Virus record (IMG/VR): IMGVR_UViG_3300010403_000705
Span: 1-64,000 of that record
DNA length: 64,000 nt
Direction: 5' to 3' (one strand)
In this document: piece by piece, positions 1 to 64,000 of the stretch
Numbering within the stretch: the first letter of the stretch is position 1
Layout: each line of letters opens with the position of its first letter
The notes under the pieces: model-generated
The model's input: only the letters and a program-made list of their open reading frames with translations
What the model was told of the DNA's origin: nothing
Databases searched by the model: none
Made by a program: the position numbers and the translations under genes

Positions 1-252
1 ACATTTAGAACAGTTCCTGGTGAAATTTCAGAATCTCAGGTAGCTATTATTTATGATAGAATATTTTTATTTGGTGGTAGTGGCAGCAGTGTTATTTTTG
101 CTAATGCCTCAGAATTAAAATATAAGTTTGGATCTGTGGCTGTTGCGAATTATGGAAATATAACTCGTACGCAATACAATAATACGATTAATAAATTAGA
201 TTTGTTCAAAACATTAGGATTTGCGCCATGGAAAACTTCGTACGGTTCTTGA
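1..252 (+). CDS. 3' end of a gene running in from the window edge; Kelch/beta-propeller-like segment
   Basis: Frame 1 open to TGA at 250-252; SQVAIIYDRIFLFGG resembles a Kelch repeat. Confidence 0.5.
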   Translation, partial: TFRTVPGEISESQVAIIYDRIFLFGGSGSSVIFANASELKYKFGSVAVANYGNITRTQYNNTINKLDLFKTLGFAPWKTSYGS

Positions 253-260
253 TATATTAA

Positions 261-482
261 ATGGAGAAGAAAATGAAATATGATCAATATGATGAAATAG
301 AAATTTTTATTCAATTAAAAGAAGTAGATTTATATAAAAATGGAAAACTAGTTGCAATGGGTCTTCCATACATTTCTGATTCAAACCATAACTCTTCTTA
401 CAAAGAATATTACGAGGAATTATGTGGGGCTAAATTTCATGTTACTGTTGATAATCACACGATAAATCTAAAGAAAAAATGA
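261..482 (+). CDS. hypothetical protein
   Basis: 73 aa ORF, stop overlaps next start. Confidence 0.6.
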   Translation: MEKKMKYDQYDEIEIFIQLKEVDLYKNGKLVAMGLPYISDSNHNSSYKEYYEELCGAKFHVTVDNHTINLKKK

Positions 483-937
483 TATCAAGAAATTTAATTA
501 TCGAATGGCGTACAAGCATAGAACGTGCTTTAATGGTTAGGTTTCCTCCTAAAAATATGTATCTTGCAGAAGCTGCAGTTGAAATAATAAATGATCTTAA
601 ACAAATAGAAATACTAGGTCTTCAATCAGCCTCTCTACAGAAACAAATTGAAAACTTAAGAACCGCAAGAAATGAAATTTCTTCTCGTTTTCCTTTAGCT
701 TCCAAGGAAGAAAAAGAACTTCTAAAAAAAGAGGTTTATGAATATAAAAATAGAATTCAAACTTTAGAAGAAGAATATACAAAAATTGAGACACAATGCC
801 AACGGCATGAAAGTAGAATACCTAATATACCGGATGAGAATATCCCTTTATGGGAGAATATTTCTGATTTTGATATTAAATGTGTAAGGACTAATTTGAG
901 ATTTGTTAAAAGTCTGATTAACCAATTTAATCATTAA
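479..937 (+). CDS. stand-alone seryl-tRNA synthetase N-terminal coiled-coil (tRNA-binding arm)-like protein
   Basis: ENLRTARNEISS...coiled coil...RIPNIPDENIP matches the SerRS arm and IPN(I/L)P linker; no catalytic domain follows. Confidence 0.65.
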   Translation: MISRNLIIEWRTSIERALMVRFPPKNMYLAEAAVEIINDLKQIEILGLQSASLQKQIENLRTARNEISSRFPLASKEEKELLKKEVYEYKNRIQTLEEEYTKIETQCQRHESRIPNIPDENIPLWENISDFDIKCVRTNLRFVKSLINQFNH

Positions 938-995
938 GAACTACTCACGTTATCGACATAATTAAAAATACAAATTTTAGCATAAATGAGTTTTT

Positions 996-1757
996 ATGAG
1001 TTCCATTAAAGATAGTTTAGGAGATAGAATTAAATCATACGAGAATTCGTATAGAATTTCTCTGCCAATTAGAATGCCAATCATCGTTCGTGTTGATGGA
1101 AAAAGTTTTCACCAATACACCAAAGGGCTTAATAAACCAGTTGATGAAAGATTAGTAAATTGTATGAATGAAACGGCAAAATTTCTTTGCCAAAATATTC
1201 AAGGTTGTCAAATAGCATATGTACAGTCTGATGAAATTTCATTATTACTGAATAATTTTAAAACTCTAGAAACTCAATCATGGCATAATAACGTACTCCA
1301 AAAAATGGTAAGTGTATCTGCTGCTATGGCGTCTGCTAAATTTACTTCAATATCGAATAGTATTTTTGGCGCCACTAAGTTAGCTATGTTTGATAGTAGA
1401 ATTTTTATTATCCCAAAAGAGGAAGTATGCAATTATTTTATTTGGAGGCAACAAGACGCTACTAGAAATTCCGTACAAATGTTAGCCAGATCTTTATATT
1501 CACATAAAGAATGTATAGATAAAAATAATTCTGATTTGCAAGAACTTTGTTTTCAAAAGGGAATTAATTGGAATAACTGTCCAGTTTCCCAAAAACGTGG
1601 ACGATGTATTATAAAAAAACAAAATGTAAAAAGTGGTTTAAATCCAATTTCAGGTATAACACAAAAGGTTTTTCGTTCTGATTGGGCTGTAGATAATAAT
1701 ATTCCTATTTTTTCTCTAGATAGAAAATATATAGAGCAATATCTTAGTGGTTCTTAA
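996..1757 (+). CDS. tRNA(His) guanylyltransferase Thg1-like protein (3'-5' polymerase)
   Basis: RVDGKSFH, YVQSDEIS, FDSR, YFIWRQQDATRNS motifs. Confidence 0.92.
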   Translation: MSSIKDSLGDRIKSYENSYRISLPIRMPIIVRVDGKSFHQYTKGLNKPVDERLVNCMNETAKFLCQNIQGCQIAYVQSDEISLLLNNFKTLETQSWHNNVLQKMVSVSAAMASAKFTSISNSIFGATKLAMFDSRIFIIPKEEVCNYFIWRQQDATRNSVQMLARSLYSHKECIDKNNSDLQELCFQKGINWNNCPVSQKRGRCIIKKQNVKSGLNPISGITQKVFRSDWAVDNNIPIFSLDRKYIEQYLSGS

Positions 1758-1768
1758 TATTAATAAAT

Positions 1769-2287
1769 ATGAAAGAATTTTTACTAAACTCATTGGCATT
1801 GGAATATCCAGATTTATGTTTAGATTGGCATCCAAGTAAAAATTTACCATTGACTACAAAAAATGTATCTTTTGGATCAGGTAAAAAAGTATGGTGGAAG
1901 TGTCATATTTGTAGTCATGAGTGGAAGGCTTATATTTCTAATAGAAGGAAACAGTATAAGAACCCAAATCAAAAAGGTACAGCCTGTCCTAATTGTGTAG
2001 GTAAAATATTTAATAAGAATAATTCTTTTGCAACACGTAATCCTGATTTAGTCAAAGAATGGCACCCAATTAAAAATTCTGTATCTCCAAATAATATTAT
2101 TTCATCTGATAAAAATAAATATTGGTGGGTATGTTTTGTGTGCAAAAATGAATGGCAAGCCACCGCGAACAGTAGAGATCATGGTGCCGGCTGTCCTTTA
2201 TGTGCAGAGTTTAAAAATAGAACATTAACTACTGCTAAAAAATGGAAGTCATTAAATCGAAACTTGATACTAAAACCTGATATATGA
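1769..2287 (+). CDS. zinc-ribbon (treble-clef, DUF4379-like) repeat protein
   Basis: Two repeats of SLA..P....EWHP.KN...K.WW.C..C..EW.A....R...G..CP.C. Confidence 0.75.
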   Translation: MKEFLLNSLALEYPDLCLDWHPSKNLPLTTKNVSFGSGKKVWWKCHICSHEWKAYISNRRKQYKNPNQKGTACPNCVGKIFNKNNSFATRNPDLVKEWHPIKNSVSPNNIISSDKNKYWWVCFVCKNEWQATANSRDHGAGCPLCAEFKNRTLTTAKKWKSLNRNLILKPDI

Positions 2288-2366
2288 ATAATATGCCAAA
2301 ATGATAGTAAAATTTAAAGATCTTGCATTCATCTAGACATAAATTGTTAAATTATTATAGAAAATT

Positions 2367-2762
2367 ATGACAATAAAATGTAGAAGTTGCAAACTTGCCC
2401 AAGACATATACCCATCATATTATACCGTATCTTGTGAAAAGATATCCATTAATTTTAATTGTTTGATGTGTGATTCAAAAAACAATGTAAGATATCATCC
2501 TCCTGACGATTTCTTTGCAGGAATAACATTTGAATGTGATGAATGTCATAATTATATTCAATATTATAATGATAACGAATCACCTTTGTATAAAGAAGAA
2601 TTTTATATTGAAGATCTACTTATTATAAATGATCGGGACCATGATTGTACGTTTGTTTCTAATTGTACAAAATACATGTCACCTGTTGAAATTCCATTTA
2701 TTGAATTTGTAAATAAAAGTTCTTTTCTTAAAAGAATTAAAAATGTTCTTGTATTTGCGTAA
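2367..2762 (+). CDS. hypothetical CxxC protein with C-terminal F-x tail
   Basis: Three CxxC pairs; ends KRIKNVLVFA. Confidence 0.7.
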   Translation: MTIKCRSCKLAQDIYPSYYTVSCEKISINFNCLMCDSKNNVRYHPPDDFFAGITFECDECHNYIQYYNDNESPLYKEEFYIEDLLIINDRDHDCTFVSNCTKYMSPVEIPFIEFVNKSSFLKRIKNVLVFA

Positions 2763-2853
2763 TTTATAATAAAATGTTAATAAACAAAATACAATATTAA
2801 AAAAGTTAATATATCTGGTAGTTTAGCATTTATTTAATTTAGGAATCTTAATT

Positions 2854-4749
2854 ATGTCACAACAACGCGTTAAAGAGCTTGAAGATAAAATTATTAAAGC
2901 TCGTCACGATTATTATAATAATCAACCAATAGTTTCAGATAAAATTTATGATGCCTGGGTTGATGAGCTTAAATTATTATCTCCAAATAGTTTAGCAGTA
3001 GTAACAGTGGGTTCACCAGTAATATCTAGTGAATGGAAAAAAGCAAAACATCAAATCCCTATGGGATCTTTAGATAAAGTAAATCTTCCAACTGAATTAG
3101 ATAAATGGGCAAAAGATAATGCGTTAGGAGAAGCTTTATGGGTTGTAGAAAAATTGGATGGACTGAGTATTGAGCTCATTTATGAGCGTGGCAACTTAAT
3201 ACAAGCTATTACAAGAGGAGACGGTATTATTGGTGAAGATATTACTGCAAATGTTATTAAAATGAATGGAGTTTTTAGAGAGTTATATAATTTCTCTACA
3301 AATACTGCAAGTCATTTTAATGGATCTCTTCGTGGTGAAATTATTATGGCAAAGTCTATTCACCGGAAATATTTTGCTGATAAGGCTAATCCACGTAATG
3401 CTGCATCAGGGGTATCTAAAAGGCTTGATGGTATAGGAAGTGAACATCTAAGCATTCTGTTTTACCAAGTATTGGGAGATAAAGATTTTGCGACTGAAGA
3501 AGAGCAATTTTTCTGGTTAACCACACACAAGTTATTAACTCCAAATTTTTGGTTATTTTCTACCTCCGAAGAAGTTAATAAACATTGGAGAACTTATCAG
3601 GATGTTAAACGTAATAATTTGGATTATGATATCGATGGCTTAGTAATTAGAATTAATAATTTAGATGTGCAAGTCGCTTTAGGAGAAAAAGATTTAAGAC
3701 CGAAAGGTGCGATGGCGTTTAAGTTTGATAATGAAGCGAGAGAAACTATTATTCGTGTTATCGAATGGCAAGTTGGAAATAGTGGAAGACTTACACCAGT
3801 AGCTACTATGGATCCAGTTTCTTTAGTTGGGGTATCTGTTAGCAGAGCAAGTTTATATAATTTAGCTTACGTACAATCACTGGCTATAGATGTAGGTGCT
3901 ACAGTTTTAGTTTCGCGTGCTAACGATGTTATTCCTAGGGTGGAAGAGTTAATTAAAGGAACGGGAACAGTTGCAAAGCCGCCCGATAATTGTCCCGCCT
4001 GTAATCATAAGGTAGAAATAATTGGAGAAAATATTCAATGTCCAAATTCTTTGACTTGTCCAACACAAGTGGTAGGTAGAATTAAGAATTGGATTAAAGA
4101 GCTTAATTTATTGGAGTGGGGAGATACTCTTATTGAAAGATTAGTACAATCAGGTAAAGTAACAAAAGTATCTGATTTGTATAAATTATCAATAGATGAT
4201 TTAGCATCTATTGAGAGAATGGGCAAAAAATCTGCTCAAAAATGTTATGATATCTTATGGCAATCTTCTGAGATACCTCTTGAAGTTTTTTTAGGTGCAC
4301 TTAGTATACCTATGATTGGTAGTGCTACAATTAAATTAATTATGCAAGCAGGTTGTGATACACTAGAAAAATTTGGGCAATTACATGATTCTCATTTTGA
4401 ACAAGTGCCTGGAGTTGGACCAATCAAAGCAAAATTTTTGGCGGATGGATTAAAAACCAACCAATCTCTTATTTTAGAATTATTAAACAATGGAGTTAAG
4501 ATTAAGCCTATTGTTATTGGTGCGTTAACTAATAAATCTATTTGTTTTACTGGTTCGATGAATATCAAGAGACCAATCTTGGAGAAAATGGCAATAGATG
4601 CTGGCGCCAGTGTAAAAAATACAGTAGGCAAAGGTCTTACTTATTTAGTTATTGCAGATCCAAATAGCATGAGTACTAAAGCAGTAGTTGCTCGCAAGCT
4701 AGGTACTATTCTTTTATCAGAAAATGATTTTTTACGGATGGTTAAATGA
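2854..4749 (+). CDS. ligA: NAD-dependent DNA ligase
   Basis: KLDG adenylation motif, TRGDG..GED, NPRNAA, Zn finger, HhH, C-terminal BRCT (ICFTG...KARKLG). Confidence 0.97.
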   Translation: MSQQRVKELEDKIIKARHDYYNNQPIVSDKIYDAWVDELKLLSPNSLAVVTVGSPVISSEWKKAKHQIPMGSLDKVNLPTELDKWAKDNALGEALWVVEKLDGLSIELIYERGNLIQAITRGDGIIGEDITANVIKMNGVFRELYNFSTNTASHFNGSLRGEIIMAKSIHRKYFADKANPRNAASGVSKRLDGIGSEHLSILFYQVLGDKDFATEEEQFFWLTTHKLLTPNFWLFSTSEEVNKHWRTYQDVKRNNLDYDIDGLVIRINNLDVQVALGEKDLRPKGAMAFKFDNEARETIIRVIEWQVGNSGRLTPVATMDPVSLVGVSVSRASLYNLAYVQSLAIDVGATVLVSRANDVIPRVEELIKGTGTVAKPPDNCPACNHKVEIIGENIQCPNSLTCPTQVVGRIKNWIKELNLLEWGDTLIERLVQSGKVTKVSDLYKLSIDDLASIERMGKKSAQKCYDILWQSSEIPLEVFLGALSIPMIGSATIKLIMQAGCDTLEKFGQLHDSHFEQVPGVGPIKAKFLADGLKTNQSLILELLNNGVKIKPIVIGALTNKSICFTGSMNIKRPILEKMAIDAGASVKNTVGKGLTYLVIADPNSMSTKAVVARKLGTILLSENDFLRMVK

Positions 4750-5603
4750 AATTATCAGTTCTTAATTCACAAATTGATCCTTCTGTTAATTTTGTAGAAC
4801 AACAATTGATAGGGTTTTTAGAGTCACGTTTTGTTAGAAAATGTGATGAATATTTTATTACCTATTTATCATCACAGACTGGATGTAATCGTGGCTGTAC
4901 ATTTTGCCATTTAACTGCTACTAATCAATTATCATTTATTGATTCTAGTCATAATGATTTTATGGCTCAGGCTATTCAAATATTTAAGCATTATCGTAAT
5001 CAGAGAAATCCTGCTAAATATATGCACTATAATTTTATGGCAAGAGGTGAACCTCTTGCAAATAAAATTTTATTAGAATCTGGCGATGATCTTTTGTGTA
5101 AACTGGGACAAATTGCAAAAGATGAAGGATTACCAGCCAAATTTAACATATCGACCATTATGCCAGTATCATTAAAAACATCTTTAATAAAAGTGTTTAA
5201 TTATACTAGTCCTACTATTTATTATTCTTTGTATTCTACAAATACTGAATGGCGTAAAAAATGGATGCCAGCAGCTATGGATGTTAATGATGCTTTATTA
5301 AGATTAAAAGAATATCAAGATTTTTCTAAAAAAATAGTTAAAATACATTTTCCCTTTATTGCTGGTGAAAATGATTCTATTGAAGACATAAATAATATGT
5401 GTGATATGATAGAAAAAACAAATCTTATTTGTGAGTTTAATTTAATAAGGTATAATCCAGCTTCATTAGATCAAGGCATTGAAAGCTCAATAGAAGTCCT
5501 TGAGCGAAATACAGCCATTTTGTCTGAGAGATTTAACACAAAAGTGCAGATTATTCCTCGTGTTGGATTTGATGTAAAAGCATCTTGTGGGATGTTTGTT
5601 TAG
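4746..5603 (+). CDS. RlmN/Cfr-like radical SAM RNA methyltransferase (short form)
   Basis: SSQTGCNRGCTFC, FMARGEPL, NLIRYN, terminal ASCG. Confidence 0.85.
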   Translation: MKLSVLNSQIDPSVNFVEQQLIGFLESRFVRKCDEYFITYLSSQTGCNRGCTFCHLTATNQLSFIDSSHNDFMAQAIQIFKHYRNQRNPAKYMHYNFMARGEPLANKILLESGDDLLCKLGQIAKDEGLPAKFNISTIMPVSLKTSLIKVFNYTSPTIYYSLYSTNTEWRKKWMPAAMDVNDALLRLKEYQDFSKKIVKIHFPFIAGENDSIEDINNMCDMIEKTNLICEFNLIRYNPASLDQGIESSIEVLERNTAILSERFNTKVQIIPRVGFDVKASCGMFV

Positions 5604-5635
5604 ATAACATAAACCCAAAATAAGTAGTAGAATTT

Positions 5636-5980
5636 ATGGATATAAGCAATAAAAATTGGAAATGTATTTTTTGTAATACAGAAAATAGCATACAAATGTA
5701 TATCTCTAAATGCGATAACTGTGATGTTGAGTATTTTGTTACGCACATTGAGCCCACATGTGTTGAGTGGGAACTAAGATCTATTACTTATAATTTTTTT
5801 GATTCCAATTATATTCATTTAATTCTGGATATTGTTGGTAACAGAACTATTCTTTGGATTAAAACAAATATTTTTTTGGAAGCATATAAAATAGAAATTC
5901 CTTATGTTTTTCCATTGATGTCTCCGGAGAAAGCAATACTTTTAGCAAAGAAAATAGATGATATGAAAGTATTCTCTTAG
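5636..5980 (+). CDS. hypothetical CxxC protein with C-terminal F-x tail
   Basis: CIFC/CDNC; ends KKIDDMKVFS. Confidence 0.7.
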   Translation: MDISNKNWKCIFCNTENSIQMYISKCDNCDVEYFVTHIEPTCVEWELRSITYNFFDSNYIHLILDIVGNRTILWIKTNIFLEAYKIEIPYVFPLMSPEKAILLAKKIDDMKVFS

Positions 5981-6019
5981 ATAGGATAATTTTAATTTCT
6001 CTGTAATTTACATTTATGA

Positions 6020-6283
6020 ATGAATAATATGAATGGTCGTTTTCAATTTGGTTGGATTATTAGGATTCTTTCTAAAGATAAACAAGGTTTTCAGGTTGAA
6101 CTTGCTAATCTTGGAAATGGTAAGCATATGATTGTAGTTACTGATACATTGTTTCCTCCTTCTAAAGATATTTATCGTCAAGCTGGATTTGGTCCATTTA
6201 TTATAAAAGAAGGCGAATCACTTGATAAGACTATTGATATACTTAAAAGCGATCTTCTTAATAGACGACGAAATGTAGATTAG
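6020..6283 (+). CDS. hypothetical protein
   Basis: 87 aa ORF. Confidence 0.6.
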   Translation: MNNMNGRFQFGWIIRILSKDKQGFQVELANLGNGKHMIVVTDTLFPPSKDIYRQAGFGPFIIKEGESLDKTIDILKSDLLNRRRNVD

Positions 6284-6309
6284 AAAGTTTTTATAATGGT
6301 ATTATTTTT

Positions 6310-7101
6310 ATGAAGAATAAGTATTTATGGTATACAGATACTCACTTAAATAAGGCAAATCCAATAACAAAGTACAAATTTATTTCTCATATTCGCCGTG
6401 AAAATCCAAAAGGTATTTTTATAACTGGTGATATTTCAAACGGAATTTTTACTCCTTTAGATTTGAGAATCCTAGCTACTTGGATAAAATGCCCAATATA
6501 TTTTATATTAGGCAATCATGATTATCATTTCTCATCCTTTGATAATACGCATCAAAAAATCAGACAAATTTGTAAGGAACATTCAAACCTTGTTTGGTTG
6601 ACTGAATCTGACACTATATCATTAAATGATGAAGTCGCTCTTATTGGAGTTGAAGGTTGGTATGATGCTAGTACTGGTAATACTTCTTACTTAAAGATTA
6701 CTCCAGACTGGATTTTGATTAAAGATCTAAAAAAATTATCTAACATGAATGATAGAATTCAAGCTTTTCAACAGTTAGCTAACAAAAGCTCTCAGTTAAT
6801 TGAAAATAAATTGCAAAGTGCGTTAGATCAAGGATACAAAACTATATATATTCTTACGCATATGCCACCTTGGAAAGAAGCGACACGTGATGTAGGAACT
6901 ATATTAGAAAATTTTTGGATGCCTTATAATGTCAATTTGAGATTGGGTAAGGTTATTGAAAAAATTATGAAAGATAGAAACAACAGAAACGTCATTGTTC
7001 TAGCAGGTCATATTCATGATCAAATAAGTATGAGAATATCTAGAAATATTTTTTGTAATGTTAAAATAAATGGATTATTATCAGAACAAATATATGTATA
7101 A
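6310..7101 (+). CDS. calcineurin-like metallophosphoesterase
   Basis: DTH, GDI, GNHD, THMPP, GHIH motifs. Confidence 0.9.
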   Translation: MKNKYLWYTDTHLNKANPITKYKFISHIRRENPKGIFITGDISNGIFTPLDLRILATWIKCPIYFILGNHDYHFSSFDNTHQKIRQICKEHSNLVWLTESDTISLNDEVALIGVEGWYDASTGNTSYLKITPDWILIKDLKKLSNMNDRIQAFQQLANKSSQLIENKLQSALDQGYKTIYILTHMPPWKEATRDVGTILENFWMPYNVNLRLGKVIEKIMKDRNNRNVIVLAGHIHDQISMRISRNIFCNVKINGLLSEQIYV

Positions 7102-7109
7102 AGCTATAG

Positions 7110-7190
7110 ACTAAGGATTTGTGGAATGATGAAACTTTGTCAAGGGGACGAAGGATCTCTTTAACCTTTAGGAAAGTCATTTTGAGTTAA
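7110..7190 (+). pseudogene. C-terminal remnant of an AlkB-family 2OG-Fe(II) dioxygenase
   Basis: Start-less frame reads TKDLWNDETLSRGRRISLTFRKVILS*, containing the RxSxTFR end motif. Confidence 0.6.
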
Positions 7191-7191
7191 T

Positions 7192-7791
7192 ATGCCTGCT
7201 TATGATGTTAAACTTACAATTAGTGAAGAATTATTGAATAAATGTACACAATTTGCAAAAGATTCAGTTAATACAAGTGCCGATAAATATGCTCGTCGTA
7301 ATCAAAGTAATATATCTAAAATTATAGAAGATATTAGAAATGGTAAAATAGCTGAAGAAGTTGTATGGTCAACATTATCAAAAATATATCCCAATCTATC
7401 CCAACCAGATTTTAATATATATGATAAGAAAAATAAAAATTGGAATCCTGATTTAAGAGATCAATCCATTCCTTTAAAACTAGCAGTAAAATCTCAAGAA
7501 ATAAAATCTGAAATAGCTTATGGCAGATCATGGGTTTTTCAGTATGGTAATGGAAAATTTGATTGTGATACTGGTGTTTTTGGCACAATAGACGATACTC
7601 ATTATGTGTCTTTTGTTTCGTTAAATATTCCTAAACGTACAGCAGAAATACATGCTATTGTAAGAATAAAATGGTTGCATGAAAATAAATTATTCAAACC
7701 TATGAAAATGAAAAATTTACAAAATAATAAATTAGCTGTTTACTACGAAGATTTAATAAAATTGCCAAATCAACTATTATACCATTTATAA
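7192..7791 (+). CDS. putative PD-(D/E)xK nuclease-fold protein
   Basis: GKIAEEVV...PDL...LAVKS pattern; directly upstream of a DNA methylase. Confidence 0.5.
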   Translation: MPAYDVKLTISEELLNKCTQFAKDSVNTSADKYARRNQSNISKIIEDIRNGKIAEEVVWSTLSKIYPNLSQPDFNIYDKKNKNWNPDLRDQSIPLKLAVKSQEIKSEIAYGRSWVFQYGNGKFDCDTGVFGTIDDTHYVSFVSLNIPKRTAEIHAIVRIKWLHENKLFKPMKMKNLQNNKLAVYYEDLIKLPNQLLYHL

Positions 7792-7901
7792 ATTTTATTA
7801 TATGAAAACTACATAAAATAATTGAATATCATATTTATGAAAAAGATAGTTAAAAAAGAAATTGTAACAATATGTAAGATTGAGAGCTTTTCAATAAAAT
7901 T

Positions 7902-8705
7902 ATGACAATTAGTCCTTTTAGGTATCCTGGAGCTAAAAATAAAATATTACCAATATTAATGGATTACATTGATAACATTTTAATTAATCAAGATCGTTTT
8001 ATTGATTTGTTTGTTGGTGGAGGATCTGTTCTCTTAGAAGTAGCCCGAAAATATCCTAATATTAATCTTTATGCTAATGACAAAGATTATTGGATCTCTT
8101 CTTTTTGGAAAATTGTCGCAGGAGATGATAGTAAGAAGTTATCGGAATTGCTGTCTATGGTTGAGGTTGTGCCTACGCTGGAACAATTTTATAAATTACG
8201 TGAGACAACTTCTATAGATGATGTAGATTGTGCCTACCGTGCGATATTTTTTAACCGCACTACATTCTCTGGAATTTTTTATAGTGGACCAATTGGCGGT
8301 AAAGAGCAAAAAAGTAAATACACCATTGATTGTCGATACAATTCCAAAAAGCTTCAAGAGAAGATTTTGAATTGTCATAAATTATTAAATGGTCGTACTA
8401 AAGTTTCTAACTTAGATTTTTCTCAATATAAACAATTTATTAATACAAATTACCCAATTTATGCTGATCCGCCATATTATATCAAAGGTCATACATTATA
8501 TATTCAATATATGAAAGCAGAAGAACATGAGAATCTTTCAAATCTTTTTAGATTGAAAAATAATTGGGTGTTATCTTATGATGATTGTCCTGAAGTTAGG
8601 AACTTGTATAAGAATAATACAATTATAGATCTATCAGCCCGTTATTGTATTAATGGAAAAAAAGATAATTGGGAATCTAAAAATGAACTAATAATATTAC
8701 CATAA
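7902..8705 (+). CDS. D12-class N6-adenine DNA methyltransferase (Dam-like)
   Basis: PFRYPGAK, DLFVGGGS, FFNRTTFSG, DPPY, WVLSYDD. Confidence 0.93.
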   Translation: MTISPFRYPGAKNKILPILMDYIDNILINQDRFIDLFVGGGSVLLEVARKYPNINLYANDKDYWISSFWKIVAGDDSKKLSELLSMVEVVPTLEQFYKLRETTSIDDVDCAYRAIFFNRTTFSGIFYSGPIGGKEQKSKYTIDCRYNSKKLQEKILNCHKLLNGRTKVSNLDFSQYKQFINTNYPIYADPPYYIKGHTLYIQYMKAEEHENLSNLFRLKNNWVLSYDDCPEVRNLYKNNTIIDLSARYCINGKKDNWESKNELIILP

Positions 8706-8727
8706 ACAATTTAGGAGACAAAAAATA

Positions 8728-9042
8728 ATGAATGGAAGTTTTTTTCGACTTGATGATTCATGGATAGGAAAAACAGTTTTATATGGTCATCAAATTACTA
8801 ATAAGCCAGCACATTGCAAAACCTGTAATTGTACGAATTATCAATTAGAATTAATTCCTGCTACTATTATTGGATATCATAAGCCAATGAGTGAGGATTG
8901 GGGAGGTGTATATCAGGCTGATCTTCGTTTATCAAAAGAAATTTTAATTAATGGCTATAAGACAACGGAGTTAAAATATATTACTGAAGCTTGTTGGAAA
9001 TCTAATGCTGCTTATAGTTGGGTTCATCCAGATTGTAAATAG
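8728..9042 (+). CDS. hypothetical protein
   Basis: 104 aa ORF with AGGAG SD; HCKTCNC. Confidence 0.65.
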   Translation: MNGSFFRLDDSWIGKTVLYGHQITNKPAHCKTCNCTNYQLELIPATIIGYHKPMSEDWGGVYQADLRLSKEILINGYKTTELKYITEACWKSNAAYSWVHPDCK

Positions 9043-9053
9043 ATAATACTACT

Positions 9054-9446
9054 ATGATTCTAACAAATAAGGATTGGGGAGTACTCTGCAAAGGTAAAAA
9101 GTTAAATGGCTTATATGCCGCTATTACTAATGATAAAAAGATCAAATTTTTTGATACAAGCCATTATGAAGTAGCTGGATCATTTTATAAGCCTCTTTGC
9201 TATCATTATCCTGGAATTTCACATTATCCTGGAGTAAAGTGTAATTGCTGTTGGAAAATGCGTCTGATAGATAATGTAGATAAGTTAAAAACGAAATATG
9301 AAATAAATTGGGAAAATGTCAATTTAGAAAACTTATTTTATTGGGAGGACAATAAAATAAGAGTAAAACGAGCTGCTTATTCTTTATTGGATAAAAGTAT
9401 TATTGATATCCTTAAAAAACTTAAAAAGATGAAAGCATTTTTATAA
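9054..9446 (+). CDS. hypothetical protein with C-terminal F-x tail
   Basis: Ends KKLKKMKAFL; short HYPG duplication. Confidence 0.7.
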   Translation: MILTNKDWGVLCKGKKLNGLYAAITNDKKIKFFDTSHYEVAGSFYKPLCYHYPGISHYPGVKCNCCWKMRLIDNVDKLKTKYEINWENVNLENLFYWEDNKIRVKRAAYSLLDKSIIDILKKLKKMKAFL

Positions 9447-9477
9447 GAATTCTCACAATAATAAAGAAAGTTAAAAT

Positions 9478-9666
9478 ATGAAGTATTTTTTTACTGAGAT
9501 AAAAAAATTGTTAATAAAGAGTTTTATTATGTACAAATCTTCTAAAAGGTGGGACAAAATGTCAGAAGAAGAAAAAAATTTTACTGAAGCCAAAGATGTA
9601 TATTATGAAGTTGCTGAAGAAGTAAATAATTCATTAAAAATGTTTTGTAATTACAAATATTTATGA
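9478..9666 (+). CDS. hypothetical protein
   Basis: 62 aa ORF. Confidence 0.5.
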   Translation: MKYFFTEIKKLLIKSFIMYKSSKRWDKMSEEEKNFTEAKDVYYEVAEEVNNSLKMFCNYKYL

Positions 9667-9980
9667 TAAATACTATAATATGTATATTTTCAATCTACGG
9701 TTTATCTTTTTTCATTAAAGAAACTGATGGTCCTTGGGGGATTATGAATTATATAAGAAATTTTCTTATAAAAGATGAATTTATAGGTGTTTTCTTTTAT
9801 AAATTATTATCCTGTTATTATTGTGTTGGTTGTCATGCTGGCTATATTATATATTTACTTTATACTCCATATGAAAAATGGACTTTTAGTAATTTTATAT
9901 TATGGACATTGGCGGGTGGCGCCATCAGTTTTATTTTAAATTTAATTGTAGAAAAATTAAGTGGAAATAATGAACAATAG
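9663..9980 (+). CDS. small membrane protein, DUF1360-like
   Basis: Hydrophobic segments, DGPWG and LLSCYYCVGCH. Confidence 0.6.
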   Translation: MINTIICIFSIYGLSFFIKETDGPWGIMNYIRNFLIKDEFIGVFFYKLLSCYYCVGCHAGYIIYLLYTPYEKWTFSNFILWTLAGGAISFILNLIVEKLSGNNEQ

Positions 9981-10359
9981 TTGTGCCATACAAATATCCG
10001 ATGATCAGACTTATGAATTTATTGATAGTATTAAATATAATAACAATGGAGTAAAAATTATAGCTTCTCCAGAATCGATGAACTATATTATAGAGACAGA
10101 TAATTGGTATATTTATTGGTATGTTTCTCCCGATGATGAATTGCAAATTTTTAATAGACATGCTGATAGGTTTAAATGCATCTTGAGTTTTAAGAAAAAA
10201 TTTGATATGTCATATTTTGCGGTATTAGATAGCAGCTATTTTAATGCCTTACCGTCACCCATCACAAATGTTTTTAAAAAACAAAATATTATCTATTCCT
10301 CTTCTGAATTAGTTGACAAGCAAGTTAGAAAATTATTAAATCTTAAAATATTCATATGA
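9970..10359 (+). CDS. hypothetical protein with C-terminal F-x tail; paralog of next gene
   Basis: YNNNGVKII...IIETDNW; ends RKLLNLKIFI. Confidence 0.7.
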   Translation: MNNSCAIQISDDQTYEFIDSIKYNNNGVKIIASPESMNYIIETDNWYIYWYVSPDDELQIFNRHADRFKCILSFKKKFDMSYFAVLDSSYFNALPSPITNVFKKQNIIYSSSELVDKQVRKLLNLKIFI

Positions 10360-10664
10360 TCAATATTATGTTGTATAACAATAATGGGGTACAAGTCATT
10401 GTAGATGAAAATTTAGATAATTCAAATTGTATTATAAGAACTGATACTTGGAGTATTTTTTATTTAGATGATGATACAATTCATATTTTCAATAAGAACA
10501 ATGAATTAGTGCTGCAATTTGACATGAAATCTGATTCAGATTTAATAAAATATTTAGACATTAAAAATTTGGTTACTCTTGATAATGATAAGATAGTATA
10601 CGCTTTTGATAAATTAATAAACAATAGGATTGAAAAAATTTTTCATCTTAAAGCATTTATATAA
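10356..10664 (+). CDS. hypothetical protein with C-terminal F-x tail; paralog of previous gene
   Basis: YNNNGVQVI...IIRTDTW; ends EKIFHLKAFI. Confidence 0.7.
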   Translation: MINIMLYNNNGVQVIVDENLDNSNCIIRTDTWSIFYLDDDTIHIFNKNNELVLQFDMKSDSDLIKYLDIKNLVTLDNDKIVYAFDKLINNRIEKIFHLKAFI

Positions 10665-10731
10665 TTATCATACTATTTCCCATCGTAGTACATATTTAAT
10701 AAATCATATAAAAGATAATAGGACATAAATT

Positions 10732-12234
10732 ATGAGTGATAAATTAGTTGCGTATTCTGCTGGGGCAGAGCCTCAGTTTCCTGCTAATTTTGATGTGGTA
10801 AAAAGAACTACGCTTAATTATACGGATATTGTAAATAATTCAAATAAATTTTATAATTTAGAAATTCAAGTTGCACCGAGTGGGGAATCTAGAATTTATA
10901 CTAATTATGGTAGGGTTGGTGGCACGATCGCTAGAGAATATCGTATCTGTAAAAATCAAATTCATGCGGAATCCGAATCCGATAAAATTATTAAGTCCAA
11001 AGTAAAAAAAGGGTACGTAGAGGTTAAGTTAGTTAAAGCGGAGATTGGATCAGAGGTTGGAAAAGCAAAAATCGAGTCTTCAAAAATATCTCTAACTGAT
11101 TTAGAAAAAGCTGGTATTAAAATACAAACTGATCAGAAGGATGAATCTATATTGCACCCAGAAGTTCAAAATTTAGTGAGAACTTGGTTCGGTGTAACTG
11201 CTGAATTCGTAGAATTAAACTTAGATACCAAAAAGTGTCCTTTGGGTCAGTTATCTATTGATCAGATTACAAAAGGTAAAAATATCTTAGAAGAGGCTCG
11301 CCAAATCGTACATTCTAAAAAACCAGATCAAATAGAGTTAAATAAATTAACAAATTTATATTATTCCAATATTCCGCACAATTTTGGATATACTAGGATT
11401 AATGCAGATGCTTTACGATTAGATGCCGATGATAAATTAGATAAAGCATTTGATATTTTGGACATTTTTAATGATGCTAAAAATGTCCAAAATGTTATGT
11501 CAAGGAAAAATTCTGTAGATTCTCAATACGTCACTCTTAATACTGATGTGGAGTGGCTCGATCCTAAATCTCCTACATGGCAATGGCTTGATGTGATGTT
11601 GCATAATACAAGAGCTAGTAACCATTCTTTCCTTGGTAAATTAAAAACTCATAAAATTTTTAAAATCAATCGAAAAGGTGAAGAAGAAAGATTCCTTAAG
11701 GTAGCAGAGAAAATTGCTAAAGAATGTGGTAAGCACAACCCTTCTGATGTGTATGCTAAATTAGTTCGTGAGAGACCAGATGTGTCCAAAGAGCTGCAAG
11801 ACCTATATAAAAATGCTAATGTATGTCCTGGATGGCACGGTACGCGTCGAGCCAATATGATTGGTATCACAACCAAAGGACTATTAATTAGACCATCTGG
11901 TGTTACCCATGCTGGTTCCATGTACGGTGATGGCATCTATTGGGCAACAAATAGCACTAAATCAATCAATTACTGTGATGTCAAAGGTTCTTATTGGGCG
12001 CAAGGTAACAATAGAACTGCTTATTTATTTTTAGGTGATGTAGCATTTGGAAAACAAAAAATAGCTAGTGGTTCGCATTTTTATACCAATAAAAATATAG
12101 AACCTCATCATTCAGTTTTTGCTAAAGCTGGTAGTGCAGTTTATAATGATGAATTAATTACATATCATCCAACTGGTCCAAATCAACAACATTGGTTACG
12201 CTACATAGTAGAATTTGAAACACAAGTGAAATAA
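10732..12234 (+). CDS. WGR-domain poly(ADP-ribose) polymerase-like protein (WGR + regulatory helical + ART domain)
   Basis: NSNKFY..YGRVG..KKGY (WGR); PLGQLS..YYSNIPH (regulatory); WHGT, GIYWA, KSINY, NDELITY (H-Y-E triad). Confidence 0.92.
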   Translation: MSDKLVAYSAGAEPQFPANFDVVKRTTLNYTDIVNNSNKFYNLEIQVAPSGESRIYTNYGRVGGTIAREYRICKNQIHAESESDKIIKSKVKKGYVEVKLVKAEIGSEVGKAKIESSKISLTDLEKAGIKIQTDQKDESILHPEVQNLVRTWFGVTAEFVELNLDTKKCPLGQLSIDQITKGKNILEEARQIVHSKKPDQIELNKLTNLYYSNIPHNFGYTRINADALRLDADDKLDKAFDILDIFNDAKNVQNVMSRKNSVDSQYVTLNTDVEWLDPKSPTWQWLDVMLHNTRASNHSFLGKLKTHKIFKINRKGEEERFLKVAEKIAKECGKHNPSDVYAKLVRERPDVSKELQDLYKNANVCPGWHGTRRANMIGITTKGLLIRPSGVTHAGSMYGDGIYWATNSTKSINYCDVKGSYWAQGNNRTAYLFLGDVAFGKQKIASGSHFYTNKNIEPHHSVFAKAGSAVYNDELITYHPTGPNQQHWLRYIVEFETQVK

Positions 12235-12235
12235 T

Positions 12236-12577
12236 TTGGTGAATCCATGGAAAAAAAATATTGTTGGAAAATTAGTTAAAGTACATGTTGTTAAATATAA
12301 AAGTACGGATGAAGTTGCAGGTGTATTCCCCACAAGACAGCAAGCAAATTTTTATTTGAAAGATAATGCAGTTGATAAAGATTTAGAAATTCAATACTAT
12401 GATGCTTTTCAATATGATGGCGATCCAAGGGTTTCACTTTTCGATCCAAAAGCCGTTCATTTTGTTTATCAATTACAAACAGAATATCATTCAGAAGAAA
12501 TACATAGAGAATGGGAAATAAGAAAGATAGCCTTAAATAAATTAACTTCTGAAGAAAGAAGAATTTTAGGTGTATGA
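12236..12577 (+). CDS. hypothetical protein
   Basis: Ends ALNKLTSEERRILGV, a tail common in phage proteins. Confidence 0.65.
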   Translation: MVNPWKKNIVGKLVKVHVVKYKSTDEVAGVFPTRQQANFYLKDNAVDKDLEIQYYDAFQYDGDPRVSLFDPKAVHFVYQLQTEYHSEEIHREWEIRKIALNKLTSEERRILGV

Positions 12578-12884
12578 AACGATGAGAAAACCTATATATC
12601 GAGAAGCTTTACAGTATTTAAAAGAATCGGGCAGTCATTTTGCGAACGGTCCCGATAATGATATGGCTATAGAATTTGTAGAAACTTTGTATGATTTAGG
12701 TGCAAAACAAATAAATGTAGCATTATACGAAGATTTTTATGAAAATGAAGAAATATTTGATGCTGAATTGTTTTTATTTCTACCACCTACTATTTCTATT
12801 GAGGTCATGATGGAAATTGTATGTATGAGACCAGATGAAATATCTCAAGAAGAAGACGGATCAATTAGATTATGGTGGGACTAA
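12570..12884 (+). CDS. hypothetical acidic protein
   Basis: FVETLYDLGA...IRLWWD. Confidence 0.65.
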   Translation: MYETMRKPIYREALQYLKESGSHFANGPDNDMAIEFVETLYDLGAKQINVALYEDFYENEEIFDAELFLFLPPTISIEVMMEIVCMRPDEISQEEDGSIRLWWD

Positions 12885-12888
12885 TAAA

Positions 12889-13254
12889 ATGATTAAAATG
12901 GATCTTACTGAAGAAGAAAGAGAATTAATTCTCGCAAAAAGAGAAAAAGAAGGTTATTATAAACCAAAAAAGGTAGGTTTTTTAAAAGAAGATTTATGGT
13001 ATCTTCACAAATCTTCTTCTGAATGGGCATTATTGATGAGATCATTTCTTTATTCAACCTCAGAAAAAGAAATGTTGATACAAGATATGAATAAATGTTT
13101 TGAATTTATGTTGCCTGCTGGCACTAAATTTTATTGTTATGTAGATAAAAATATTGAACATTGGCAGGGACCAGGACCAGATGATGTATTTGAGTCAATG
13201 ACTACCAGTTGGGCTGAAAAATATCTAATAGATATAAAATCATATGATGAATGA
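12889..13254 (+). CDS. hypothetical protein
   Basis: Start moved to ATG 12889, after the upstream stop. Confidence 0.6.
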   Translation: MIKMDLTEEERELILAKREKEGYYKPKKVGFLKEDLWYLHKSSSEWALLMRSFLYSTSEKEMLIQDMNKCFEFMLPAGTKFYCYVDKNIEHWQGPGPDDVFESMTTSWAEKYLIDIKSYDE

Positions 13255-13316
13255 TTCAGATATTTTTAGATTATGCTAAATAAAAAAATTTACAATATAA
13301 TTGATATTAGGATTTT

Positions 13317-14231
13317 ATGAGTTTAGGAATTTGTTGTCAATATAAAGAATTAAGCGAAAAAGGTATTGTAAATTTATGTGATGAGAAACACTTACTTTTT
13401 GGACAATTTCAAAACGGTAAATATTCAAACATTAGAATTGAACAAACGTGGGAACATAATAGCATTAGTTTGTTAAATATTATAAAAAGAATTCATAATG
13501 AAAAAGTGAAAGTATTTAGAATTTCATGTGGTATTTTCCCACTGTATGATTGTGTCTCTCATTTACTTTACAATTCTCAATCCATAAAAGATGTATTAAA
13601 AGATATAGGTAGTTTTATAAAAACTTCTGGGATAAGACTGACTACTCATCCAGATCAGTTTGTAGTACTTTCTTCAAATAGACCAGAGGTAATAGCTAAG
13701 TCTAAAAATATATTGCAACATTATGGTTGGGTATTTGACCAGATAGGTTTAAATCAAAATCCTTTTAATCCTATTAATATTCATGGAGGTGTTAGGAACA
13801 ATCATAACATTTTAATAGATTCTATTAAAACTTTACCAATAGAGGTAAAAAGTCGTTTGACATTAGAAAATGATGAGAGTTCTTACAATGTTTTAGATTT
13901 ATATAAAATATATGAAGAAACTGGCGTTCCAATTTGTTGGGATTCCCATCATCATAGTTTTAATAACGCCTCACTATCTAATGAAGAGGCTTTAGATATA
14001 AGTAAAAATACATGGGACATAGTTAAACCAATAACACATTTATCTAATACAGACCCGTCCTTGCAAAAAGGTTCTTTTATAGAAAGGAGAAAACATTGTG
14101 ATTATGTACACTATATTCCAGAGTGTCAGAGATTAGCTAACAATACTGATGAAATAGATATAGAAATGGAATTCAAAATGTCTAACCTAGCGGTGTTCAA
14201 AGCCATGCGCGACTTTGATTTAAAATTGTGA
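13317..14231 (+). CDS. uvsE: UV damage endonuclease
   Basis: FRIS, HPDQFVVLSS, NIHGG, RLTLENDE, DSHHH, H.DY. Confidence 0.92.
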   Translation: MSLGICCQYKELSEKGIVNLCDEKHLLFGQFQNGKYSNIRIEQTWEHNSISLLNIIKRIHNEKVKVFRISCGIFPLYDCVSHLLYNSQSIKDVLKDIGSFIKTSGIRLTTHPDQFVVLSSNRPEVIAKSKNILQHYGWVFDQIGLNQNPFNPINIHGGVRNNHNILIDSIKTLPIEVKSRLTLENDESSYNVLDLYKIYEETGVPICWDSHHHSFNNASLSNEEALDISKNTWDIVKPITHLSNTDPSLQKGSFIERRKHCDYVHYIPECQRLANNTDEIDIEMEFKMSNLAVFKAMRDFDLKL

Positions 14232-14270
14232 AATATATCATTAAATTTTCCTTCATGAAAGGATGCTGAA

Positions 14271-14744
14271 ATGATAGAAGTAATTAGTGGGAATATTTTA
14301 GAATGCAAAGAAAGATATATTGCACATCAATGTAACTGTTTAACACAACATTCTGCCGGAACTGCTAAAAATATTTTTGATAAGTATCCTCATGCTAATA
14401 CTTATAAATCAAGAAGCGAACCAAGTAAATTGTCCTCAATAGAGATATTAGGAGATGGTATTGATAACAGATTTATAATTAATATGTATGCCCAATATTA
14501 TCCTGGCAAACCCAAATATCCAGAATCTAAATTAGATGGCACAATTGCGAGACAAAAATATTTTTATCAATGTTTATTACAGATATCTAAAATTCCTAAT
14601 TTGGAAAGTATTGCGTTTCCTTATAAAATTGGTTGTAATTTAGGCGGTGGAGATTGGAATTATTATTATGGTGTATTAAATAATTTTGCTATTTTTGTTT
14701 ATAATAAACATAATACAAAAGTTTTTTTATATAAAACTTTTTGA
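14271..14744 (+). CDS. macrodomain (ADP-ribose binding/hydrolase)
   Basis: GNIL..IAHQCNC...GTA...IAFPYKIGCNLGGGDW. Confidence 0.9.
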   Translation: MIEVISGNILECKERYIAHQCNCLTQHSAGTAKNIFDKYPHANTYKSRSEPSKLSSIEILGDGIDNRFIINMYAQYYPGKPKYPESKLDGTIARQKYFYQCLLQISKIPNLESIAFPYKIGCNLGGGDWNYYYGVLNNFAIFVYNKHNTKVFLYKTF

Positions 14745-14751
14745 TTTTTAT

Positions 14752-14988
14752 ATGAGATGTCGAGAAATAAACCCCAAAACATTGGCATCCTGCACATATT
14801 CGTCTTTGTGCAATAAGCGTGATGCTCGTCAACATATTGGAACAGATGGTTTGAGCTGGCGCACAGTTGGCATGGTTCCACATTGCACTTGTAATGGTCA
14901 TGGATATAGTTCATTCGGAACAGGGCAACGTGTTGTGTGTCAATGTCATAGCGCCACAAAGTCCCATCAACCAAGTGCAGTAAAATAG
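14752..14988 (+). CDS. small Cys/His-rich hypothetical protein
   Basis: MRCRE...CTCNGHG...VVCQC; fits gene spacing on + strand. Confidence 0.55.
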   Translation: MRCREINPKTLASCTYSSLCNKRDARQHIGTDGLSWRTVGMVPHCTCNGHGYSSFGTGQRVVCQCHSATKSHQPSAVK

Positions 14989-15008
14989 TTAAAAATGAAA
15001 GTCAATCT

Positions 15009-15365
15009 ATGCGTAAACCCTTAGAAATATTTTTTGATGAGGAAGGTAACCTATTAAATAGAGTTTATAATCCTATTTATCATAATAGTGGCTACCAGTA
15101 TAAAAAAGAAGATAATTCTGTATTTTTTGATAAGTTAGAATATGTTGATTATATGTCTGCTGGTAAAGGCGGAGATTCTAAAATAATATTTAAATCTCTC
15201 AATTCTGGAAGAACATATTATATGTTTATTTCGGATTTTCATGATGTATTGGTCAATAAATTATTTGTTAATAATGTAATAGACAATAGATTCACTTTTT
15301 GTAAGAGGGGATCTTCACAAGGTATTAAAGTAATTAAGGAGAAAAATAATGAAGCAATTAGATGA
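15009..15365 (+). CDS. hypothetical protein
   Basis: 118 aa; FTFCKRG. Confidence 0.65.
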   Translation: MRKPLEIFFDEEGNLLNRVYNPIYHNSGYQYKKEDNSVFFDKLEYVDYMSAGKGGDSKIIFKSLNSGRTYYMFISDFHDVLVNKLFVNNVIDNRFTFCKRGSSQGIKVIKEKNNEAIR

Positions 15366-15786
15366 GTTAGTATTGGAAACAATTCAAAATTTTGTAGAAA
15401 ATGGTATGTTATTCACGGCTTTAGATGTGAGTAATTGTGTAAAGAACGCTTTACCTTTTGCCCGACATCGCGAAGTAAGAGATCTAGTACGTTCTTTTTT
15501 TCAAACAGAAATAGAACCTGCTGGCTATGCACGTACCCCAATTAATGTAATTTTAAGTGATGGATCTTCAGCTAATGCAATACTTTATCATCCACTAGCT
15601 GACTCATGGGATTTGGATGTCAAATATGACACGCAAAAAAGAACTCAATCTTCCGCTATCCCCACTAAGAATGGTGTGACTACTGTGATTACAACTCCAA
15701 CACCGCCAGTTTCAACCCCACCTTCAAATAGAGATGTCTGGAATAATCTATTTCAATCACAAACATCCTTATTTCCAAACAGATAA
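15349..15786 (+). CDS. hypothetical protein
   Basis: AAGGAG SD; FTALDVS..HREVR; Pro/Thr-rich tail. Confidence 0.7.
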   Translation: MKQLDELVLETIQNFVENGMLFTALDVSNCVKNALPFARHREVRDLVRSFFQTEIEPAGYARTPINVILSDGSSANAILYHPLADSWDLDVKYDTQKRTQSSAIPTKNGVTTVITTPTPPVSTPPSNRDVWNNLFQSQTSLFPNR

Positions 15787-15790
15787 ATTA

Positions 15791-16357
15791 TTATGTTTTT
15801 GTTTTATCCGAGCTGCTAGCCGTTGGCGGGATGTAATCTTCTTTTTCGTTTTGTAATCTATCTTCGATAGATGTCTCTGTTGGGGTGCTAGTTAATAAAA
15901 AGTTATGTGCAGAATTAATTAAGGCTATTAGTTTAGTTAAACTTTCCACACGAGCCTGGGTAAAACCTTTTCTAGGAATAAAATCTACCTCATTTTCTTT
16001 TAAAAATTGCTGTATATTATTATTCAAAGAAGTAATAGTAGATCGGAAAGATTTAGAAAAAACATAATTAACTATACGTTGCAAACTTTCATATGGATAT
16101 TGATCATCAAATCTCTTAAAATAATCTAATAAATTATGGTAAAGAGTACTAAACTCTTTGAGTATGTAAGAATCAATTCCCTTAATTCTAATAGACATAT
16201 ATTCGCCGCTCATTTCATTTAACAAAGCTCGAAAATCTCTCTTAAATTGTTCAAAATACATATTTAATTTTTCTGCTTTCATTATTTGTTCATGATTAAA
16301 CATAACAGTTTTTTTGGCAAACTTGTGTGCTAGTTCTACTATTTTTTTGTGTGACAT
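15791..16357 (-). CDS. hypothetical helical protein
   Basis: 188 aa, GAGG SD on - strand. Confidence 0.7.
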   Translation of the reverse strand: MSHKKIVELAHKFAKKTVMFNHEQIMKAEKLNMYFEQFKRDFRALLNEMSGEYMSIRIKGIDSYILKEFSTLYHNLLDYFKRFDDQYPYESLQRIVNYVFSKSFRSTITSLNNNIQQFLKENEVDFIPRKGFTQARVESLTKLIALINSAHNFLLTSTPTETSIEDRLQNEKEDYIPPTASSSDKTKT

Positions 16358-16388
16358 ATTTATACCTCTTAAAACCTACAAGTTTAAT

Positions 16389-16967
16389 ATGAAAATATTG
16401 AATACAATACAAGAATTATTATATTGTCCTTTATGCCAAAATTGTGGTGAAATATATGAAATTTCATCTGCCACTAAAAATTTTTTTATTAAATCATGGT
16501 ATCAAAACAATAATAATTTAAAGATTTGCCTTGCGTATCGTTATTCAGATAACATACAAAATGATATAGAATTAGAAGTTTATATAAACGGCAAAGATAA
16601 TACATTAAAATTTGATGAAACAAAAATTCAATCTTGTCAGGCATTTTTGGATGATGTTATATTAGATTGCTGCGTGTATTGCAAGAAATGTGATAATAAT
16701 TATATTAATTGTACTATTACCATTAATAGTAAAAATAAAGAAATTATTTATCATTTATATAAAAGAAGAATATGTTTATTTGCAGAAGATAATGTTGAAT
16801 ATAGGATATCTTTACTATATTACCTAAAATCTATATTGATTTTAAGAAATGATGTTTTATCTGGACCGTTGAATAATAAAATCATTCAGCTTCCATTAAT
16901 TGAATTGGATTTTTCTCGACCACGAATTGTAATTAATAAAATTAAAATATTATTATTATTTAGTTAA
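16389..16967 (+). CDS. hypothetical CxxC protein with C-terminal F-x tail
   Basis: CPLC, CKKC; ends NKIKILLLFS; start moved to ATG 16389. Confidence 0.7.
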   Translation: MKILNTIQELLYCPLCQNCGEIYEISSATKNFFIKSWYQNNNNLKICLAYRYSDNIQNDIELEVYINGKDNTLKFDETKIQSCQAFLDDVILDCCVYCKKCDNNYINCTITINSKNKEIIYHLYKRRICLFAEDNVEYRISLLYYLKSILILRNDVLSGPLNNKIIQLPLIELDFSRPRIVINKIKILLLFS

Positions 16968-16978
16968 TACAGGAATAT

Positions 16979-17182
16979 ATGGCAACGTTTTTCGAAGCAC
17001 ACCAAGTAAGAATGTTACTTAAAATGAAACTTTCTAGTTACTCTTGGTATAATTGGAGCGCAGTAGTTACTGAATATGATGGTTATTCTGTTTTGATAAA
17101 TGTAAAAAAAATCAATAATGCTGTTAAAAAAATTATTGCACCTGTTGTTAATGGTGTAAGTATAAAACTGGAAATAGAATGA
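16979..17182 (+). CDS. hypothetical protein
   Basis: 67 aa, AGGA SD. Confidence 0.65.
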   Translation: MATFFEAHQVRMLLKMKLSSYSWYNWSAVVTEYDGYSVLINVKKINNAVKKIIAPVVNGVSIKLEIE

Positions 17183-17252
17183 AATTCCCAATTTATGAAT
17201 AATCTGTCTCAGAAGAATTATTAAATTGGATTAATAAATTAAGAGGTGATTT

Positions 17253-17939
17253 TTGAAAGTTGTAGCTATAAGTGATACTCATGAAAAACAAGACGAAATA
17301 ACAATACCCGAATGTGATATTTTGATCCATAGTGGCGATATTACAAATAAAGGTTCGTTAACTGGTTTATATAAATTTTGTGCTTGGTTTAAAGAACAAC
17401 CGGCTAAGCACAAAATTATTATTTATGGCAATCATGAATTAGGGTTTTCTTTTGGACCTAAGAGAGAAGAAGCGTTAAATACTCCAAAACAATTTGGTAT
17501 TATATATCTTGAAAATAGTCAAGTTGTAATTGATGGATTAAAAATATATGGTTCACCCATTACCCCTTTTTTCTACAACTGGGAATGGAATGTTCATCGA
17601 GGTAAAGAAATAGCCAAGAAATGGGCACTAGTTCCTGATGATACTAATGTGTTAATTACTCATGGACCTCCATATGGGATTTTAGATCTTATAGATACTA
17701 ATCATTATACTACAAGTGAGTCTAAATCATCACTTATCTTAGAGAGAGATTCTCATCAAGGCTGTGAAGAATTAAGGAAAAAAGTTGATCAATTAACTGA
17801 TTTAAAACTTCATGTGTTTGGGCATTTACATTACCAGGGTGGTCAGCAATTAACATTAAATAATAAAATATTTGTCAACGCTGCAATTTGTAATGATAAG
17901 CACCAAGCAATACGTACACCTCAAGTGATTGAGATATAA
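17253..17939 (+). CDS. metallophosphoesterase (MPPED/239FB-like)
   Basis: ISDTH, HSGD, GNHE, LITHGPP, HVFGHLH. Confidence 0.92.
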   Translation: MKVVAISDTHEKQDEITIPECDILIHSGDITNKGSLTGLYKFCAWFKEQPAKHKIIIYGNHELGFSFGPKREEALNTPKQFGIIYLENSQVVIDGLKIYGSPITPFFYNWEWNVHRGKEIAKKWALVPDDTNVLITHGPPYGILDLIDTNHYTTSESKSSLILERDSHQGCEELRKKVDQLTDLKLHVFGHLHYQGGQQLTLNNKIFVNAAICNDKHQAIRTPQVIEI

Positions 17940-17944
17940 ATGAC

Positions 17945-18193
17945 ATGGGAGTGGTTGCATACACTGAGTGTATAGGATGTAGTCGTGCCGGACGAGCTTA
18001 CACAGATACTAATTTTATATATGAATGTGATAATTGTAAAATATATCATATAAATAATAAGCTTAAGAAATCTATGCAACAGGTGTGGTGGATAAGATTT
18101 TTATACTGGCTTATTGATAAAAAACCAGTTACTTATAACAAGAATAACTGTGAAATACTTTTCAAAGAATTAAATGAAAATAATGCCGAATAA
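17945..18193 (+). CDS. hypothetical CxxC protein
   Basis: CIGC/CDNC. Confidence 0.55.
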   Translation: MGVVAYTECIGCSRAGRAYTDTNFIYECDNCKIYHINNKLKKSMQQVWWIRFLYWLIDKKPVTYNKNNCEILFKELNENNAE

Positions 18194-18208
18194 ACAGGAG
18201 AATCACTG

Positions 18209-18553
18209 ATGAACGTTAAACCTAAAGAGATTTTTGTTAATTTGCCAATTGCATTAACATTTAAAGATGATCACGAAATACCTACCTTTGCTGCTACTAT
18301 TAATACTATTATTCATGGTAAAGTAAAAGTAAAATGTGAGACGGTTGGATCTATTAATGGACAATATGTAGGATTATTTTATCTTCAAAGAAATCATGAA
18401 TATCAAGCAATAAGAGAGTCATTTCTTAATTTAATCGAATCTGAAGAAATAAAGTCTCCAACATGTCCACATCCTAATCCAATGACATTAGAGCAGATAG
18501 GAGACAATGACTTATTTTACTATCTTGAAACAGTAGGTAAAACTGATGAATGA
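18209..18553 (+). CDS. hypothetical protein
   Basis: AGGAG SD, 114 aa. Confidence 0.7.
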   Translation: MNVKPKEIFVNLPIALTFKDDHEIPTFAATINTIIHGKVKVKCETVGSINGQYVGLFYLQRNHEYQAIRESFLNLIESEEIKSPTCPHPNPMTLEQIGDNDLFYYLETVGKTDE

Positions 18554-18839
18554 GAATATAATATATACAATTTTATATTTTTGCTTGTGCTTGTGCTTTT
18601 TATTGTTTTTATTGTTTTACTTGCATTTTAAGGTTAAATCTAAATTGACTAGGTTACAAACATGTTTGAGTTTAATATTTCATGATTGGGATGCCACATT
18701 GGCTATGTGGCATCAGATAAATAAACAACAAGCGCTCTCTCAAGAGAAAGATGTTTCATCTTTATTTGAAGAAGTTTTGCGTAACATTTGTCTAAAAGAC
18801 CGCAATGCAAGGTTGGAAGAAGTTAATAATATTTTATGA
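18546..18839 (+). CDS. hypothetical protein with N-terminal TM helix
   Basis: Long hydrophobic N-terminus. Confidence 0.6.
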   Translation: MNENIIYTILYFCLCLCFLLFLLFYLHFKVKSKLTRLQTCLSLIFHDWDATLAMWHQINKQQALSQEKDVSSLFEEVLRNICLKDRNARLEEVNNIL

Positions 18840-19141
18840 AATGCAGATTTTGTAATTCTGAAATGAAAACTACCTATTTTCATAGCGAGATAAATTCATG
18901 TAATAATCATAAAACAATAAAAGTCCGTTTTAAAACTAACAAGTATGGGGACAGGTGGATTGTTTCAAATAATAATTATAGGTTAGTTTATTGGAGTGAT
19001 CGCACACTTCTACAAAAATATAATCCTAATGCAGATTCGCCTTTGAATACTTATGAATTAGTTAAGAAATTTGATTTTGAACCAAATTTTTCTCCAGAAG
19101 AATTTAACGAAAAACTTAAAACAATTTTGGTATTTTTATAA
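18836..19141 (+). CDS. hypothetical CxxC protein with C-terminal F-x tail
   Basis: MKCRFC; ends EKLKTILVFL. Confidence 0.7.
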   Translation: MKCRFCNSEMKTTYFHSEINSCNNHKTIKVRFKTNKYGDRWIVSNNNYRLVYWSDRTLLQKYNPNADSPLNTYELVKKFDFEPNFSPEEFNEKLKTILVFL

Positions 19142-19147
19142 ATAATT

Positions 19148-19477
19148 ATGATTATTGCTTTCACATTAGGGTCAACTAAAAATTATAACGAATCTTTACT
19201 GGCAGATCGAGAAACCAAGAAATGCGGAAAATCCGAGGATTATGATGGTGGTTGGGTTTGGAAATCTGAGAAAGAAGCTATAGAATTTTTACATTCTAGC
19301 GATTTTCTTAAGGTTGATTGGGGAGATGGTAAAAGTCGCAACCCAAATAATTTTAGTGTATATGGCGTAATTATTAATAATTGGGAAAAAGATACTTATT
19401 GTAGCGACAAAGATAATCAATTTCACTTATTGATTGATGCTAAAATAATAACATTACAAGATAGAAATTCAATATGA
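19148..19477 (+). CDS. hypothetical protein
   Basis: YDGGWVW..FSVYGV...W. Confidence 0.65.
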   Translation: MIIAFTLGSTKNYNESLLADRETKKCGKSEDYDGGWVWKSEKEAIEFLHSSDFLKVDWGDGKSRNPNNFSVYGVIINNWEKDTYCSDKDNQFHLLIDAKIITLQDRNSI

Positions 19478-19968
19478 TTGTAGCATTTACTGGGCACAGA
19501 CCTGATAAATTAGGGGGATATGATTTGCCCAATCCAATTTATATTAAAGTATGTCAAAATATTGCAGAACATCTTAAACTACTAAAGCCAGATAAAACTA
19601 TCTCTGGTATGGCATTAGGAGTAGATCAGTGGGCAGCATATATATCTTACAAACTAAGAATTCCTTTTATCGCTGCCATTCCTTTTGAAGGTCAGCAAAC
19701 TAGATGGCCAAGAAAATCACAAAATACCTATATTAAACTTCTTAATTTAGCTTCTGAAGTTGTAGTGGTGAGTCCTGGCGGATATTCTCCTGATAAAATG
19801 CAAATTCGAAATAAATGGATGGTAGATAATTGTGATAAATTAATTGCAGTTTGGGATGGTTCTGCGGGTGGTACAGGTAATTGTGTAAAATATGCTCAAT
19901 CTAAAAAGAATACAAATGATATTTTATATATTAATCCTAGCTTGACAATTTGCCATGAGAATGTATAG
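19474..19968 (+). CDS. SLOG-family protein (YspA/DUF1273)
   Basis: AFTGHRP, SGMALGVD, RNKWMVD, WDG..GGT. Confidence 0.9.
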   Translation: MIVAFTGHRPDKLGGYDLPNPIYIKVCQNIAEHLKLLKPDKTISGMALGVDQWAAYISYKLRIPFIAAIPFEGQQTRWPRKSQNTYIKLLNLASEVVVVSPGGYSPDKMQIRNKWMVDNCDKLIAVWDGSAGGTGNCVKYAQSKKNTNDILYINPSLTICHENV

Positions 19969-19969
19969 T
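19942..19969 (+). promoter_or_regulatory. sigma70-like promoter
   Basis: TTGACA-N16-TATAGT upstream of 19989 and the tRNA. Confidence 0.5.
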
Positions 19970-19988
19970 GTATATACAGGAATTTAAA

Positions 19989-20138
19989 ATGACAAAATTA
20001 ATAACAATATTATTAGTATTAAGCATCATGGGATGTCAATCTAGCAGACGTACCGAACAAAAAATGGAGATTATTGTCAAACTTGTATTAGTAGAAAATG
20101 AATGCGTAATTCCCATGAAATGCGCATTAGAAGAATGA
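19989..20138 (+). CDS. small putative lipoprotein (49 aa, not in ORF track)
   Basis: MTKLITILLVLSIMG-C lipobox-like signal; AGGA SD. Confidence 0.55.
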   Translation: MTKLITILLVLSIMGCQSSRRTEQKMEIIVKLVLVENECVIPMKCALEE

Positions 20139-20181
20139 TCTTTGCACAGATCCTATTAATAATAGTATATGATCTGTGAAT

Positions 20182-20267
20182 GGGCGTGTGGCGGAATGGC
20201 AGACGCACCGGCTTCAAACTCCGGCACCTAACTAAGTATGTGGGTTCAAATCCCTCCATGCCCACCA
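20182..20267 (+). tRNA. tRNA-Leu(CAA)
   Basis: Acceptor GGGCGTG/CATGCCC, A73+CCA, loop TTCAAAC, long variable arm, TTCAAAT T-loop. Confidence 0.88.
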
Positions 20268-20286
20268 TTTTATTATATTGGGTATT

Positions 20287-20742
20287 ATGAATTTGCAAAA
20301 AAATTTGATTATTAGAGTTAAAAATTTTAATAGCATATGTAATGATGTTATTTTGATGAAGAGTTTAAGAAAATTAACTCTTCATCATTTTTCTGGAATG
20401 AACTATGAATTAAATAATTTTGAAAAACTTGCTAAAATTCGAAATGTAAAAGCACAAGTCTTAATGGCTTATTTAAATGACGAATTAGTCGGTTGGTCTC
20501 TTTTGTCCAAAGAGCCTAGTAATTTTTTATTTGGAAAATCTTTGAAGACTTATGATCCATCCTATGGTATGTTATTTCAAATCTATATTGCGCCACTACA
20601 CCGACGAAAAGGTATTGGATCGGAGTTACTAAAGGTCGCGCGACGTAAAGCTAGTCCATATAGATTATGTTTTTGTCCTTGGAATAACGCAAGTACTAAG
20701 TTTTATAGCAATTTTAATTATCATTGGAATATAAGTTTATGA
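20287..20742 (+). CDS. GNAT-family acetyltransferase
   Basis: IYIAPLHRRKGIGSELL acetyl-CoA motif A; N..S.KFY. Confidence 0.8.
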   Translation: MNLQKNLIIRVKNFNSICNDVILMKSLRKLTLHHFSGMNYELNNFEKLAKIRNVKAQVLMAYLNDELVGWSLLSKEPSNFLFGKSLKTYDPSYGMLFQIYIAPLHRRKGIGSELLKVARRKASPYRLCFCPWNNASTKFYSNFNYHWNISL

Positions 20743-21224
20743 TTAAGTTTTATTCAATACATGGTACATATGCGGGATTTTCTAATTTTTCTCATCACCC
20801 AATAACTTTAAAAAATAAGATTTGGAAAACCTCTGAACATTATTTTCAGGCGCAAAAATTTGCGGGAACTTTTTTAGAGTCAGCTGTAAGAAGATGTAAA
20901 GGAGCTAGTGATGCTGCTCGTATGGGTAGAGATAGAAATAATCCTTTGCGACGTGATTGGGAAAATGTAAAAGATAATGTAATGAGGAAAATAGTATTAG
21001 CTAAATTTTCTCAACATGAAGATTTGAAAAAATTATTGCTTTCTACTGGTAACGAACAATTGGTAGAGCATACAGAAAAAGACAAATATTGGGCAGACGG
21101 AGGAAATGGAAGCGGTAAAAATATGTTAGGAATTATTTTAATGGAAGTAAGAAGAGCCTTAAATTCTCCAGCAGAAATGCAAAAATATATAGATAAATTT
21201 AATCTGGAATCAGAATTATATTAA
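20739..21224 (+). CDS. NADAR (YbiA-like) family protein
   Basis: FSNF, TSEHYFQAQKF, AKFSQH, D.YWADG, GKNMLG.ILMEVR. Confidence 0.93.
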   Translation: MIKFYSIHGTYAGFSNFSHHPITLKNKIWKTSEHYFQAQKFAGTFLESAVRRCKGASDAARMGRDRNNPLRRDWENVKDNVMRKIVLAKFSQHEDLKKLLLSTGNEQLVEHTEKDKYWADGGNGSGKNMLGIILMEVRRALNSPAEMQKYIDKFNLESELY

Positions 21225-21260
21225 TATCTTGATATAAGACTATAAATAATAGTCTTATAT

Positions 21261-21348
21261 ACCAATGTGGCGTAAACGGCTAGCCGCGGCAGTCTTAGAA
21301 GCTGTTGGGAGAAATCCCGTGTAGGTTCGAATCCTATCATTGGTACCA
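21261..21348 (+). tRNA. tRNA-Leu(TAG)
   Basis: Acceptor ACCAATG/CATTGGT, A73+CCA, loop CTTAGAA, GGGA-GAAA-TCCC variable arm. Confidence 0.92.
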
Positions 21349-21355
21349 AAGAATC

Positions 21356-21973
21356 ATGAAAGATTTATTAGAATCATTAATTCAAAAATCTGTTAGAGAT
21401 ATTCAAATTCAAGAAGATAGAAGAATTACTCGATTGCTTAATAAGACAATAGGTAATGTAAAAATGGAAGTAAGTATACATCAATGGTCTTTAGGTTATG
21501 TGCTTATTGGATCTGAACATAATGATTTATTTGCGGTAGAACTAGGTAATGATATTAATGAATGTTATAGAAATTTTTATAATAGATGGTCCAAATTACC
21601 AGGTCCCTATGAAATAGAAGAGCGTAAAAATTTTCAAATAGTTGATAAGGTGATTTCATCCATGGAATCTGGAGTTATGAATGCATCTTTAAAAATAAAT
21701 TATAAAAGTCATCCTTTTAGTACACCTATTAGATATTTGGTCTGGGAAACTTTATTAAACACTGCACCTGGTGAAACTATTTCTTATAAAGAAATTGCTA
21801 ATAAAATTGGAAATCCTAAGGCTGTTCGCGCTATAGGTTCAGCATGTCGAGCCAATCCATTTGCTATTATTATTCCCTGTCATAGAGTAATAAAGAGTGA
21901 TGGAACATCTGGTGAATATCGTTGGGGTATAGATCTTAAAAGAAAATTGTTAGATAAGGAAAAGTCAATCTAA
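21356..21973 (+). CDS. ogt: methylated-DNA-protein-cysteine methyltransferase
   Basis: GETISY..IA...PKAVRAIGSAC..NP..IIPCHRV; start moved out of the tRNA. Confidence 0.9.
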   Translation: MKDLLESLIQKSVRDIQIQEDRRITRLLNKTIGNVKMEVSIHQWSLGYVLIGSEHNDLFAVELGNDINECYRNFYNRWSKLPGPYEIEERKNFQIVDKVISSMESGVMNASLKINYKSHPFSTPIRYLVWETLLNTAPGETISYKEIANKIGNPKAVRAIGSACRANPFAIIIPCHRVIKSDGTSGEYRWGIDLKRKLLDKEKSI

Positions 21974-21976
21974 AAT

Positions 21977-22578
21977 ATGTTAAATAAACAATTAATAGCA
22001 GAAGGCGGTATTGTTGAGTTTGATCCGTCTTTTTTAGTTTTAGATGAAGCAAATGCTCTTCTTTTTTATTTAAAAAATAATGTGAATTGGGAACAAAAAT
22101 ACTACTACAATTATAGAAATAAAAGTAATTATCCGCAACCTAGATTAACTGCTTGGTACGCAGACAGTCCTGATATGCAGTATAGTTATTCTGGTGTTAC
22201 ACAAAAGGTTCAACCATGGGATAATGAATTATTGAATTTAAAAAATAAAATTCAATTAATAACTAAATCGGACTATAATAGCGTCTTGTTAAATTTTTAT
22301 CGCAATGGTAATGATTCGGTAGGTTTACATGCCGATGATGAAAAGGAATTAGGAAATAACGCTAACATTGCATCTGTCTCATTAGGAGCAACACGAAAAT
22401 TTCAGTTAGTTCAGTATAAAGGTAGTTTACCATATGGCAATTACGAATATGTTTGTGTCATGGTTCATTACTAGTGATGAGTGGTACTACACAACATTAT
22501 TGGAAACATTCAGTTCTTAAAGAGCCATCTGTAATAAACGGTAGAATAAACTTAACTTTCAGAAGATTCTTAAAATAA
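21977..22578 (+). pseudogene. AlkB-family (ALKBH2/3-like) dioxygenase with a -1 frameshift near 22450
   Basis: QPRLTAWY, NFYRNGNDSVGLHADDE in the first frame; HGSLLVM..TQHYWKHSV..RINLTFR continues in the -1 frame to TAA 22578. Confidence 0.85.
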
Positions 22579-22637
22579 ATTGTTAGAGGAGAGTCTGGAT
22601 ATAATACTAATAAAAATAAATAATATAATAAAGTTGA

Positions 22638-22721
22638 GCCAACATGGTGGAATGGCATACACACAGGTCTAAGAAGCCTGCACCGTAAGGTTTGAGGGTT
22701 CAAATCCCTCTGTTGGCACCA
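22638..22721 (+). tRNA. tRNA-Leu(AAG)
   Basis: Acceptor GCCAACA/TGTTGGC, A73+CCA, stem CAGGT/GCCTG, loop CTAAGAA. Confidence 0.9.
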
Positions 22722-22771
22722 GAGAGGTATAATGCTAAAATCAATAGAAAAATTTACATAAAATTTGTTAT

Positions 22772-22846
22772 GGTTCCATCGTCTACTGGCTAGGACATTT
22801 GGTTCTCAACCAAAGAAAGACGGATCGTAACCGTCTGGAATCACCA
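22772..22846 (+). tRNA. tRNA-Glu(CTC)
   Basis: Acceptor GGTTCCA/TGGAATC, TTTGG-TTCTCAA-CCAAA, atypical T-loop ATCGTAA, CCA. Confidence 0.85.
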
Positions 22847-22847
22847 T

Positions 22848-23267
22848 ATGAAACTAAAGATTATATCTGATGGTACTAATGAAGGAACAAAATTAATTGA
22901 TGAGGATACAGGAGAAATGTTTCACGGTATCAGTAAATTAAATTGGCAAGCAAATACAGATGATACTTTAACAAAAGTTAATGTAGAATTTTTCAATGTT
23001 CCAGTAGAAATAGTTACTCAAGCTAAAATCGAGTTGATGGATTATACAGAGGATTACACAGACTTACAATTGTCGAAAAATTTTGATAAAAATATTAAAA
23101 TAACCTCTAAGAGTCATGACGGGAAAGCCATACCTACAACTTCTGTAAAAGTTTACGATATGGATACTAATGAAATTATTGGGGCTGTTCAAAGTATTAA
23201 ATGGGAAGCTACTCCTAAAAAATGTGAGGCAGAAATTGTTAAAATAAAAATTGATAATAGAAACTAG
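22848..23267 (+). CDS. hypothetical protein with two internal repeats
   Basis: KLIDEDTGEMFHGISKLNWQA vs KVYDMDTNEIIGAVQSIKWEA. Confidence 0.7.
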   Translation: MKLKIISDGTNEGTKLIDEDTGEMFHGISKLNWQANTDDTLTKVNVEFFNVPVEIVTQAKIELMDYTEDYTDLQLSKNFDKNIKITSKSHDGKAIPTTSVKVYDMDTNEIIGAVQSIKWEATPKKCEAEIVKIKIDNRN

Positions 23268-23288
23268 TAAATTTGTTAATGTATTAAT

Positions 23289-23370
23289 GCGCCTATAGTC
23301 TAGCGGATAAGGCACTCGACTACGAATCGAGGGATGAAAATCATGGTGGGTTCGACTCCTACTGGGCGTG
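23289..23370 (+). tRNA. tRNA-Arg(ACG) with extended variable arm; no encoded CCA
   Basis: CTCGA-CTACGAA-TCGAG, GTGGG-TTCGACT-CCTAC, extra GAT-GAAA-ATC hairpin. Confidence 0.85.
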
Positions 23371-23423
23371 CTAAAAAAACTTATATGAATTCATATAAGT
23401 TTTTTTTTATTTGGAACAAAATT

Positions 23424-23906
23424 ATGAGTCAACAAGAAAATATAAATAAATTACTCGAGATGCTAAAAGCTAGGCTTAATTCGAAAGGAAAAGCTAAATC
23501 AACTGATTCTTTCGGAAATGTAGTATATGTAGATTGTGATATTTTTTCTGATGATATTTTAGAATGCTTTCTTGACTTATCATTATCAGAATTTAATATG
23601 ATTCCTATATTTTCATCTTTCAATTTTGAAAACGATAGTTTCGTAAAAACTTTTTCTGCAATTTTGGTGAAAGGTGCCACCTTGTATGCCTTAGCTTCTA
23701 AAGCTTTAATAGAAAGAGGCAGAGAATTCTGCTTCACTGATAAAGGTGTGGACTTTAACCAGCCCTCAATATCTGAGCTAATGCAGAGTCAATTTGCTGC
23801 TGAACTTACTGATCATTTTGAAAAACTGAAATTAATCAAATTATCAATTGGAGATTTTAAGTCAGCACAAGAACTAAAAAATATTGCTATATGTTGGGAT
23901 CAATGA
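23424..23906 (+). CDS. hypothetical protein
   Basis: Start moved to ATG 23424, outside the tRNA. Confidence 0.65.
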   Translation: MSQQENINKLLEMLKARLNSKGKAKSTDSFGNVVYVDCDIFSDDILECFLDLSLSEFNMIPIFSSFNFENDSFVKTFSAILVKGATLYALASKALIERGREFCFTDKGVDFNQPSISELMQSQFAAELTDHFEKLKLIKLSIGDFKSAQELKNIAICWDQ

Positions 23907-24217
23907 GTGTCGCATTCGATAAAAATAAAAAACCTCGTGTCGTTCATTGTAAAAAAGAAAGTTTCGATGTCTATATTGGTCGACCCTCTCGCTTCGGAAA
24001 TCCTTTCTCCCATCTACCCAACACTCTCGCACACTACAAAGTTTCTTCAAGGGAGCAGGCGATTGAGTATTATCGAAATTATATTATGAATACGCCGTGG
24101 TTGATAAAAGCTGCTAAGGAAGAACTAAAAGGTAAAATTCTTGGTTGTTGGTGCCGTCCCGATTTTCCATGTCATGGAGACATATTACTTGAAATAGCAA
24201 ATTCGGAAATTGATTAA
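23903..24217 (+). CDS. DUF4326 family protein
   Basis: VYIGRPS.FGNPF...LKGK.LGCWC.P..CHGDIL. Confidence 0.9.
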   Translation: MSVAFDKNKKPRVVHCKKESFDVYIGRPSRFGNPFSHLPNTLAHYKVSSREQAIEYYRNYIMNTPWLIKAAKEELKGKILGCWCRPDFPCHGDILLEIANSEID

Positions 24218-24261
24218 ACGATCAATTAATTTTAATAAAATTATTATGAGGATAAATATAA

Positions 24262-24570
24262 ATGCCCAAACCAAAATCCATAACTGAGGTGGATATTGAT
24301 CGCTGGTTACAAAATATTAATAAAGATGATTATGTGTCTCCGTTATTGAAAATTTATCCATCTATGAAAGAAGTTTGTTTAGCTGGATTGTGGTTATGCG
24401 AAGAGTTAAAGAAACTTGGATGTCCAAATGTTTTAATTTGTCGAATACAATGGACTGCAGGAAAACTTTCAGTAGGTAAGGATGCTTGGGATGTACACCA
24501 AGATATTCTTGAAGATTACAAAAATAAAAAATTGGTTATTGAAGAAGATAAGAGCGAAATAGAAAATTAA
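24262..24570 (+). CDS. hypothetical protein
   Basis: 102 aa, GAGG SD. Confidence 0.65.
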   Translation: MPKPKSITEVDIDRWLQNINKDDYVSPLLKIYPSMKEVCLAGLWLCEELKKLGCPNVLICRIQWTAGKLSVGKDAWDVHQDILEDYKNKKLVIEEDKSEIEN

Positions 24571-24580
24571 TTAGAAAGTA

Positions 24581-24608
24581 TTGACCTTTTAATATTACTA
24601 TTTATAAT
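24581..24608 (+). promoter_or_regulatory. sigma70-like promoter
   Basis: TTGACC-N16-TATAAT upstream of the AAA+ gene. Confidence 0.5.
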
Positions 24609-24640
24609 AAAGGCACTGTACTAAAGTATAAGGAATAATA

Positions 24641-25771
24641 ATGGCTAACACTACAACACAACAAATGGCTGCTTCGGATTTTAATCTTGAAAGATTACAC
24701 ACTAAAGATTTAGCAGATCATGTTGCCGCATCTATTCATATTGGTGGCAACATTGCAATTTTCGGTCGTAGAGGTACTGGTAAGACAGAAATTTCTAAAC
24801 AAGAAATTAAAAAAGCTGGCTTACATGAAGTTTATATAAATCTTTCTGTTTTAGAAAGAGTAGATATGGGGGGTTATCCAAATATCATGGCAGCAGCCGC
24901 TCATAAGAAGTTTGTGGATTTTTTGCTTCCTCAATTCTATCAACCTATGTTAGATGGAAAAAAGAATGTAGTTGCTTTACTTGATGAAGTAGATAAAGCT
25001 GATCCAAGTTTGTGGGCGCCTTTACTTGAGTTTACGCAATTCAGATCAGTTAACGGCAACCCTTTGCCTAATTTACAAGGTATCATTATGACTGGTAACT
25101 TGATCTCTGAAGGTGGCGCTAGACCTAGTTTACCTCTTTTGGATAGAGCTGAAAAATACCTAGTGGAAGCGGACGCAGCTTCTTGGCTAGAATGGGCAGG
25201 TAAATCTGGACACATTCATCCATCTATTACTGCATATATTACAGACCATCCAAAGGATTTATTTGGAGCAATTGATCCTGAAGATAGATACGCTGATCCG
25301 TCTCCACGTGGATGGCATAGAGCTTCAGAAATTCTGCATAAAGGAGAGCAAAAAAGCTGGTCTCCGTCTCTTCTTAATAAAAAGGTTTGTGGTTGTGTGG
25401 GTAAAGATGCTGGTATTAAATATAGTAACTACTATGAACATTATCAGCAATTGTTACCGATGGTAGAAGATATTTATCAAGGCAAAGATGTTTCACATAG
25501 ATACAATGTCTTAGAGCCAACTAAGAAATTGGTAGCATGTATGATTACTTGTGCAAGGTTAGCTACCCAGCTAGATCAGTCCAAAGATAACATTGCGCCT
25601 GATTCGGCAAAAAATGTTGGAAAATTTTTGCAAAAAGTATCATATGAAAATGTTTTAGTGGCTGTAAGAAGTCAAATCCAAATTGACAGATTAGTTAAGT
25701 TTAGTTTAGATGAACATCCTGATTGGGAACAAGTTTTAAGCAAAATCAATAAACAAGTAGATGAAGGTTAA
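24641..25771 (+). CDS. MoxR-like AAA+ ATPase
   Basis: Walker A GRRGTGKT, Walker B LLDEVDK, TGN, LLDR, PSPRGW. Confidence 0.88.
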   Translation: MANTTTQQMAASDFNLERLHTKDLADHVAASIHIGGNIAIFGRRGTGKTEISKQEIKKAGLHEVYINLSVLERVDMGGYPNIMAAAAHKKFVDFLLPQFYQPMLDGKKNVVALLDEVDKADPSLWAPLLEFTQFRSVNGNPLPNLQGIIMTGNLISEGGARPSLPLLDRAEKYLVEADAASWLEWAGKSGHIHPSITAYITDHPKDLFGAIDPEDRYADPSPRGWHRASEILHKGEQKSWSPSLLNKKVCGCVGKDAGIKYSNYYEHYQQLLPMVEDIYQGKDVSHRYNVLEPTKKLVACMITCARLATQLDQSKDNIAPDSAKNVGKFLQKVSYENVLVAVRSQIQIDRLVKFSLDEHPDWEQVLSKINKQVDEG

Positions 25772-25815
25772 GCTTATTCTCCTACAGATATATAAAGGTT
25801 ATTGGAGATCATAGC

Positions 25816-27414
25816 ATGAAATTTACCAAGATAATTGGAAAAATTAACGACAAATTAGTAACCCATGCAGAGGATAAACTTTCTCAAGTATTCCTAGAAT
25901 TGGGTACTAGATATAACAATGAGCATATAGGAACGGGTATGGGGGGAGATCCATTAATTTTTGGATTAATGTATCCAGTAGAACATGTGTGTACACTTAA
26001 TATCCCTACTGCTGCTACAGATGGTAAAAGATATTACTGGAATCCAAAATTCATAATCAAGCAATCTAGGATTGGATTACGTATTATTTGCGGACATGAA
26101 GCCTGGCACGCATTATATATGCATCCACAACGTAGGGGGTCTAGACTTCCCAAATTATGGAATATTGCAGTTGATTATATTGTTAATGGTACTGTAATGG
26201 AGGATTTTAGGGCTAGAAAGATGAACCCTTCAGAAATGTTTACTAAACATTTAGGAAAGTTCATGACATTAAAACAATATGCGGAAATGCTTAAAGATCC
26301 ATTTACTACAATGAAAGGATTTGAAGATTTAAATCCTACCGAACAAAATACTTCTGAACCAGAAGTGAAATTACCGGGACCATGTGAAGATCGCGAATTA
26401 ACTCCTGAAGAACAGAAAGCATTAGAGAATAAGGAAAAACTATCTAAATTTTATTATGCTGATCCTGATCTTGAAGAAGAGATGAAAAGTCCAGAAAAAA
26501 TTTACGATTTTCTTTATAATCTTTTGCCTAAATGCCCGAAATGTGGTAGTATTGGTATCTATAAATTACCTAATAAAGATAAACCAAAAGATGGTTCATC
26601 TAAAGAAAAAGATAAATCTGAAAAACATCAACATAATAATGATGGTTCACCTTGTGATTGTCCCAATCCTGAAAATGATTCGGGAGATCAAGGATGTTGT
26701 GGAGGTGGTGTTGATATTTTTGGTTTAGGTGGTACTGTAGACGATCATATGGATACCGAAGAGAGCCAAGAGAAATTAGCCAAGAGAATTTCTGATGCTA
26801 TGGAAGCTGCCAAAAAAATGGCTGGATATGTGCCTGCGGCTTTAGAAGATGAACTTGGTAAATTGACTGCTCCTAAAGTGACTTGGCAGGATATTATCAG
26901 AACTCGTTTATTAAAAGCAAGAGCTGGTAATGGAAGAAATGACTGGACTAAATTTAAAAGCCGACCAATGTTTAGCGGTGTATTAGTTCCTAAAAGAAGA
27001 AATTATTTTGCTCATTTTGGTTGTTTATTAGATACTAGTGGTTCTATGAGTAAAGATGATATGGCATTTGGGTTATCGCAACTATGCGCATTGGATGAGC
27101 GTTCAGAAGGAACAATCGTGCCAGCAGATGCCACGGTTTATTTTGATAAAGCCACTAAAATTAAAAAAGCTAATGCAGAAGAATTAAGTAAGGTAAAAGT
27201 AGTTGGAAGGGGTGGTACGTGTTTTTCATCCTTCTTTGATGATTATGAAAAAAATATAGGACATTGCGATTTTTTAATTATGATTACAGATGGTTATCTT
27301 CTCGATCAAGATATTGCAAATATGAAGAATCCAGGAATAGATGTAATATGGTTAGTAACAGCAGCATCTTCTTTTAAAGCTCCTTTTGGAAGAGTTTTTG
27401 ATCTTAGAGGTTAA
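25816..27414 (+). CDS. DUF2201-type metallopeptidase-like + VWA domain protein (MoxR partner)
   Basis: TAATDG, HEAWH, WNIAVDY; C-terminal DTSGS MIDAS, GRGGT, ITDGY. Confidence 0.88.
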   Translation: MKFTKIIGKINDKLVTHAEDKLSQVFLELGTRYNNEHIGTGMGGDPLIFGLMYPVEHVCTLNIPTAATDGKRYYWNPKFIIKQSRIGLRIICGHEAWHALYMHPQRRGSRLPKLWNIAVDYIVNGTVMEDFRARKMNPSEMFTKHLGKFMTLKQYAEMLKDPFTTMKGFEDLNPTEQNTSEPEVKLPGPCEDRELTPEEQKALENKEKLSKFYYADPDLEEEMKSPEKIYDFLYNLLPKCPKCGSIGIYKLPNKDKPKDGSSKEKDKSEKHQHNNDGSPCDCPNPENDSGDQGCCGGGVDIFGLGGTVDDHMDTEESQEKLAKRISDAMEAAKKMAGYVPAALEDELGKLTAPKVTWQDIIRTRLLKARAGNGRNDWTKFKSRPMFSGVLVPKRRNYFAHFGCLLDTSGSMSKDDMAFGLSQLCALDERSEGTIVPADATVYFDKATKIKKANAEELSKVKVVGRGGTCFSSFFDDYEKNIGHCDFLIMITDGYLLDQDIANMKNPGIDVIWLVTAASSFKAPFGRVFDLRG

Positions 27415-27616
27415 ATATAATGATTGCCTACCAATATTTGTATGTTTAGTTGCTTATACTTATTGGTAGGTAATTATATTTATTACACAACAAAAAAATA
27501 TCTAATAAAATAATTAGATACACAAAATGTGAAGAGATATTTTAAAATCTTTGTATTTAATAGAAATACCAAGAAACGAGAATATCTATTAAAAATGTAT
27601 AAAATATAGAGGAATA

Positions 27617-27961
27617 ATGATTTCATTTGAGTTCGAAACTAATAGTGAGGAAATAAATAATCAATTAATCTATAGTATTGGACCAATATCCAAGTTAGTT
27701 GATAAATTTGGTCAATTATTTGAAACCACAGTAAAAAATAAGATTGATACAATCGATCCACTTTCAAAAATAGAAATGATTTTTTTAGATAAAAATTATT
27801 TAATTATGACTACTGCGACTGTTTTAGCAAAAGAATTGATAATTAATCATCGTTGGGAAGTAATTGATAGGGCAATAGCACTTGCATGTAAAAATTATAA
27901 TTTAAATAAATATGACATTAAAAATGTAAAAATTATTATTCCACAATTAGGTGATTCGTGA
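27617..27961 (+). CDS. hypothetical protein
   Basis: GAGGA SD, 114 aa. Confidence 0.6.
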   Translation: MISFEFETNSEEINNQLIYSIGPISKLVDKFGQLFETTVKNKIDTIDPLSKIEMIFLDKNYLIMTTATVLAKELIINHRWEVIDRAIALACKNYNLNKYDIKNVKIIIPQLGDS

Positions 27962-30045
27962 AAATTAACGAGATTCGTCCTAATATTGAGAGTTCTGATG
28001 AATTAGATGAACAATTTTTCTCAATCCAAGATCAGGGAATGATTTTTGATATTTTGAGAAATAAAATGTATTCTAATCCCATATTAGCAATTTGTAGGGA
28101 AATAACTTGTAATGCTAGAGATGCTCATCGTGAAAACAAAATTAGCGATACACCTATTCATATTTATCTTCCTAACAATGTGGAACCTTTCTATAAAGTT
28201 AAGGATTTTGGACCTGGTATTAGTCCAGACAGGATGTCTAATATATTTATTAAATATACTGCAAGTACAAAACGTGATGATGATATACAGACAGGCGGAT
28301 TTGGGTTAGGTGCTAAAACTCCCTTTTCTTATAGTGATACATTTACTGTCATTACTATATTTAATGGTATTAAATATAATTATGTTTGTTTTATTGATGA
28401 GACGAAAGTAGGTAAACTAGCTCTTCTATCGGAAGAAAAAACTGACCAATGTAATGGGACAGAAATTGTGATCCCAGTTAAACAAACAGACTTTAGATTA
28501 TTTAGCGAATATACAGAACAAAGTACTCGTCATTGGAGTATTAAGCCGATTATAAAAGGTAACACTTTAAAATGGCAAGAGATTTGTAAAGTTATTGATG
28601 GCGATGATTGGTGTGTAGCAGTAGCCAATAACTGGCATCGTGGTATTAAATTAATAATAGATAGTATTGAATATCCTTTAGAATTAGAGGCATTAAAGAA
28701 ATATGCTGATATTAAATTAATTGATTCAATTAAAGGTAATTTATATTTATATTTCAATATTGGTGAACTGAGTCTTTCAGCCAGCCGTGAACAAGTTTAT
28801 TTGGATAAAATAACACAGGAAAAGATAAAACTTAAACTGACAAAAGTATCTAACGATATCAAACAAAAAATTGATACTAAGATAAATTCATTACCAAATT
28901 TATGGTTAGCCAATATTTATTACAATAAAGAATTGTTACAGTCTTTTAATTCTTTAAACTTTCTAGGTGATTTAAGATGGCAGGGTATATTATTAACTAG
29001 TCGATATATTACAGTAAATTGCCCAATTTTTAGGTTTAATAAAGGTAAATTCTCTAGACTTAATGGTAATGATCCGAACAAATTAACAAGATCATTGGCT
29101 CATTCTTTATCTTTTGAAGAAAATTCAATGTTATTTGTTAACGACTTACCATTAAAAGAACCTACCATACGTCATGTGAAAAAAGCATTTGATGACAATC
29201 CTGCTCTAACATCTGTTCAAGTAGTATGTCCAACACCAACTGTTAGCCTTTCTGAGTTAAATAAAACTTTTCATATAAATCATATGATGCCTGAAGTTTT
29301 ATCTTCTATTACAAAAACATCTGCTAGAAAATATACATCTTCTACTTCGCGACTAATTGTATTTAAACTTGATATAAGTTCTGGCTTTTTTCATCAAGTT
29401 AGTTATGCATCTATTTCAAATGATAATAAAAAGAAAATTTTATGTTTGTTAACAAAAGATACATCTCATCCTCTTGGGCGACAGGTATTACTAAATAATA
29501 AGAAAACTCTTTCATCATCATCTCTAAAAGCGCTCTCTAACAAATTTGATTCATATTCTTTCTATGGCATTGATGAATCTACTTCTTTTGATAGAGTAGA
29601 AGAGGATTTCGTGGATTTCAAAGATGTAAATGAGTTCATTGAAACAAATATTATATCGAATAATTCAATTAATTATCTTGAAATCAAATATGCTAATTCT
29701 TATACGTATCATTTAGACGATAAGTTATTACAGCACTATGATGCATTTAGTAAATTGATCGAGAATCACGATAGTATTTTTATGAGAAGATTAAATTTAC
29801 ATAATAAAATGAAAAATATGTGTAATAGTAATTTAGGATTATTAATGATTTATGAATCTATTCATGGGGAAATTTCAAAAAATGATTTACAAAAATTCAT
29901 TGTGGATAATCCTAATTTAGATTTAAATAAAATAAATAATTTATACGAGAGAAAATATCCTCTCTTATGTCAATTAAATGCTTATAATTATGCACAAATT
30001 ATAACTCCTATAGCGCAGTATGTAAATTTAATAGATAATACTTAA
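27958..30045 (+). CDS. rIIA: rIIA-like protein (GHKL ATPase N-domain)
   Basis: YSNPILAICREITCNARDAH, DFGPG, STK, GGFGLGAKTPFSY, LSASRE. Confidence 0.88.
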   Translation: MKINEIRPNIESSDELDEQFFSIQDQGMIFDILRNKMYSNPILAICREITCNARDAHRENKISDTPIHIYLPNNVEPFYKVKDFGPGISPDRMSNIFIKYTASTKRDDDIQTGGFGLGAKTPFSYSDTFTVITIFNGIKYNYVCFIDETKVGKLALLSEEKTDQCNGTEIVIPVKQTDFRLFSEYTEQSTRHWSIKPIIKGNTLKWQEICKVIDGDDWCVAVANNWHRGIKLIIDSIEYPLELEALKKYADIKLIDSIKGNLYLYFNIGELSLSASREQVYLDKITQEKIKLKLTKVSNDIKQKIDTKINSLPNLWLANIYYNKELLQSFNSLNFLGDLRWQGILLTSRYITVNCPIFRFNKGKFSRLNGNDPNKLTRSLAHSLSFEENSMLFVNDLPLKEPTIRHVKKAFDDNPALTSVQVVCPTPTVSLSELNKTFHINHMMPEVLSSITKTSARKYTSSTSRLIVFKLDISSGFFHQVSYASISNDNKKKILCLLTKDTSHPLGRQVLLNNKKTLSSSSLKALSNKFDSYSFYGIDESTSFDRVEEDFVDFKDVNEFIETNIISNNSINYLEIKYANSYTYHLDDKLLQHYDAFSKLIENHDSIFMRRLNLHNKMKNMCNSNLGLLMIYESIHGEISKNDLQKFIVDNPNLDLNKINNLYERKYPLLCQLNAYNYAQIITPIAQYVNLIDNT

Positions 30046-30052
30046 GGAAATC

Positions 30053-30913
30053 ATGTTAAAGAAAGTAAATTGGTTAATTACAGATTATAATATTACAGTT
30101 AATTACGAAGGACAGACACATATAGTTAATAGGCAAGATACACTGGCAGATCGTTTAATAGATGCTATTAAAAATGGAAAATTTGATGATATTCCATACT
30201 TAGTGTCAACGTCTAAAAGAATAAAAGATTTTTCATGTGGTAAATTTCAGGTTCTGGATGGTGAGATTTTTATAGAAGATTTTCGTGCCCCATCAGCATT
30301 GGGTCATAAAATATTACAGTTTGCTAATGAAGGACTTCCTTATGAACCTTTAATTAAATTTACAAAAAATTTACAGAATAATCCTTCGTTTAGAGCTGTT
30401 AATGAATTATATCAATTTTTGGAAAAAAATGATCATCCTATTACAGAAAATGGATGTTTCATTGCTTATAAAAGAGTGAACAAAAATTTTAAAGATATTT
30501 ATACAAGAACATTTGATAATTCAATTGGTAAAACTGTCAGTATGCCAAGAAATCAGGTGAACGAAGATCCAAATGTAACTTGCAGCTATGGCTTACATGT
30601 AGCAAATTGGGATTATGCGCACAATAGATATAGTCACGCTTCAGATGATATCATGTTAGAAGTAGAAGTTAACCCAGCCAATGTAGTGGCTGTACCTACA
30701 GATTATAATCAATCTAAAATAAGAGTTTCTGAATATAAAGTATTGGCTGTAGTTGATCAAGAGCATTCTTCAAATGTAGTTTTACGAATGGTCAATCATT
30801 CAAATACAAGTAATTTACCAGGTGATTTGGACACATGTGTTTGGTGTGAAGATGCTGAATGTTTTGGCGAATGCTTATGTGATGAATATCCTTGGGAGGA
30901 TGAGTTAGTATGA
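30053..30913 (+). CDS. rIIB: rIIB-like protein
   Basis: NPSFRAV.ELY.FL, G.FIAYK.V, MPRNQV, CS.GLH, VNPA.VV.VP.DY. Confidence 0.9.
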   Translation: MLKKVNWLITDYNITVNYEGQTHIVNRQDTLADRLIDAIKNGKFDDIPYLVSTSKRIKDFSCGKFQVLDGEIFIEDFRAPSALGHKILQFANEGLPYEPLIKFTKNLQNNPSFRAVNELYQFLEKNDHPITENGCFIAYKRVNKNFKDIYTRTFDNSIGKTVSMPRNQVNEDPNVTCSYGLHVANWDYAHNRYSHASDDIMLEVEVNPANVVAVPTDYNQSKIRVSEYKVLAVVDQEHSSNVVLRMVNHSNTSNLPGDLDTCVWCEDAECFGECLCDEYPWEDELV

Positions 30914-32043
30914 ATATAGCAATTCTGGGTGCGGCATGGGGCGACGAAGGTAAGGGTCATATTACTCATAATTTTTCTAAAAATTATGATTGGGTAGTAC
31001 GATTTAATGGAGGCGCTAATGCTGGTCACACTATTTATCGAGATGATATCAAATATGTGCATAATTTACTACCATCATTTGATTGGCGATATTCACGACC
31101 TAAAGCATATCTGGGAAGTGGAATGGTAATTGATTTACAGCAATTAGTAATAGAAATATCTTTATTGTCTAAGTCCTCATCTCTATTTCCTCAAAGAGTA
31201 TACGTTGATCATGATGCTTTTGTGGTGTTACCTGAATATAAAGAAGAAGACAAATTATCCAATTCTCATATTGGATCAACCAATAAAGGAATTGGTCCAG
31301 CTTATAAATCAAAGATTGGTAGAACTGGTGTAAGAATTATAGATATTATTAATTCAAGTACTTCCAGTAAATATGCTTCTCAATTTAAGGCTCTAAACGA
31401 TCTACGTGATTTTGGTATCAATTTCGTCTCTCTTCTATCCATGAAATCACAATTAATAAATTCAGATATTTTATATGAAGGCGCTCAAGGTGTGATGTTA
31501 GATATTAACCATGGTATTTATCCTTATGTTAGCTGTAGTGAATCTACTGTGGCTGGAATTTATTCGGCTGGTTTTTATTTCGCCCCACCAAAAAAAGTAT
31601 ATGGTGTTGCTAAAACATACACTACTAAAGTAGGCGAAGGTCCATTTCCTACTGAAATATTTGGTGATGCTGCCGAAGACTTACGTAAGAGAGGTAATGA
31701 GTATGGTGCGGTAACTGGTAGACCAAGAAAAGTTGGTTGGATTGATTTGCCTGCTTTAAATTACGCATGCCAAAAAGGTGGTATCGATAGCTTAATATTA
31801 ACTAAATTTGATATTTTAGATGGTATGGATCGAATTAATATGTGTATAGCCTACGACAAACCTCCCATGTCTCCTATTGATTTTTTTGGTACAAAACCAC
31901 AATATATTTCAGTACCAGGATGGAAAAATACCAAGGACAAAAGTTATTTAGCTGAATTTATTAATATAGTTAAAAAATCTACAAATTGTCCGGTAGAATT
32001 TATTTCTTGTGGGACAAAGGAATCAGATATAATTAGATACTAA
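30910..32043 (+). CDS. purA: adenylosuccinate synthetase
   Basis: WGDEGKG, GGANAGHT, EGAQG, YTTKVGEGPFPTE, EYGAVTGRPR. Confidence 0.93.
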   Translation: MNIAILGAAWGDEGKGHITHNFSKNYDWVVRFNGGANAGHTIYRDDIKYVHNLLPSFDWRYSRPKAYLGSGMVIDLQQLVIEISLLSKSSSLFPQRVYVDHDAFVVLPEYKEEDKLSNSHIGSTNKGIGPAYKSKIGRTGVRIIDIINSSTSSKYASQFKALNDLRDFGINFVSLLSMKSQLINSDILYEGAQGVMLDINHGIYPYVSCSESTVAGIYSAGFYFAPPKKVYGVAKTYTTKVGEGPFPTEIFGDAAEDLRKRGNEYGAVTGRPRKVGWIDLPALNYACQKGGIDSLILTKFDILDGMDRINMCIAYDKPPMSPIDFFGTKPQYISVPGWKNTKDKSYLAEFINIVKKSTNCPVEFISCGTKESDIIRY

Positions 32044-32119
32044 TATGATCACTAATTTTTTCTTTATCATTAGATATGTAAATTTACTTCGCTAAAAATA
32101 TTATAAGAGATTAAAAATT

Positions 32120-33271
32120 ATGAGACACCATGTTCTCGATACTATTGTGAAAAATAGTCCGCATATGAAATGGATTTCAGATCGAACCGTATTATTGGTG
32201 CGTCATGGATCGCATGCATATGGCACTAATACTATTTCTAGCGATGAAGATTTTAAAGGTATCGCCATTCCTACTAAAGAATACTTTTTTGGAACTACAA
32301 AACACTTTGAACAAGCAGAGCTAAAAGCTCCAGACCCAGATGCTGTAATCTATGATATAAGAAAATTCTTCTCATTAGCCTCAGAGTGTAATCCAAATAT
32401 CATTGAAGTGCTGCACACAGATGCTAGTGATCATTTTATTGTAGATCCTATAGGACAAGTAATTTTAGAACATAAGAATGATTTTTTGTCTAAAAAAATC
32501 AAATATACATTCTTGGGGTATTCGGTTGCTCAATTAAAAAGAATCAAAACCCATAGGAAATGGATTATATCACCACCAACTGTTATGCCTACTCGTGTTG
32601 CATTAGGATTACCAGAGCAGACTTTGATCCCACAAGATCAATTGATGGCGGCACAAGCCGAAATCCAAAAAGAATTGGACAGGTTTCAGTTTGATTTTTT
32701 GGATGATTTATCAGAATCGTCAAAGATAGAAATTCGTTCTATTATGGCAGAAATGCTGTCAGAATTAAAAATTACCACACAAGACCATTGGATGGCAGCA
32801 GCCAGAAAAATTGGATTGAGTGATAATTTTATACAAATTATGCAGAAAGAACGTGCTTATAGTTCTGCTAAAAAAGAATGGGATCAGTATCAAAATTGGA
32901 AGAAAACTCGCAATCCAGCCAGAGCTATTTTAGAAGAAAAATTCGGATACGATACTAAACATGCTTATCATTTAGTAAGATTAATTCGTATGTGCAGAGA
33001 AATTTTAACCACTGGAAAAGTTATCGTAAAAAGACCAGATTGGGAAGAGTTATTAGAAATACGCAATGGGGCTTGGACTTGTGATCAAGTAATAGAATTT
33101 GCTGAACAAGAAAAAAATTTACTTAATATATTATATATTCAATCTAATATTTTGCCTAAGTCTCCAGATAAAGATAAATTAGATCAATTGTGTATTCAAT
33201 TGGTAGACAAGTCTTTATCAAAATATTCTTGGTATAATGTGAAAAAGTATATTAACCGCTTAAACAGTTAA
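32120..33271 (+). CDS. Pol-beta superfamily nucleotidyltransferase (YcgL/RlaP-like)
   Basis: HGSHAYGT...SDEDFKG, NPNIIE, YDTKHAYHLVRL. Confidence 0.85.
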   Translation: MRHHVLDTIVKNSPHMKWISDRTVLLVRHGSHAYGTNTISSDEDFKGIAIPTKEYFFGTTKHFEQAELKAPDPDAVIYDIRKFFSLASECNPNIIEVLHTDASDHFIVDPIGQVILEHKNDFLSKKIKYTFLGYSVAQLKRIKTHRKWIISPPTVMPTRVALGLPEQTLIPQDQLMAAQAEIQKELDRFQFDFLDDLSESSKIEIRSIMAEMLSELKITTQDHWMAAARKIGLSDNFIQIMQKERAYSSAKKEWDQYQNWKKTRNPARAILEEKFGYDTKHAYHLVRLIRMCREILTTGKVIVKRPDWEELLEIRNGAWTCDQVIEFAEQEKNLLNILYIQSNILPKSPDKDKLDQLCIQLVDKSLSKYSWYNVKKYINRLNS

Positions 33272-33284
33272 GAAAGATAAACAT

Positions 33285-33848
33285 ATGTCAAAACCATTTG
33301 ATTCTAAAGTATTAGTCATTGATGTAGAAAGTACATGCTGGGAACCACCTGAGTATCAACCACGAGATCAAATTTCAGAAATAATTGAAATTGGTATTGC
33401 AGTTGTAGATATTAAAACATTAGAAATATCAGATAATACTTCAATTTTAGTAAGACCTCAAAACTCTAAAATAAGCGACTTTTGTACCAAATTAACAACT
33501 CTTACTCAAGAACAAGTAGATCGGGGCGTTACTTTTCAAGAAGCTTGTTCAATATTAAGAAAAGATTATCATTCCGCTGATAGAACTTTTATTAGTTGGG
33601 GTGATTATGATAGGAAAATGTTTGAGAAGAATTGTAGAGACTACAATATTAAATATTTATTTGGTCCTAGACATCATAATTTAAAAAATGCATTTACTTT
33701 ACTACATGGGCTGGATCGTGAATTAGGTATGGATGTAGCACTTAAATTTTTGAACTTTAAGTTGGAAGGAACACATCATCGAGGTATAGATGATGCTAAA
33801 AATATTGCTGCTATATTTATTAGTACGTTAAAACAATTTAGAAGTTAA
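33285..33848 (+). CDS. DEDDh 3'-5' exonuclease (ERI-1/KapD-like)
   Basis: IDVESTC, EIIEIG, SWGDYD, GTHHRGIDDA. Confidence 0.92.
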   Translation: MSKPFDSKVLVIDVESTCWEPPEYQPRDQISEIIEIGIAVVDIKTLEISDNTSILVRPQNSKISDFCTKLTTLTQEQVDRGVTFQEACSILRKDYHSADRTFISWGDYDRKMFEKNCRDYNIKYLFGPRHHNLKNAFTLLHGLDRELGMDVALKFLNFKLEGTHHRGIDDAKNIAAIFISTLKQFRS

Positions 33849-33918
33849 AACGGTATGTGTTATTACGAAACTTCTAAGTATGGTTGTGAGGCTAGTTTTT
33901 ATTTAAATAAAGGATTAT

Positions 33919-34143
33919 ATGGTTCATGGCGTTTATGTAAAAAGCAGACCTAAAGGTAAGTGGCACTTAGTAATACTTACTATGTCTCCAGAAGTAGCTT
34001 CAACCAATAAGAATGCAATTATGAGTCAGGCTAAGATAGAAGAAAATGATAAAATACAAGCATGTATCCAATCATTCGAGTCTTCTTTTTATATTCCAGA
34101 AGTACTATCTGAAGTAACAGAACAGAAACTAATGTATAATTAA
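33919..34143 (+). CDS. hypothetical protein
   Basis: AAGGA SD, 74 aa. Confidence 0.65.
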   Translation: MVHGVYVKSRPKGKWHLVILTMSPEVASTNKNAIMSQAKIEENDKIQACIQSFESSFYIPEVLSEVTEQKLMYN

Positions 34144-34200
34144 AATTGCTTTTCCTGTAAATTTTATGTTATATAGTTTTATGTATATATTAAGGACCAG

Positions 34201-36357
34201 ATGACAAACTCATTAAATTTACAGGAAATTGATCAAGAACAAGCACTTAATCTAAGCAAGTTTTTTATTAGGTCGCAACAAAACATTTTTCTTTTTGGTC
34301 GACGTGGAGTCGGAAAACAGTTATGTTTAGAAACAGAGATACCAACTCCCACAGGTTTTATTAAATTAAAAGATCTTAAAGAAGGAGATCAATTATTTGA
34401 TGAAAAAGGTAATATATGTAATATAACAAAATTACATCCTATTAATTTATCTCCAGAAAGTTATAGAATAACATTTGATGATGGAACTATAGTGGACGCT
34501 TGTGCCGATCATTTATGGTTAACATGGGATAAGCGAGCCAGAAAAAATAAAAATTCTATACCGTATGTTAGAAGCACTAAAGAGATTCTTAATTCTTTAA
34601 GAATTAATAAAAACAAAAAGGCGAATCATTCCATACCTTGCTGTGAACCAATAAAATATTATTATTCTAGTTTACCAATAAATCCTTATGTGCTAGGGTG
34701 TTGGTTGGGTGATGGACAATCAAATACTGGCTCTATTGAATGTGCTGATTTGCAAATTTTAGAAGAAATTATAAAAGCTGGTTATTCAGTACATAAAACA
34801 AAACACAATCAAAGTAATAAGTCAAAGTCATTTAATTATAGAATAGGCGAGTTAATAAAAACAAAAAATTCAAAAATTGGTTTATTAAAAAAACAATTAC
34901 AAGAATTGCATTTGTTAAAAAATAAACATATACCTGACAAATATATGACCGCCTCATATGAACAAAGATTATCTTTACTTCAAGGATTACTTGACACCAA
35001 GGGTTGTTGTTTAAAAAATGGTCGTATTGAATATTCATCATCTTTACCTAAATTAGCTTATCAAGTTAAAGATTTAATATCTAGTTTAGGTATTAAATGT
35101 TCATTCTATTGCAATGAAAGTTGGTTAAATGGCAAAAAATGCAAAAATAGATATACAATATCTTTTATCACAAAAAAACCAATATTTAAATTACAAAAAA
35201 AACTGATAAATCTCAAGAAAAGTAAATATCAAGATAAAAGAAATACGCATAGATATATCATAAATATTGAAAGTATTAATCCTATCCCTATGAGATGTAT
35301 CACTGTTGATAGCTCATCTCGTTTATTTTTAATAACGAGAAGTTATATACCAACTCATAATACACATATCGCAATACAAGCTGCTCAAGAGTGTAATTAT
35401 AAAGTAAATTATATTAACTTGAGTGTTATTGAAAGACCAGATTTGGCGGGATATCCTGATATTAATTCGCCCGGTGATGTAATAAATTTTAAATCACCTT
35501 TTTTTTTACCACAATTAAATAGTAATTCTGTTTCAGATAGTATCATATTATTTGATGAAGTAGATAAAGCTCCACCAGAAGTAACAGCACCATTGTTAGA
35601 GATTTTACAGTTTAAAAAAATAAATGGGAAATCTATAAATGTAGTTGCATGTATTTTAACTGGTAACCTTGTTAATGAAAAAGCATATTCTAATTCTATA
35701 AATACTGCTCTCTTAGATAGAGGTGCTAAATATATACTATCGTTTAATTTCGAAAAATGGATTGATTGGGCGAAGAACAATAATGTTCATGATTTAATCT
35801 TAGGTTTCTTGAGAAGTAATCCTGAATTTGCTTGTGGAAATATTGAAGATTCTTGCTATGCTTCTCCATCTCCTAGAGGATGGACATTAGCATCGGATGC
35901 TTTGATTAAAGCAAAAGATCTAAAAATTGTCGATATCGATACTGTCACACAAATTATTTCTGGATTTATAGGTAACGAAGGTGGGCTGAGATTTAGAATT
36001 TGGTACGAACATTATCGTAAATTTGAGCCGATAGTACATTCTTTAATAGATTCTGGAACTCTTACTATAGATTTTGCATCCTTATCTCCAACAGAAAAAG
36101 TAGTATTTGTAATTACTGCCTGTTATTATGCAAAACAAAAAATGTTTTTAGAATCAATAAAAGGTAAGAATAAATTTTTACCACTGGAAAACCTTTGTAA
36201 ATTCTTAATTAACAGCAAAGTAGATTATGAAGTTCAGGTAATGGGACTATATAATTCTTTTGATTTTGCTATTATAGCAAAAAATAAATTATATGAGTGT
36301 AAGCAATTTTTTGAATTATTCACTAAAATAAGTGAAAACATTACTATCAAAAAATAA
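34201..36357 (+). CDS. second MoxR-like AAA+ ATPase, interrupted by an intein in Walker A
   Basis: GRRGVGK|intein|THIA; YINLSVIERPDLAGYP, FDEVDKA, PSPRGW align with 24641..25771. Confidence 0.9.
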   Translation: MTNSLNLQEIDQEQALNLSKFFIRSQQNIFLFGRRGVGKQLCLETEIPTPTGFIKLKDLKEGDQLFDEKGNICNITKLHPINLSPESYRITFDDGTIVDACADHLWLTWDKRARKNKNSIPYVRSTKEILNSLRINKNKKANHSIPCCEPIKYYYSSLPINPYVLGCWLGDGQSNTGSIECADLQILEEIIKAGYSVHKTKHNQSNKSKSFNYRIGELIKTKNSKIGLLKKQLQELHLLKNKHIPDKYMTASYEQRLSLLQGLLDTKGCCLKNGRIEYSSSLPKLAYQVKDLISSLGIKCSFYCNESWLNGKKCKNRYTISFITKKPIFKLQKKLINLKKSKYQDKRNTHRYIINIESINPIPMRCITVDSSSRLFLITRSYIPTHNTHIAIQAAQECNYKVNYINLSVIERPDLAGYPDINSPGDVINFKSPFFLPQLNSNSVSDSIILFDEVDKAPPEVTAPLLEILQFKKINGKSINVVACILTGNLVNEKAYSNSINTALLDRGAKYILSFNFEKWIDWAKNNNVHDLILGFLRSNPEFACGNIEDSCYASPSPRGWTLASDALIKAKDLKIVDIDTVTQIISGFIGNEGGLRFRIWYEHYRKFEPIVHSLIDSGTLTIDFASLSPTEKVVFVITACYYAKQKMFLESIKGKNKFLPLENLCKFLINSKVDYEVQVMGLYNSFDFAIIAKNKLYECKQFFELFTKISENITIKK
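34318..35361 (+). mobile_element. class 3 intein (348 aa, Gln1) with LAGLIDADG-type endonuclease domain
   Basis: QLCLETEIPTPTG...ADHLW...MRCITVD...IPTHN/T; LGCWLGDG and LQGLLDTKG. Confidence 0.88.
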
Positions 36358-36368
36358 ATTGAGAATGT

Positions 36369-36761
36369 ATGAAAAAACTAATATTAATAATGATTTCTTT
36401 ATTATCTTATGGTTGTATGAAAAGTGATTGGGATAATGGTACCGATCAAAATGGTTTATGTCAAATACCCAATACATGGCATTATTGTAGTTATACTCTT
36501 ATTTCTAATTGTGGATGTGGTGAGTGGAGAGGTGCTAGTTATTTATGTGCACCAAATGTACAGGCAGCTATAGTTCTGCTTGGAAATGAATCTTCACTAA
36601 TGGGTGAGGGTTTTGGTACTTCGCCATTAAATATAAATTGTACAAATACAGGATATATCGGTCATCAACCTAAATATAAACCTCAAAATGAAGGGGATCA
36701 AAATCCGTACCCTGATCCCTTACCAGATTTTAACCCATCTAACACATGTCAGTGTGAATGA
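36369..36761 (+). CDS. Cys-rich putative lipoprotein
   Basis: MKKLILIMISLLSYG-C lipobox-like signal. Confidence 0.65.
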   Translation: MKKLILIMISLLSYGCMKSDWDNGTDQNGLCQIPNTWHYCSYTLISNCGCGEWRGASYLCAPNVQAAIVLLGNESSLMGEGFGTSPLNINCTNTGYIGHQPKYKPQNEGDQNPYPDPLPDFNPSNTCQCE

Positions 36762-36762
36762 A

Positions 36763-37014
36763 ATGTCTAAAATAAAAGAAATAGAAGAATTTTTAAATAG
36801 AGAAAGTTCTATTTTGGAGCGTGGGAAAAGATATAAAGAAGATGTAGGTATTTTATTAGGCATGATTAATTATTTAAAAGTTCATATCAGTTATATGAAA
36901 CCTATTCCTACTTCCTCAGTTTCTACAGAAATTTCCTTAAAACTACTTCAAGAAATTAGAGCTTTAATTCATGAATATGATAAACTACCAATGGTATGTG
37001 AAAAAGGAAAGTAA
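36763..37014 (+). CDS. hypothetical protein
   Basis: Start moved to ATG 36763. Confidence 0.55.
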   Translation: MSKIKEIEEFLNRESSILERGKRYKEDVGILLGMINYLKVHISYMKPIPTSSVSTEISLKLLQEIRALIHEYDKLPMVCEKGK

Positions 37015-37023
37015 AATTTAAAT

Positions 37024-37956
37024 ATGTCTGTTACAATGGTTTGTGGGTATCCAGCTTCTGGTAAAAGCACGGTAACAAAAAGTTTGGCACATAATGGTGC
37101 CATTGTTCTAAATAGAGATACAGAAGGAGGTACAATTGCTGATTTACTTCCTAAATTAGAAGAGCATCTTAAAAATAAGAAAGATATAGTATTAGATAAT
37201 CTATTCCCAACAATAGAAAAGAGAAAACCTTTTATTGATTTGTGTAAAAAGTATAATACAGGTATTATATGTGAATTTGTAGATACTTCTATTGAAGATG
37301 CTCAATTTAATTTCATTCAAAGAATGATTTCAATTTCTGGAAAATTTCTTTCTCCAGAAGAAATTAAGAAAAGTAAACATCCTAATATTTTTCCGCCAAC
37401 AGTTTTTTTTAAATATAAAAAAGAATTTCAAAAACCTACCCTAGAAGAAGGTTTTGATAAAATTGATATAATAAAATTCACTCGTGTAGATGATACATCT
37501 TTTAATAACAAAGCTCTAATACTTGATTATGATGGTACTCTTCGTGAATGCGTTGGCGGTAATGATAAATTTCCGATTGACGTTTCTCACATTAAAATTA
37601 AAGATAAATGCAAAGATATTTTATTATCTTACAGAGATAATGGATATATTTTACTTGGTGTTAGTAATCAAAGTGGTGTACATAAAGGCGAGCTAACACA
37701 CGATAAATGTATACAATTATTCGACCATACCAATCAACAATTAGGATTAAATATTGAGTATAAATTTTGTCCTCATCAATCTACACCCATTTCTTGCTAT
37801 TGCAGAAAACCTATGATTGGCTTGGGTGTTGAATTTATAGTAAAATATAAATTGGATAGAAAAAAATGTATTATGGTTGGTGATATGACAACTGATGAAA
37901 CATTTGCTACGCGATGTGGATTTCAGTATGTAGATCAAGCTGATTTTTTTAAGTAA
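37024..37956 (+). CDS. P-loop kinase + HAD-IIIA phosphatase (polynucleotide kinase/phosphatase-like)
   Basis: GYPASGKST; DYDGT, SNQSG, C.CRKP..G, MVGD. Confidence 0.85.
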   Translation: MSVTMVCGYPASGKSTVTKSLAHNGAIVLNRDTEGGTIADLLPKLEEHLKNKKDIVLDNLFPTIEKRKPFIDLCKKYNTGIICEFVDTSIEDAQFNFIQRMISISGKFLSPEEIKKSKHPNIFPPTVFFKYKKEFQKPTLEEGFDKIDIIKFTRVDDTSFNNKALILDYDGTLRECVGGNDKFPIDVSHIKIKDKCKDILLSYRDNGYILLGVSNQSGVHKGELTHDKCIQLFDHTNQQLGLNIEYKFCPHQSTPISCYCRKPMIGLGVEFIVKYKLDRKKCIMVGDMTTDETFATRCGFQYVDQADFFK

Positions 37957-37965
37957 GGATAAATT

Positions 37966-38349
37966 ATGGATAATTTTAAGAAATCTTATAGCTATAAAGA
38001 AAGTGATGAGTCGTTGGAGCCTGCTAGATTAGACTTAACAAAAGAATATGGCTTGCTAAGCTATTACGACAATAAATTCTATGGTCACAAAAATGGAGCA
38101 ACCAATATATATTCTTTTATATCTAGTGCTTTAGATAGTGGACAATGGGCGCTTCTTGACTTAGAATATACTCAAAAATTGATTAATGAACATTTTAAAT
38201 ATCTTTTCCTAAAAAAGAGATACTCGGAAGTTTTAATAGAATCTAAAAATGCTCTTCTTTATGATCATGAAGGGTTTTATCTAGGCGAGTTTAAATTCGA
38301 ATCATTAAGTGAAGTGAAAAGAGCTTTAGCAAATAAATCTTTTATTTAA
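37966..38349 (+). CDS. hypothetical protein with C-terminal F-x tail
   Basis: Ends EVKRALANKSFI. Confidence 0.65.
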   Translation: MDNFKKSYSYKESDESLEPARLDLTKEYGLLSYYDNKFYGHKNGATNIYSFISSALDSGQWALLDLEYTQKLINEHFKYLFLKKRYSEVLIESKNALLYDHEGFYLGEFKFESLSEVKRALANKSFI

Positions 38350-38425
38350 TCAGTGTTTAGATATCTAGAATAGATTTGTTAAATTACATTTATTAGAAGA
38401 AATAATACTGTAAATAGGTTATGTG

Positions 38426-39385
38426 ATGTTAAAAGTTATTCTAACAGTTGGAATTCCTGGTTCTGGTAAATCAACATGGGCTAAATCTGAAATAGCAAAA
38501 GATCCTGCTAATTGGGTTAGGATTAATAATGATGATTTACGAGCTATGATGAATGGTTCTGTCTGGTCTTCTGATTATGAAAAAATAATTACTGATGTAC
38601 GCACTTATTTAATTCGTGATGCCTTGAAAAGAAATAAGAATGTTATTATTGATAATCTTAATCTCAATAAGCGACATTTTAATGACGTTTGTAACATTGC
38701 TAAATCTCTTAACAAGAATATTCAAATTTTTGAAAAAGAATTTTATATTGAACTTGAAGAAGCAATTACCAGAGACTCTAAAAGACAGGATAAAGCTTGT
38801 GTAGGAGCAGATGTCATTAAGAAATGGTGGAAAGATTCAGGCGGAAAGCAATTTAAATTCTTTAAGCCACGCGTACAAATTTTCACACAAGGATCATTAA
38901 CACAATCATTACATATTACTAGTCCAGTCTTTGACTCAAAGCTGCCAACAGCCATATTATGTGATTTGGATGGCACTTTAGCTCTTCTTAATGGTAGAAA
39001 TCCTTATGATGCTTCTGATTGTGATCTGAAGGATTTACCTAATATACCAGTTATAGAAACAGTATTAGCTCATTATAAAGCTGGCAAAAAAATAATTTTT
39101 TGTTCTGGTCGTGAAGATAAATATAGTGAAGAAACTATTAGATTTATCGAAAAATACTTACAAGATATAGATATAGATGGTAAAATTTGCAAACCAGAAT
39201 ACCAACTTTTTATGCGAAAAACTGGCGATTTCAGAAAAGATGCTCTTATTAAAGAAGAGATTTATGAATCTGAAATTAAGAATAAATACAATGTATTGTT
39301 GGTTTTGGATGATCGTACAAGTGTTGTAAATCTGTGGCGCAACCTAGGATTAGTTTGTTTTCAAGTAGCACCAGGTGATTTTTAA
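38426..39385 (+). CDS. pseT: T4 PseT-like polynucleotide 5'-kinase/3'-phosphatase
   Basis: GIPGSGKSTW, NNDDLR; DLDGTL, SGR, R.D...K, DDR..VV.LWR.LG...FQV. Confidence 0.92.
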   Translation: MLKVILTVGIPGSGKSTWAKSEIAKDPANWVRINNDDLRAMMNGSVWSSDYEKIITDVRTYLIRDALKRNKNVIIDNLNLNKRHFNDVCNIAKSLNKNIQIFEKEFYIELEEAITRDSKRQDKACVGADVIKKWWKDSGGKQFKFFKPRVQIFTQGSLTQSLHITSPVFDSKLPTAILCDLDGTLALLNGRNPYDASDCDLKDLPNIPVIETVLAHYKAGKKIIFCSGREDKYSEETIRFIEKYLQDIDIDGKICKPEYQLFMRKTGDFRKDALIKEEIYESEIKNKYNVLLVLDDRTSVVNLWRNLGLVCFQVAPGDF

Positions 39386-39398
39386 AATCCTATCAATA

Positions 39399-39444
39399 AT
39401 TTGTCATGGATGACATAATAAGAAGGTTATCATCCATGACAAAT
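39399..39444 (+). promoter_or_regulatory. 15-bp perfect hairpin sequestering the ATG of the HNH gene
   Basis: ATTTGTCATGGATGA (39399-413) / TCATCCATGACAAAT (39430-444); ATG at 39436; AGAAGG in the loop. Confidence 0.75.
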
Positions 39445-40106
39445 GAACTAGAAAAAACATTTTGCTGTTACATGCTACAGGAATAAAAAATAGAGAAATT
39501 GCACGTCAACTTAATGTTCATCATAATACCGTATCTTATTGGTTAAACAAGAATAGTCTACGAGCAAATTATTTTGGTCAATCAATTGATATTATTGATG
39601 ATGAATTTGCTCGTTGCAGAAAATGTTTTTTAATAAAATCATTAAAAGAATTTCAATTTGGGCGCAAAGGAAAAAAATACGAATATAGATTTTCATATTG
39701 TAATGAATGTCGCAAAAAACAGGTGTATTTAAATCTTAATGGAAATATAGAAAAATTTCTTATTGATCGATTTAATAGACTTAAACAAAGGGCAAAAAAA
39801 TTAAATATTCAGTGTGCTATTTCACAAAATGAGTTTGTTAAGCAGTACCATAATCAAAACGATCTATGTTTTTTTACTAATATTAAACTTATTTGTGAAG
39901 TAGGATCTAGATTACATCGTGATTCTTTATCAATTGATAAATTAATTCCAGAAAATGGATATTGTACTGGTAATGTAGTGTTTACGACCCATAGAATAAA
40001 TACATGCAAATGTGATCTCTCGTTAGAAGAAATCAAGCAATGGATGCCTACATGGTATAAAAAGATTTTTTCCTTTTTAGAAAAGAATAAAATGGATAAA
40101 TTATAA
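39436..40106 (+). mobile_element. free-standing HNH-like (His-Me finger) homing endonuclease with N-terminal HTH; main ORF 39462..40106
   Basis: REIARQLNVHHNTVSYWL, CxxC..CxxC, SIDKLIPENGY..GNVV.....N..K; sits between pseT and the RNA ligase. Confidence 0.7.
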
Positions 40107-40344
40107 ATAATTGAAGTAAATGAATCTGCGGCAACTATAATTTTTATCCTTGCATTTATTGATATTATTTCTACTATAAAATGGTTATGTAAAAATAAAC
40201 CACCCGATATTTAAACTGAGGAAAAATAAATAAGAAATTGCATGTATGTATTTGTAAAGGTAGAACCTAAGACACGTAATCATCATCTTTTAATTTGCCC
40301 ATTAAGTCCGTGGTCAGTGCGTAGAAGATATAGAAAGAGTAAAA

Positions 40345-40803
40345 ATGAGTTGGACAGGTACTAAATTTTATTGTATAAGATGCGGCTCCCATCTTGAAGA
40401 GGAACCGCTTCCAAACGAGCCTTTTTACAAGTGGGATTTTGATAATGAACAAGAATTCCAAAGCTATCTGTCTTCTGAAGATTATAGGTATAGTACTTGG
40501 TATCACCATAATTTTGGAGAATCAAATACTTATCATTGTACCAATAATGAATGTCCATGTAAAGAATATAATTCAATAGTATTGTTTCATCCTATAGGCA
40601 ATATTGGTACTCGGGCGGGCGAATCTTTGGCTTTTGGCATTCAGTCTAAAGTTGTAGATAATATTTTTTGCTTTATGTGCGGTAGCATTATCAATAAGGA
40701 CAAAATGTGTTGTATGGGCAAGAAATGTTGTTATACTTTTGATCATTGTTTAAATATTATTACTGTTCCAAAAATAGCTTTCGGAATAGGATTCATTAAA
40801 TGA
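40345..40803 (+). CDS. Cys-rich hypothetical protein
   Basis: Multiple Cys pairs. Confidence 0.6.
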   Translation: MSWTGTKFYCIRCGSHLEEEPLPNEPFYKWDFDNEQEFQSYLSSEDYRYSTWYHHNFGESNTYHCTNNECPCKEYNSIVLFHPIGNIGTRAGESLAFGIQSKVVDNIFCFMCGSIINKDKMCCMGKKCCYTFDHCLNIITVPKIAFGIGFIK

Positions 40804-40817
40804 AAGCGTGTATTTAG

Positions 40818-42059
40818 ATGTTATTAGTTCAAGAATATTTACTAAATCATAGTTTTGGAGAGCTTGCAAAAAATTTTGGAGTATATGCATCCTTTTCTGC
40901 CTCCGGTCATAAATGGTCACTCAATTATGATCAGCTAGAATCTAAAGAAACAGATCCTTTAGCTCAAGAATGCCGTGGATTGATTTTATCAACTATCAAT
41001 GCCACTAATTTAATACTACATGCTACTATTAAAAATGATAAAGTATGTTATGATGATATTATCCCTGGTGAAACGGTTGTATTAGCTTGTCCGTTTTTTA
41101 GGTTTTTCAATTTTGGAATGGCATCGGCAGCTAATATTGATTTTATGGATAGTGAAACTGTTATCCAAACAAAATATGATGGTTCTTTAATTATTGTTTA
41201 TTTTGATCCATTTAAAAATTCTTGGTGTATTGCTACTAGAAGCTCGCCAGATGCTGACATATTAATGGATAATGGAATTTACACTTTTAGAACTTTATTC
41301 GAAAAAGCTGTTTTGGATAAATTCGAATGTTCATTTTCTGACATCACAGGTAGTTTTAATAAAAATAAAACGTATTGTTTTGAATTAATGACTCCTTATA
41401 ATAGAATTGTCGTAGATTATAAAAATAATGATGTAATTTTATTAGGAGTGAGGGATAATTCTTCTTTACAAGAAGAAGAGCCTTGGCGACATCTTTCAAA
41501 TGAAGATGATTTTCATATTGTTGCAAAAGAATACAAATTTAATAAATTAGAAGATATTATTAATTATATTAATTCTCAAGATCCCTCTGAGATGGAAGGG
41601 GTCGTAGTAAGAGATAAATATTTTAATAGAGTCAAAATTAAAAGTGCAGCTTATGTTTTGGCTCATAAAATGAAAGACCATATCTCATCTTCTCCTAGAA
41701 ATTGTTTAGAAGCTATTTTATTAGAGACTGATGATGATATGGTAGCACTATTACCTAATGAGGTGGCTAATAATTTATTAGAAATGAAAGAAAAAGTCAA
41801 AAAATTAATTATCGACTATGATAATTATTACCAAATTTTGCTAAATTGTGCTAATGCTATTAATAAAGGAGATAAGAAGACGTTTGCGTTAATGTTAGTA
41901 AAAAATAGTACATTTTTATGGACTGCTCCATTTTTCCAAATGTTTGATGGTAAAGCGTTCTCTATGAAGGATTTCATTTCTAAAAATAAGAAAAACGGAA
42001 CTTGGTCAAACTCTTTTTTAGATAAAATATTAGAAATTTTAAAATCTCAAAAAACTTGA
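40818..42059 (+). CDS. T4 Rnl1-like RNA ligase
   Basis: ECRGLIL, PFFRFFN, KYDGSL, FELMTPYNRIV, EGVVV, RVKIKS. Confidence 0.9.
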   Translation: MLLVQEYLLNHSFGELAKNFGVYASFSASGHKWSLNYDQLESKETDPLAQECRGLILSTINATNLILHATIKNDKVCYDDIIPGETVVLACPFFRFFNFGMASAANIDFMDSETVIQTKYDGSLIIVYFDPFKNSWCIATRSSPDADILMDNGIYTFRTLFEKAVLDKFECSFSDITGSFNKNKTYCFELMTPYNRIVVDYKNNDVILLGVRDNSSLQEEEPWRHLSNEDDFHIVAKEYKFNKLEDIINYINSQDPSEMEGVVVRDKYFNRVKIKSAAYVLAHKMKDHISSSPRNCLEAILLETDDDMVALLPNEVANNLLEMKEKVKKLIIDYDNYYQILLNCANAINKGDKKTFALMLVKNSTFLWTAPFFQMFDGKAFSMKDFISKNKKNGTWSNSFLDKILEILKSQKT

Positions 42060-42098
42060 TATAAAATATGTCAAGGTGACATATAATTTAAAACAATT

Positions 42099-42494
42099 AT
42101 GGAGGATCATATGTTATCATTATGGAAACAATTTGACTTTAATCAATTAGTAAATGATTTATTCAAAGAACCATTTTTTGACTCTTACTTACAGCCTGGT
42201 ATAGATCATCGAAAATCTGATGATGGTACGTTTATTTCAACAATAGATTTGCCTGGAGTATCAGAAGAAGATGTATCAGTAGAAGTGGCTGAGGGATGCG
42301 TTAGAATTAAAGGTACAAAAAAAACTAAAAACTCTTCATATTGTGTCTTGAAGTCTTTTTCGTTGCCTCAAGAATGCGATACAGATAAACTACAGGCGCA
42401 TCTTAAAGATGGTCTATTAACTTTAACTATGCCTAGCAAAGCATTGCCACCAGCTAGCGAGGTTAAAAGAATTCCTATCAATACTAGTAAGTAA
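42099..42494 (+). CDS. small heat shock protein (Hsp20)
   Basis: DLPGV..EDV.V, FSLP, A.LKDGLLTLTMP. Confidence 0.92.
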   Translation: MEDHMLSLWKQFDFNQLVNDLFKEPFFDSYLQPGIDHRKSDDGTFISTIDLPGVSEEDVSVEVAEGCVRIKGTKKTKNSSYCVLKSFSLPQECDTDKLQAHLKDGLLTLTMPSKALPPASEVKRIPINTSK

Positions 42495-42506
42495 TTATAA
42501 AAAGGT

Positions 42507-42544
42507 TAAATAAGCCGGATACATTAATGTATCCGGCTTATTTA
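42507..42544. terminator. perfect 38-bp palindrome, probable intrinsic terminator
   Basis: TAAATAAGCCGGATACATT/AATGTATCCGGCTTATTTA just after the Hsp20 stop. Confidence 0.75.
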
Positions 42545-42599
42545 TTTAAAGTATTTTCAAAAAGTGCTATAAATTAATATATCTAGTATCGATATATAA

Positions 42600-43331
42600 A
42601 TGAGTATGAACAAATACTTATTTGAAAATGATTATAGCACGGATTCTTTAAGATGGATAAAAAGATGCGAAGAGAAGAAAATAAAATTTTCTCACTTGAT
42701 TTCCAATCTAAATGAATTAGAAAATTTTCAGAATGAAATAATTGCCGAGAGCGATTCTGCATTAGCTTATTTTTTTGCATTAGAATTTCCATATAAAATA
42801 TACAAAATGCAAAAAATTATACTAGATAATAAGGATCCTAAGTATGCGCTGCTGTTCGCACAGAATATAAATGGATGCGATGTAAAAGCGCTACAACAAC
42901 TGGTGATTGAATCTAAAAAAACTAAATATATTTGTAAATTTGCCTGTTTTGTTAAACTAGCAGATAAAAAGGTTTTAGAATCTATCATCGTGAAATCTAA
43001 GAATGTTCAATATGCTCATATGTGGTTGAAACATGTTAGAAACCCCAATGTAAATAAATTTAAAAGTATTATCATTGCTTCTAAAAAACCTAGGTACTTA
43101 TTTGAGCTAGCAAAACATTTAAAAAATCCGAATGAAGTTGCATTGATTGAGAATTTAATTATAGAATCTAAGTCGTTTACATATATGAAGTTATTTGCTG
43201 AAAAAATAAAATTATCTGATATTGACAAGTTAGAACAGGCTGTATTAAATTTTGGCACTGTTGAACAAATAAAAAAGTTTGCTAGCAGTGTAAAAAATTC
43301 AAAAATGAGACAATTTTTGTTAGTATCGTAA
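42600..43331 (+). CDS. alpha-helical repeat protein
   Basis: Repeated KY...FA..I...D...LE..II.SK units. Confidence 0.7.
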   Translation: MSMNKYLFENDYSTDSLRWIKRCEEKKIKFSHLISNLNELENFQNEIIAESDSALAYFFALEFPYKIYKMQKIILDNKDPKYALLFAQNINGCDVKALQQLVIESKKTKYICKFACFVKLADKKVLESIIVKSKNVQYAHMWLKHVRNPNVNKFKSIIIASKKPRYLFELAKHLKNPNEVALIENLIIESKSFTYMKLFAEKIKLSDIDKLEQAVLNFGTVEQIKKFASSVKNSKMRQFLLVS

Positions 43332-43338
43332 GGATTGC

Positions 43339-43887
43339 ATGAATAAAAAAGTTCTAGATTATAGATTTTGTGCCTTAGAAAAAGAGATAGAAAAACAATC
43401 CAATTTGTTACAGGAAATGCTGATAGTGCTGCAAAAATATCCAGATGCGGAATTGGCATTTGCAAATTATGCACCAGAGGGCACTCCTGGGGTCTTCTCA
43501 GCATCCTCTATAAAAAACGAAGATAATTTATTCTTAAAATTTTGGGGAAATTGGTATGAATTACAGTTTCAGTTTTATACAGAGATTGTTTGTAACTCTT
43601 CAAATATAACAGTATATGGTAAACCTATTAATTTAAATTTATGGCAAGTACCTCACTCTATATACATAATAAAAAACCCATGTATTGTTTGGAATAATAT
43701 CGATAAAATTTTACAAGATTTAGAATATGATGAAAAATACTTGAAAGTCATCTATGCTGAATTAATTCTTTCAATGTCAAAAAAAGCGGAGATAAGAAAT
43801 CCTTTCATTAATGATAAGTTAAATATAACAATTTCCAATAAAGAAGACTTACCTAAATATATAATTAATTATTTACCATTTATTTAA
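43339..43887 (+). CDS. hypothetical protein, (Y/F)PDA subfamily, C-terminal F-x tail
   Basis: QKYPDA; ends LPKYIINYLPFI. Confidence 0.7.
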   Translation: MNKKVLDYRFCALEKEIEKQSNLLQEMLIVLQKYPDAELAFANYAPEGTPGVFSASSIKNEDNLFLKFWGNWYELQFQFYTEIVCNSSNITVYGKPINLNLWQVPHSIYIIKNPCIVWNNIDKILQDLEYDEKYLKVIYAELILSMSKKAEIRNPFINDKLNITISNKEDLPKYIINYLPFI

Positions 43888-43895
43888 TATCAGCT

Positions 43896-44396
43896 ATGAA
43901 GAAAACCAATATTACCGATTACATTAATGGCTATACAGACATATTAAATACTTTGAGTTTTTGCCAGAAATTATTTCCAGATGCAGAAGCCACAATTGAT
44001 AAAAGTAAAATTACTATATATTCTAAACAAGTAAACTTAACTACTAGTAATCTTCATTTTGAGAAAAGAGAATTATTGGGTACGTATTCAAGCGGTGTTG
44101 AGTGTAAATTTATACACGAAGCGTCTCCTTTTGAATCTTTTATTTTAGAAGAAAAAAATGTGATTGTTTACGGCACGCCTCTTATACCATTATTTATACA
44201 TTCAGAAGAATGCCAACACTTATATTTCTTAAATTATCTAGATATAATTAGTAAGTATTATACGAATAATAAAATTCTTATTAACAAATGTAATTCTTAT
44301 ATTATTGAATTTATTAGTAAAATTATATACGAAAATAAATCGATTAATACAACATATTTACCAGAACATCTTAGAAAATTACTTATTTTCATGTGA
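43896..44396 (+). CDS. hypothetical protein, (Y/F)PDA subfamily, C-terminal F-x tail
   Basis: KLFPDA..SKQVN; ends LPEHLRKLLIFM. Confidence 0.7.
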   Translation: MKKTNITDYINGYTDILNTLSFCQKLFPDAEATIDKSKITIYSKQVNLTTSNLHFEKRELLGTYSSGVECKFIHEASPFESFILEEKNVIVYGTPLIPLFIHSEECQHLYFLNYLDIISKYYTNNKILINKCNSYIIEFISKIIYENKSINTTYLPEHLRKLLIFM

Positions 44397-44405
44397 GATT
44401 TAATT

Positions 44406-45062
44406 ATGGATTCGGTTAAATACAATAGAACTTTTCATTTGCCATGGAGCAAAGGTGCAACCAACGATGATAAAATATCTACAAATATTTTTAAATTAAT
44501 TGGGGTACCAATTATAATTACAGAAAAAATGGACGGTAGCAATACTTCATTAGAAAAAGAAGGATGTTTTGCGCGCACTCATTCTGGTTCTCCCTCTCAT
44601 CCTTCCTTCGATGGATTAAAATCACTGCATGCATCTTTAAGTTGGAAAATTCCAAACGGAATTCAATTATTTGGAGAATGGTGCTTTGCGGTACACTCCA
44701 TTAAATACGAAAAATTGCCGAACTATTTTTTGTTATTTAATGTACGAGATTTAGTTACCATGAAATGGTTAAGTTGGGATGAAGTAGAATTATGGGCAGA
44801 AGAAATTGGCGTATTCACTGTACCTGTTTTATTTGCGGGAATTGTTTCGTCAGAGAAAGAATTGAAAGAAATTATTGAATTATTAATGATAGAACCGTCT
44901 ATTTATGGAGATATAAGAGAAGGTGTAGTTGTTAGAGTTCAAGATTCTTTTGATGACAAAGATTTTTCTTCTAATGTTATGAAATTTGTACGAGCAAATC
45001 ACGTACAAACCACAGAGCATTGGAAAAATCAAGCAATCGTCAAGAACCAATTGTCTAAATAA
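44406..45062 (+). CDS. RNA ligase (short Rnl2-like nucleotidyltransferase domain)
   Basis: KYNRTFHLPWS, TEKMDGSN, FGEW, EGVVVR, KFVRANH. Confidence 0.88.
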   Translation: MDSVKYNRTFHLPWSKGATNDDKISTNIFKLIGVPIIITEKMDGSNTSLEKEGCFARTHSGSPSHPSFDGLKSLHASLSWKIPNGIQLFGEWCFAVHSIKYEKLPNYFLLFNVRDLVTMKWLSWDEVELWAEEIGVFTVPVLFAGIVSSEKELKEIIELLMIEPSIYGDIREGVVVRVQDSFDDKDFSSNVMKFVRANHVQTTEHWKNQAIVKNQLSK

Positions 45063-45138
45063 GTTAGATTATTGGTACCCCTGAATATCTGTGAATATCA
45101 AGATATTGAATAACGAGGGGAATAACGAAGGATGTTAT

Positions 45139-45375
45139 ATGAGTATGCGTAGATTTCACTTCGAAAGATTGGAAGATGCGTCGGGTATAAGTGGTTGCGG
45201 TAAAGTAGCAGAAGGTGTTATATTTTCCAATGGCAAGGTTGTTTTAGAATGGTTAAGTAATCATGCCAGCACTAACCTGTATGATAGTATTGATGACGTT
45301 GAATATATTCATGGGCATCAAGGAAGAACTAAAATTGTTTTTGACGACCCGGAAGATAAGAAAGGTGGCAATTGA
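45139..45375 (+). CDS. hypothetical protein
   Basis: R.ED.SG.SG.G.VAEGV.F..G...W...HGH.G.T; start moved to 45139. Confidence 0.75.
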   Translation: MSMRRFHFERLEDASGISGCGKVAEGVIFSNGKVVLEWLSNHASTNLYDSIDDVEYIHGHQGRTKIVFDDPEDKKGGN

Positions 45376-45719
45376 TTTATACTAACATACAATTAACTCA
45401 GTTGGTTCATAATTCTCCAAAAGAACTATATAAAATATTAATTAACCCCAATACCGATGTAAAAATATTGGTAATTGGGGTTGAACTTTTATGTGGAGAA
45501 ATTTCGGACGAATCATTAGTATTACCTATATTAAGAATATTACTAAAACACGTCAATGCATTAGTGCGCGAAAGTGCTATGATTGGTGTGACAGATTTTT
45601 ATAAAAACAAAAAACCACCGTATGACCTTTTTGAAAGGTTAAAATTTATATCAACTACTGATCCATCGCCAAATTTGAGATTTTATGCTAAAGACATATT
45701 AGAGAATATGATGTCTTAA
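45372..45719 (+). CDS. HEAT-repeat-like protein
   Basis: LLKHVNALVRESA..G; DPSPNLR..A. Confidence 0.65.
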   Translation: MIYTNIQLTQLVHNSPKELYKILINPNTDVKILVIGVELLCGEISDESLVLPILRILLKHVNALVRESAMIGVTDFYKNKKPPYDLFERLKFISTTDPSPNLRFYAKDILENMMS

Positions 45720-45825
45720 CATATATAATCTGTGAAAAATTGTTCGATTTTTATCTATCTCGCTATATTAATAATTTAATCAGGTATTCCAGTGTTGTTA
45801 TAATATATTTATGAGAAGGTAAGAT

Positions 45826-46119
45826 ATGAGAATATTTGGTAATCAGTCTGCAATTATTGAAATTTTAAGATTGTTAGACAAAAATTTCAATAACCCATGG
45901 GGATGCCATAAATGCAAAAATTTATCATTTGAGGATCAAGAGAATGAAAATGATTGTAATAGTATGATTTGCGATCGTTTTAATAAAAAATTGGAAAAAA
46001 TTTGTGGTACATATAATTACTTGTTAGAAATAGAATATGATGGTGAAAATATAAAATACACTAAAATTCTTTATAAAGATTATCCTAATAGTAATATCTT
46101 AAGTGGCACTGTAAGATGA
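45826..46119 (+). CDS. hypothetical protein
   Basis: 97 aa, Cys-containing. Confidence 0.55.
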   Translation: MRIFGNQSAIIEILRLLDKNFNNPWGCHKCKNLSFEDQENENDCNSMICDRFNKKLEKICGTYNYLLEIEYDGENIKYTKILYKDYPNSNILSGTVR

Positions 46120-46982
46120 TTAATATTTCTTTTGATATGGAAACCGCCGATCCAGATGATGTGTTCACTTTATGTATACTATCAAATCATCCGAAGGTTA
46201 GTTTAAAATCAGTTACTGTAACTCCTGGATCTATGTACCAAATTGGTTTAGTTAAGTATATACTTAAAAAACTTGGTAAAAATGTACCTGTAGGTTCGAA
46301 AAACATAAATCATAATAAACAATGTGTATCTGAATTTCACTATAATTGGCTAGGAAACATTGGTCCAACTGATTCAGATGGTAAAGGCGATGAAATATTA
46401 TATGATGTTATATGTAAATATCCAGATGTAACTATTGTATGTGGAGCATCTTTAGGTAACATTGCTCAACTTCTAGATAAAAATGTTATTATAAATAAAT
46501 TGGTTGTACAAGGTGGTTTTGCGGGTGATAATGTTATGCCTCCCGAATTAGTTTTAGAAAAGTTTAAAGGCAGACTTACATGCCCTACATTCAACCTTAA
46601 TGGGGATGTTAAAGCGGCGCTTAAAATACTAGCTTCAGATAAAATCAAAGAAAAACTTTTTGTATCTAAAAATGTGTGTAATGCTGTTATTTATGATCAA
46701 GCAATGCATGAATTTATGCAACCATATAAAAACAATAATATAGGACTTACTATGTTAGTTGATGGTATGTCTTTTTATCTTGATAAGAAACCAAATGGTA
46801 AAGTTTTCCACGATCCATTAGCAGCTTGTGTCGCAATAGATAAGAATATTTGTAAGTTTGAAACTGTAGAATTATATAGAGAAAAGGGAGAGTGGGGATC
46901 AAGATACTCTAGTAATTCTAATGCTTCCATATATATTCAAGTGGATATGGATAGATTCAAAAAAACTATAATAGGGCAATAA
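46116..46982 (+). CDS. nucleoside hydrolase (IU-NH family)
   Basis: DMETADPDD, QGG, FNL.GD, HDPLAA. Confidence 0.85.
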   Translation: MINISFDMETADPDDVFTLCILSNHPKVSLKSVTVTPGSMYQIGLVKYILKKLGKNVPVGSKNINHNKQCVSEFHYNWLGNIGPTDSDGKGDEILYDVICKYPDVTIVCGASLGNIAQLLDKNVIINKLVVQGGFAGDNVMPPELVLEKFKGRLTCPTFNLNGDVKAALKILASDKIKEKLFVSKNVCNAVIYDQAMHEFMQPYKNNNIGLTMLVDGMSFYLDKKPNGKVFHDPLAACVAIDKNICKFETVELYREKGEWGSRYSSNSNASIYIQVDMDRFKKTIIGQ

Positions 46983-47150
46983 ATGAAATTACTAAAATGT
47001 AAATTTTGTGCTGGAGAAATAGATATCATTGGCAACGAAAAAGCTATAAGTAAAAAAATCAAATGTCGTAAGTGTGGATTTACTAATATGGATGAACAAA
47101 AATTTCCAGAAATACTAGTAATTAGGAAAAGGAAATTTGATAATGCCTAA
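46983..47150 (+). CDS. small zinc-ribbon protein (55 aa, not in ORF track)
   Basis: MKLLKCKFCAG...KCRKCGF. Confidence 0.65.
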   Translation: MKLLKCKFCAGEIDIIGNEKAISKKIKCRKCGFTNMDEQKFPEILVIRKRKFDNA

Positions 47151-47667
47151 AATCTCACATTCTATTGTAGAGTCATTAGATATTTTTAATAAAAAAATAG
47201 AAGATATAGAATATAATATTGCTAAATGTCTATTTATACAATCTAAATTTCCTGATGCTAAAGTTTCTTTAATTAAAAATGCTAAGAATGAAGATATTTT
47301 GAAATTTTCGTCTAAACTTGTCAATAATGATTATTCAAAATATGAATTTAAAAAATCTAGTTACTCTTTAACTATTAAAGTATATACAGAATTAGAATTT
47401 TTACATAATAACAAAAATGAAGTTATAAGGATTAATTCATCACCCGAAACTTGCAGATTAGCTCGTACTGGTTGGTCTCATAAAACACGCAAGGGCATTA
47501 TTAAATTTTCTAGATTCTCTTTTAATATGAAAAAAAATAATTTTAAAGACGATATATTTAATAATTGTCGTTCACAAATAATGCAATTTATCCAGGCACA
47601 TGCTGGATATGATTTAGATACCAGACATTTAGAGCCAAGATTAAAAAAACTTTTGTTGTTTACATAA
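47143..47667 (+). CDS. hypothetical protein, (Y/F)PDA subfamily, C-terminal F-x tail
   Basis: SKFPDA..SKLVN; ends LEPRLKKLLLFT. Confidence 0.7.
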   Translation: MPKISHSIVESLDIFNKKIEDIEYNIAKCLFIQSKFPDAKVSLIKNAKNEDILKFSSKLVNNDYSKYEFKKSSYSLTIKVYTELEFLHNNKNEVIRINSSPETCRLARTGWSHKTRKGIIKFSRFSFNMKKNNFKDDIFNNCRSQIMQFIQAHAGYDLDTRHLEPRLKKLLLFT

Positions 47668-47676
47668 CATAGATTT

Positions 47677-47883
47677 ATGATTGCTGATTTGTTAAAATAT
47701 AACATAGAATTAAGACCAACAGTTTTGACAATTGATATAGCAGTAAATTTATACTATAAAAATATATTTGTAGGTACTTATTGGTACTATAGTAAAGATA
47801 TTTGTACCAATATCACTGGTATACAACAAAATGTATCTATAAATGATTTTATTAAAATAATAAAACTTAAAGCTTTTTGTTGA
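47677..47883 (+). CDS. hypothetical protein with C-terminal F-x tail
   Basis: Ends FIKIIKLKAFC. Confidence 0.65.
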   Translation: MIADLLKYNIELRPTVLTIDIAVNLYYKNIFVGTYWYYSKDICTNITGIQQNVSINDFIKIIKLKAFC

Positions 47884-47891
47884 GTTAGCAA

Positions 47892-48398
47892 ATGCCCAAA
47901 ATATTAAATAGAGATAATGAAATTAAAAAACTAGAAAATAATCTTACTTTGGTTAAATTAGTAAAAGAACATTTTTCTAACTATCAATTAAAATTACATA
48001 ATGAAAATTATGTGTTTGTAGACAAATCAGTCAACAAATTATTTAATTCGTTTTCCATATTGGAAACTTCTTTTAATATTTTACCACCTAGACTAAGATT
48101 AGAAGTAACATATAATATTCCTTTAGCAAACTCCACTAAATTTATTAAAGTAGAGAGTACTCCCAAATCTTGTAAATTATTAGATGTATTGACAAAAAAT
48201 AATAATCCTTTATTGTCTCCTGATATAATACTACGATATCATAAACCAATATTTAAATCAACAGACAAAGAATTGCAACATACTTTAATGACTAGTTGCA
48301 ATTTACAAATTATCAAAATAATAAAAAACTATCCGCACGCAAAATTAGATTTATCATCTTTTCCTAATACTATTAAAAAATTATTGGCATTTATATGA
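47892..48398 (+). CDS. hypothetical protein, paralog of 47143..47667, C-terminal F-x tail
   Basis: KSVN, STPKSCKL, C..QI; ends FPNTIKKLLAFI. Confidence 0.7.
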   Translation: MPKILNRDNEIKKLENNLTLVKLVKEHFSNYQLKLHNENYVFVDKSVNKLFNSFSILETSFNILPPRLRLEVTYNIPLANSTKFIKVESTPKSCKLLDVLTKNNNPLLSPDIILRYHKPIFKSTDKELQHTLMTSCNLQIIKIIKNYPHAKLDLSSFPNTIKKLLAFI

Positions 48399-48456
48399 TG
48401 TATATATTAAAATAATGTGGTATATCATTATAGTAATAGATTTTTTGGAGTAAATT

Positions 48457-49242
48457 ATGCACTATTTATCTAGTTGTTCGATCGTAAAAGATGAGTTTCC
48501 GTATATTTTAGAATTCTACAAAATACATAAACATTTAGGAGTAGAGTTTTTTTTATTTTTTGATCGTTCTACTGAGGGACCACCATTACAAAATTTGTTT
48601 AAAAACTTTGTAGATGTAGAGGTAATTAATTTTCCCGAGCCCAATCGTCATGCTCATGCCTGGAGAGACGGGGTTAAATATTTTAAAGGCAAATCACGTT
48701 GGGTACAATTTATTGATATTGATCAAGTAACTGTTCCATTAAAAACTAATGATATAAAAATTATGTTACAAAATTATGAACCATTTTCAGCTTTAGGATT
48801 AAATTGGCATAGTTTTGGTTCTAATAATAGAGAAGTTGAACCACAAAATACTGTTTCGACATATGAAGTTTATACAAAAAGAGCTATAGGAGATACTCCC
48901 ATAAATTCTCACATACAGTCTATTGTACAGGTAGAAATGGCTGAATCAGAAATTTGGAGAGATCCACATCATCCTATATTAAAATCTGGTAATCACCAAG
49001 TAAATGAACATAAACAAACTTTTTTTGGACCATTCAATAAACCAATTACTCAAGACGTTGGTTTTATAGCTCATTATTATACGCGCAGTAGAGAATATTG
49101 GTCTAAAAAAATCTCGAAAATGAGAGCTGATACTGGGACATCTGGAGGTTCATTGTTAGATTTTGACCATCATCAATCCTATATGAATACGGTAGAAGAT
49201 TTAACAGTAAAAAATATCTGGGAATCTTGTACAGATAAATGA
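48457..49242 (+). CDS. GT-A glycosyltransferase (GT92/GT2-like)
   Basis: IVKDE.PYI.EF...H..LGV, FIDID, LNW..FGS, IAHYYTRS. Confidence 0.85.
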   Translation: MHYLSSCSIVKDEFPYILEFYKIHKHLGVEFFLFFDRSTEGPPLQNLFKNFVDVEVINFPEPNRHAHAWRDGVKYFKGKSRWVQFIDIDQVTVPLKTNDIKIMLQNYEPFSALGLNWHSFGSNNREVEPQNTVSTYEVYTKRAIGDTPINSHIQSIVQVEMAESEIWRDPHHPILKSGNHQVNEHKQTFFGPFNKPITQDVGFIAHYYTRSREYWSKKISKMRADTGTSGGSLLDFDHHQSYMNTVEDLTVKNIWESCTDK

Positions 49243-49703
49243 TATTTATAGCACATAGAGGAAATACTGCGGGTCCTAGTACTCAAGAAAACAATCCATC
49301 ATATATTTTAACAGCCTTAGCTATGGGTTTTAATGTAGAAATTGATGTATGGTTTGTTGATGGTAAATTTGTCTTGGGACATGATAGCCCTCAATATGAA
49401 ATACAAAAATCATTTTTAGTAAATCCATATTTCTGGCATCATGCTAAAAATATAGATGCTCTTTTTCAATTAAATAGATTACATCCCAATTATTTAATAA
49501 ATTGTTTTTTTCATGATTCCGACGAATGCGTGATAACTTCTGGTGGATGGCTTTGGACTTATCCTGGTAAACAATTAACTACTGACTCTATAGCGGTGAT
49601 GCCAGAAAGAATAAAAGAACAATATAATTTATCTCAGGCATATGGAATATGTTCTGATTACGTAATAGAATATTCTAATAATTTAAACTTTAAATTATCA
49701 TAG
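49239..49703 (+). CDS. GDPD/PLC-like phosphodiesterase fold protein
   Basis: IAHRGN, EN, VEIDVW, LGHD, GICSDY. Confidence 0.8.
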   Translation: MIFIAHRGNTAGPSTQENNPSYILTALAMGFNVEIDVWFVDGKFVLGHDSPQYEIQKSFLVNPYFWHHAKNIDALFQLNRLHPNYLINCFFHDSDECVITSGGWLWTYPGKQLTTDSIAVMPERIKEQYNLSQAYGICSDYVIEYSNNLNFKLS

Positions 49704-49706
49704 TTT

Positions 49707-49735
49707 TTGACTAGGCATATAGTGGTCTTTATACT
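49707..49735 (+). promoter_or_regulatory. sigma70-like promoter
   Basis: TTGACT-N17-TATACT. Confidence 0.55.
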
Positions 49736-49763
49736 AGAACTCCGTATAATATAGGACAGCGAG

Positions 49764-51128
49764 ATGATAAAATTAATAGTATTTGATTATGATGGTGTTA
49801 TTGCAGATTGTAAAGAAATACATTATGAATCTTTAAATAAAGCTTTAGCTCTAATAAGTACAGAATTTATTATTTCAAAAGAAGATCACATTTCAATTTA
49901 TGATGGCTTATCAACTAAGAAAAAGCTTAGCCTATTAATTAATAATAAAAATTTATCCGCAGATTCTGCCCATACAGTGTATAAAAACAAACAAAATTTC
50001 ACCCTAGAAATGATAGAAAAATATCTATCATATGACGGTAGATTAGTAGAATTGTTGTCAAGACTAAAAAAAGAAAATTTCCTAATTTACGTAGCCTCTA
50101 ATGCCATTAAAGAAACTGTTAATCTAGGATTATCTAGATTGGGAGTTTTGGAATTATTTGATAAAATATATTCTAATCAGGATGTAAAAAACCAAAAACC
50201 TCATCCTGAAATATATTTAAAATGCATGATAGAGGCAGGTGTAAAGCCAAGCGAAACTCTAGTTGTAGAAGATTCCAAGCATGGAAGAGAGGCGGCTATT
50301 GAAGCTGGAGCTTACGTATGTGGTGTTGATAATCCATTAGATGTAACCTATGAGAAAATAAAAAAATCTGTTGATAACATAAAACCATCTCAAATTAAGT
50401 GGGCTGGAAGAGACACAACAATACTTGTGCCAATGGCTGGGCAAGGATCTAGGTTTCAAAAAGAAGGATATAAGTTACCTAAACCATTAATAGATGTGGG
50501 TGGCAAGCCGATGATCCAAAGAGTGGTAGAAAATCTTAATATTGATGGTAATTATATTTTTGTTGTGCAAAAAGAACATTATGAATTATATAATTTAGGA
50601 ATCCTTCTATCTTTAATTGCACCGAATTGTAAAATTATTCAATCTCAGAATTTAACAGAAGGGGCAGCTTGTACTACTCTGTTAGCCAAAGAATTCATTA
50701 ATAATAATGATCATCTATTAATAGCCAATTCAGATCAATTTGTAGAATGGGATTCTAATGATTTTATGTATTATATGCTAGCTAATCAATTAGATGGTGG
50801 AATTTTATCATTTAAAGCCTATGATAGTAAGTGGAGTTTTGTTAAAAAAAATGATTTGGGTTTCGTTACACAAGTAGCCGAAAAACAAATTATTAGTGAT
50901 ACTGCCACTGTGGGTATTTATTATTTTAATCGTGGTCAAGAGTATGTACAGTATGCTGAGCAAATGATTTCTCAAGATATTAGAGTTAATAATGAATTCT
51001 ATGTATGCCCTGTATATAATGAATATATAAGAGCTGGAAAAAAAATTAAAACTCAAGATTGTAAATCTATGTGGGGTTTGGGAACCCCCAATGATTTAAA
51101 GTATTTTTTGAGTAACTATAAAGGTTGA
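49764..51128 (+). CDS. HAD phosphatase fused to sugar-phosphate nucleotidyltransferase-like domain
   Basis: FDYDGV, KPHPEIY, EDS..G; PMAG.GSRF...PKPLI, ANSDQ, GLGTP.DL. Confidence 0.88.
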   Translation: MIKLIVFDYDGVIADCKEIHYESLNKALALISTEFIISKEDHISIYDGLSTKKKLSLLINNKNLSADSAHTVYKNKQNFTLEMIEKYLSYDGRLVELLSRLKKENFLIYVASNAIKETVNLGLSRLGVLELFDKIYSNQDVKNQKPHPEIYLKCMIEAGVKPSETLVVEDSKHGREAAIEAGAYVCGVDNPLDVTYEKIKKSVDNIKPSQIKWAGRDTTILVPMAGQGSRFQKEGYKLPKPLIDVGGKPMIQRVVENLNIDGNYIFVVQKEHYELYNLGILLSLIAPNCKIIQSQNLTEGAACTTLLAKEFINNNDHLLIANSDQFVEWDSNDFMYYMLANQLDGGILSFKAYDSKWSFVKKNDLGFVTQVAEKQIISDTATVGIYYFNRGQEYVQYAEQMISQDIRVNNEFYVCPVYNEYIRAGKKIKTQDCKSMWGLGTPNDLKYFLSNYKG

Positions 51129-51129
51129 A

Positions 51130-52641
51130 ATGTTTGATGGAAGATATTTAGATTGGAATCAAAAACGTATCAAAGGAATCTTAGATTTCTATGGTCATAA
51201 ATTTATGTATTCCAAAAAGATTTTGGACTTAGGGTGTGGTCATGCAGACATTAGTGGAGTGTTTTATAGATTGGGCGCTGATATTACAGCCGTAGATGCT
51301 CGTCAAGAACATCTAAAGATAGCGAGTAAAAAATATCCTGGCATTAAAACAGTCAAAGCTGATTTAGATAGAGGTTGGCCATTTCACGGTAAGTCATTTG
51401 ATTTAATTTTAGATCTAGATTTATTATGTCATTTGTCTGATTATGAAACTCATCTAAGAAATGTTTGCCATAGTACTAATTATTTAATATTAGAAACATC
51501 AGTCTGTGATTCTAGCGATCCAAATAAAGTAGTTATTATAAATGAAAATAAATCTATCTATGATTTGTCTGTAAACGGAGTAAGTTGTCGACCTAGTGCT
51601 GTGGCTATAGAAAGGGTTTTAACAGAATGTGGTATGACTTTCAAAAGGCAAGATAACGCTAGATTCAATTGTAATTCTTATGTATATGATTGGGAAGAAA
51701 AAAATAACCAAGACTGTAATATCAATAAAAGAAGAATATGGTTTGCTACAAAAAACAATATCCCAATACGTTTTTCGACACCACTAAAATTTGAACCACC
51801 ACCATTTGTTAGTAGCGGTGGAATACCAGTATTACAAGATACACAAATCCCAGTAGTACCGCCTTCACCTATACCTTTAATAGGTCAATTAAATTATGTC
51901 AGTGGTCCAAAAATAAAAACTGCCTTATGTGTTTCTGGTCATTTAAGAACTTTTGAAGAAAATTTCAACAGTGTAAAAGAAAATATACTTTCTAGATTAG
52001 ATTGTGATATTTTTATTCATACATGGGACACAGTAGGTCTTAATTATAGACCAACAGATTTTCCTTTAAAGAATCTTCAAATAGACAAAGCTTTAGAAAA
52101 AATCATACAATTATATAATCCAAAAAAAATTATTGTGGAGCCTACTAAGATATTTAACACAACTCAAATAATGCACAAAAAACTCATAGATCACAGGGAT
52201 ATTCCTGGTATATTATCTATGTTTTATAAAATTGAAGCATGTAATGAGTTAAAAAAACAATACGAAATTGAAAATGATTTTATGTATGATTGTGTTATTA
52301 GATTTCGATCAGATTTAAATATGGAATCTCATTTGCCAATTGATAAAAACACTAACCTAAACTATTTATATTTTCCTACGTATGGTAATTTTGGTGGTCT
52401 ATGTGATCAAATTGCATATAGTAATTCAAAGAATATGGATTTATATTCATCGTTATATTCGCATATTAATAAATATATGGAAGAGGGTGTCCCAATGCAT
52501 CCAGAAAGACTTCTCAAATATCATATTGATAGCCAAGGACTTCCACATTCAAAAGTTCACATGAAATATACAATTAGAAGATCAAATGGACTAATTCAAA
52601 ATAATCAACTTCTAGAAAGAGCCTTAGGATTTATCAGATGA
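51130..52641 (+). CDS. class I SAM methyltransferase fused to a putative glycosyltransferase-like domain
   Basis: LDLGCGHA; C-half KTALCVSGHLR..DIFIHTW..SMFYKI..R.R.DL..DQ. Confidence 0.78.
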   Translation: MFDGRYLDWNQKRIKGILDFYGHKFMYSKKILDLGCGHADISGVFYRLGADITAVDARQEHLKIASKKYPGIKTVKADLDRGWPFHGKSFDLILDLDLLCHLSDYETHLRNVCHSTNYLILETSVCDSSDPNKVVIINENKSIYDLSVNGVSCRPSAVAIERVLTECGMTFKRQDNARFNCNSYVYDWEEKNNQDCNINKRRIWFATKNNIPIRFSTPLKFEPPPFVSSGGIPVLQDTQIPVVPPSPIPLIGQLNYVSGPKIKTALCVSGHLRTFEENFNSVKENILSRLDCDIFIHTWDTVGLNYRPTDFPLKNLQIDKALEKIIQLYNPKKIIVEPTKIFNTTQIMHKKLIDHRDIPGILSMFYKIEACNELKKQYEIENDFMYDCVIRFRSDLNMESHLPIDKNTNLNYLYFPTYGNFGGLCDQIAYSNSKNMDLYSSLYSHINKYMEEGVPMHPERLLKYHIDSQGLPHSKVHMKYTIRRSNGLIQNNQLLERALGFIR

Positions 52642-53324
52642 AAATTGCTATATGTATCTCAGGACATCTTAGAAAATTCGAAGAAACATATCCATCATTA
52701 TATTTTTATTTGTTGAAAAATTATAATTGCGATATTTTTATTCATACCTGGGATGCATTGGGTTATGCTTGTCAATATAAAAGTGATTCTACCTTAGAAG
52801 TAACTGATAATAAGATTAGTCAAATAAACAATTTATATAAGCCAAAAAAAATAATTGTTGAATCATCCTATTTTATAGAAGAATTAAAAAAAGAAGCGGA
52901 TATTTATGCGCCTCATTTAAAAGATTGTCCAAAACATGCAGGTCATATGGCAAGTATGTTTTATAAAATATATGCCTGTAACGAATTGAGAAAAAGTTTT
53001 GAAAGAGAAAATGGTATAAAATATGATTTAGTAGTTAGATGTAGATCTGATTTACTATTTAATAATAGCATAGTAATGCCAACATATAATATACAAAATA
53101 AAATATTAATGCCTAGCTCACTATCTAATGATCATTGGTATACTGATCAATTTGCTGTTGCAAATTCAGATAGTATGGATTTATATGCTGGAGCATATTT
53201 TGATTTGCCAAATTATTTTTCATTTGGCTTGGAATACTATCCAGAAAAATTTTTAAAATGGTCTTTGGATAAAAAAAAATTACAAATAGAATGGTGTCAG
53301 GCTAGTTTCACTATTTTGAGGTAA
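52638..53324 (+). CDS. putative glycosyltransferase-like protein, paralog of the preceding C-terminal domain
   Basis: KIAICISGHLR, DIFIHTW, SMFYKI, RCRSDL, DQFA, PE. Confidence 0.72.
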   Translation: MKIAICISGHLRKFEETYPSLYFYLLKNYNCDIFIHTWDALGYACQYKSDSTLEVTDNKISQINNLYKPKKIIVESSYFIEELKKEADIYAPHLKDCPKHAGHMASMFYKIYACNELRKSFERENGIKYDLVVRCRSDLLFNNSIVMPTYNIQNKILMPSSLSNDHWYTDQFAVANSDSMDLYAGAYFDLPNYFSFGLEYYPEKFLKWSLDKKKLQIEWCQASFTILR

Positions 53325-53410
53325 AAATTCATTGTAGTCTATTAGTGGAACTACTATAAAGTCAATTATTGCTGATTTTCGTAAAAAACAAATGAAAGAC
53401 AAATAATTTT

Positions 53411-53689
53411 ATGGATTGTTTAATTTGTAAATCAGAAAATTTCGTTATAGAATATAAAAATATACATAAAATTAGAATGGCATATGACGAATATCATTTT
53501 CTCTATAAAAACGATTGGTATGTTTTAGAAAAAAATGCTAAATTAACTCTCTTTAAAAGAAGAAAAAATATCCAACCTGGCGAGCCTATATATTCATTTA
53601 TTGCTCAAATTAAACATATACCGATATTATCTAATGATGATGCCTGTCAAATAATTCATAAACTTATGAATCTAGTAATTTTTTCGTAA
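53411..53689 (+). CDS. hypothetical CxxC protein with C-terminal F-x tail
   Basis: MDCLIC; ends HKLMNLVIFS. Confidence 0.7.
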   Translation: MDCLICKSENFVIEYKNIHKIRMAYDEYHFLYKNDWYVLEKNAKLTLFKRRKNIQPGEPIYSFIAQIKHIPILSNDDACQIIHKLMNLVIFS

Positions 53690-53697
53690 TTAACTAT

Positions 53698-54231
53698 ATG
53701 GTTAATAAATTAAGATTGCGCATCTTTGAAAAATTAGCTCAAGCCAACCCTCCAGAAAATTTACCTACTACCCAAACTGCACAAACAAAAACAGTGAGCG
53801 GCTCACCTCCTTCTTTCATGGCGACAGATTATTATCCAATTACTTTAGCATTTTCACCTAGAAACACACCTATCATTAATGTTTTAAGTAATTTATTGAA
53901 TCAAGCTTTATATTATTCTAGTGATGGTAAAATTCATTTACCTTGGATGCGTTCGGTGAATTTTAATTTTGATACATCGAATATCCCATCAGTTGATTTA
54001 AAAAATTTAATGGAGTTTTCCAAACAAATATACAATCAAATTTATACATCTAATGGTAAATTTGATAATAGGCAATTAACTGCTCAAGAAATATTTAATA
54101 GAATAAATCCATTAAAATATAGCCAATACATTAATAATTTATCTTCTACTAATCCAGCCGGTCAATTAGCATCTAAAATTGGCGGCAATATTAAAAATTT
54201 TATTAATAATTATCTTTTACAGATAAAATAA
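53698..54231 (+). CDS. hypothetical protein
   Basis: N-terminal ..EKLAQ followed by a Pro/Thr linker. Confidence 0.7.
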   Translation: MVNKLRLRIFEKLAQANPPENLPTTQTAQTKTVSGSPPSFMATDYYPITLAFSPRNTPIINVLSNLLNQALYYSSDGKIHLPWMRSVNFNFDTSNIPSVDLKNLMEFSKQIYNQIYTSNGKFDNRQLTAQEIFNRINPLKYSQYINNLSSTNPAGQLASKIGGNIKNFINNYLLQIK

Positions 54232-54249
54232 TTAAGATATATCAAAGAC

Positions 54250-55029
54250 ATGTCATATACAAAACTCAAAGATCGTATTGAATCGTATCATAAAGTAAGT
54301 GACTATCATCTATTAAATCGTGTACCTATTATCATTTGTATTAATGGTCGCGGATTCTCCAAGCTAACATCTTTGTTAGATAAACCTTTTTGTGAAAAAT
54401 TTTCTGCCAGCATGCTATCTACTATGCTAAAACTTTGCTCAGAAATTGAAGGATCTTTATTTGGTTATCACTTTAACGATGAGATTATAATTGTTTCTCG
54501 TAATGATCAGAATGTAGATACAGCACCATGGTATGATAATAAATTACAGAAAATATGCTCTATTACTGCCTCTATCGCTACATTACATTTTAATAATGTG
54601 TCATCTGGTTTAAATTTAATGGGAGATGGAGTATTTACTTCACAAGTGTTTGTAGTACCTACATTGGCAGAAGCAATAAATACACTTATACATAAGCAGC
54701 AACAAAATTTTCATATTTCTATTCATTCCGCTTGTTTTTACGAACTAATAAAAACTCACAATAAAAATTCTATTAAAGAAATGTTAAGTGGTTTAAGTAT
54801 AGATGAAAAAATAGATCTTCTGCAACAAGAATGTAATATAGATTTTAATGGATATCCCATCTCTTTTCGCCGCGGTGCGGCTGGGTATAAAATTCCAAAA
54901 GTTATTGGAGATATTATGAAAAATAAATGGACTATCAATGATGAGCTTCCAATTTTTGCCAAAGATCAATCATTTTTATCAAATATATTTAAAAATGGGG
55001 CAGATATTTTTAGAAAAGATAGTTTTTAA
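54250..55029 (+). CDS. degenerate Thg1-like paralog
   Basis: DRIESY, INGRGFSK (Asp to Asn), FNDEI, LQKICSI.AS; aligns with 996..1757. Confidence 0.8.
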   Translation: MSYTKLKDRIESYHKVSDYHLLNRVPIIICINGRGFSKLTSLLDKPFCEKFSASMLSTMLKLCSEIEGSLFGYHFNDEIIIVSRNDQNVDTAPWYDNKLQKICSITASIATLHFNNVSSGLNLMGDGVFTSQVFVVPTLAEAINTLIHKQQQNFHISIHSACFYELIKTHNKNSIKEMLSGLSIDEKIDLLQQECNIDFNGYPISFRRGAAGYKIPKVIGDIMKNKWTINDELPIFAKDQSFLSNIFKNGADIFRKDSF

Positions 55030-55155
55030 TACAAATTTAATGGATAGCAATTTCGCTCCCATCCGTCACGAATCCTTGTTTTAAGATATATAATGTAAAG
55101 AAGCAGAAAGATATAAAGAAGGAAAAAGTTATTAATAAATATGTATATATGTTAT

Positions 55156-55233
55156 GCCGAATTCGTATAGTGGCAATACCCAGCCCTTGTAACGCTGTGA
55201 CGCATTAGGGTTCGATCCCCGCATTCGGCTCCA
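55156..55233 (+). tRNA. tRNA-Thr(TGT), atypical (4-nt insertion in T-stem)
   Basis: GCCGAAT/ATTCGGC, T73+CCA, loop CTTGTAA; T-stem GC-ATTA-GGG/CCCGC. Confidence 0.7.
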
Positions 55234-55238
55234 TACAT

Positions 55239-55312
55239 GCTCTTTTAGTATAGTGGTATTACATCATCTTGGTACGATGATAACTCGGGTTCAATCCCCG
55301 GAAAGAGCTCCA
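55239..55312 (+). tRNA. tRNA-Thr(GGT)
   Basis: GCTCTTT/AAAGAGC, TCATC-TTGGTAC-GATGA, CCA. Confidence 0.9.
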
Positions 55313-55317
55313 CAATT

Positions 55318-55392
55318 GCTGATTTAGTTTAATTATAAAAACATCTCTCTCGTAAAGAGAAAACATCGGGGAAGTACCGATATTCAGCTCCA
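55318..55392 (+). tRNA. tRNA-Thr(CGT), non-canonical D and T loops
   Basis: TCTCT-CTCGTAA-AGAGA; ATCGG-GGAAGTA-CCGAT; D-loop lacks GG; CCA. Confidence 0.75.
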
Positions 55393-55412
55393 ATTATTAA
55401 GGTAAACATATT

Positions 55413-55640
55413 ATGAATAATAAAATTGTGGATGTTTTAAATAAAAGTAAAGTTTTAGCATCAAAATTTGATTTATCCAAAGTTAATCTTCCTGATTTAG
55501 ATAAAGAAGAAATAATTACTTGTCTGAATAGAGTATTAGATCATATGCTTGCTAATTCATCTGTGATAGAAATGGAAGTAACACAAGATATAGAAGACGC
55601 TATACAAACAATAAATGAATTGTATGAAAAATTAAATTAA
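55413..55640 (+). CDS. hypothetical protein
   Basis: 75 aa ORF between the tRNAs and tmRNA. Confidence 0.65.
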   Translation: MNNKIVDVLNKSKVLASKFDLSKVNLPDLDKEEIITCLNRVLDHMLANSSVIEMEVTQDIEDAIQTINELYEKLN

Positions 55641-55644
55641 GTAT

Positions 55645-55997
55645 GGGCTGCTCCCGGTTTCGACGGGGTATCAGAAAGATTAGAATGCAGGTCAAGAATG
55701 ATTGTTTCTTGTAAAAAATCAATCAACGTATAAATGCAAACGATAACGCATTTGTTCCAATGGCACAAGCTGCTTAATTGGATGTCTTGAGATGAGATAG
55801 TTTTGGTAATCAAAAAGGCATTATTTACAAAAGCTAGTTTATATTTTGGTCGCGGAATTATGAATAAAATAAACAGCGAATAGTTCGTGGAACGATATCT
55901 ACAATTGTTGTTGGTTACAATCTTAATCAAACAAACCTGTAACGAGTTTTAATAGTTCATGCCGCGGAAAAGGGTTCGACTCCCTTGCGGTCCACCA
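55645..55997 (+). ncRNA. ssrA: tmRNA, one-piece; tag ANDNAFVPMAQAA at 55736..55777
   Basis: 5' GGGCTGC..GGTTTCGAC; 3' GGGTTCGACTCCC..GCGGTCCACCA with G3.U70; ATAAAT-GCA resume context; tag ends AA-stop. Confidence 0.93.
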
Positions 55998-56055
55998 TAA
56001 AATCCGATGCGATTCACAAGATTAAAAAGATAGTGAACATTAATGAATTATAATT

Positions 56056-56346
56056 ATGCCTGTAATATATAAACATGTATTTGATAATTCTGACGACTGT
56101 ATTAAGGCATCTTGTAGTTATGCAAATAAAAATAAGGAAAAATGTGAATTTATTATTAATAGTAAAGAATGGCGAGATTATTTGTTTAAAATAGTATTCA
56201 AGCCATCTAATACCTCTTTTGTATTTAAACAACGTTTTTTACATAAAAATGATGGTCTTGGTCCGCTTTACTTTCTAATTATTGAAAACTATAAATCTAT
56301 TGACGAATTTGTAAATAATCATTCTAAATTAGTAACTTTCTTATAA
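56056..56346 (+). CDS. hypothetical protein with C-terminal F-x tail
   Basis: Ends VNNHSKLVTFL. Confidence 0.65.
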   Translation: MPVIYKHVFDNSDDCIKASCSYANKNKEKCEFIINSKEWRDYLFKIVFKPSNTSFVFKQRFLHKNDGLGPLYFLIIENYKSIDEFVNNHSKLVTFL

Positions 56347-56383
56347 GAAAAGGATAGTATAACCCTATCCTTTTCTTATAAGA
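56339..56383. terminator. bidirectional terminator between convergent genes
   Basis: TCTTATAAGAAAAGGATAG-N7-CTATCCTTTTCTTATAAGA. Confidence 0.8.
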
Positions 56384-56387
56384 TTTA

Positions 56388-56576
56388 TTAAGTATCTGGA
56401 TCCGAAATTATTAATTCTTTTCTAATTTCATTGAGCGTACTTCTGTCTTTAAGGTAAGAAATAGATATTATTCCTTGACTAATCATATCTGATAGATCTT
56501 CTAATAGTAAGTATCTTTTATCTTCTATTAATTTTATTCTTTTTTCTACAAAAGTTTCAAAAACTAATGCTTTCAT
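56388..56576 (-). CDS. hypothetical protein
   Basis: ATG overlaps the lysin stop. Confidence 0.55.
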   Translation of the reverse strand: MKALVFETFVEKRIKLIEDKRYLLLEDLSDMISQGIISISYLKDRSTLNEIRKELIISDPDT

Positions 56577-57298
56577 TCCGTCTTTTTCTTGAAAATCCAT
56601 GGTATACCTCCAAGTAATTTTTGTAGTATATTACATCCAGAATTATCCGTAGTTTGAATTTGATCATTCTTAGACTCATCTGTGGCATGAACTACCACTG
56701 CTGGAATTTCTTTTTCTACTGTTAACACGGATTCTTTTTCAGCAATAACTAAACTTTCCATTACTTTCTCAAAAGTGTCATCTTTCATAAAATTGTTAAA
56801 ATAACTAGCAAGCGCTTTTGCATAGTCTATTTCGGAAGCGGTATAGTAATTAGATAATTTTAATAAATGAGCGAAGTCAATTGGACTTCCTGCCTCTACA
56901 GCTACCCAAGCTTTTTTATATCTCTTGTTCTTTAAAAAATCTAAATGAAAAGATACGCCATCAGCTAGTGTCGGAAATGACCTAAACCATGTAGCTTTAT
57001 GGGGTGGTTGGAAAATAACTTTCTTACCTTCTAATATTTCCCAAACATTTGATAGCATCATATATTGAATGTTTTCATTTTCTAAAACATTGGTATTTTG
57101 AATGTATTTAACATTACCAATATTATTATTCCACATAGAAGTAGTTGATCCAGTTTCGAGAGCGTTTTGTGACCACAAAACGGCTATAGATTTTTTACGA
57201 GGCATTGTTCCAAATTGTTTTTGCCAGCCCTGTATAAATCCTTTAATAATTTCAAATTTTGTGTAAGAAGTTCTAACTGTTGGTACTAATTGAGCCAT
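56573..57298 (-). CDS. GH73/glucosaminidase-like peptidoglycan hydrolase (putative lysin)
   Basis: Q.ALETG, WNNNIGNVK, FRSF, YYTA..Y; GGAGG SD before ATG 57298. Confidence 0.75.
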   Translation of the reverse strand: MAQLVPTVRTSYTKFEIIKGFIQGWQKQFGTMPRKKSIAVLWSQNALETGSTTSMWNNNIGNVKYIQNTNVLENENIQYMMLSNVWEILEGKKVIFQPPHKATWFRSFPTLADGVSFHLDFLKNKRYKKAWVAVEAGSPIDFAHLLKLSNYYTASEIDYAKALASYFNNFMKDDTFEKVMESLVIAEKESVLTVEKEIPAVVVHATDESKNDQIQTTDNSGCNILQKLLGGIPWIFKKKTE

Positions 57299-57360
57299 AA
57301 CGTGACCTCCTGCAAGATATAGATGATAATGCATACGTTATTTAACAAAGAGAGTAATTT

Positions 57361-57969
57361 ATGAGATCATTATTCTTTACTTGTATTAAAAAATATATAA
57401 ATTATATTCCAAGATGTTTAATATGTAATAAAGAAATGCAATTATACATCCAGGGAACTGAAAGAAAAACTTTTTGGAGATTTGATTGTGTTTACATCAA
57501 AACCTGTATATCTGATAATTTATTAATTTCTAAAAGCAAAAAATATCCTTTAATAATAGATATTAATGATAACCGGATATTAACAGGTAATGAAATTATT
57601 TCGGCTATTGATATTAAAGAGTATAGCGTAGTCTATTTAAATAAAACATGCAGTACTTGTAAATTCATAATAGAAGCGTCATATGTTCATCCGCCGCTTA
57701 ATATAACTAATTCTATTAATGAATCTTCACCTCCTCTGTGTAGAGAAGATGGTTATTTTCCAACAGTATTCTTGGATCAAGAAGAATTATGTTATACCAG
57801 AAATCGTGGCAAAAATATTTCTATTAAAAGACAGCATTATTCACAACTAGCTAGGACTTCTCTTACTGTTGACGGTAAGAGTGTAAAATGTTTCGATTTG
57901 GACTTATCAAAATTTAATAATTTAAATCATCTAAATTCTAGAATTTCTACACTATTAACATTTCAATAG
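57361..57969 (+). CDS. hypothetical CxxC protein with C-terminal F-x tail
   Basis: CLIC, CSTC; ends SRISTLLTFQ; similar layout to 16389..16967. Confidence 0.7.
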   Translation: MRSLFFTCIKKYINYIPRCLICNKEMQLYIQGTERKTFWRFDCVYIKTCISDNLLISKSKKYPLIIDINDNRILTGNEIISAIDIKEYSVVYLNKTCSTCKFIIEASYVHPPLNITNSINESSPPLCREDGYFPTVFLDQEELCYTRNRGKNISIKRQHYSQLARTSLTVDGKSVKCFDLDLSKFNNLNHLNSRISTLLTFQ

Positions 57970-57997
57970 TTTGATATAGTAAGACTAGGAGAAAATT

Positions 57998-58342
57998 ATG
58001 TCATAGATTAAATATGGTGATAAATTGTATATCGTTACGCGTGCTGATATAATACCTGGATATCAAGCCGTGCAAGGAATTCATGCGGCAATTCAATTTG
58101 CTACCGAATATCCCGAAATTAATAAAGAATGGTTTGAGAAATCTAACTATCTTGGCTTTCTATCAGTGAATAACGAGCTTGAACTTTTCAAATTAATTGA
58201 AAATGCTTCCAAACAGAATATTAAATTCTCCATTTTTAGAGAACCAGATATAAATAATCAAATTACAGCTATTGCTTTAGCTCCAGGTTCTAGTACAAAA
58301 AAACTTTGTAATAAAATTCCTTTAGCTTTAAAATTAGGATAA
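57998..58342 (+). CDS. Pth2-like peptidyl-tRNA hydrolase; in-frame TAG at codon 3
   Basis: AGGAG-N6-ATG TCA TAG ATT AAA TAT GGT GAT AAA TTG TAT; KLYIVTR.D...G..AVQ..HA, FREPD....TAIA. Confidence 0.8.
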
Positions 58343-58344
58343 AT

Positions 58345-58629
58345 ATGAATTTTAGCTCTTCACCATTAAAAATTAGATTAGCAGATTAGCGTGAATGGGA
58401 TATTGCGGCTTATGAGTTGGGCGTATGCTTAGGATTATGGATGGATTTTGGAGCCCCTCACGGAGAAGATCCATGGCATGGTTTAAAGCATATTTTTTGA
58501 ACTGATAATTCAGTAGGCAATTCTCTTCATAATATATTGATCCACTTAGTAGATTGTGGTATTTTACAAGAAAAAGACGATAAGGAATATTTTAGATGGA
58601 ATTCAAATTTTGATCCAGATAAAATATAA
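58345..58629 (+). pseudogene. 94-codon hypothetical gene with internal TAG (58387) and TGA (58498)
   Basis: MNFSSSPLKIRLAD*REWDIAAYELGVCLGLW...KHIF*TDNSVGNSLHNILIHLVDCGIL...FRWN; AGGA SD. Confidence 0.7.
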
Positions 58630-58636
58630 ATCTAAT

Positions 58637-58709
58637 TCTCCTGTAGCTCAGCGGTTAGAGTATCCGTCCCTAAAACGGTAATGCGTGGGTTCGAATCCCT
58701 CCAGGGGAG
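58637..58709 (+). tRNA. tRNA with CTA (amber) anticodon, C33, no encoded CCA; alternatively a drifted Arg(CCT)
   Basis: TCTCCTG/CAGGGGA, G73; TCCGT-CCCTAAA-ACGGT; GTGGG-TTCGAAT-CCCTC. Confidence 0.7.
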
Positions 58710-58743
58710 CTAATTATTTTATATCTAAAATGGGGAATTTAAA

Positions 58744-59709
58744 TTGAAACATTTACACTTATATGATAGAGATTACATAAATTCTTCTTTAGATCTAGAA
58801 GAAGAAATTATTAAATTAAAAAAAGAACGCAATGCTGTTATTTTAGCACATTATTATCAAGATTCTGAAATTCAAGATATTGCAGATTTTATCGGAGACT
58901 CATTACAATTATCACAAGAAGCTGTAAAAACTCAAGCTGATATAATTTGTTTTGCTGGAGTTCATTTTATGGCTGAAACAGCAAAAATTCTCAATTCTAA
59001 CAAAATTGTTGTTCTTCCTGATTTAGAAGCTGGCTGCTCATTAGCTGATGGTTGTCCTGCCGATAAGTTTGCGGCATGGAAAAGTTTATATCCTAATTCA
59101 ATTGTCATTAGCTATATAAATTGTTCTGCAGAAGTAAAATCTTTGTCTGATTACATTTGTACTTCATCAAATGCAGAAAAAATTGTCAGATCAATTCCGG
59201 CGGATAAAACGATTTTATTTGCCCCTGATAAAAATCTTGGTGCATTTATTCAAAAACGGCTGGATAGACCTATGATTTTGTGGCAAGGAAGTTGCATTGT
59301 TCATGAAACTTTTAGTGAAAGAAAATTAATTTCTCTTAAAGAGCGTTACCCTCAGGCATTAATTTTGGCACATCCGGAATGCGAAGAAGCTATTTTAAGA
59401 ATGGCAGATTACGTCGGATCTACTACTGGTATTCTTAATTTTGCCATTAACCATAATAATACAGAATTTATTATTGCAACTGAATCTGGTATTTTGCATC
59501 AAATGCAAAAAGCAGCTCCTCATAAAATATTTATTCCGGCACCACCAGAAACTAACTGTGCGTGTAATGAATGTCCTTTTATGAAGAAAAATACTTTGGA
59601 AAAAGTTTACTTATCATTGAAAAATTTACAACCACAGATACACTTGTCAACTGAATTAATGGATAAAGCTCGAGTTTCAATTAATAGAATGCTAGATTTA
59701 AGTAAGTAA
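58744..59709 (+). CDS. nadA: quinolinate synthase
   Basis: ILAHYYQ, GDSL, GVHFMAET, AGCSLA, YINCSA, C.VH, AHPEC, C..MK. Confidence 0.96.
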   Translation: MKHLHLYDRDYINSSLDLEEEIIKLKKERNAVILAHYYQDSEIQDIADFIGDSLQLSQEAVKTQADIICFAGVHFMAETAKILNSNKIVVLPDLEAGCSLADGCPADKFAAWKSLYPNSIVISYINCSAEVKSLSDYICTSSNAEKIVRSIPADKTILFAPDKNLGAFIQKRLDRPMILWQGSCIVHETFSERKLISLKERYPQALILAHPECEEAILRMADYVGSTTGILNFAINHNNTEFIIATESGILHQMQKAAPHKIFIPAPPETNCACNECPFMKKNTLEKVYLSLKNLQPQIHLSTELMDKARVSINRMLDLSK

Positions 59710-59736
59710 ATAAATTAACAGATATATAGTTTGTAT

Positions 59737-59907
59737 ATGACAAGACTAGAAATACAAACCAAAATAAAAATGCTGCGTGAAGAACTAGAATCCAGACACA
59801 GATATGGATCAATAAAAATTGCTAATGAGGATGGCACACCAGTTTCTGTGGAAAAAATTCAAAATGAATTATATCGACTTATTTATAAATTGAGTAAATT
59901 TGAATAA
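59737..59907 (+). CDS. small hypothetical protein (56 aa, not in ORF track)
   Basis: MTRLEIQTKI...LYRLIYKLSKFE. Confidence 0.6.
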   Translation: MTRLEIQTKIKMLREELESRHRYGSIKIANEDGTPVSVEKIQNELYRLIYKLSKFE

Positions 59908-60355
59908 AATAATTTTATCGATAGAATTAGTACCCTCTAGTTCATGGCTTAATAATGTAAGAAATATTTTATCCCAAACACAATGGGATATTATAAAAAA
60001 TATTGTTTACTCAAAAGCCTATTACATTTGTGAAATTTGTGGAGGAGTGGGTCCCAAGCATCCAGTTGAGTGTCATGAAATATGGAAATATAATGATAAG
60101 AAATTAACTCAACACCTTGAAGGAATGGTTGCTTTATGTCCCAATTGTCATATGGTAAAACATATAGGTTTGGCTCGCATTCGAGGCGATGAGGATAAGG
60201 CGATAGCTCATTTAATGAAAGTGAATAATTGGACGTATAAAAAAAGTATTAAATATATTCAAAAATGTTTTGATATTTGGCGCAAACGCTCTAGTAAAAA
60301 GTGGAAGTTAAGTATTTCTCATTTAAAAGAATACGGAATAGACATAGAAAAATAA
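59900..60355 (+). CDS. HNH-family nuclease-like protein
   Basis: ELVP, CEICGG, CHEIW, LCPNCH.VKH.G. Confidence 0.8.
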   Translation: MNKIILSIELVPSSSWLNNVRNILSQTQWDIIKNIVYSKAYYICEICGGVGPKHPVECHEIWKYNDKKLTQHLEGMVALCPNCHMVKHIGLARIRGDEDKAIAHLMKVNNWTYKKSIKYIQKCFDIWRKRSSKKWKLSISHLKEYGIDIEK

Positions 60356-60571
60356 ATGCCTAATAACACAGAAAATTTTATTATTTTTGTTTGTGATAAA
60401 TTGCCTAATTATTCTTTTGAAGAAATTAGAGAGTTAATGTTAAAACATTTTATCATTACAGAAGAAGAAATATATTTGAGTATACATGCTGCAATTCTTC
60501 TTCTTAAAGAAAGAGTAGAATCTAATCTACGATTAAAAAATAAAAAGCCTCCGTTTGGAAGAAATAATTAA
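60356..60571 (+). CDS. hypothetical protein
   Basis: 71 aa. Confidence 0.55.
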   Translation: MPNNTENFIIFVCDKLPNYSFEEIRELMLKHFIITEEEIYLSIHAAILLLKERVESNLRLKNKKPPFGRNN

Positions 60572-60573
60572 AT

Positions 60574-60981
60574 ATGAATTGCCCTGCCTGTTTATCTATT
60601 ATGTATAATAAAGATGAAATACATAAAATTTCACCTACTAAAAATAGAATGAATCTTCATTGTTGGAACTATAAAAATTGTTCATCAAGAAGTCATAATG
60701 AAAACGATTATTATGGTCCATACATGCAAGTCATCACAAATGATCCAGATCCTTGGGAATGTGTTAAGTATGGTTTTATCATTATAAAAAATAATAGGCG
60801 CATACTACTTGAAGGTGATTTTGGATATAATTTTACAGTGTCCAAAATTTTTGATAAAGAAACCAAAAATTGGAAAGAAATAAAAAAAATTAGATTCGTT
60901 CAATTGTCTACAGGTAATGATATGCATATTCAAGCAATTAATTTATCTAATAAGTTGACAAAGCTTATTCCTTTTATATAA
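60574..60981 (+). CDS. hypothetical CxxC protein with C-terminal F-x tail
   Basis: MNCPAC; ends NKLTKLIPFI. Confidence 0.7.
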   Translation: MNCPACLSIMYNKDEIHKISPTKNRMNLHCWNYKNCSSRSHNENDYYGPYMQVITNDPDPWECVKYGFIIIKNNRRILLEGDFGYNFTVSKIFDKETKNWKEIKKIRFVQLSTGNDMHIQAINLSNKLTKLIPFI

Positions 60982-60984
60982 AAT

Positions 60985-61056
60985 CTCCTTGTAGTTCAGA
61001 GGAAGAACGCAAAACTCCTAAGTTTGATGTCGTAGGTTCGATTCCTACCAAGGAGG
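60985..61056 (+). tRNA. tRNA-Arg(CCT); no encoded CCA
   Basis: CTCCTTG/CAAGGAG, G73, loop CTCCTAA, GTAGG-TTCGATT-CCTAC. Confidence 0.88.
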
Positions 61057-61080
61057 CAAATAGATGTTATATTGATAGTT

Positions 61081-61812
61081 ATGAAAATAACATCGGGTAT
61101 TATTCTGGCAGGAGGAACGGGATCTAGATTAGCGCCATTGAATACGTTGTTCAATAAACATTTAGTTCCTGTTTACAATAAGTTTATTATAGATTATCCA
61201 TTACAGACACTTAAACAGTTAGGAGTTAAAAATCTTACCGTAGTATTAGGTGGTTCGCATTTTAGTCAAATAGTGTCACATATTAAAGATGGTTATCACT
61301 TAAATATGACAATAAATTATGTTTATCAAGATAAACCTGTAGGTATAGCTCAAGCTATTAACTTATGTGAAAGATTTGTTTCTCAAGATAAAAGATTTGT
61401 CACACTTCTTGGCGATAATATTTTTGAAAATCCAATACAATTAGTCAACAATAGCTATCCATCACAAATTATTTTACATAAACACCCAAATTTGAATAGA
61501 TTTGGGGTAGCCTCAATAGAAAATAATAAAATCACAAAAATAGAAGAAAAGCCATTGGCGCTAGATGCTAGGTTGGATAACTACGCTATCACCGGATGTT
61601 ATATATTTGATAGGCAATTTTTTAAATTCTTTGAGAACATTGTGCCTAGCGCCAGAGGTGAATATGAGATAACAGATATTATAAGATTGTATAATCAAAA
61701 TAATGATTTGGGTTTCTCAGTTACTAATGGCATGTGGAGTGATGCTGGAACACATGAATCCATAAATTTCGTTAATAACTTTTTCTACCAAAAATACCAC
61801 CATAATAGTTAA
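61081..61812 (+). CDS. glucose-1-phosphate thymidylyltransferase-like (RmlA/SpsI)
   Basis: GIILAGGTGSRL.P, NKHL.PV, LGDNIF, EKP, SARGEYEITD, W.DAGT. Confidence 0.9.
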   Translation: MKITSGIILAGGTGSRLAPLNTLFNKHLVPVYNKFIIDYPLQTLKQLGVKNLTVVLGGSHFSQIVSHIKDGYHLNMTINYVYQDKPVGIAQAINLCERFVSQDKRFVTLLGDNIFENPIQLVNNSYPSQIILHKHPNLNRFGVASIENNKITKIEEKPLALDARLDNYAITGCYIFDRQFFKFFENIVPSARGEYEITDIIRLYNQNNDLGFSVTNGMWSDAGTHESINFVNNFFYQKYHHNS

Positions 61813-61875
61813 ATTATTTAAAATCATGATATAATAGTGCTGTTATCAAACACTTTATATTGGTGATTTAATTTT

Positions 61876-62730
61876 ATGAAAATTTTAACTATTGGTAATG
61901 GATTTATTGCTCATCATTTACCTTATCCTATTTTAGAAGTAAAAATACAATACAATGATTATAGTATTGATCGTTTGTTTGAAGTATATAAACCAGATGT
62001 ATTAATTAATTGTATTGGTAAAACTGGCGTACCCAATGTAGATTGGTGTGAATCTAATAAAGAAATTACTGCTACCACTAATACTGCACTTCCAATCTTA
62101 TTGGCTGAAAAATGCAGCAAAAAATCAGTACATCTAATAAATATAGGTTCTGGATGTATTTATTTCGGAAAATCCTCTAATATTTATCTTGGTTCGAGTC
62201 GAATAGAACATTCAGCTTCTGATATTGGTTGGAAAGAGAATGATTTTGCTAATCCAAAATCATTCTATTCTAGAACCAAATACGCTTGTGATTTAGTTTT
62301 AGAGGATATGCCTCATGTAACTACTTTAAGAATTCGAATGCCTATATCAGAAAAAAATCATCCTAGAAATCTAATTAATAAATTAATAGGATATAAACAA
62401 ATTATTGATATCCCTAATTCAGTTACTTTTATCAAAGATTTACAGAACTGCGTACAATGGTGTATTGAAAATAATAAAAGCGGTATTTTTCATGTTACTA
62501 ATCCACAACCTTTAAGTGCAGTTCAAATTATGATGGAGTACAAAAAGTATGTTCCAGAACATACTTTTGAAGTTATTACCGAGCAACAATTAGATAATTT
62601 AACTATTGCAAAAAGATCTAATTGTATATTAAATACGGATAAGTTAAGAGAAGCTGGGTTCGAAATGACACCATCACATGATGCACTTTCCTATTGTATG
62701 GCTAAATATATTTTAAATAAAAATTTTTAA
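61876..62730 (+). CDS. NDP-4-keto-6-deoxyglucose epimerase/reductase-like (RmlD / NRS-ER type)
   Basis: GNGFI, NCIGKTG.PNVDWCE, GSGCIY, SFYSRTK, LRIRMP, RSNC.L. Confidence 0.85.
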   Translation: MKILTIGNGFIAHHLPYPILEVKIQYNDYSIDRLFEVYKPDVLINCIGKTGVPNVDWCESNKEITATTNTALPILLAEKCSKKSVHLINIGSGCIYFGKSSNIYLGSSRIEHSASDIGWKENDFANPKSFYSRTKYACDLVLEDMPHVTTLRIRMPISEKNHPRNLINKLIGYKQIIDIPNSVTFIKDLQNCVQWCIENNKSGIFHVTNPQPLSAVQIMMEYKKYVPEHTFEVITEQQLDNLTIAKRSNCILNTDKLREAGFEMTPSHDALSYCMAKYILNKNF

Positions 62731-62744
62731 TTTGGAGAATAATT

Positions 62745-62939
62745 ATGTCTAATAAAAATGTTACTATCGATTTGAAATCTAGAAAAGATGTTGACGGTCA
62801 AGTCTTTTATGTTGGTAAAATTAAAGCTCCTGTTTTAATTGATTGTTCAATGGGCGCTGTATTTTTGGTTTTTGTGGCTGATAAAGGTGAAGAACAATTA
62901 CAAATTGCTTTAATGGATAATAAAGAATTAGATGAATAA
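62745..62939 (+). CDS. hypothetical protein
   Basis: GGAG SD, 64 aa. Confidence 0.7.
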   Translation: MSNKNVTIDLKSRKDVDGQVFYVGKIKAPVLIDCSMGAVFLVFVADKGEEQLQIALMDNKELDE

Positions 62940-63220
62940 TGTCTTTTCATTTTGAAGATCTGTGGGAGCTGTGCGAAAAGTTACACCCAACCTCTTATCA
63001 TACAACTTCAGTTCAATCAACTATAGATGAATTATTAATAAAAATTAATTTATACAAGGCAGTTGATCAAAAATTAGAATTAAGTGAAGATGAGAGAGGG
63101 AAAATAAAATCTCGATTATATGGTGAAATTTTATTTTCCCTCACTAATTTGTCAGTAATAGACAATATTAATGTTTTTGAGTGTTTAGTGAATTCTTATA
63201 ATTATCGTATAGATAAATAA
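62939..63220 (+). CDS. hypothetical protein, possibly degenerate MazG-like fold
   Basis: GEILFSLTNLS...NINV..CL. Confidence 0.45.
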   Translation: MSFHFEDLWELCEKLHPTSYHTTSVQSTIDELLIKINLYKAVDQKLELSEDERGKIKSRLYGEILFSLTNLSVIDNINVFECLVNSYNYRIDK

Positions 63221-63227
63221 AAACAAT

Positions 63228-63587
63228 TTAAACTGGAACTTCTACTACATTATAAGCGATGCCAGGTAATACATTTTGTTGTTGTAATGTAGTTACTACT
63301 TTTTGTATAGTTCTAAATGCATAATCGCTACTTTTACCAGGAACAAACTGTACCTTAACAGTATTTGAACTAGTACCAGGCGCTACTTCTAACCTTCTCA
63401 CTAAACTTTTAACTTGTTGTGGAAGGGCATTGCTGATAGCTTCTGCTTCTTTTTTTGTAGTAATTTGTGGGTTTAAAGAAGCGGGTGGTAAAGCATCGCC
63501 TAACGATTGAGCGATTTTTGTGATTATTTGTTGTTGTTGCGCAACTACTTTAACCAATTTGCTGATAATTTCTTTATCTTTTGACAT
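63228..63587 (-). CDS. hypothetical protein
   Basis: N-terminal helix ending TKIAQ; AAGGGA SD. Confidence 0.7.
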   Translation of the reverse strand: MSKDKEIISKLVKVVAQQQQIITKIAQSLGDALPPASLNPQITTKKEAEAISNALPQQVKSLVRRLEVAPGTSSNTVKVQFVPGKSSDYAFRTIQKVVTTLQQQNVLPGIAYNVVEVPV

Positions 63588-63828
63588 TTGTTATCCCTTT
63601 TAATATAGTGCCGTTACATTTATCCATGAATAAATATCTAATAAATTCAAAAATATATGTTTTTATTAGTATTGCTATAAATAAAATTTTAGTGTAAATG
63701 TATATACCGCTCTTTAATTTTTTTATGATATTTTGTGTATTTATATAAAATACTGAAAGTAACTCTCGACAAAAAGTTGGGGACTATATAATAGGGGAAG
63801 TAGTTATATTAGAGTACGTAGGTATGTT

Positions 63829-64000
63829 ATGAAAAAAGCAAAAATAGTGAATAATTATAAGTTTAAAAACATGTCTTATAGTGATATGGTGATGTTTTTA
63901 AATAAAGAATTACCTATTAATATTAAATATAATGAAGAATTGATTAATAGAATTCATTGTAAATATCCTATACTAAGTAAGTCACAAATTAGTATGATAG
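63829..64000 (+). CDS. 5' part of a gene running off the window, possibly HU/IHF-like
   Basis: Open to the edge; EELINRIHCKYPILSKSQISMI. Confidence 0.4.
   Translation, partial: MKKAKIVNNYKFKNMSYSDMVMFLNKELPINIKYNEELINRIHCKYPILSKSQISMI

What the first reader, a model, noticed from the sequence alone, without database searches (positions are those of the whole stretch)
10732..21224. Phage-encoded PARP with its own candidate erasers (macrodomain, NADAR) and NAD-related genes
The protein has a PARP1/2/3-like WGR + regulatory + ART layout with an intact H-Y-E triad. Within about 10 kb are a macrodomain (14271), a SLOG (19474) and a NADAR (20739); NadA (58744) and an NAD-dependent ligase are also in the window. 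Inference: a writer/eraser ADP-ribosylation cycle. It may signal DNA breaks together with PNKP-like, LigA and UvsE proteins, or counter DarT-type and NAD-depleting defences.
Basis: partly seen in the sequence, partly recalled or inferred. Interest (0 to 1): 0.62.

Follow-up and report, generated by a model that had tools for sequence, protein, structure and literature searches.

The report
Huge-phage PARP with PARG and macrodomain
A 433-kb soil phage carries a real PARP1-3-type ADP-ribosyl transferase among DNA-repair genes, and its genome also holds a classic PARG eraser, so a full ADP-ribose write/erase cycle is plausible; phage PARPs have already been noted in the literature.

Summary
ORF 10732-12234 is a WGR + regulatory + catalytic PARP. 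Its H369, Y403 and E474 are invariant in 120 relatives. ORF 14271-14744 gets no Pfam hit but folds as a macrodomain of the SCO6735/BT1257/TARG1 class. SLOG (YpsA), NADAR, UvdE, LigA, two PNKP-like genes and NadA are also real.

New points:
- The same genome, outside the window, encodes a bacterial-type PARG with an intact GGG-X8-QEE signature and a DraG/ARH-type hydrolase. PARG is in all four complete clade genomes and ARH in 10 of 11 relatives' records.
- LigA, a small membrane protein, PARP, a variable 0.1-2 kb slot and the macrodomain keep this order across 17-19 related huge-phage loci. The slot often holds a UV-lesion nickase, either UvdE or the unrelated Pyr_excise.
- Two unrelated PARP phages place an ATP-dependent DNA ligase beside or one gene from PARP.
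- NADAR and NadA are not tied to PARP. The window's NADAR is a YbiA-type xenolog at a different site. The closest complete relative has no NADAR, and NadA is in only 2 of 4 complete genomes.

Verdict: a break-sensing PARylation cycle is the best reading, and it is untested. The erasers are PARG, ARH and the macrodomain. NADAR and SLOG more likely serve counter-defence. This is a new member of a known kind.

The parts
2854..4749 (+). NAD-dependent DNA ligase LigA with a C-terminal BRCT domain. It lies 4-8 kb upstream of PARP in 18 of 19 related loci.
   Evidence: Pfam DNA_ligase_aden 6.7e-39, OB, HHH, BRCT 1.7e-7. Synteny.
9663..9980 (+). Small hydrophobic (membrane) protein, weakly DUF1360-like. 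It lies 0.3-1.5 kb upstream of the PARP start in all 19 related loci. Role unknown.
10732..12234 (+). PARP with WGR, helical regulatory and ART domains. Catalytic H369, Y403 and E474 are present. The WGR motif reads Y59-G60-R61. A helical insert of about 40 residues (323-365) sits in the ART domain.
12236..13254 (+). Three small ORFs of unknown function in the variable slot between PARP and the macrodomain. They have no family match and are not conserved in relatives.
13317..14231 (+). UV-damage endonuclease UvdE/UvsE in the variable slot. Eight relatives carry the unrelated pyrimidine-dimer glycosylase (Pyr_excise) in the same slot.
   Evidence: Pfam UvdE 2.6e-41. NCBIfam UvsE 3.7e-45, which is below that model's cut-off..
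14271..14744 (+). Stand-alone macrodomain of the ALC1-like class, SCO6735/BT1257 type. It keeps N22, Q75 and G126/G127, the equivalents of SCO6735 N27, Q85 and G128.
   Evidence: PMC9411070.
19474..19968 (+). YpsA-family SLOG protein, conserved 7-10 kb downstream of PARP in 14 relatives.
   Evidence: Pfam YpsA 2e-16.
20278..20742 (+). GNAT acetyltransferase whose end overlaps the start of the NADAR ORF. Conserved downstream of YpsA in 9 of the 19 related loci.
20724..21224 (+). YbiA-subfamily NADAR (first ATG at 20739). It is a xenolog of the NADAR that follows the macrodomain in most relatives.
21305..21973 (+). Protein with an O6-methylguanine-DNA methyltransferase DNA-binding domain. It adds to the DNA-repair context but was not found in relatives' flanks.
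   Evidence: Pfam DNA_binding_1 1.8e-30.

Best explanation
The window is the first 64 kb of a 433-kb soil huge-phage genome. It carries a vertically conserved PARP1-3-type enzyme (WGR, helical regulatory domain, H-Y-E ART) inside a block of DNA-repair genes. The genome also encodes a bacterial-type PARG and an ARH, both outside the window.

Proposed mechanism:
1. Nicks or breaks in phage DNA are bound by the WGR domain. They could come from UvdE or endoV-type incision at UV lesions, from replication or recombination intermediates, or from host nucleases.
2. Binding releases autoinhibition by the helical domain. The enzyme then uses NAD+ to ADP-ribosylate itself, other proteins or DNA ends.
3. 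This marks or protects the break until the phage ligase seals it.
4. PARG (G000:C1:398164-398994) trims the chains. The ARH (422034-422948) and the SCO6735/TARG1-type macrodomain, which follows PARP after the variable slot, remove the remaining mono-ADP-ribose and reset the system.

Shown here: gene identities, catalytic motifs, conservation and gene order. Inferred, not shown: DNA-dependent activation, poly versus mono activity, the targets, and which hydrolase acts on which product. NADAR, SLOG and NadA are not considered part of this cycle.
For: - PARP domains and triad. The whole-length model's best PDB matches are PARP1 and PARP2 WGR-CAT fragments bound to DNA breaks, E about 1e-22.
- PARG: Pfam PF10021 7.9e-48, signature GGGFLSGAIAQEE, T. 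curvata PARG 3sig 7e-53, TIGR02452 at 261 bits. It is present in all four complete clade genomes: G000, G001, G011 and G012.
- ARH: 1.4e-73 in the own genome and in 10 of 11 relatives' records.
- Gene order LigA, membrane ORF, PARP, variable slot, Macro in 17-19 loci. The slot varies from 96 bp to 2 kb, so the order persists despite gene turnover.
- The slot holds a UV-lesion nickase of one of two unrelated families in 10 of 18 genomes.
- PARP lies next to DNA ligases of a different family in two unrelated phages. In LR756511 the ATP-dependent ligase is the next gene and an ARH lies 4 kb downstream. In Cellulophaga phi4:1 the ligase is one gene away.
- A third lineage, G018, has both a WGR-PRD-CAT PARP and a PARG.
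- SCO6735, the characterised relative of the macrodomain, removes ADP-ribose from both protein and DNA (PMC9411070).
- Bacterial WGR-PRD-ART PARPs make PAR in vitro, and their partner PARGs reverse it. HaPARP needs DNA for activation (PMC8120803).
Against: - There is no biochemical or expression evidence. No RNA run holds the locus.
- Synteny within one clade largely reflects shared descent. L002/L020 and L012/L013 appear to be duplicate records.
- Independent lineages are few, and no background rate for ligase adjacency was computed.
- PARG lies roughly 45-76 kb from PARP, not in an operon with it.
- Five of six other PARP phages lack PARG, and one complete PARG-bearing huge phage lacks PARP.
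- H-Y-E does not guarantee polymer synthesis; human PARP3 has the triad but is a mono-transferase (established knowledge).
- The Trp of the WGR motif is Tyr here.
- The PARP model has only moderate confidence, pLDDT 72, and is poor over residues 375-400.
- The macrodomain's relatives also cleave DarT2-type thymidine-ADPr, which fits a counter-defence role equally well.
Confidence: 0.5

Rival explanations
1. The macrodomain, NADAR and SLOG are counter-defence enzymes that work independently of PARP. The SCO6735/DarG-like macrodomain would strip thymidine-ADP-ribose (DarT2 type) from phage DNA. The NADAR would strip guanine-ADP-ribose (DarT1 type). SLOG, macrodomain and NADAR could also degrade ADP-ribose-derived immune signals. 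This rival concerns the nearby 'erasers' and can be true together with the best explanation for PARP, PARG and ARH.
For: - SCO6735 cleaves DarT-made T-ADPr and rescues cells from DarT (PMC9411070), and the macrodomain keeps its key residues.
- Every phage NADAR tested removes G-ADPr from DNA, and several neutralise DarTG1 (PMC11257639, PMC11125620).
- A chimallivirus DarG2-like protein is reported to act as an anti-defence factor (abstract of PMC13309987, seen).
- Macro and NADAR are adjacent in 14 relatives.
- Macro, NADAR and SLOG co-occur and share neighbourhoods in many DNA viruses, whether or not an ART is present (PMC9503650).
- NADAR is found in 5 of 6 other PARP phages but always far from PARP.
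- NADAR is dispensable in the closest relative.
Against: - The macrodomain stays next to PARP through slot turnover, with a gap of 96 bp in L009. That is unexpected for an unrelated function.
- The window's NADAR is YbiA type (Glu). E. coli YbiA, its closest solved relative, did not protect against DarT1 in vivo (PMC11125620).
- The host is unknown, so whether it has DarT cannot be checked.
Confidence: 0.35
2. PARP is a host-takeover effector. Like T4 Alt, ModA and ModB, it would modify host proteins (RNA polymerase, the translation apparatus or defence proteins), here with chains of ADP-ribose. PARG, ARH and the macrodomain would limit collateral modification of phage proteins or set the timing.
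For: - This role was proposed for jumbo-phage PARPs in PMC7824862.
- The gene sits in a block of auxiliary and tRNA genes, not structural genes.
- ARTs are common in large phages (PMC9503650).
Against: - The WGR and autoinhibitory helical domains are hallmarks of nucleic-acid-break-activated PARPs, not of constitutive toxins (PMC4081085, PMC8120803).
- The recurrent neighbours are ligases, UV nickases and end-healing enzymes, not takeover genes.
Confidence: 0.12
3. The macrodomain clears ADP-ribose-1''-phosphate produced by Tpt1/KptA during RNA repair, acting as a Poa1p-like phosphatase. This would link it to the window's RNA-repair genes (PNKP, Rnl1, RlaP) and not to PARP.
For: - Poa1p is the top structural match.
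- PHROG 335, labelled 'phosphatase', matches at 3.6e-20.
- The window has an RNA-repair cluster.
Against: - No Tpt1/KptA is found in the genome, while the control genomes ring.
- Rnl1-type ligation leaves no 2'-phosphate (established knowledge).
- By sequence, the profile matches BT1257 and SCO6735 better than Poa1p.
- The macrodomain is 20 kb or more from the RNA-repair genes but next to PARP.
Confidence: 0.05

Closest known systems
Bacterial PARP-PARG systems (Herpetosiphon aurantiacus HaPARP/PARG, Clostridioides difficile CD160 CdPARP/PARG; PMC8120803)
   Same: Same WGR + PARP_reg + PARP architecture with a catalytic Glu. The partner is a bacterial-type PARG with the GGG-X6-8-QEE signature. 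The biological role is also unknown in those systems.
   Different: Here the system is in a huge phage. PARG lies 45-76 kb from PARP. There are extra ARH copies and a TARG1/SCO6735-type macrodomain next to PARP. The WGR motif reads YGR, and the ART domain has a helical insert of about 40 residues.
Human PARP2/PARP3, the minimal WGR-HD-ART DNA-break sensors (PMC4081085)
   Same: Same domain order and H-Y-E triad. The best whole-length fold matches are PARP1 and PARP2 bound to DNA breaks. The eraser set has the same logic: PARG, ARH3 and TARG1.
   Different: Only 21-25% identity. There is no N-terminal extension or zinc fingers. Activation by DNA is untested, and HPF1 was not searched for.
PARPs already annotated in cultured phages (Klebsiella vB_KpM_FBKp34, Xanthomonas XacN1, Cellulophaga phi4:1) and noted in PMC7824862, PMC9503650 and PMC11662467
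   Same: WGR (with or without PRD) plus a catalytic domain with invariant H, Y and E. phi4:1 also has a DNA ligase one gene away.
   Different: Those genomes have no PARG or ARH. Their PARPs are shorter (383-428 aa) and share only about 33-43% identity over the catalytic domain.
SCO6735 (S. coelicolor) and BT1257 macrodomains, ALC1-like class alongside TARG1 and DarG (PMC9411070)
   Same: Macro fold. The Asn, the Gln at the TARG1/DarG lysine position and the phosphate-loop Gly are conserved, within motifs of the form IAHxCN ... AQ ... IGCxLxGGxW.
   Different: The sequence match is marginal (E 1.4e-5 to 0.015, profile only). Pfam Macro is not reached. The protein is phage-encoded and adjacent to PARP.
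E. coli YbiA and phage anti-DarT1 NADARs (AdfN/gp30.3; PMC11125620, PMC11257639)
   Same: NADAR fold. It is close to E. coli YbiA (E 4.7e-48) with the LVEHTE strand conserved.
   Different: It is the Glu (YbiA) type, not the His type of T4 AdfN or the Asp type of DarT1-linked NADARs. It is not orthologous to the clade's macro-adjacent NADAR.

Membership tests
DNA-dependent PARP (PARP1-3 / bacterial PARP type) | WGR domain at the N-terminus | tested here: met
   Pfam WGR 2.3e-13, residues 26-98. This region of the model has pLDDT 86-93.
DNA-dependent PARP (PARP1-3 / bacterial PARP type) | Helical regulatory (HD/PARP_reg) domain before the ART domain | tested here: met
   Pfam PARP_reg 1.9e-20, residues 139-264. 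It aligns with the PARP1 HD.
DNA-dependent PARP (PARP1-3 / bacterial PARP type) | ART domain with the H-Y-E triad | tested here: met
   H369, Y403 and E474 are invariant in 120 relatives and 3 cultured-phage PARPs. H and Y align to PARP1 and PARP2 at high confidence. E aligns only in a weak local alignment.
DNA-dependent PARP (PARP1-3 / bacterial PARP type) | Trp of the W-G-R motif | tested here: not met
   The motif is Y59-G60-R61, invariant in the clade. XacN1 and phi4:1 have Y and FBKp34 has F. An aromatic residue is kept, and the consequence is unknown.
DNA-dependent PARP (PARP1-3 / bacterial PARP type) | Activation by DNA breaks, and synthesis of polymer and not only mono-ADP-ribose | not testable with these tools
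   This needs an enzyme assay. A PARG in the genome is only indirect support for polymer synthesis.
Bacterial-type PARG (outside the window, G000:C1:398164-398994) | PARG_cat_microb/TIGR02452 match and the GGG-X6-8-QEE signature | tested here: met
   PF10021 7.9e-48. TIGR02452 at 261 bits against a cut-off of 50. Signature GGGFLSGAIAQEE. 3sig at 7e-53.
Macrodomain, ALC1-like class (SCO6735/BT1257 subtype) | Macro fold | tested here: met
   AF2 pLDDT 92. Foldseek probability 1.00 to Poa1p, nsP3, TARG1, DarG and BT1257, with TM 0.62-0.74.
Macrodomain, ALC1-like class (SCO6735/BT1257 subtype) | Reaches the Pfam Macro (PF01661) threshold | tested here: not met
   No hit at E 0.01. Only 4 of the 120 listed homologues carry a precomputed PF01661 hit.
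Macrodomain, ALC1-like class (SCO6735/BT1257 subtype) | Equivalents of SCO6735 Asn27, Gln85 and Gly128 | tested here: met
   The profile alignment to 5e3b and 2fg1 places N22, Q75 and G126/G127 at those positions. N22 and G126 are invariant, and Q75 and G127 are at least 90% conserved. Residue roles are taken from PMC9411070.
NADAR, YbiA subfamily | NADAR domain over threshold with Glu in the last strand | tested here: met
   PF08719 at 125.5 bits against a cut-off of 35.1. TIGR02464 at 136 bits against 73.7. LVEHTE is aligned identically with E. coli YbiA. The subfamily rule is from PMC11125620.
DarT-linked antitoxin or AdfN-type anti-DarT NADAR | Asp (DarT1-linked) or His (gp30.3) at the distinguishing position, or a neighbouring DarT | tested here: not met
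   The residue is Glu. No DarT was found in the genome, but the control genomes were silent, so that absence is uninformative.
SLOG, YpsA family | PF06908 over threshold | tested here: met
   60.9 bits against a cut-off of 27.7.
Phage NAD+ synthesis module | A pathway able to make NAD: NadA with NadB and NadC, or NAMPT/NadV with NMNAT | tested here: not met
   NadA is present, but there is no QRPTase_C and no NAPRTase/NAMPT. There is only one weak cytidylyltransferase-like ORF. NadB was not tested. NadA is in 2 of 4 complete clade genomes.

The most novel reading that the evidence does not exclude
A clade of soil huge phages runs its own eukaryote-like, PAR-based DNA-damage response. A break-activated PARP would mark nicks made by phage UV nickases, help the phage ligase reach them (possibly through LigA's BRCT domain binding PAR), and be reset by phage PARG, ARH and a TARG1-like macrodomain. 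This would be the first PAR signalling pathway shown in a bacterial virus, and it would give a simple system for finding out what prokaryotic PARPs are for.
Probability: 0.3. Interest if true: 0.75.

Novelty: new member of a known kind. Interest (0 to 1): 0.5.

Why it matters
[quoted passage not shown] This clade has a conserved PARP and a full eraser set (PARG, ARH, TARG1-like macrodomain). PARP sits beside ligases and UV nickases, and that pairing recurs in unrelated phages with different enzyme families. Together these give a concrete, testable hypothesis: nick sensing during repair of phage DNA. The work also separates genes that travel with PARP from genes (NADAR, SLOG, NadA) that merely occur nearby. 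Culturable PARP phages exist for testing, including Klebsiella FBKp34, Xanthomonas XacN1 and Cellulophaga phi4:1.

Tried and rejected
- Megablast of 10732-14744 against GenBank phages found no match.
- A single-sequence PDB search with the macrodomain gave only weak RNase III hits (E about 0.01). I treat these as chance, because the family profile and the fold both point to macrodomains.
- The 422-aa radical SAM gene in the PARP-Macro slot of three relatives was considered as a possible spore-photoproduct lyase. NCBIfam places it among B12-binding radical SAM enzymes, so the idea was dropped.
- The promoter and terminator scan of 9400-21500 found no more sites than shuffled sequence, so it says nothing about operon structure.
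- TAG recoding was considered because of the CTA-anticodon tRNA. Standard-code frames already cover about 95% of the genome, so there is no sign of recoding.
- Eukaryote-type PARG (PF05028) and DarT (PF14487) gave no match, but the control genomes were silent, so both results are uninformative.
- The scan of bacterial and archaeal genomes found only two loci. One is a 6.4-kb contig binned to a 'Candidatus Berkiella' MAG (67% identity, probably phage DNA) and the other a distant Thioploca MAG hit. No host was inferred.
- The sequencing-run search found only soil and rhizosphere DNA runs and no RNA.

Full report
**Context.** The window is bases 1-64000 of a 432,844-bp IMG/VR virus record, which CheckV rates 97% complete. 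The record appears to be cut from a 447,666-bp contig. GC content is about 30%. Almost all genes lie on the + strand. The window holds 9 tRNA genes and a tmRNA. The only runs that hold this DNA are soil and rhizosphere metagenomes, and none is RNA. No GenBank phage is close at the DNA level.

**Observation check.** ORF 10732-12234 has WGR, PARP_reg and PARP catalytic domains, all above Pfam cut-offs.
- It aligns from WGR to the catalytic domain with human PARP1 and PARP2 fragments, E 1.8e-29 and about 1e-25.
- WHGTR and GDGIYWA align with the PARP1 His and Tyr motifs.
- The YNDELITY segment aligns with the PARP2 NYNEYIVY segment that holds the catalytic Glu, but only in a weak local alignment.
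- H369, Y403, Y414 and E474 are invariant in 120 homologues and in three cultured-phage PARPs.
- The WGR motif itself reads YGR.
- The AF2 model has moderate confidence, pLDDT 72. The WGR domain is good, and residues 375-400 are poor.
- The model's best PDB matches over the whole length are PARP1 and PARP2 WGR-CAT fragments on DNA breaks.
- A segment of about 40 residues (323-365) has no counterpart in PARP1 and is predicted to be helical.

The 'macrodomain' at 14271-14744 has no Pfam hit, but other evidence identifies it:
- It matches PHROG 335, labelled 'phosphatase', at 3.6e-20.
- JGI names many of its 285 homologues O-acetyl-ADP-ribose deacetylase.
- The family profile hits BT1257 at 1.4e-5 and SCO6735 at 0.015.
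- The AF2 model (pLDDT 92) is a macro fold.
- In the profile alignment it keeps the residues that PMC9411070 found essential in SCO6735. These are N22 for Asn27, Q75 for Gln85 (the position of the TARG1/DarG lysine) and G126/G127 for Gly128.

SCO6735 hydrolyses both thymidine-linked DNA ADP-ribose and protein ADP-ribose (PMC9411070). UvdE, YpsA-SLOG, GNAT, NADAR, an MGMT-like gene, LigA with BRCT, two PNKP-like genes, Rnl1, RlaP and NadA are all confirmed.

Scans of the whole genome found two more ADP-ribose hydrolases.
- A bacterial-type PARG lies at 398164-398994 (PF10021 7.9e-48). It carries the signature GGGFLSGAIAQEE. It matches the Thermomonospora curvata PARG structure at 7e-53 and TIGR02452.
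- A DraG/ARH-type ADP-ribosylglycohydrolase lies at 422034-422948 (1.4e-73).

No NAMPT/NAPRTase, no NadC and no Tpt1 were found.

**Relatives.** The PARP has more than 120 full-length homologues at 65-84% identity, on contigs of up to 490 kb. It is therefore a conserved gene of a huge-phage clade. I compared 19 related loci. L002/L020 and L012/L013 look like duplicate records, so about 17 loci are independent.
- LigA lies 4-8 kb upstream in 18 loci.
- A small membrane ORF lies 0.3-1.5 kb upstream of PARP in all 19.
- The macrodomain lies 1.6-3.5 kb downstream in 17 of the 18 loci that have downstream sequence.
- A NADAR follows the macrodomain in 14 of these, and L003 has it without the macrodomain.
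- Further downstream come a metallophosphatase, YpsA and GNAT.

The interval between PARP and the macrodomain is a variable slot of 96 bp to 2 kb. It holds UvdE in the window and in L011. In 8 loci it holds a pyrimidine-dimer glycosylase, which belongs to an unrelated family with the same substrate. In 3 loci it holds a B12-radical SAM gene. PARG is in all four complete clade genomes, and ARH is in 10 of 11 records, often in two copies.

**Which 'erasers' travel with PARP.** The macrodomain, PARG and ARH do. NADAR does not.
- The window's NADAR is a YbiA-type protein, E 4.7e-48 to E. coli YbiA, with LVEHTE conserved.
- It is only 34-42% identical to the clade's macro-adjacent NADAR and sits at a different site, after GNAT.
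- The closest complete relative, G001 (PARP 81% identical), has no NADAR at all.

NadA is found only in G000 and G001. It cannot make NAD without NadB and NadC.

**Independent lineages.** Six other PARP-bearing phage records were searched whole.
- PARG is in 1 of 6 (LR756511).
- ARH is in 2 of 6. In LR756511 it lies 4 kb from PARP.
- NADAR is in 5 of 6, but always 40 kb or more from PARP. This is weak evidence, because about half of medium and jumbo phages carry a NADAR and only about 5% of jumbo phages carry an ARG (PMC9503650).
- In LR756511 the gene after PARP is an ATP-dependent DNA ligase.
- In Cellulophaga phi4:1 an ATP-dependent ligase is one gene away.
- In LR756500 PARP is followed by an R2K ATP-grasp gene, an RNA ligase and an HD-kinase.
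- A further complete huge phage, G018, has both PARG and a WGR-PRD-CAT PARP. Another, G015, has PARG without PARP.

**Interpretation.** The architecture, the conserved triad and the genome-level PARG/ARH/macrodomain set support a reversible ADP-ribosylation system. The recurrent neighbours also point the same way. They are DNA ligases of two families in three lineages, and two unrelated UV nickases in the same slot. The most likely trigger and site of action is therefore nicks and breaks in phage DNA, as for PARP2, PARP3 and HaPARP (PMC4081085, PMC8120803). This remains an inference, because no activity, target or expression data exist.

The macrodomain could act in two ways. It could be the terminal eraser, like TARG1, or it could be an anti-DarT2 enzyme. 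Its frequent adjacency to a NADAR favours a shared role on DNA-linked ADP-ribose. Its persistence next to PARP favours a PARP link. Both may be true. NADAR and SLOG fit the known, PARP-independent pattern of ADP-ribose-processing genes in large phages (PMC9503650) and the demonstrated anti-DarT1 role of phage NADARs (PMC11257639).

**Novelty.** Phage PARPs are already annotated; the FBKp34 record lists WGR, regulatory and catalytic domains. They are also discussed in PMC7824862, PMC9503650 and PMC11662467, and the last of these proposes a PARP/LigA repair role in jumbo phages. Bacterial PARP-PARG pairs are known as well. In the papers I searched I did not find three things: the full eraser set in one phage clade, the PARP-macrodomain linkage with a UV-nickase slot, and PARP-ligase adjacency across lineages. 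I classify this as a new member of a known kind, of moderate interest.

**Limits.** The comparisons rest on few independent lineages and no background model. The distance from PARG to PARP across the record ends is uncertain, because the record was trimmed. The host is unknown.

Noticed in passing
window 58637-58710: A tRNA with anticodon CTA (amber suppressor; ARAGORN labels it tRNA-Pyl) lies directly upstream of NadA. TAG is the rarest stop, ending 64 of 603 long frames. Reading TAG through adds little, so there is no sign of genome-wide recoding.
   Followed up: partly
window 55645-55997: A phage-encoded tmRNA with tag peptide ANDNAFVPMAQAA. The window also has 9 tRNA genes, including three tRNA-Leu genes interleaved with the SLOG/GNAT/NADAR/MGMT genes.
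   Followed up: no
window 32120-42059: An RNA-repair cluster: RlaP-type nucleotidyltransferase (32120-33271), two PNKP-like kinase-phosphatases (37024-37956 and 38423-39385) and a T4 Rnl1-type RNA ligase (40818-42059).
   Followed up: no
window 34201-36357: A 718-aa ORF with a LAGLIDADG homing-endonuclease hit (residues 254-305) upstream of a weak AAA ATPase hit (residues 446-497). It may be an intein-bearing ATPase.
   Followed up: no
window 12235-14270 and the same slot in L002, L011, L016, L018, L020-L022, L025: The slot between PARP and the macrodomain holds either UvdE or the unrelated pyrimidine-dimer glycosylase. Two enzyme families for the same UV lesion have replaced each other at one position.
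   Followed up: yes
window 4746-5603: A radical SAM protein most similar to RlmN/Cfr rRNA methyltransferases, well below their cut-offs, lies directly after LigA. It is found in only four relatives.
   Followed up: partly
L002 15609-16412, L003 15181-15957, L033 8903-9799: An R2K-clade ATP-grasp gene lies a few kb downstream of PARP in clade relatives. It lies directly after PARP in the unrelated huge phage LR756500. None was detected in the window itself.
   Followed up: no
whole record G000 (window = its first 64 kb): IMG/VR labels this and related 430-480-kb records 'provirus'. The record is about 15 kb shorter than the 447,666-bp contig that carries the same PARP. This is probably over-trimming of a huge phage rich in bacterial-like genes, not a real integration.
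   Followed up: no
L054 (JBFWUT010000077.1, 6.4 kb): A short contig binned into a 'Candidatus Berkiella' MAG encodes a PARP 67% identical to this one. It is likely phage DNA mis-binned into the MAG, and is not usable as a host clue without more evidence.
   Followed up: no
window 25816-27414 and 30910-32043: A DUF2201 metallopeptidase/VWA-like protein and an adenylosuccinate synthetase (PurA, 2.7e-103) are encoded in the window.
   Followed up: no

What the first reader, a model, noticed from the sequence alone, without database searches (positions are those of the whole stretch)
58637..58712. Putative amber suppressor tRNA with non-canonical C33
The cloverleaf is otherwise canonical, but the loop is C32-C33-C34-T35-A36-A37-A38 instead of having the near-universal U33. 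It could be a true CUA suppressor (U1-A72 and G73 are compatible with Gln/Trp/Lys-type charging). It could also be an Arg(CCT) gene whose loop slipped by one base (CTCCTAA to CCCTAAA); an intact Arg(CCT) lies at 60985. A slipped loop would be a simple route to a new suppressor.
Basis: partly seen in the sequence, partly recalled or inferred. Interest (0 to 1): 0.6.

Follow-up and report, generated by a model that had tools for sequence, protein, structure and literature searches.

The report
Phage amber-suppressor tRNA with C33
This is a real stop-codon-reading (amber suppressor) tRNA gene of a 433-kb soil megaphage whose relatives all keep the usual U at loop position 33, and the odd C coincides with a genome that again tolerates TAG stop codons.

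Summary
Window 58637-58709 (+) is a 73-nt tRNA (ARAGORN anticodon CUA; Rfam tRNA 54.9 bits) with loop C32-C33-C34-U35-A36-A37-A38, U1-A72 and G73. The window opens a 432,844-bp soil megaphage record with about 40 tRNAs, a tmRNA, RF2, LysRS and GluRS.

Eight related loci carry one or two CUA tRNAs in the same block (PTH2, tRNA, nadA, tRNA, HNH, tRNA-Arg CCT). All of those CUA tRNAs have U33; only this one has C33. tRNA-Arg(CCT) is conserved separately about 2.3 kb downstream, so the slipped-Arg idea fails. No PylS gene is present.

The phage uses the standard code. I found no in-frame TAG in genes shared with its closest relative (446.5 kb).

TAG is a rare stop in the five relatives (1.8-5.5% of long ORFs; TAG/TGA 0.06-0.14). 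It is 8.9% here (TAG/TGA 0.34; p = 3.5e-4).

My reading: this is a clade-conserved suppressor belonging to an RF2-containing "TAG-reading kit". A U33-to-C change probably weakened it without killing it, and selection against TAG stops has relaxed. The inserted amino acid (Gln or Lys), expression and suppression efficiency are untested. C33 also occurs in conserved tRNA-Pro genes of this clade.

The parts
58637..58709 (+). tRNA gene, anticodon CUA (amber suppressor type). 73 nt, no encoded CCA, U1-A72, G73.
   Evidence: ARAGORN; Rfam RF00005 at 54.9 bits; sequence; 89% identical to the ortholog in G001.
58668..58674 (+). Anticodon loop C32 C33 C34 U35 A36 A37 A38. C33 = 58669; anticodon = 58670-58672.
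   Evidence: In alignment A1, position 33 is T in the other 10 rows.
58345..58629 (+). 94-codon ORF ending 7 nt before the tRNA. It carries an in-frame TAG (58387-58389) and an in-frame TGA (58498-58500). Probably a young pseudogene.
   Evidence: Intact homologs lie in L007 5233-5508 and L008 4586-4831. The TAG aligns with Trp in both; the TGA aligns with Trp in L008. No Pfam or PHROG match.
58025..58342 (+). PTH2-like peptidyl-tRNA hydrolase gene, upstream neighbour conserved in all eight related loci.
   Evidence: Pfam PF01981, E = 5.8e-8; synteny.
58744..59709 (+). nadA (quinolinate synthase), the downstream neighbour. It is the anchor gene that flanks the CUA tRNAs in all related loci.
   Evidence: Pfam PF02445, E = 5.5e-121.
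55645..55997 (+). Phage tmRNA (tag ANDNAFVPMAQAA) in the same conserved block of translation-related genes.
   Evidence: ARAGORN; Rfam RF00023 at 110 bits; tmRNA present in the related loci.
60985..61056 (+). tRNA-Arg(CCT), a separate, independently conserved gene and not the parent of the CUA tRNA.

Best explanation
The feature is a genuine phage-encoded amber-suppressor tRNA (anticodon CUA). It belongs to a lineage kept next to nadA throughout a clade of soil megaphages.

Shown:
- The gene, its cloverleaf and its CUA anticodon.
- Orthology to suppressors with U33.
- A single U33-to-C change in this phage.
- Standard-code usage by the genome.
- A phage RF2 gene. RF2 ends translation at UAA and UGA but not at UAG.
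- Strong avoidance of TAG stops in the relatives and much weaker avoidance here.

Inferred:
- The tRNA is transcribed with its + strand neighbours and processed.
- It receives CCA from the host enzyme or from the phage's CCA-adding-like enzyme.
- It is charged through its U35-centred identity by GlnRS (U1-A72 and G73 favour this) or by LysRS (the body resembles tRNA-Lys, and the phage encodes a LysRS).
- It then competes with host RF1 at UAG.
- In the relatives this read-through is strong enough to purge TAG stops.
- In this phage, C33 and the absence of a second suppressor have lowered read-through, so TAG stops have come back.

The tRNA is most likely still active, only weaker.
For: The gene is real:
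- ARAGORN and Rfam both call it.
- The cloverleaf is supported by covariation across 11 tRNAs: 93.9% of cells paired, and 18 of 21 pairs show changes on both sides.

Orthology:
- Eight related loci have CUA tRNAs in the same gene order.
- One further CUA tRNA, missed by ARAGORN, lies at L003 5545-5617.
- All have U33.

Constraint:
- The tRNA is 89% identical to the G001 ortholog. The nadA protein is 81% identical, and most same-anticodon tRNA pairs are 56-96% identical.
- G002's ortholog keeps the acceptor helix through three compensatory pair changes.

The kit:
- RF2 scores 410 bits on TIGR00020 with SPF and GGQ motifs intact, and is also present in G001.
- LysRS, GluRS and a CCA-adding-like enzyme are encoded.
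- A tmRNA and a PTH2-like gene lie beside the tRNA.
- The pairing of RF2 with tRNA(CUA) is what TAG-recoded Lak and Agate phages carry and what recoded jumbo phages carry.

Standard code:
- No in-frame TAG was found in genes shared by G000 and G001.

Relaxed avoidance of TAG stops:
- TAG is 8.9% of stops here against 1.8-5.5% in five relatives.
- In orthologous gene pairs, 28 G000 genes end in TAG against 6 in G001, and only one pair shares it.
- Fisher p = 3.5e-4 for TAG share against pooled relatives, and p = 2e-5 for TAG versus TGA.
- Background TAG/TGA trinucleotide ratios are alike in all six genomes.

C33 is compatible with function:
- Yeast tRNA-Leu(GAG) naturally has C33 and is barely impaired (bioRxiv 10.64898/2026.02.20.707122).
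- C33 is kept in tRNA-Pro genes of three genomes of this clade.
Against: - There are no expression, charging or suppression data. No RNA run holds the locus.
- C33 was not verified from reads.
- Besides C33, the tRNA has two mismatches (U27.U43, U50.U64) and two G.U pairs. It scores 7 bits below the G001 ortholog (54.9 against 61.9). That could equally be early decay.
- The link between C33 and TAG-stop frequency rests on one genome, so it is a single evolutionary event. The direction of cause is unknown.
- Four of the five relatives are partial records, 32-62% complete.
- My gene sets come from ORF length and pairwise homology, not from a gene caller.
- The purpose of amber suppression in a phage with no in-frame TAG is not explained by anything measured here.
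Confidence: 0.55

Rival explanations
1. Decaying relic: the suppressor is no longer used in this phage. On this view U33C is one of several degenerative changes in a gene on its way to loss.
For: - U33 is in all related CUA tRNAs but not here.
- Relative to G001 there are three weakened pairs: C3-G70 to U.G, G10-C25 to G.U, and G27.U43 to U.U.
- This genome has only one CUA tRNA, against two in G001, G002, G003 and G005.
- TAG stops are back at an ordinary level.
- The neighbouring small ORF is broken by TAG and TGA.
Against: - The tRNA is 89% identical to the G001 ortholog, better than most tRNA pairs and better than the flanking nadA.
- The Rfam score is well inside the range of the other tRNAs.
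- T31-A39 is a better pair than G001's C31.A39.
- RF2 is intact.
- C33 is tolerated in other conserved tRNAs of the clade and in yeast.
Confidence: 0.25
2. Adaptive C33: the change was selected. It would either tune suppression down to a level compatible with TAG-ending genes, or make the anticodon loop a poorer substrate for a host nuclease that cuts at or next to U33.
For: - C33 recurs in this clade: 8 of 176 tRNAs.
- These include a tRNA-Pro series kept in G000, G001 and G003.
- T-to-C runs against the AT drift of a 33% GC genome.
- G33 in the Candida tRNA-Ser(CAG) is a cited precedent for a position-33 change that lowers decoding during a code change.
Against: - The CUA tRNA with C33 is a single occurrence, with no polymorphism or parallel change in another suppressor.
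- No nuclease or defence system has been tied to it.
- No functional data exist.
Confidence: 0.12
3. Arg(CCT) gene whose anticodon loop slipped by one base.
For: Only the formal resemblance of CTCCTAA to CCCTAAA, and an Arg(CCT) gene 2.3 kb away.
Against: - All orthologs are CUA tRNAs with loop CTCTAAA.
- Arg(CCT) is conserved as its own gene in the related loci.
- The two window tRNAs are 50/74 identical.
- A slip needs a deletion plus an insertion, whereas one T-to-C substitution explains the loop.
Confidence: 0.01
4. Assembly or sequencing error: the true base at 58669 is T, and the tRNA is an ordinary U33 suppressor.
For: The base was not confirmed by reads, because nothing laid over the tRNA. 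It lies in a run of three C.
Against: - The metagenome contig and the IMG/VR record agree.
- A second, independent assembly of the run held every sampled 31-mer of the 3.1-kb stretch.
- The higher TAG-stop share is a genome-wide signal that does not depend on this one base.
Confidence: 0.05
5. Pyrrolysine tRNA, as ARAGORN's label suggests.
For: The CUA anticodon only.
Against: - The tRNA has a canonical D loop with GG, a TTCGAAT T loop and a 5-nt variable loop.
- No PylS is present. The only weak match to the PylS model is the LysRS, at 18 bits against a cut-off of 178.
Confidence: 0.01

Closest known systems
Suppressor tRNA(CUA) plus RF2 'code-change' sets of TAG-recoded phages (Lak, Agate, crAss-like and recoded jumbo phages; Borges et al. 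preprint 10.1101/2021.08.26.457843, PMC13037316)
   Same: A phage-encoded CUA tRNA together with a phage RF2. The genome is low in GC and TAG is its rarest stop. Other translation genes are also encoded.
   Different: This phage and its closest relative read their shared genes by the standard code, with no in-frame TAG. The clade comes from soil metagenomes rather than gut. The relatives carry several suppressors with different acceptor stems. This member has C33.
Standard-code relatives of recoded phages that have acquired a suppressor tRNA (the intermediate state proposed by Borges et al.)
   Same: A suppressor present without recoding, and a rare target stop codon.
   Different: The published example quoted is a TGA suppressor in one Agate phage. 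Here an amber suppressor set is conserved across a whole clade, and one member seems to be moving back towards ordinary TAG use.
Classical bacterial amber suppressors (E. coli supE tRNA-Gln CUA, supF tRNA-Tyr CUA; from my own knowledge)
   Same: The relatives' loop C-U-C-U-A-A-A is the classical efficient amber-suppressor loop. U35 makes Gln or Lys charging likely.
   Different: These are standing, conserved phage genes rather than laboratory mutants of a host tRNA. This one has C33.
Natural tRNAs without U33: yeast tRNA-Leu(GAG) with C33 and Candida tRNA-Ser(CAG) with G33 (10.64898/2026.02.20.707122); eukaryotic initiator tRNAs with C33 (from my own knowledge)
   Same: A working or probably working elongator tRNA that lacks the near-universal U33. 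A position-33 change is linked to altered decoding strength.
   Different: None of those is a stop-codon suppressor or phage-encoded.

Membership tests
tRNA (Rfam RF00005) | Score above the family's gathering threshold, and a cloverleaf with four helices | tested here: met
   54.9 bits against a threshold of 29; ARAGORN cloverleaf; covariation in 18 of 21 pairs across A1.
tRNA (Rfam RF00005) | Seven-nucleotide anticodon loop with U33 and a purine at position 37 | tested here: not met
   The loop has 7 nt and A37, but position 33 is C. U33 is a near-universal trait, not an absolute requirement.
Phage amber-suppressor tRNA (Sup-CUA) | Anticodon CUA, kept in orthologs | tested here: met
   CUA in the window and in the CUA tRNAs of eight related loci.
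Phage amber-suppressor tRNA (Sup-CUA) | Reads UAG as an amino acid in vivo | not testable with these tools
   Needs a reporter assay or proteomics. There is only indirect support, from the avoidance of TAG stops in relatives.
TAG-recoded phage (genetic code 15) | In-frame TAG codons inside conserved genes; coding density restored when TAG is read as sense | tested here: not met
   No in-frame TAG in genes shared by G000 and G001. ORF coverage rises no more for TAG than for TGA. TAG ends 33 of 378 confident genes.
TAG-recoded phage (genetic code 15) | Phage-encoded RF2 accompanying the suppressor | tested here: met
   TIGR00020 at 410 bits against a cut-off of 370; SPF and GGQ present; also present in G001.
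tRNA-Pyl | Atypical tRNA-Pyl body together with a PylS synthetase gene | tested here: not met
   Canonical D and T loops. No PylS above cut-off.
tRNA-Arg(CCT) derivative | Orthologs or a close paralog with anticodon CCT | tested here: not met
   Orthologs are all CUA. Identity to the window's Arg(CCT) is 50/74.
tRNA-Gln or tRNA-Lys identity (which amino acid is inserted) | Identity set of GlnRS (U1-A72, G73, G2-C71, G3-C70, U35) or of LysRS (U35, A73); both sets are from my own knowledge | tested here: inconclusive
   U1-A72, G73 and U35 fit GlnRS, but pairs 2-71 and 3-70 are C-G and U.G. The body is 81.5% identical over 63 nt to an annotated phage tRNA-Lys(CTT), but the discriminator base is G rather than A. 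Isotype models could not be run.

The most novel reading that the evidence does not exclude
This soil megaphage clade may be a living intermediate in stop-codon reassignment. Its members keep one or two amber suppressors of different isoacceptor origin plus RF2, and they have purged TAG stops, but they have not yet placed TAG inside genes. The window's phage would then be a natural reversal or tuning step. In it, a U33-to-C change damps the last suppressor and TAG stops return. C33 may also be a selected, recurrent trait of tRNAs in this clade, since it is kept in tRNA-Pro genes of three genomes. One possible reason is escape from a host nuclease that cuts the anticodon loop at U33.
Probability: 0.2. 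Interest if true: 0.75.

Novelty: new variant of a known kind. Interest (0 to 1): 0.5.

Why it matters
Phage suppressor tRNAs are known mainly from phages that have already recoded TAG or TGA. How a lineage gets there, and whether it can go back, is argued mostly from models.

This clade gives a concrete case to study:
- It uses the standard code but carries suppressors and RF2.
- Its TAG stops are depleted three- to five-fold against background.
- One member has a single-base change at the most conserved loop position, together with an ordinary TAG-stop share.

That pairing makes a direct experiment possible: compare the C33 and U33 forms of one natural tRNA in an amber reporter. The result would say whether position 33 can act as a natural dial for read-through strength.

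The case also warns annotators of two things. A CUA tRNA in a phage does not by itself mean code 15. And ARAGORN's 'Pyl' label is only a name for the anticodon.

Tried and rejected
- Near-identical copies of the tRNA. An exact-pattern scan of viral contigs with the anticodon loop left open found nothing. The 3' half is found only in G001. The metagenome scan returned only the source contig. No bacterial genome holds the T arm plus acceptor 3' strand. No donor host tRNA was therefore identified.
- BLAST searches. A megablast of 5 kb around the tRNA against GenBank phages found no match. A blastn of the tRNA against E. coli genomes found no match.
- Reads. The single holder is the probable source sample and is kept as contigs. 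Nothing laid over the tRNA, so C33 stays unverified by reads. This is not evidence against it.
- Genome-wide recoding. ORF coverage by 10-kb bins under four codes shows no region rescued specifically by reading TAG as sense.
- Same-frame ORF pairs split by TAG. These are adjacent genes with their own start codons, or non-coding frames.
- Tandem-stop test. The distance from a TAG stop to the next in-frame stop does not differ from that after TAA or TGA (median 7 codons against 7 and 8). In so AT-rich a genome the test has no power.
- All-against-all search for in-frame TAG in the five relatives. The result was swamped by alignments of non-coding frames. I could not filter it without a gene caller and draw no conclusion from it.
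- Small ORF 58345-58629 as a natural target of the suppressor. I considered this and think it unlikely, because the ORF also carries an in-frame TGA that a CUA tRNA cannot read. Both stops are one G-to-A step from Trp codons.
- Promoter and terminator scan. Promoter-like hits are at chance level. The single + strand 'terminator' hit is the tRNA's own acceptor/T region.

Full report
**What is there**

Window 58637-58709 on the + strand is a 73-nt tRNA gene. ARAGORN gives anticodon CUA and a normal cloverleaf. The Rfam tRNA model scores it 54.9 bits against a threshold of 29, within the 36-73 bit spread of the genome's other tRNAs.

Read by hand, the anticodon stem is 58663-58667 / 58675-58679 and the loop is 58668-58674, C-C-C-T-A-A-A. 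Position 33 (58669) is therefore C and the anticodon is 58670-58672. There are two mismatches (U27.U43, U50.U64), two G.U pairs and no encoded CCA.

**Where it sits**

The window is the first 64 kb of a 432,844-bp IMG/VR virus record, estimated 97% complete and about 33% GC. The record has 39 ARAGORN tRNAs plus a tmRNA. It derives from a 447,633-bp soil metagenome contig whose sequence over the tRNA is identical.

The gene's neighbours on the + strand are:
- a tmRNA (55645-55997)
- a PTH2-like peptidyl-tRNA hydrolase (58025-58342)
- a 94-codon ORF (58345-58629)
- the tRNA itself
- nadA (58744-59709)
- an HNH endonuclease
- tRNA-Arg(CCT) at 60985

Elsewhere the phage encodes several translation proteins:
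- an intact RF2 (TIGR00020 at 410 bits, SPF and GGQ motifs, one ORF without a frameshift)
- a LysRS
- a GluRS
- a CCA-adding-like enzyme

**Relatives**

A search with NadA found ten viral loci. Eight of them (L001-L008) share the order PTH2, tRNA(CUA), nadA, tRNA(CUA), orf58, HNH, tRNA-Arg(CCT). They come from genomes or fragments of up to 446.5 kb.

Each of the eight has one or two CUA tRNAs next to nadA. One more, missed by ARAGORN, lies at L003 5545-5617. G001 has a second, Glu-like CUA tRNA elsewhere.

Every one of these has U33, with loop C-U-C-U-A-A-A or U-U-C-U-A-A-A (or U-U-C-U-A-A-C in the Glu-like one). In alignment A1, position 33 is T in ten rows and C only in the window.

The closest orthologs share U1-A72, C2-G71, C4-G69 and G73:
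- G001's ortholog is 89% identical.
- G002's ortholog has the same anticodon stem but differs in three acceptor pairs, each changed on both sides.

With G002 as outgroup, the window differs in the loop by one T-to-C change at position 33, and G001 differs by one T-to-C change at position 31.

The cloverleaf fits the eleven aligned tRNAs. 93.9% of cells are paired and 18 of 21 pairs change on both sides; no shuffle or slid control comes close.

The slipped Arg(CCT) idea is refuted. Orthologs are all CUA, Arg(CCT) is conserved as its own gene downstream, and the two window tRNAs are only 50/74 identical.

tRNA-Pyl is excluded by the canonical body and the lack of a PylS gene.

The amino acid stays open:
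- U1-A72, G73 and U35 favour GlnRS, from my own knowledge of E. coli identity rules. Borges et al. also note that amber suppressors tend to be glutaminylated.
- The only annotated phage tRNA that resembles the body is a tRNA-Lys(CTT), 81.5% identical over 63 nt with the same unusual T stem. The phage also carries a LysRS.
- In the clade, the CUA tRNAs upstream of nadA have G73, and three of the four downstream (L002, L007b, L008b) have A73. This suggests two series with different charging.

**Does the phage need it to read its own genes?**

I fetched the closest relative whole (G001, 446.5 kb) and compared all ORFs both ways by tblastn. After keeping only the best-scoring frame at each place, no shared gene has an in-frame TAG. 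The stops found inside alignments lie upstream of start codons or between adjacent genes.

ORF coverage does not rise specifically when TAG is read as sense. TAG ends 33 of 378 confident genes. The phage uses the standard code.

**The small ORF just upstream**

The ORF at 58345-58629 has an in-frame TAG and an in-frame TGA. Intact homologs in G002 and G003 have Trp at the TAG position, and G003 has Trp at the TGA position. Both stops are therefore one G-to-A step from TGG.

Because a CUA tRNA cannot read TGA, I take this ORF for a young pseudogene, not a client of the suppressor.

**A genome-wide signal that bears on C33**

| Genome | TAG share of stops (ORFs of 150 aa or more) | TAG/TGA among stops |
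|---|---|---|
| G000 (this phage) | 8.9% (27/304) | 0.34 |
| G001 | 5.5% | 0.14 |
| G002 | 1.9% | 0.06 |
| G003 | 2.6% | 0.06 |
| G004 | 3.3% | 0.09 |
| G005 | 1.8% | 0.08 |

The TAG/TGA ratio of trinucleotides at all positions is 0.62-0.88 in all six genomes, so the depletion is specific to stops.

In 338 orthologous G000/G001 pairs with aligned C-termini, 28 G000 genes end in TAG against 6 in G001, and only one pair shares it.

Fisher tests:
- p = 3.5e-4 for G000 against the pooled relatives
- p = 2.6e-4 for the shared genes of G000 against G001
- p = 2e-5 for TAG against TGA

The relatives, which have U33 suppressors and usually two of them, avoid TAG stops three to five times more strongly than this phage. 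This phage has one suppressor, and it carries C33. That pattern is expected if suppression is real in the clade and weaker here. It is one lineage, so one event, and the direction of cause is open.

**Is C33 compatible with function?**

A 2026 preprint shows that yeast tRNA-Leu(GAG), which naturally has C33, works almost as well as a U33 version. It also recalls that G33 lowers decoding by the Candida tRNA-Ser(CAG). From memory only, older work on yeast and E. coli amber suppressors found U33 replaceable at some cost; I could not retrieve those papers here.

Within this clade, C33 occurs in 8 of 176 tRNAs. These include a tRNA-Pro series with loop U-C-N-G-G-A-A, kept in G000 and G001, with a close C-C-U-G-G-A-A variant in G003. 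The G000 and G001 Pro(AGG) genes are 91% identical. C33 tRNAs can therefore persist in these phages.

**Comparison with what is known**

Huge phages are known to carry tRNAs, tmRNA, aaRS and release factors (PMC7162821). TAG-recoded Lak, Agate and jumbo phages pair tRNA(CUA) with RF2. Borges et al. propose a path of low GC, then a rare stop codon, then gain of a suppressor, then recoding. They cite one standard-code Agate phage with a TGA suppressor.

The present clade fits the middle of that path for TAG and comes from soil metagenomes. It shows several suppressors of different origin. This member has a position-33 variant and a rebound of TAG stops.

I file it as a new variant of a known kind. 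It is a member of the tRNA family and of the phage amber-suppressor kind by anticodon and orthology. It is not a member of the code-15 phages, because the test for in-frame TAG was not met.

**Limits**

- No reads, RNA or functional data were available.
- Gene sets come from ORF length and homology, not from a gene caller.
- Four of the five relatives are fragments.
- Isotype models could not be run.
- The pieces of related phage records were joined only inside scripts, for comparison.

Noticed in passing
window 58345-58629 (+): A 94-codon ORF that ends 7 nt before the suppressor tRNA. It has an in-frame TAG (58387) and an in-frame TGA (58498). Both sit where intact homologs in two related phages have Trp. 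It has no Pfam or PHROG match and is absent from the closest relative.
   Followed up: partly
G000 405151-405226 (outside the window); G001 423698, 423852, 424008; G003 32994, 34421, 38639: C33 recurs in this clade: 8 of 176 tRNAs. It is mainly in a tRNA-Pro series with loop U-C-N-G-G-A-A and A37, conserved between genomes. One member has the unusual anticodon AGG.
   Followed up: partly
G000 243715-244800, 373819-375378, 378181-379521, 114158-114550 (outside the window): The phage encodes an intact RF2 in one ORF without the usual frameshift, a LysRS, a GluRS and a CCA-adding-like enzyme. The complete relative G001 also has RF2.
   Followed up: partly
window 55156-55997: Three tRNA-Thr genes lie just before a one-piece tmRNA (tag ANDNAFVPMAQAA). 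The third, Thr(CGT) at 55318-55389, is seen only by Rfam and has an odd T loop. The same block occurs in the relatives, with differing tags.
   Followed up: no
alignment A1, columns 32 and 40; L001 5902-5975, L007 7095-7169, L008 7181-7254, L003 6937-7013: Pair 31-39 is unpaired in five of the eleven rows of A1; four of those five are related CUA tRNAs (C.A, A.A or A.C). This leaves a three- or four-pair stem and an effectively nine-base loop. The window's tRNA has a proper U31-A39 pair.
   Followed up: no
L002 7136-7210, L003 6937-7013 and 5545-5617, L007 7095-7169, L008 7181-7254, G001 15230-15303: The clade holds at least five kinds of CUA tRNA with different acceptor stems. These include Lys-like ones with A73 downstream of nadA, and a Glu-like one in G001 that looks like a one-base derivative of tRNA-Glu(CUC).
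   Followed up: partly
window 23289-23371: tRNA-Arg(ACG) is 83 nt long with a long variable region, which is unusual for an Arg tRNA. It follows a cluster of three tRNA-Leu genes and a tRNA-Glu(CUC) at 20182-22846.
   Followed up: no
G004 about 109498 (+): An in-frame TAG aligns with Trp of G001 inside what looks like a homing-endonuclease-type ORF. It is either a possible real read-through site or another broken gene.
   Followed up: no
window 59900-60355: An HNH homing-endonuclease gene (PHROG 5200) sits between nadA and tRNA-Arg(CCT). It is conserved at that place in most relatives.
   Followed up: no
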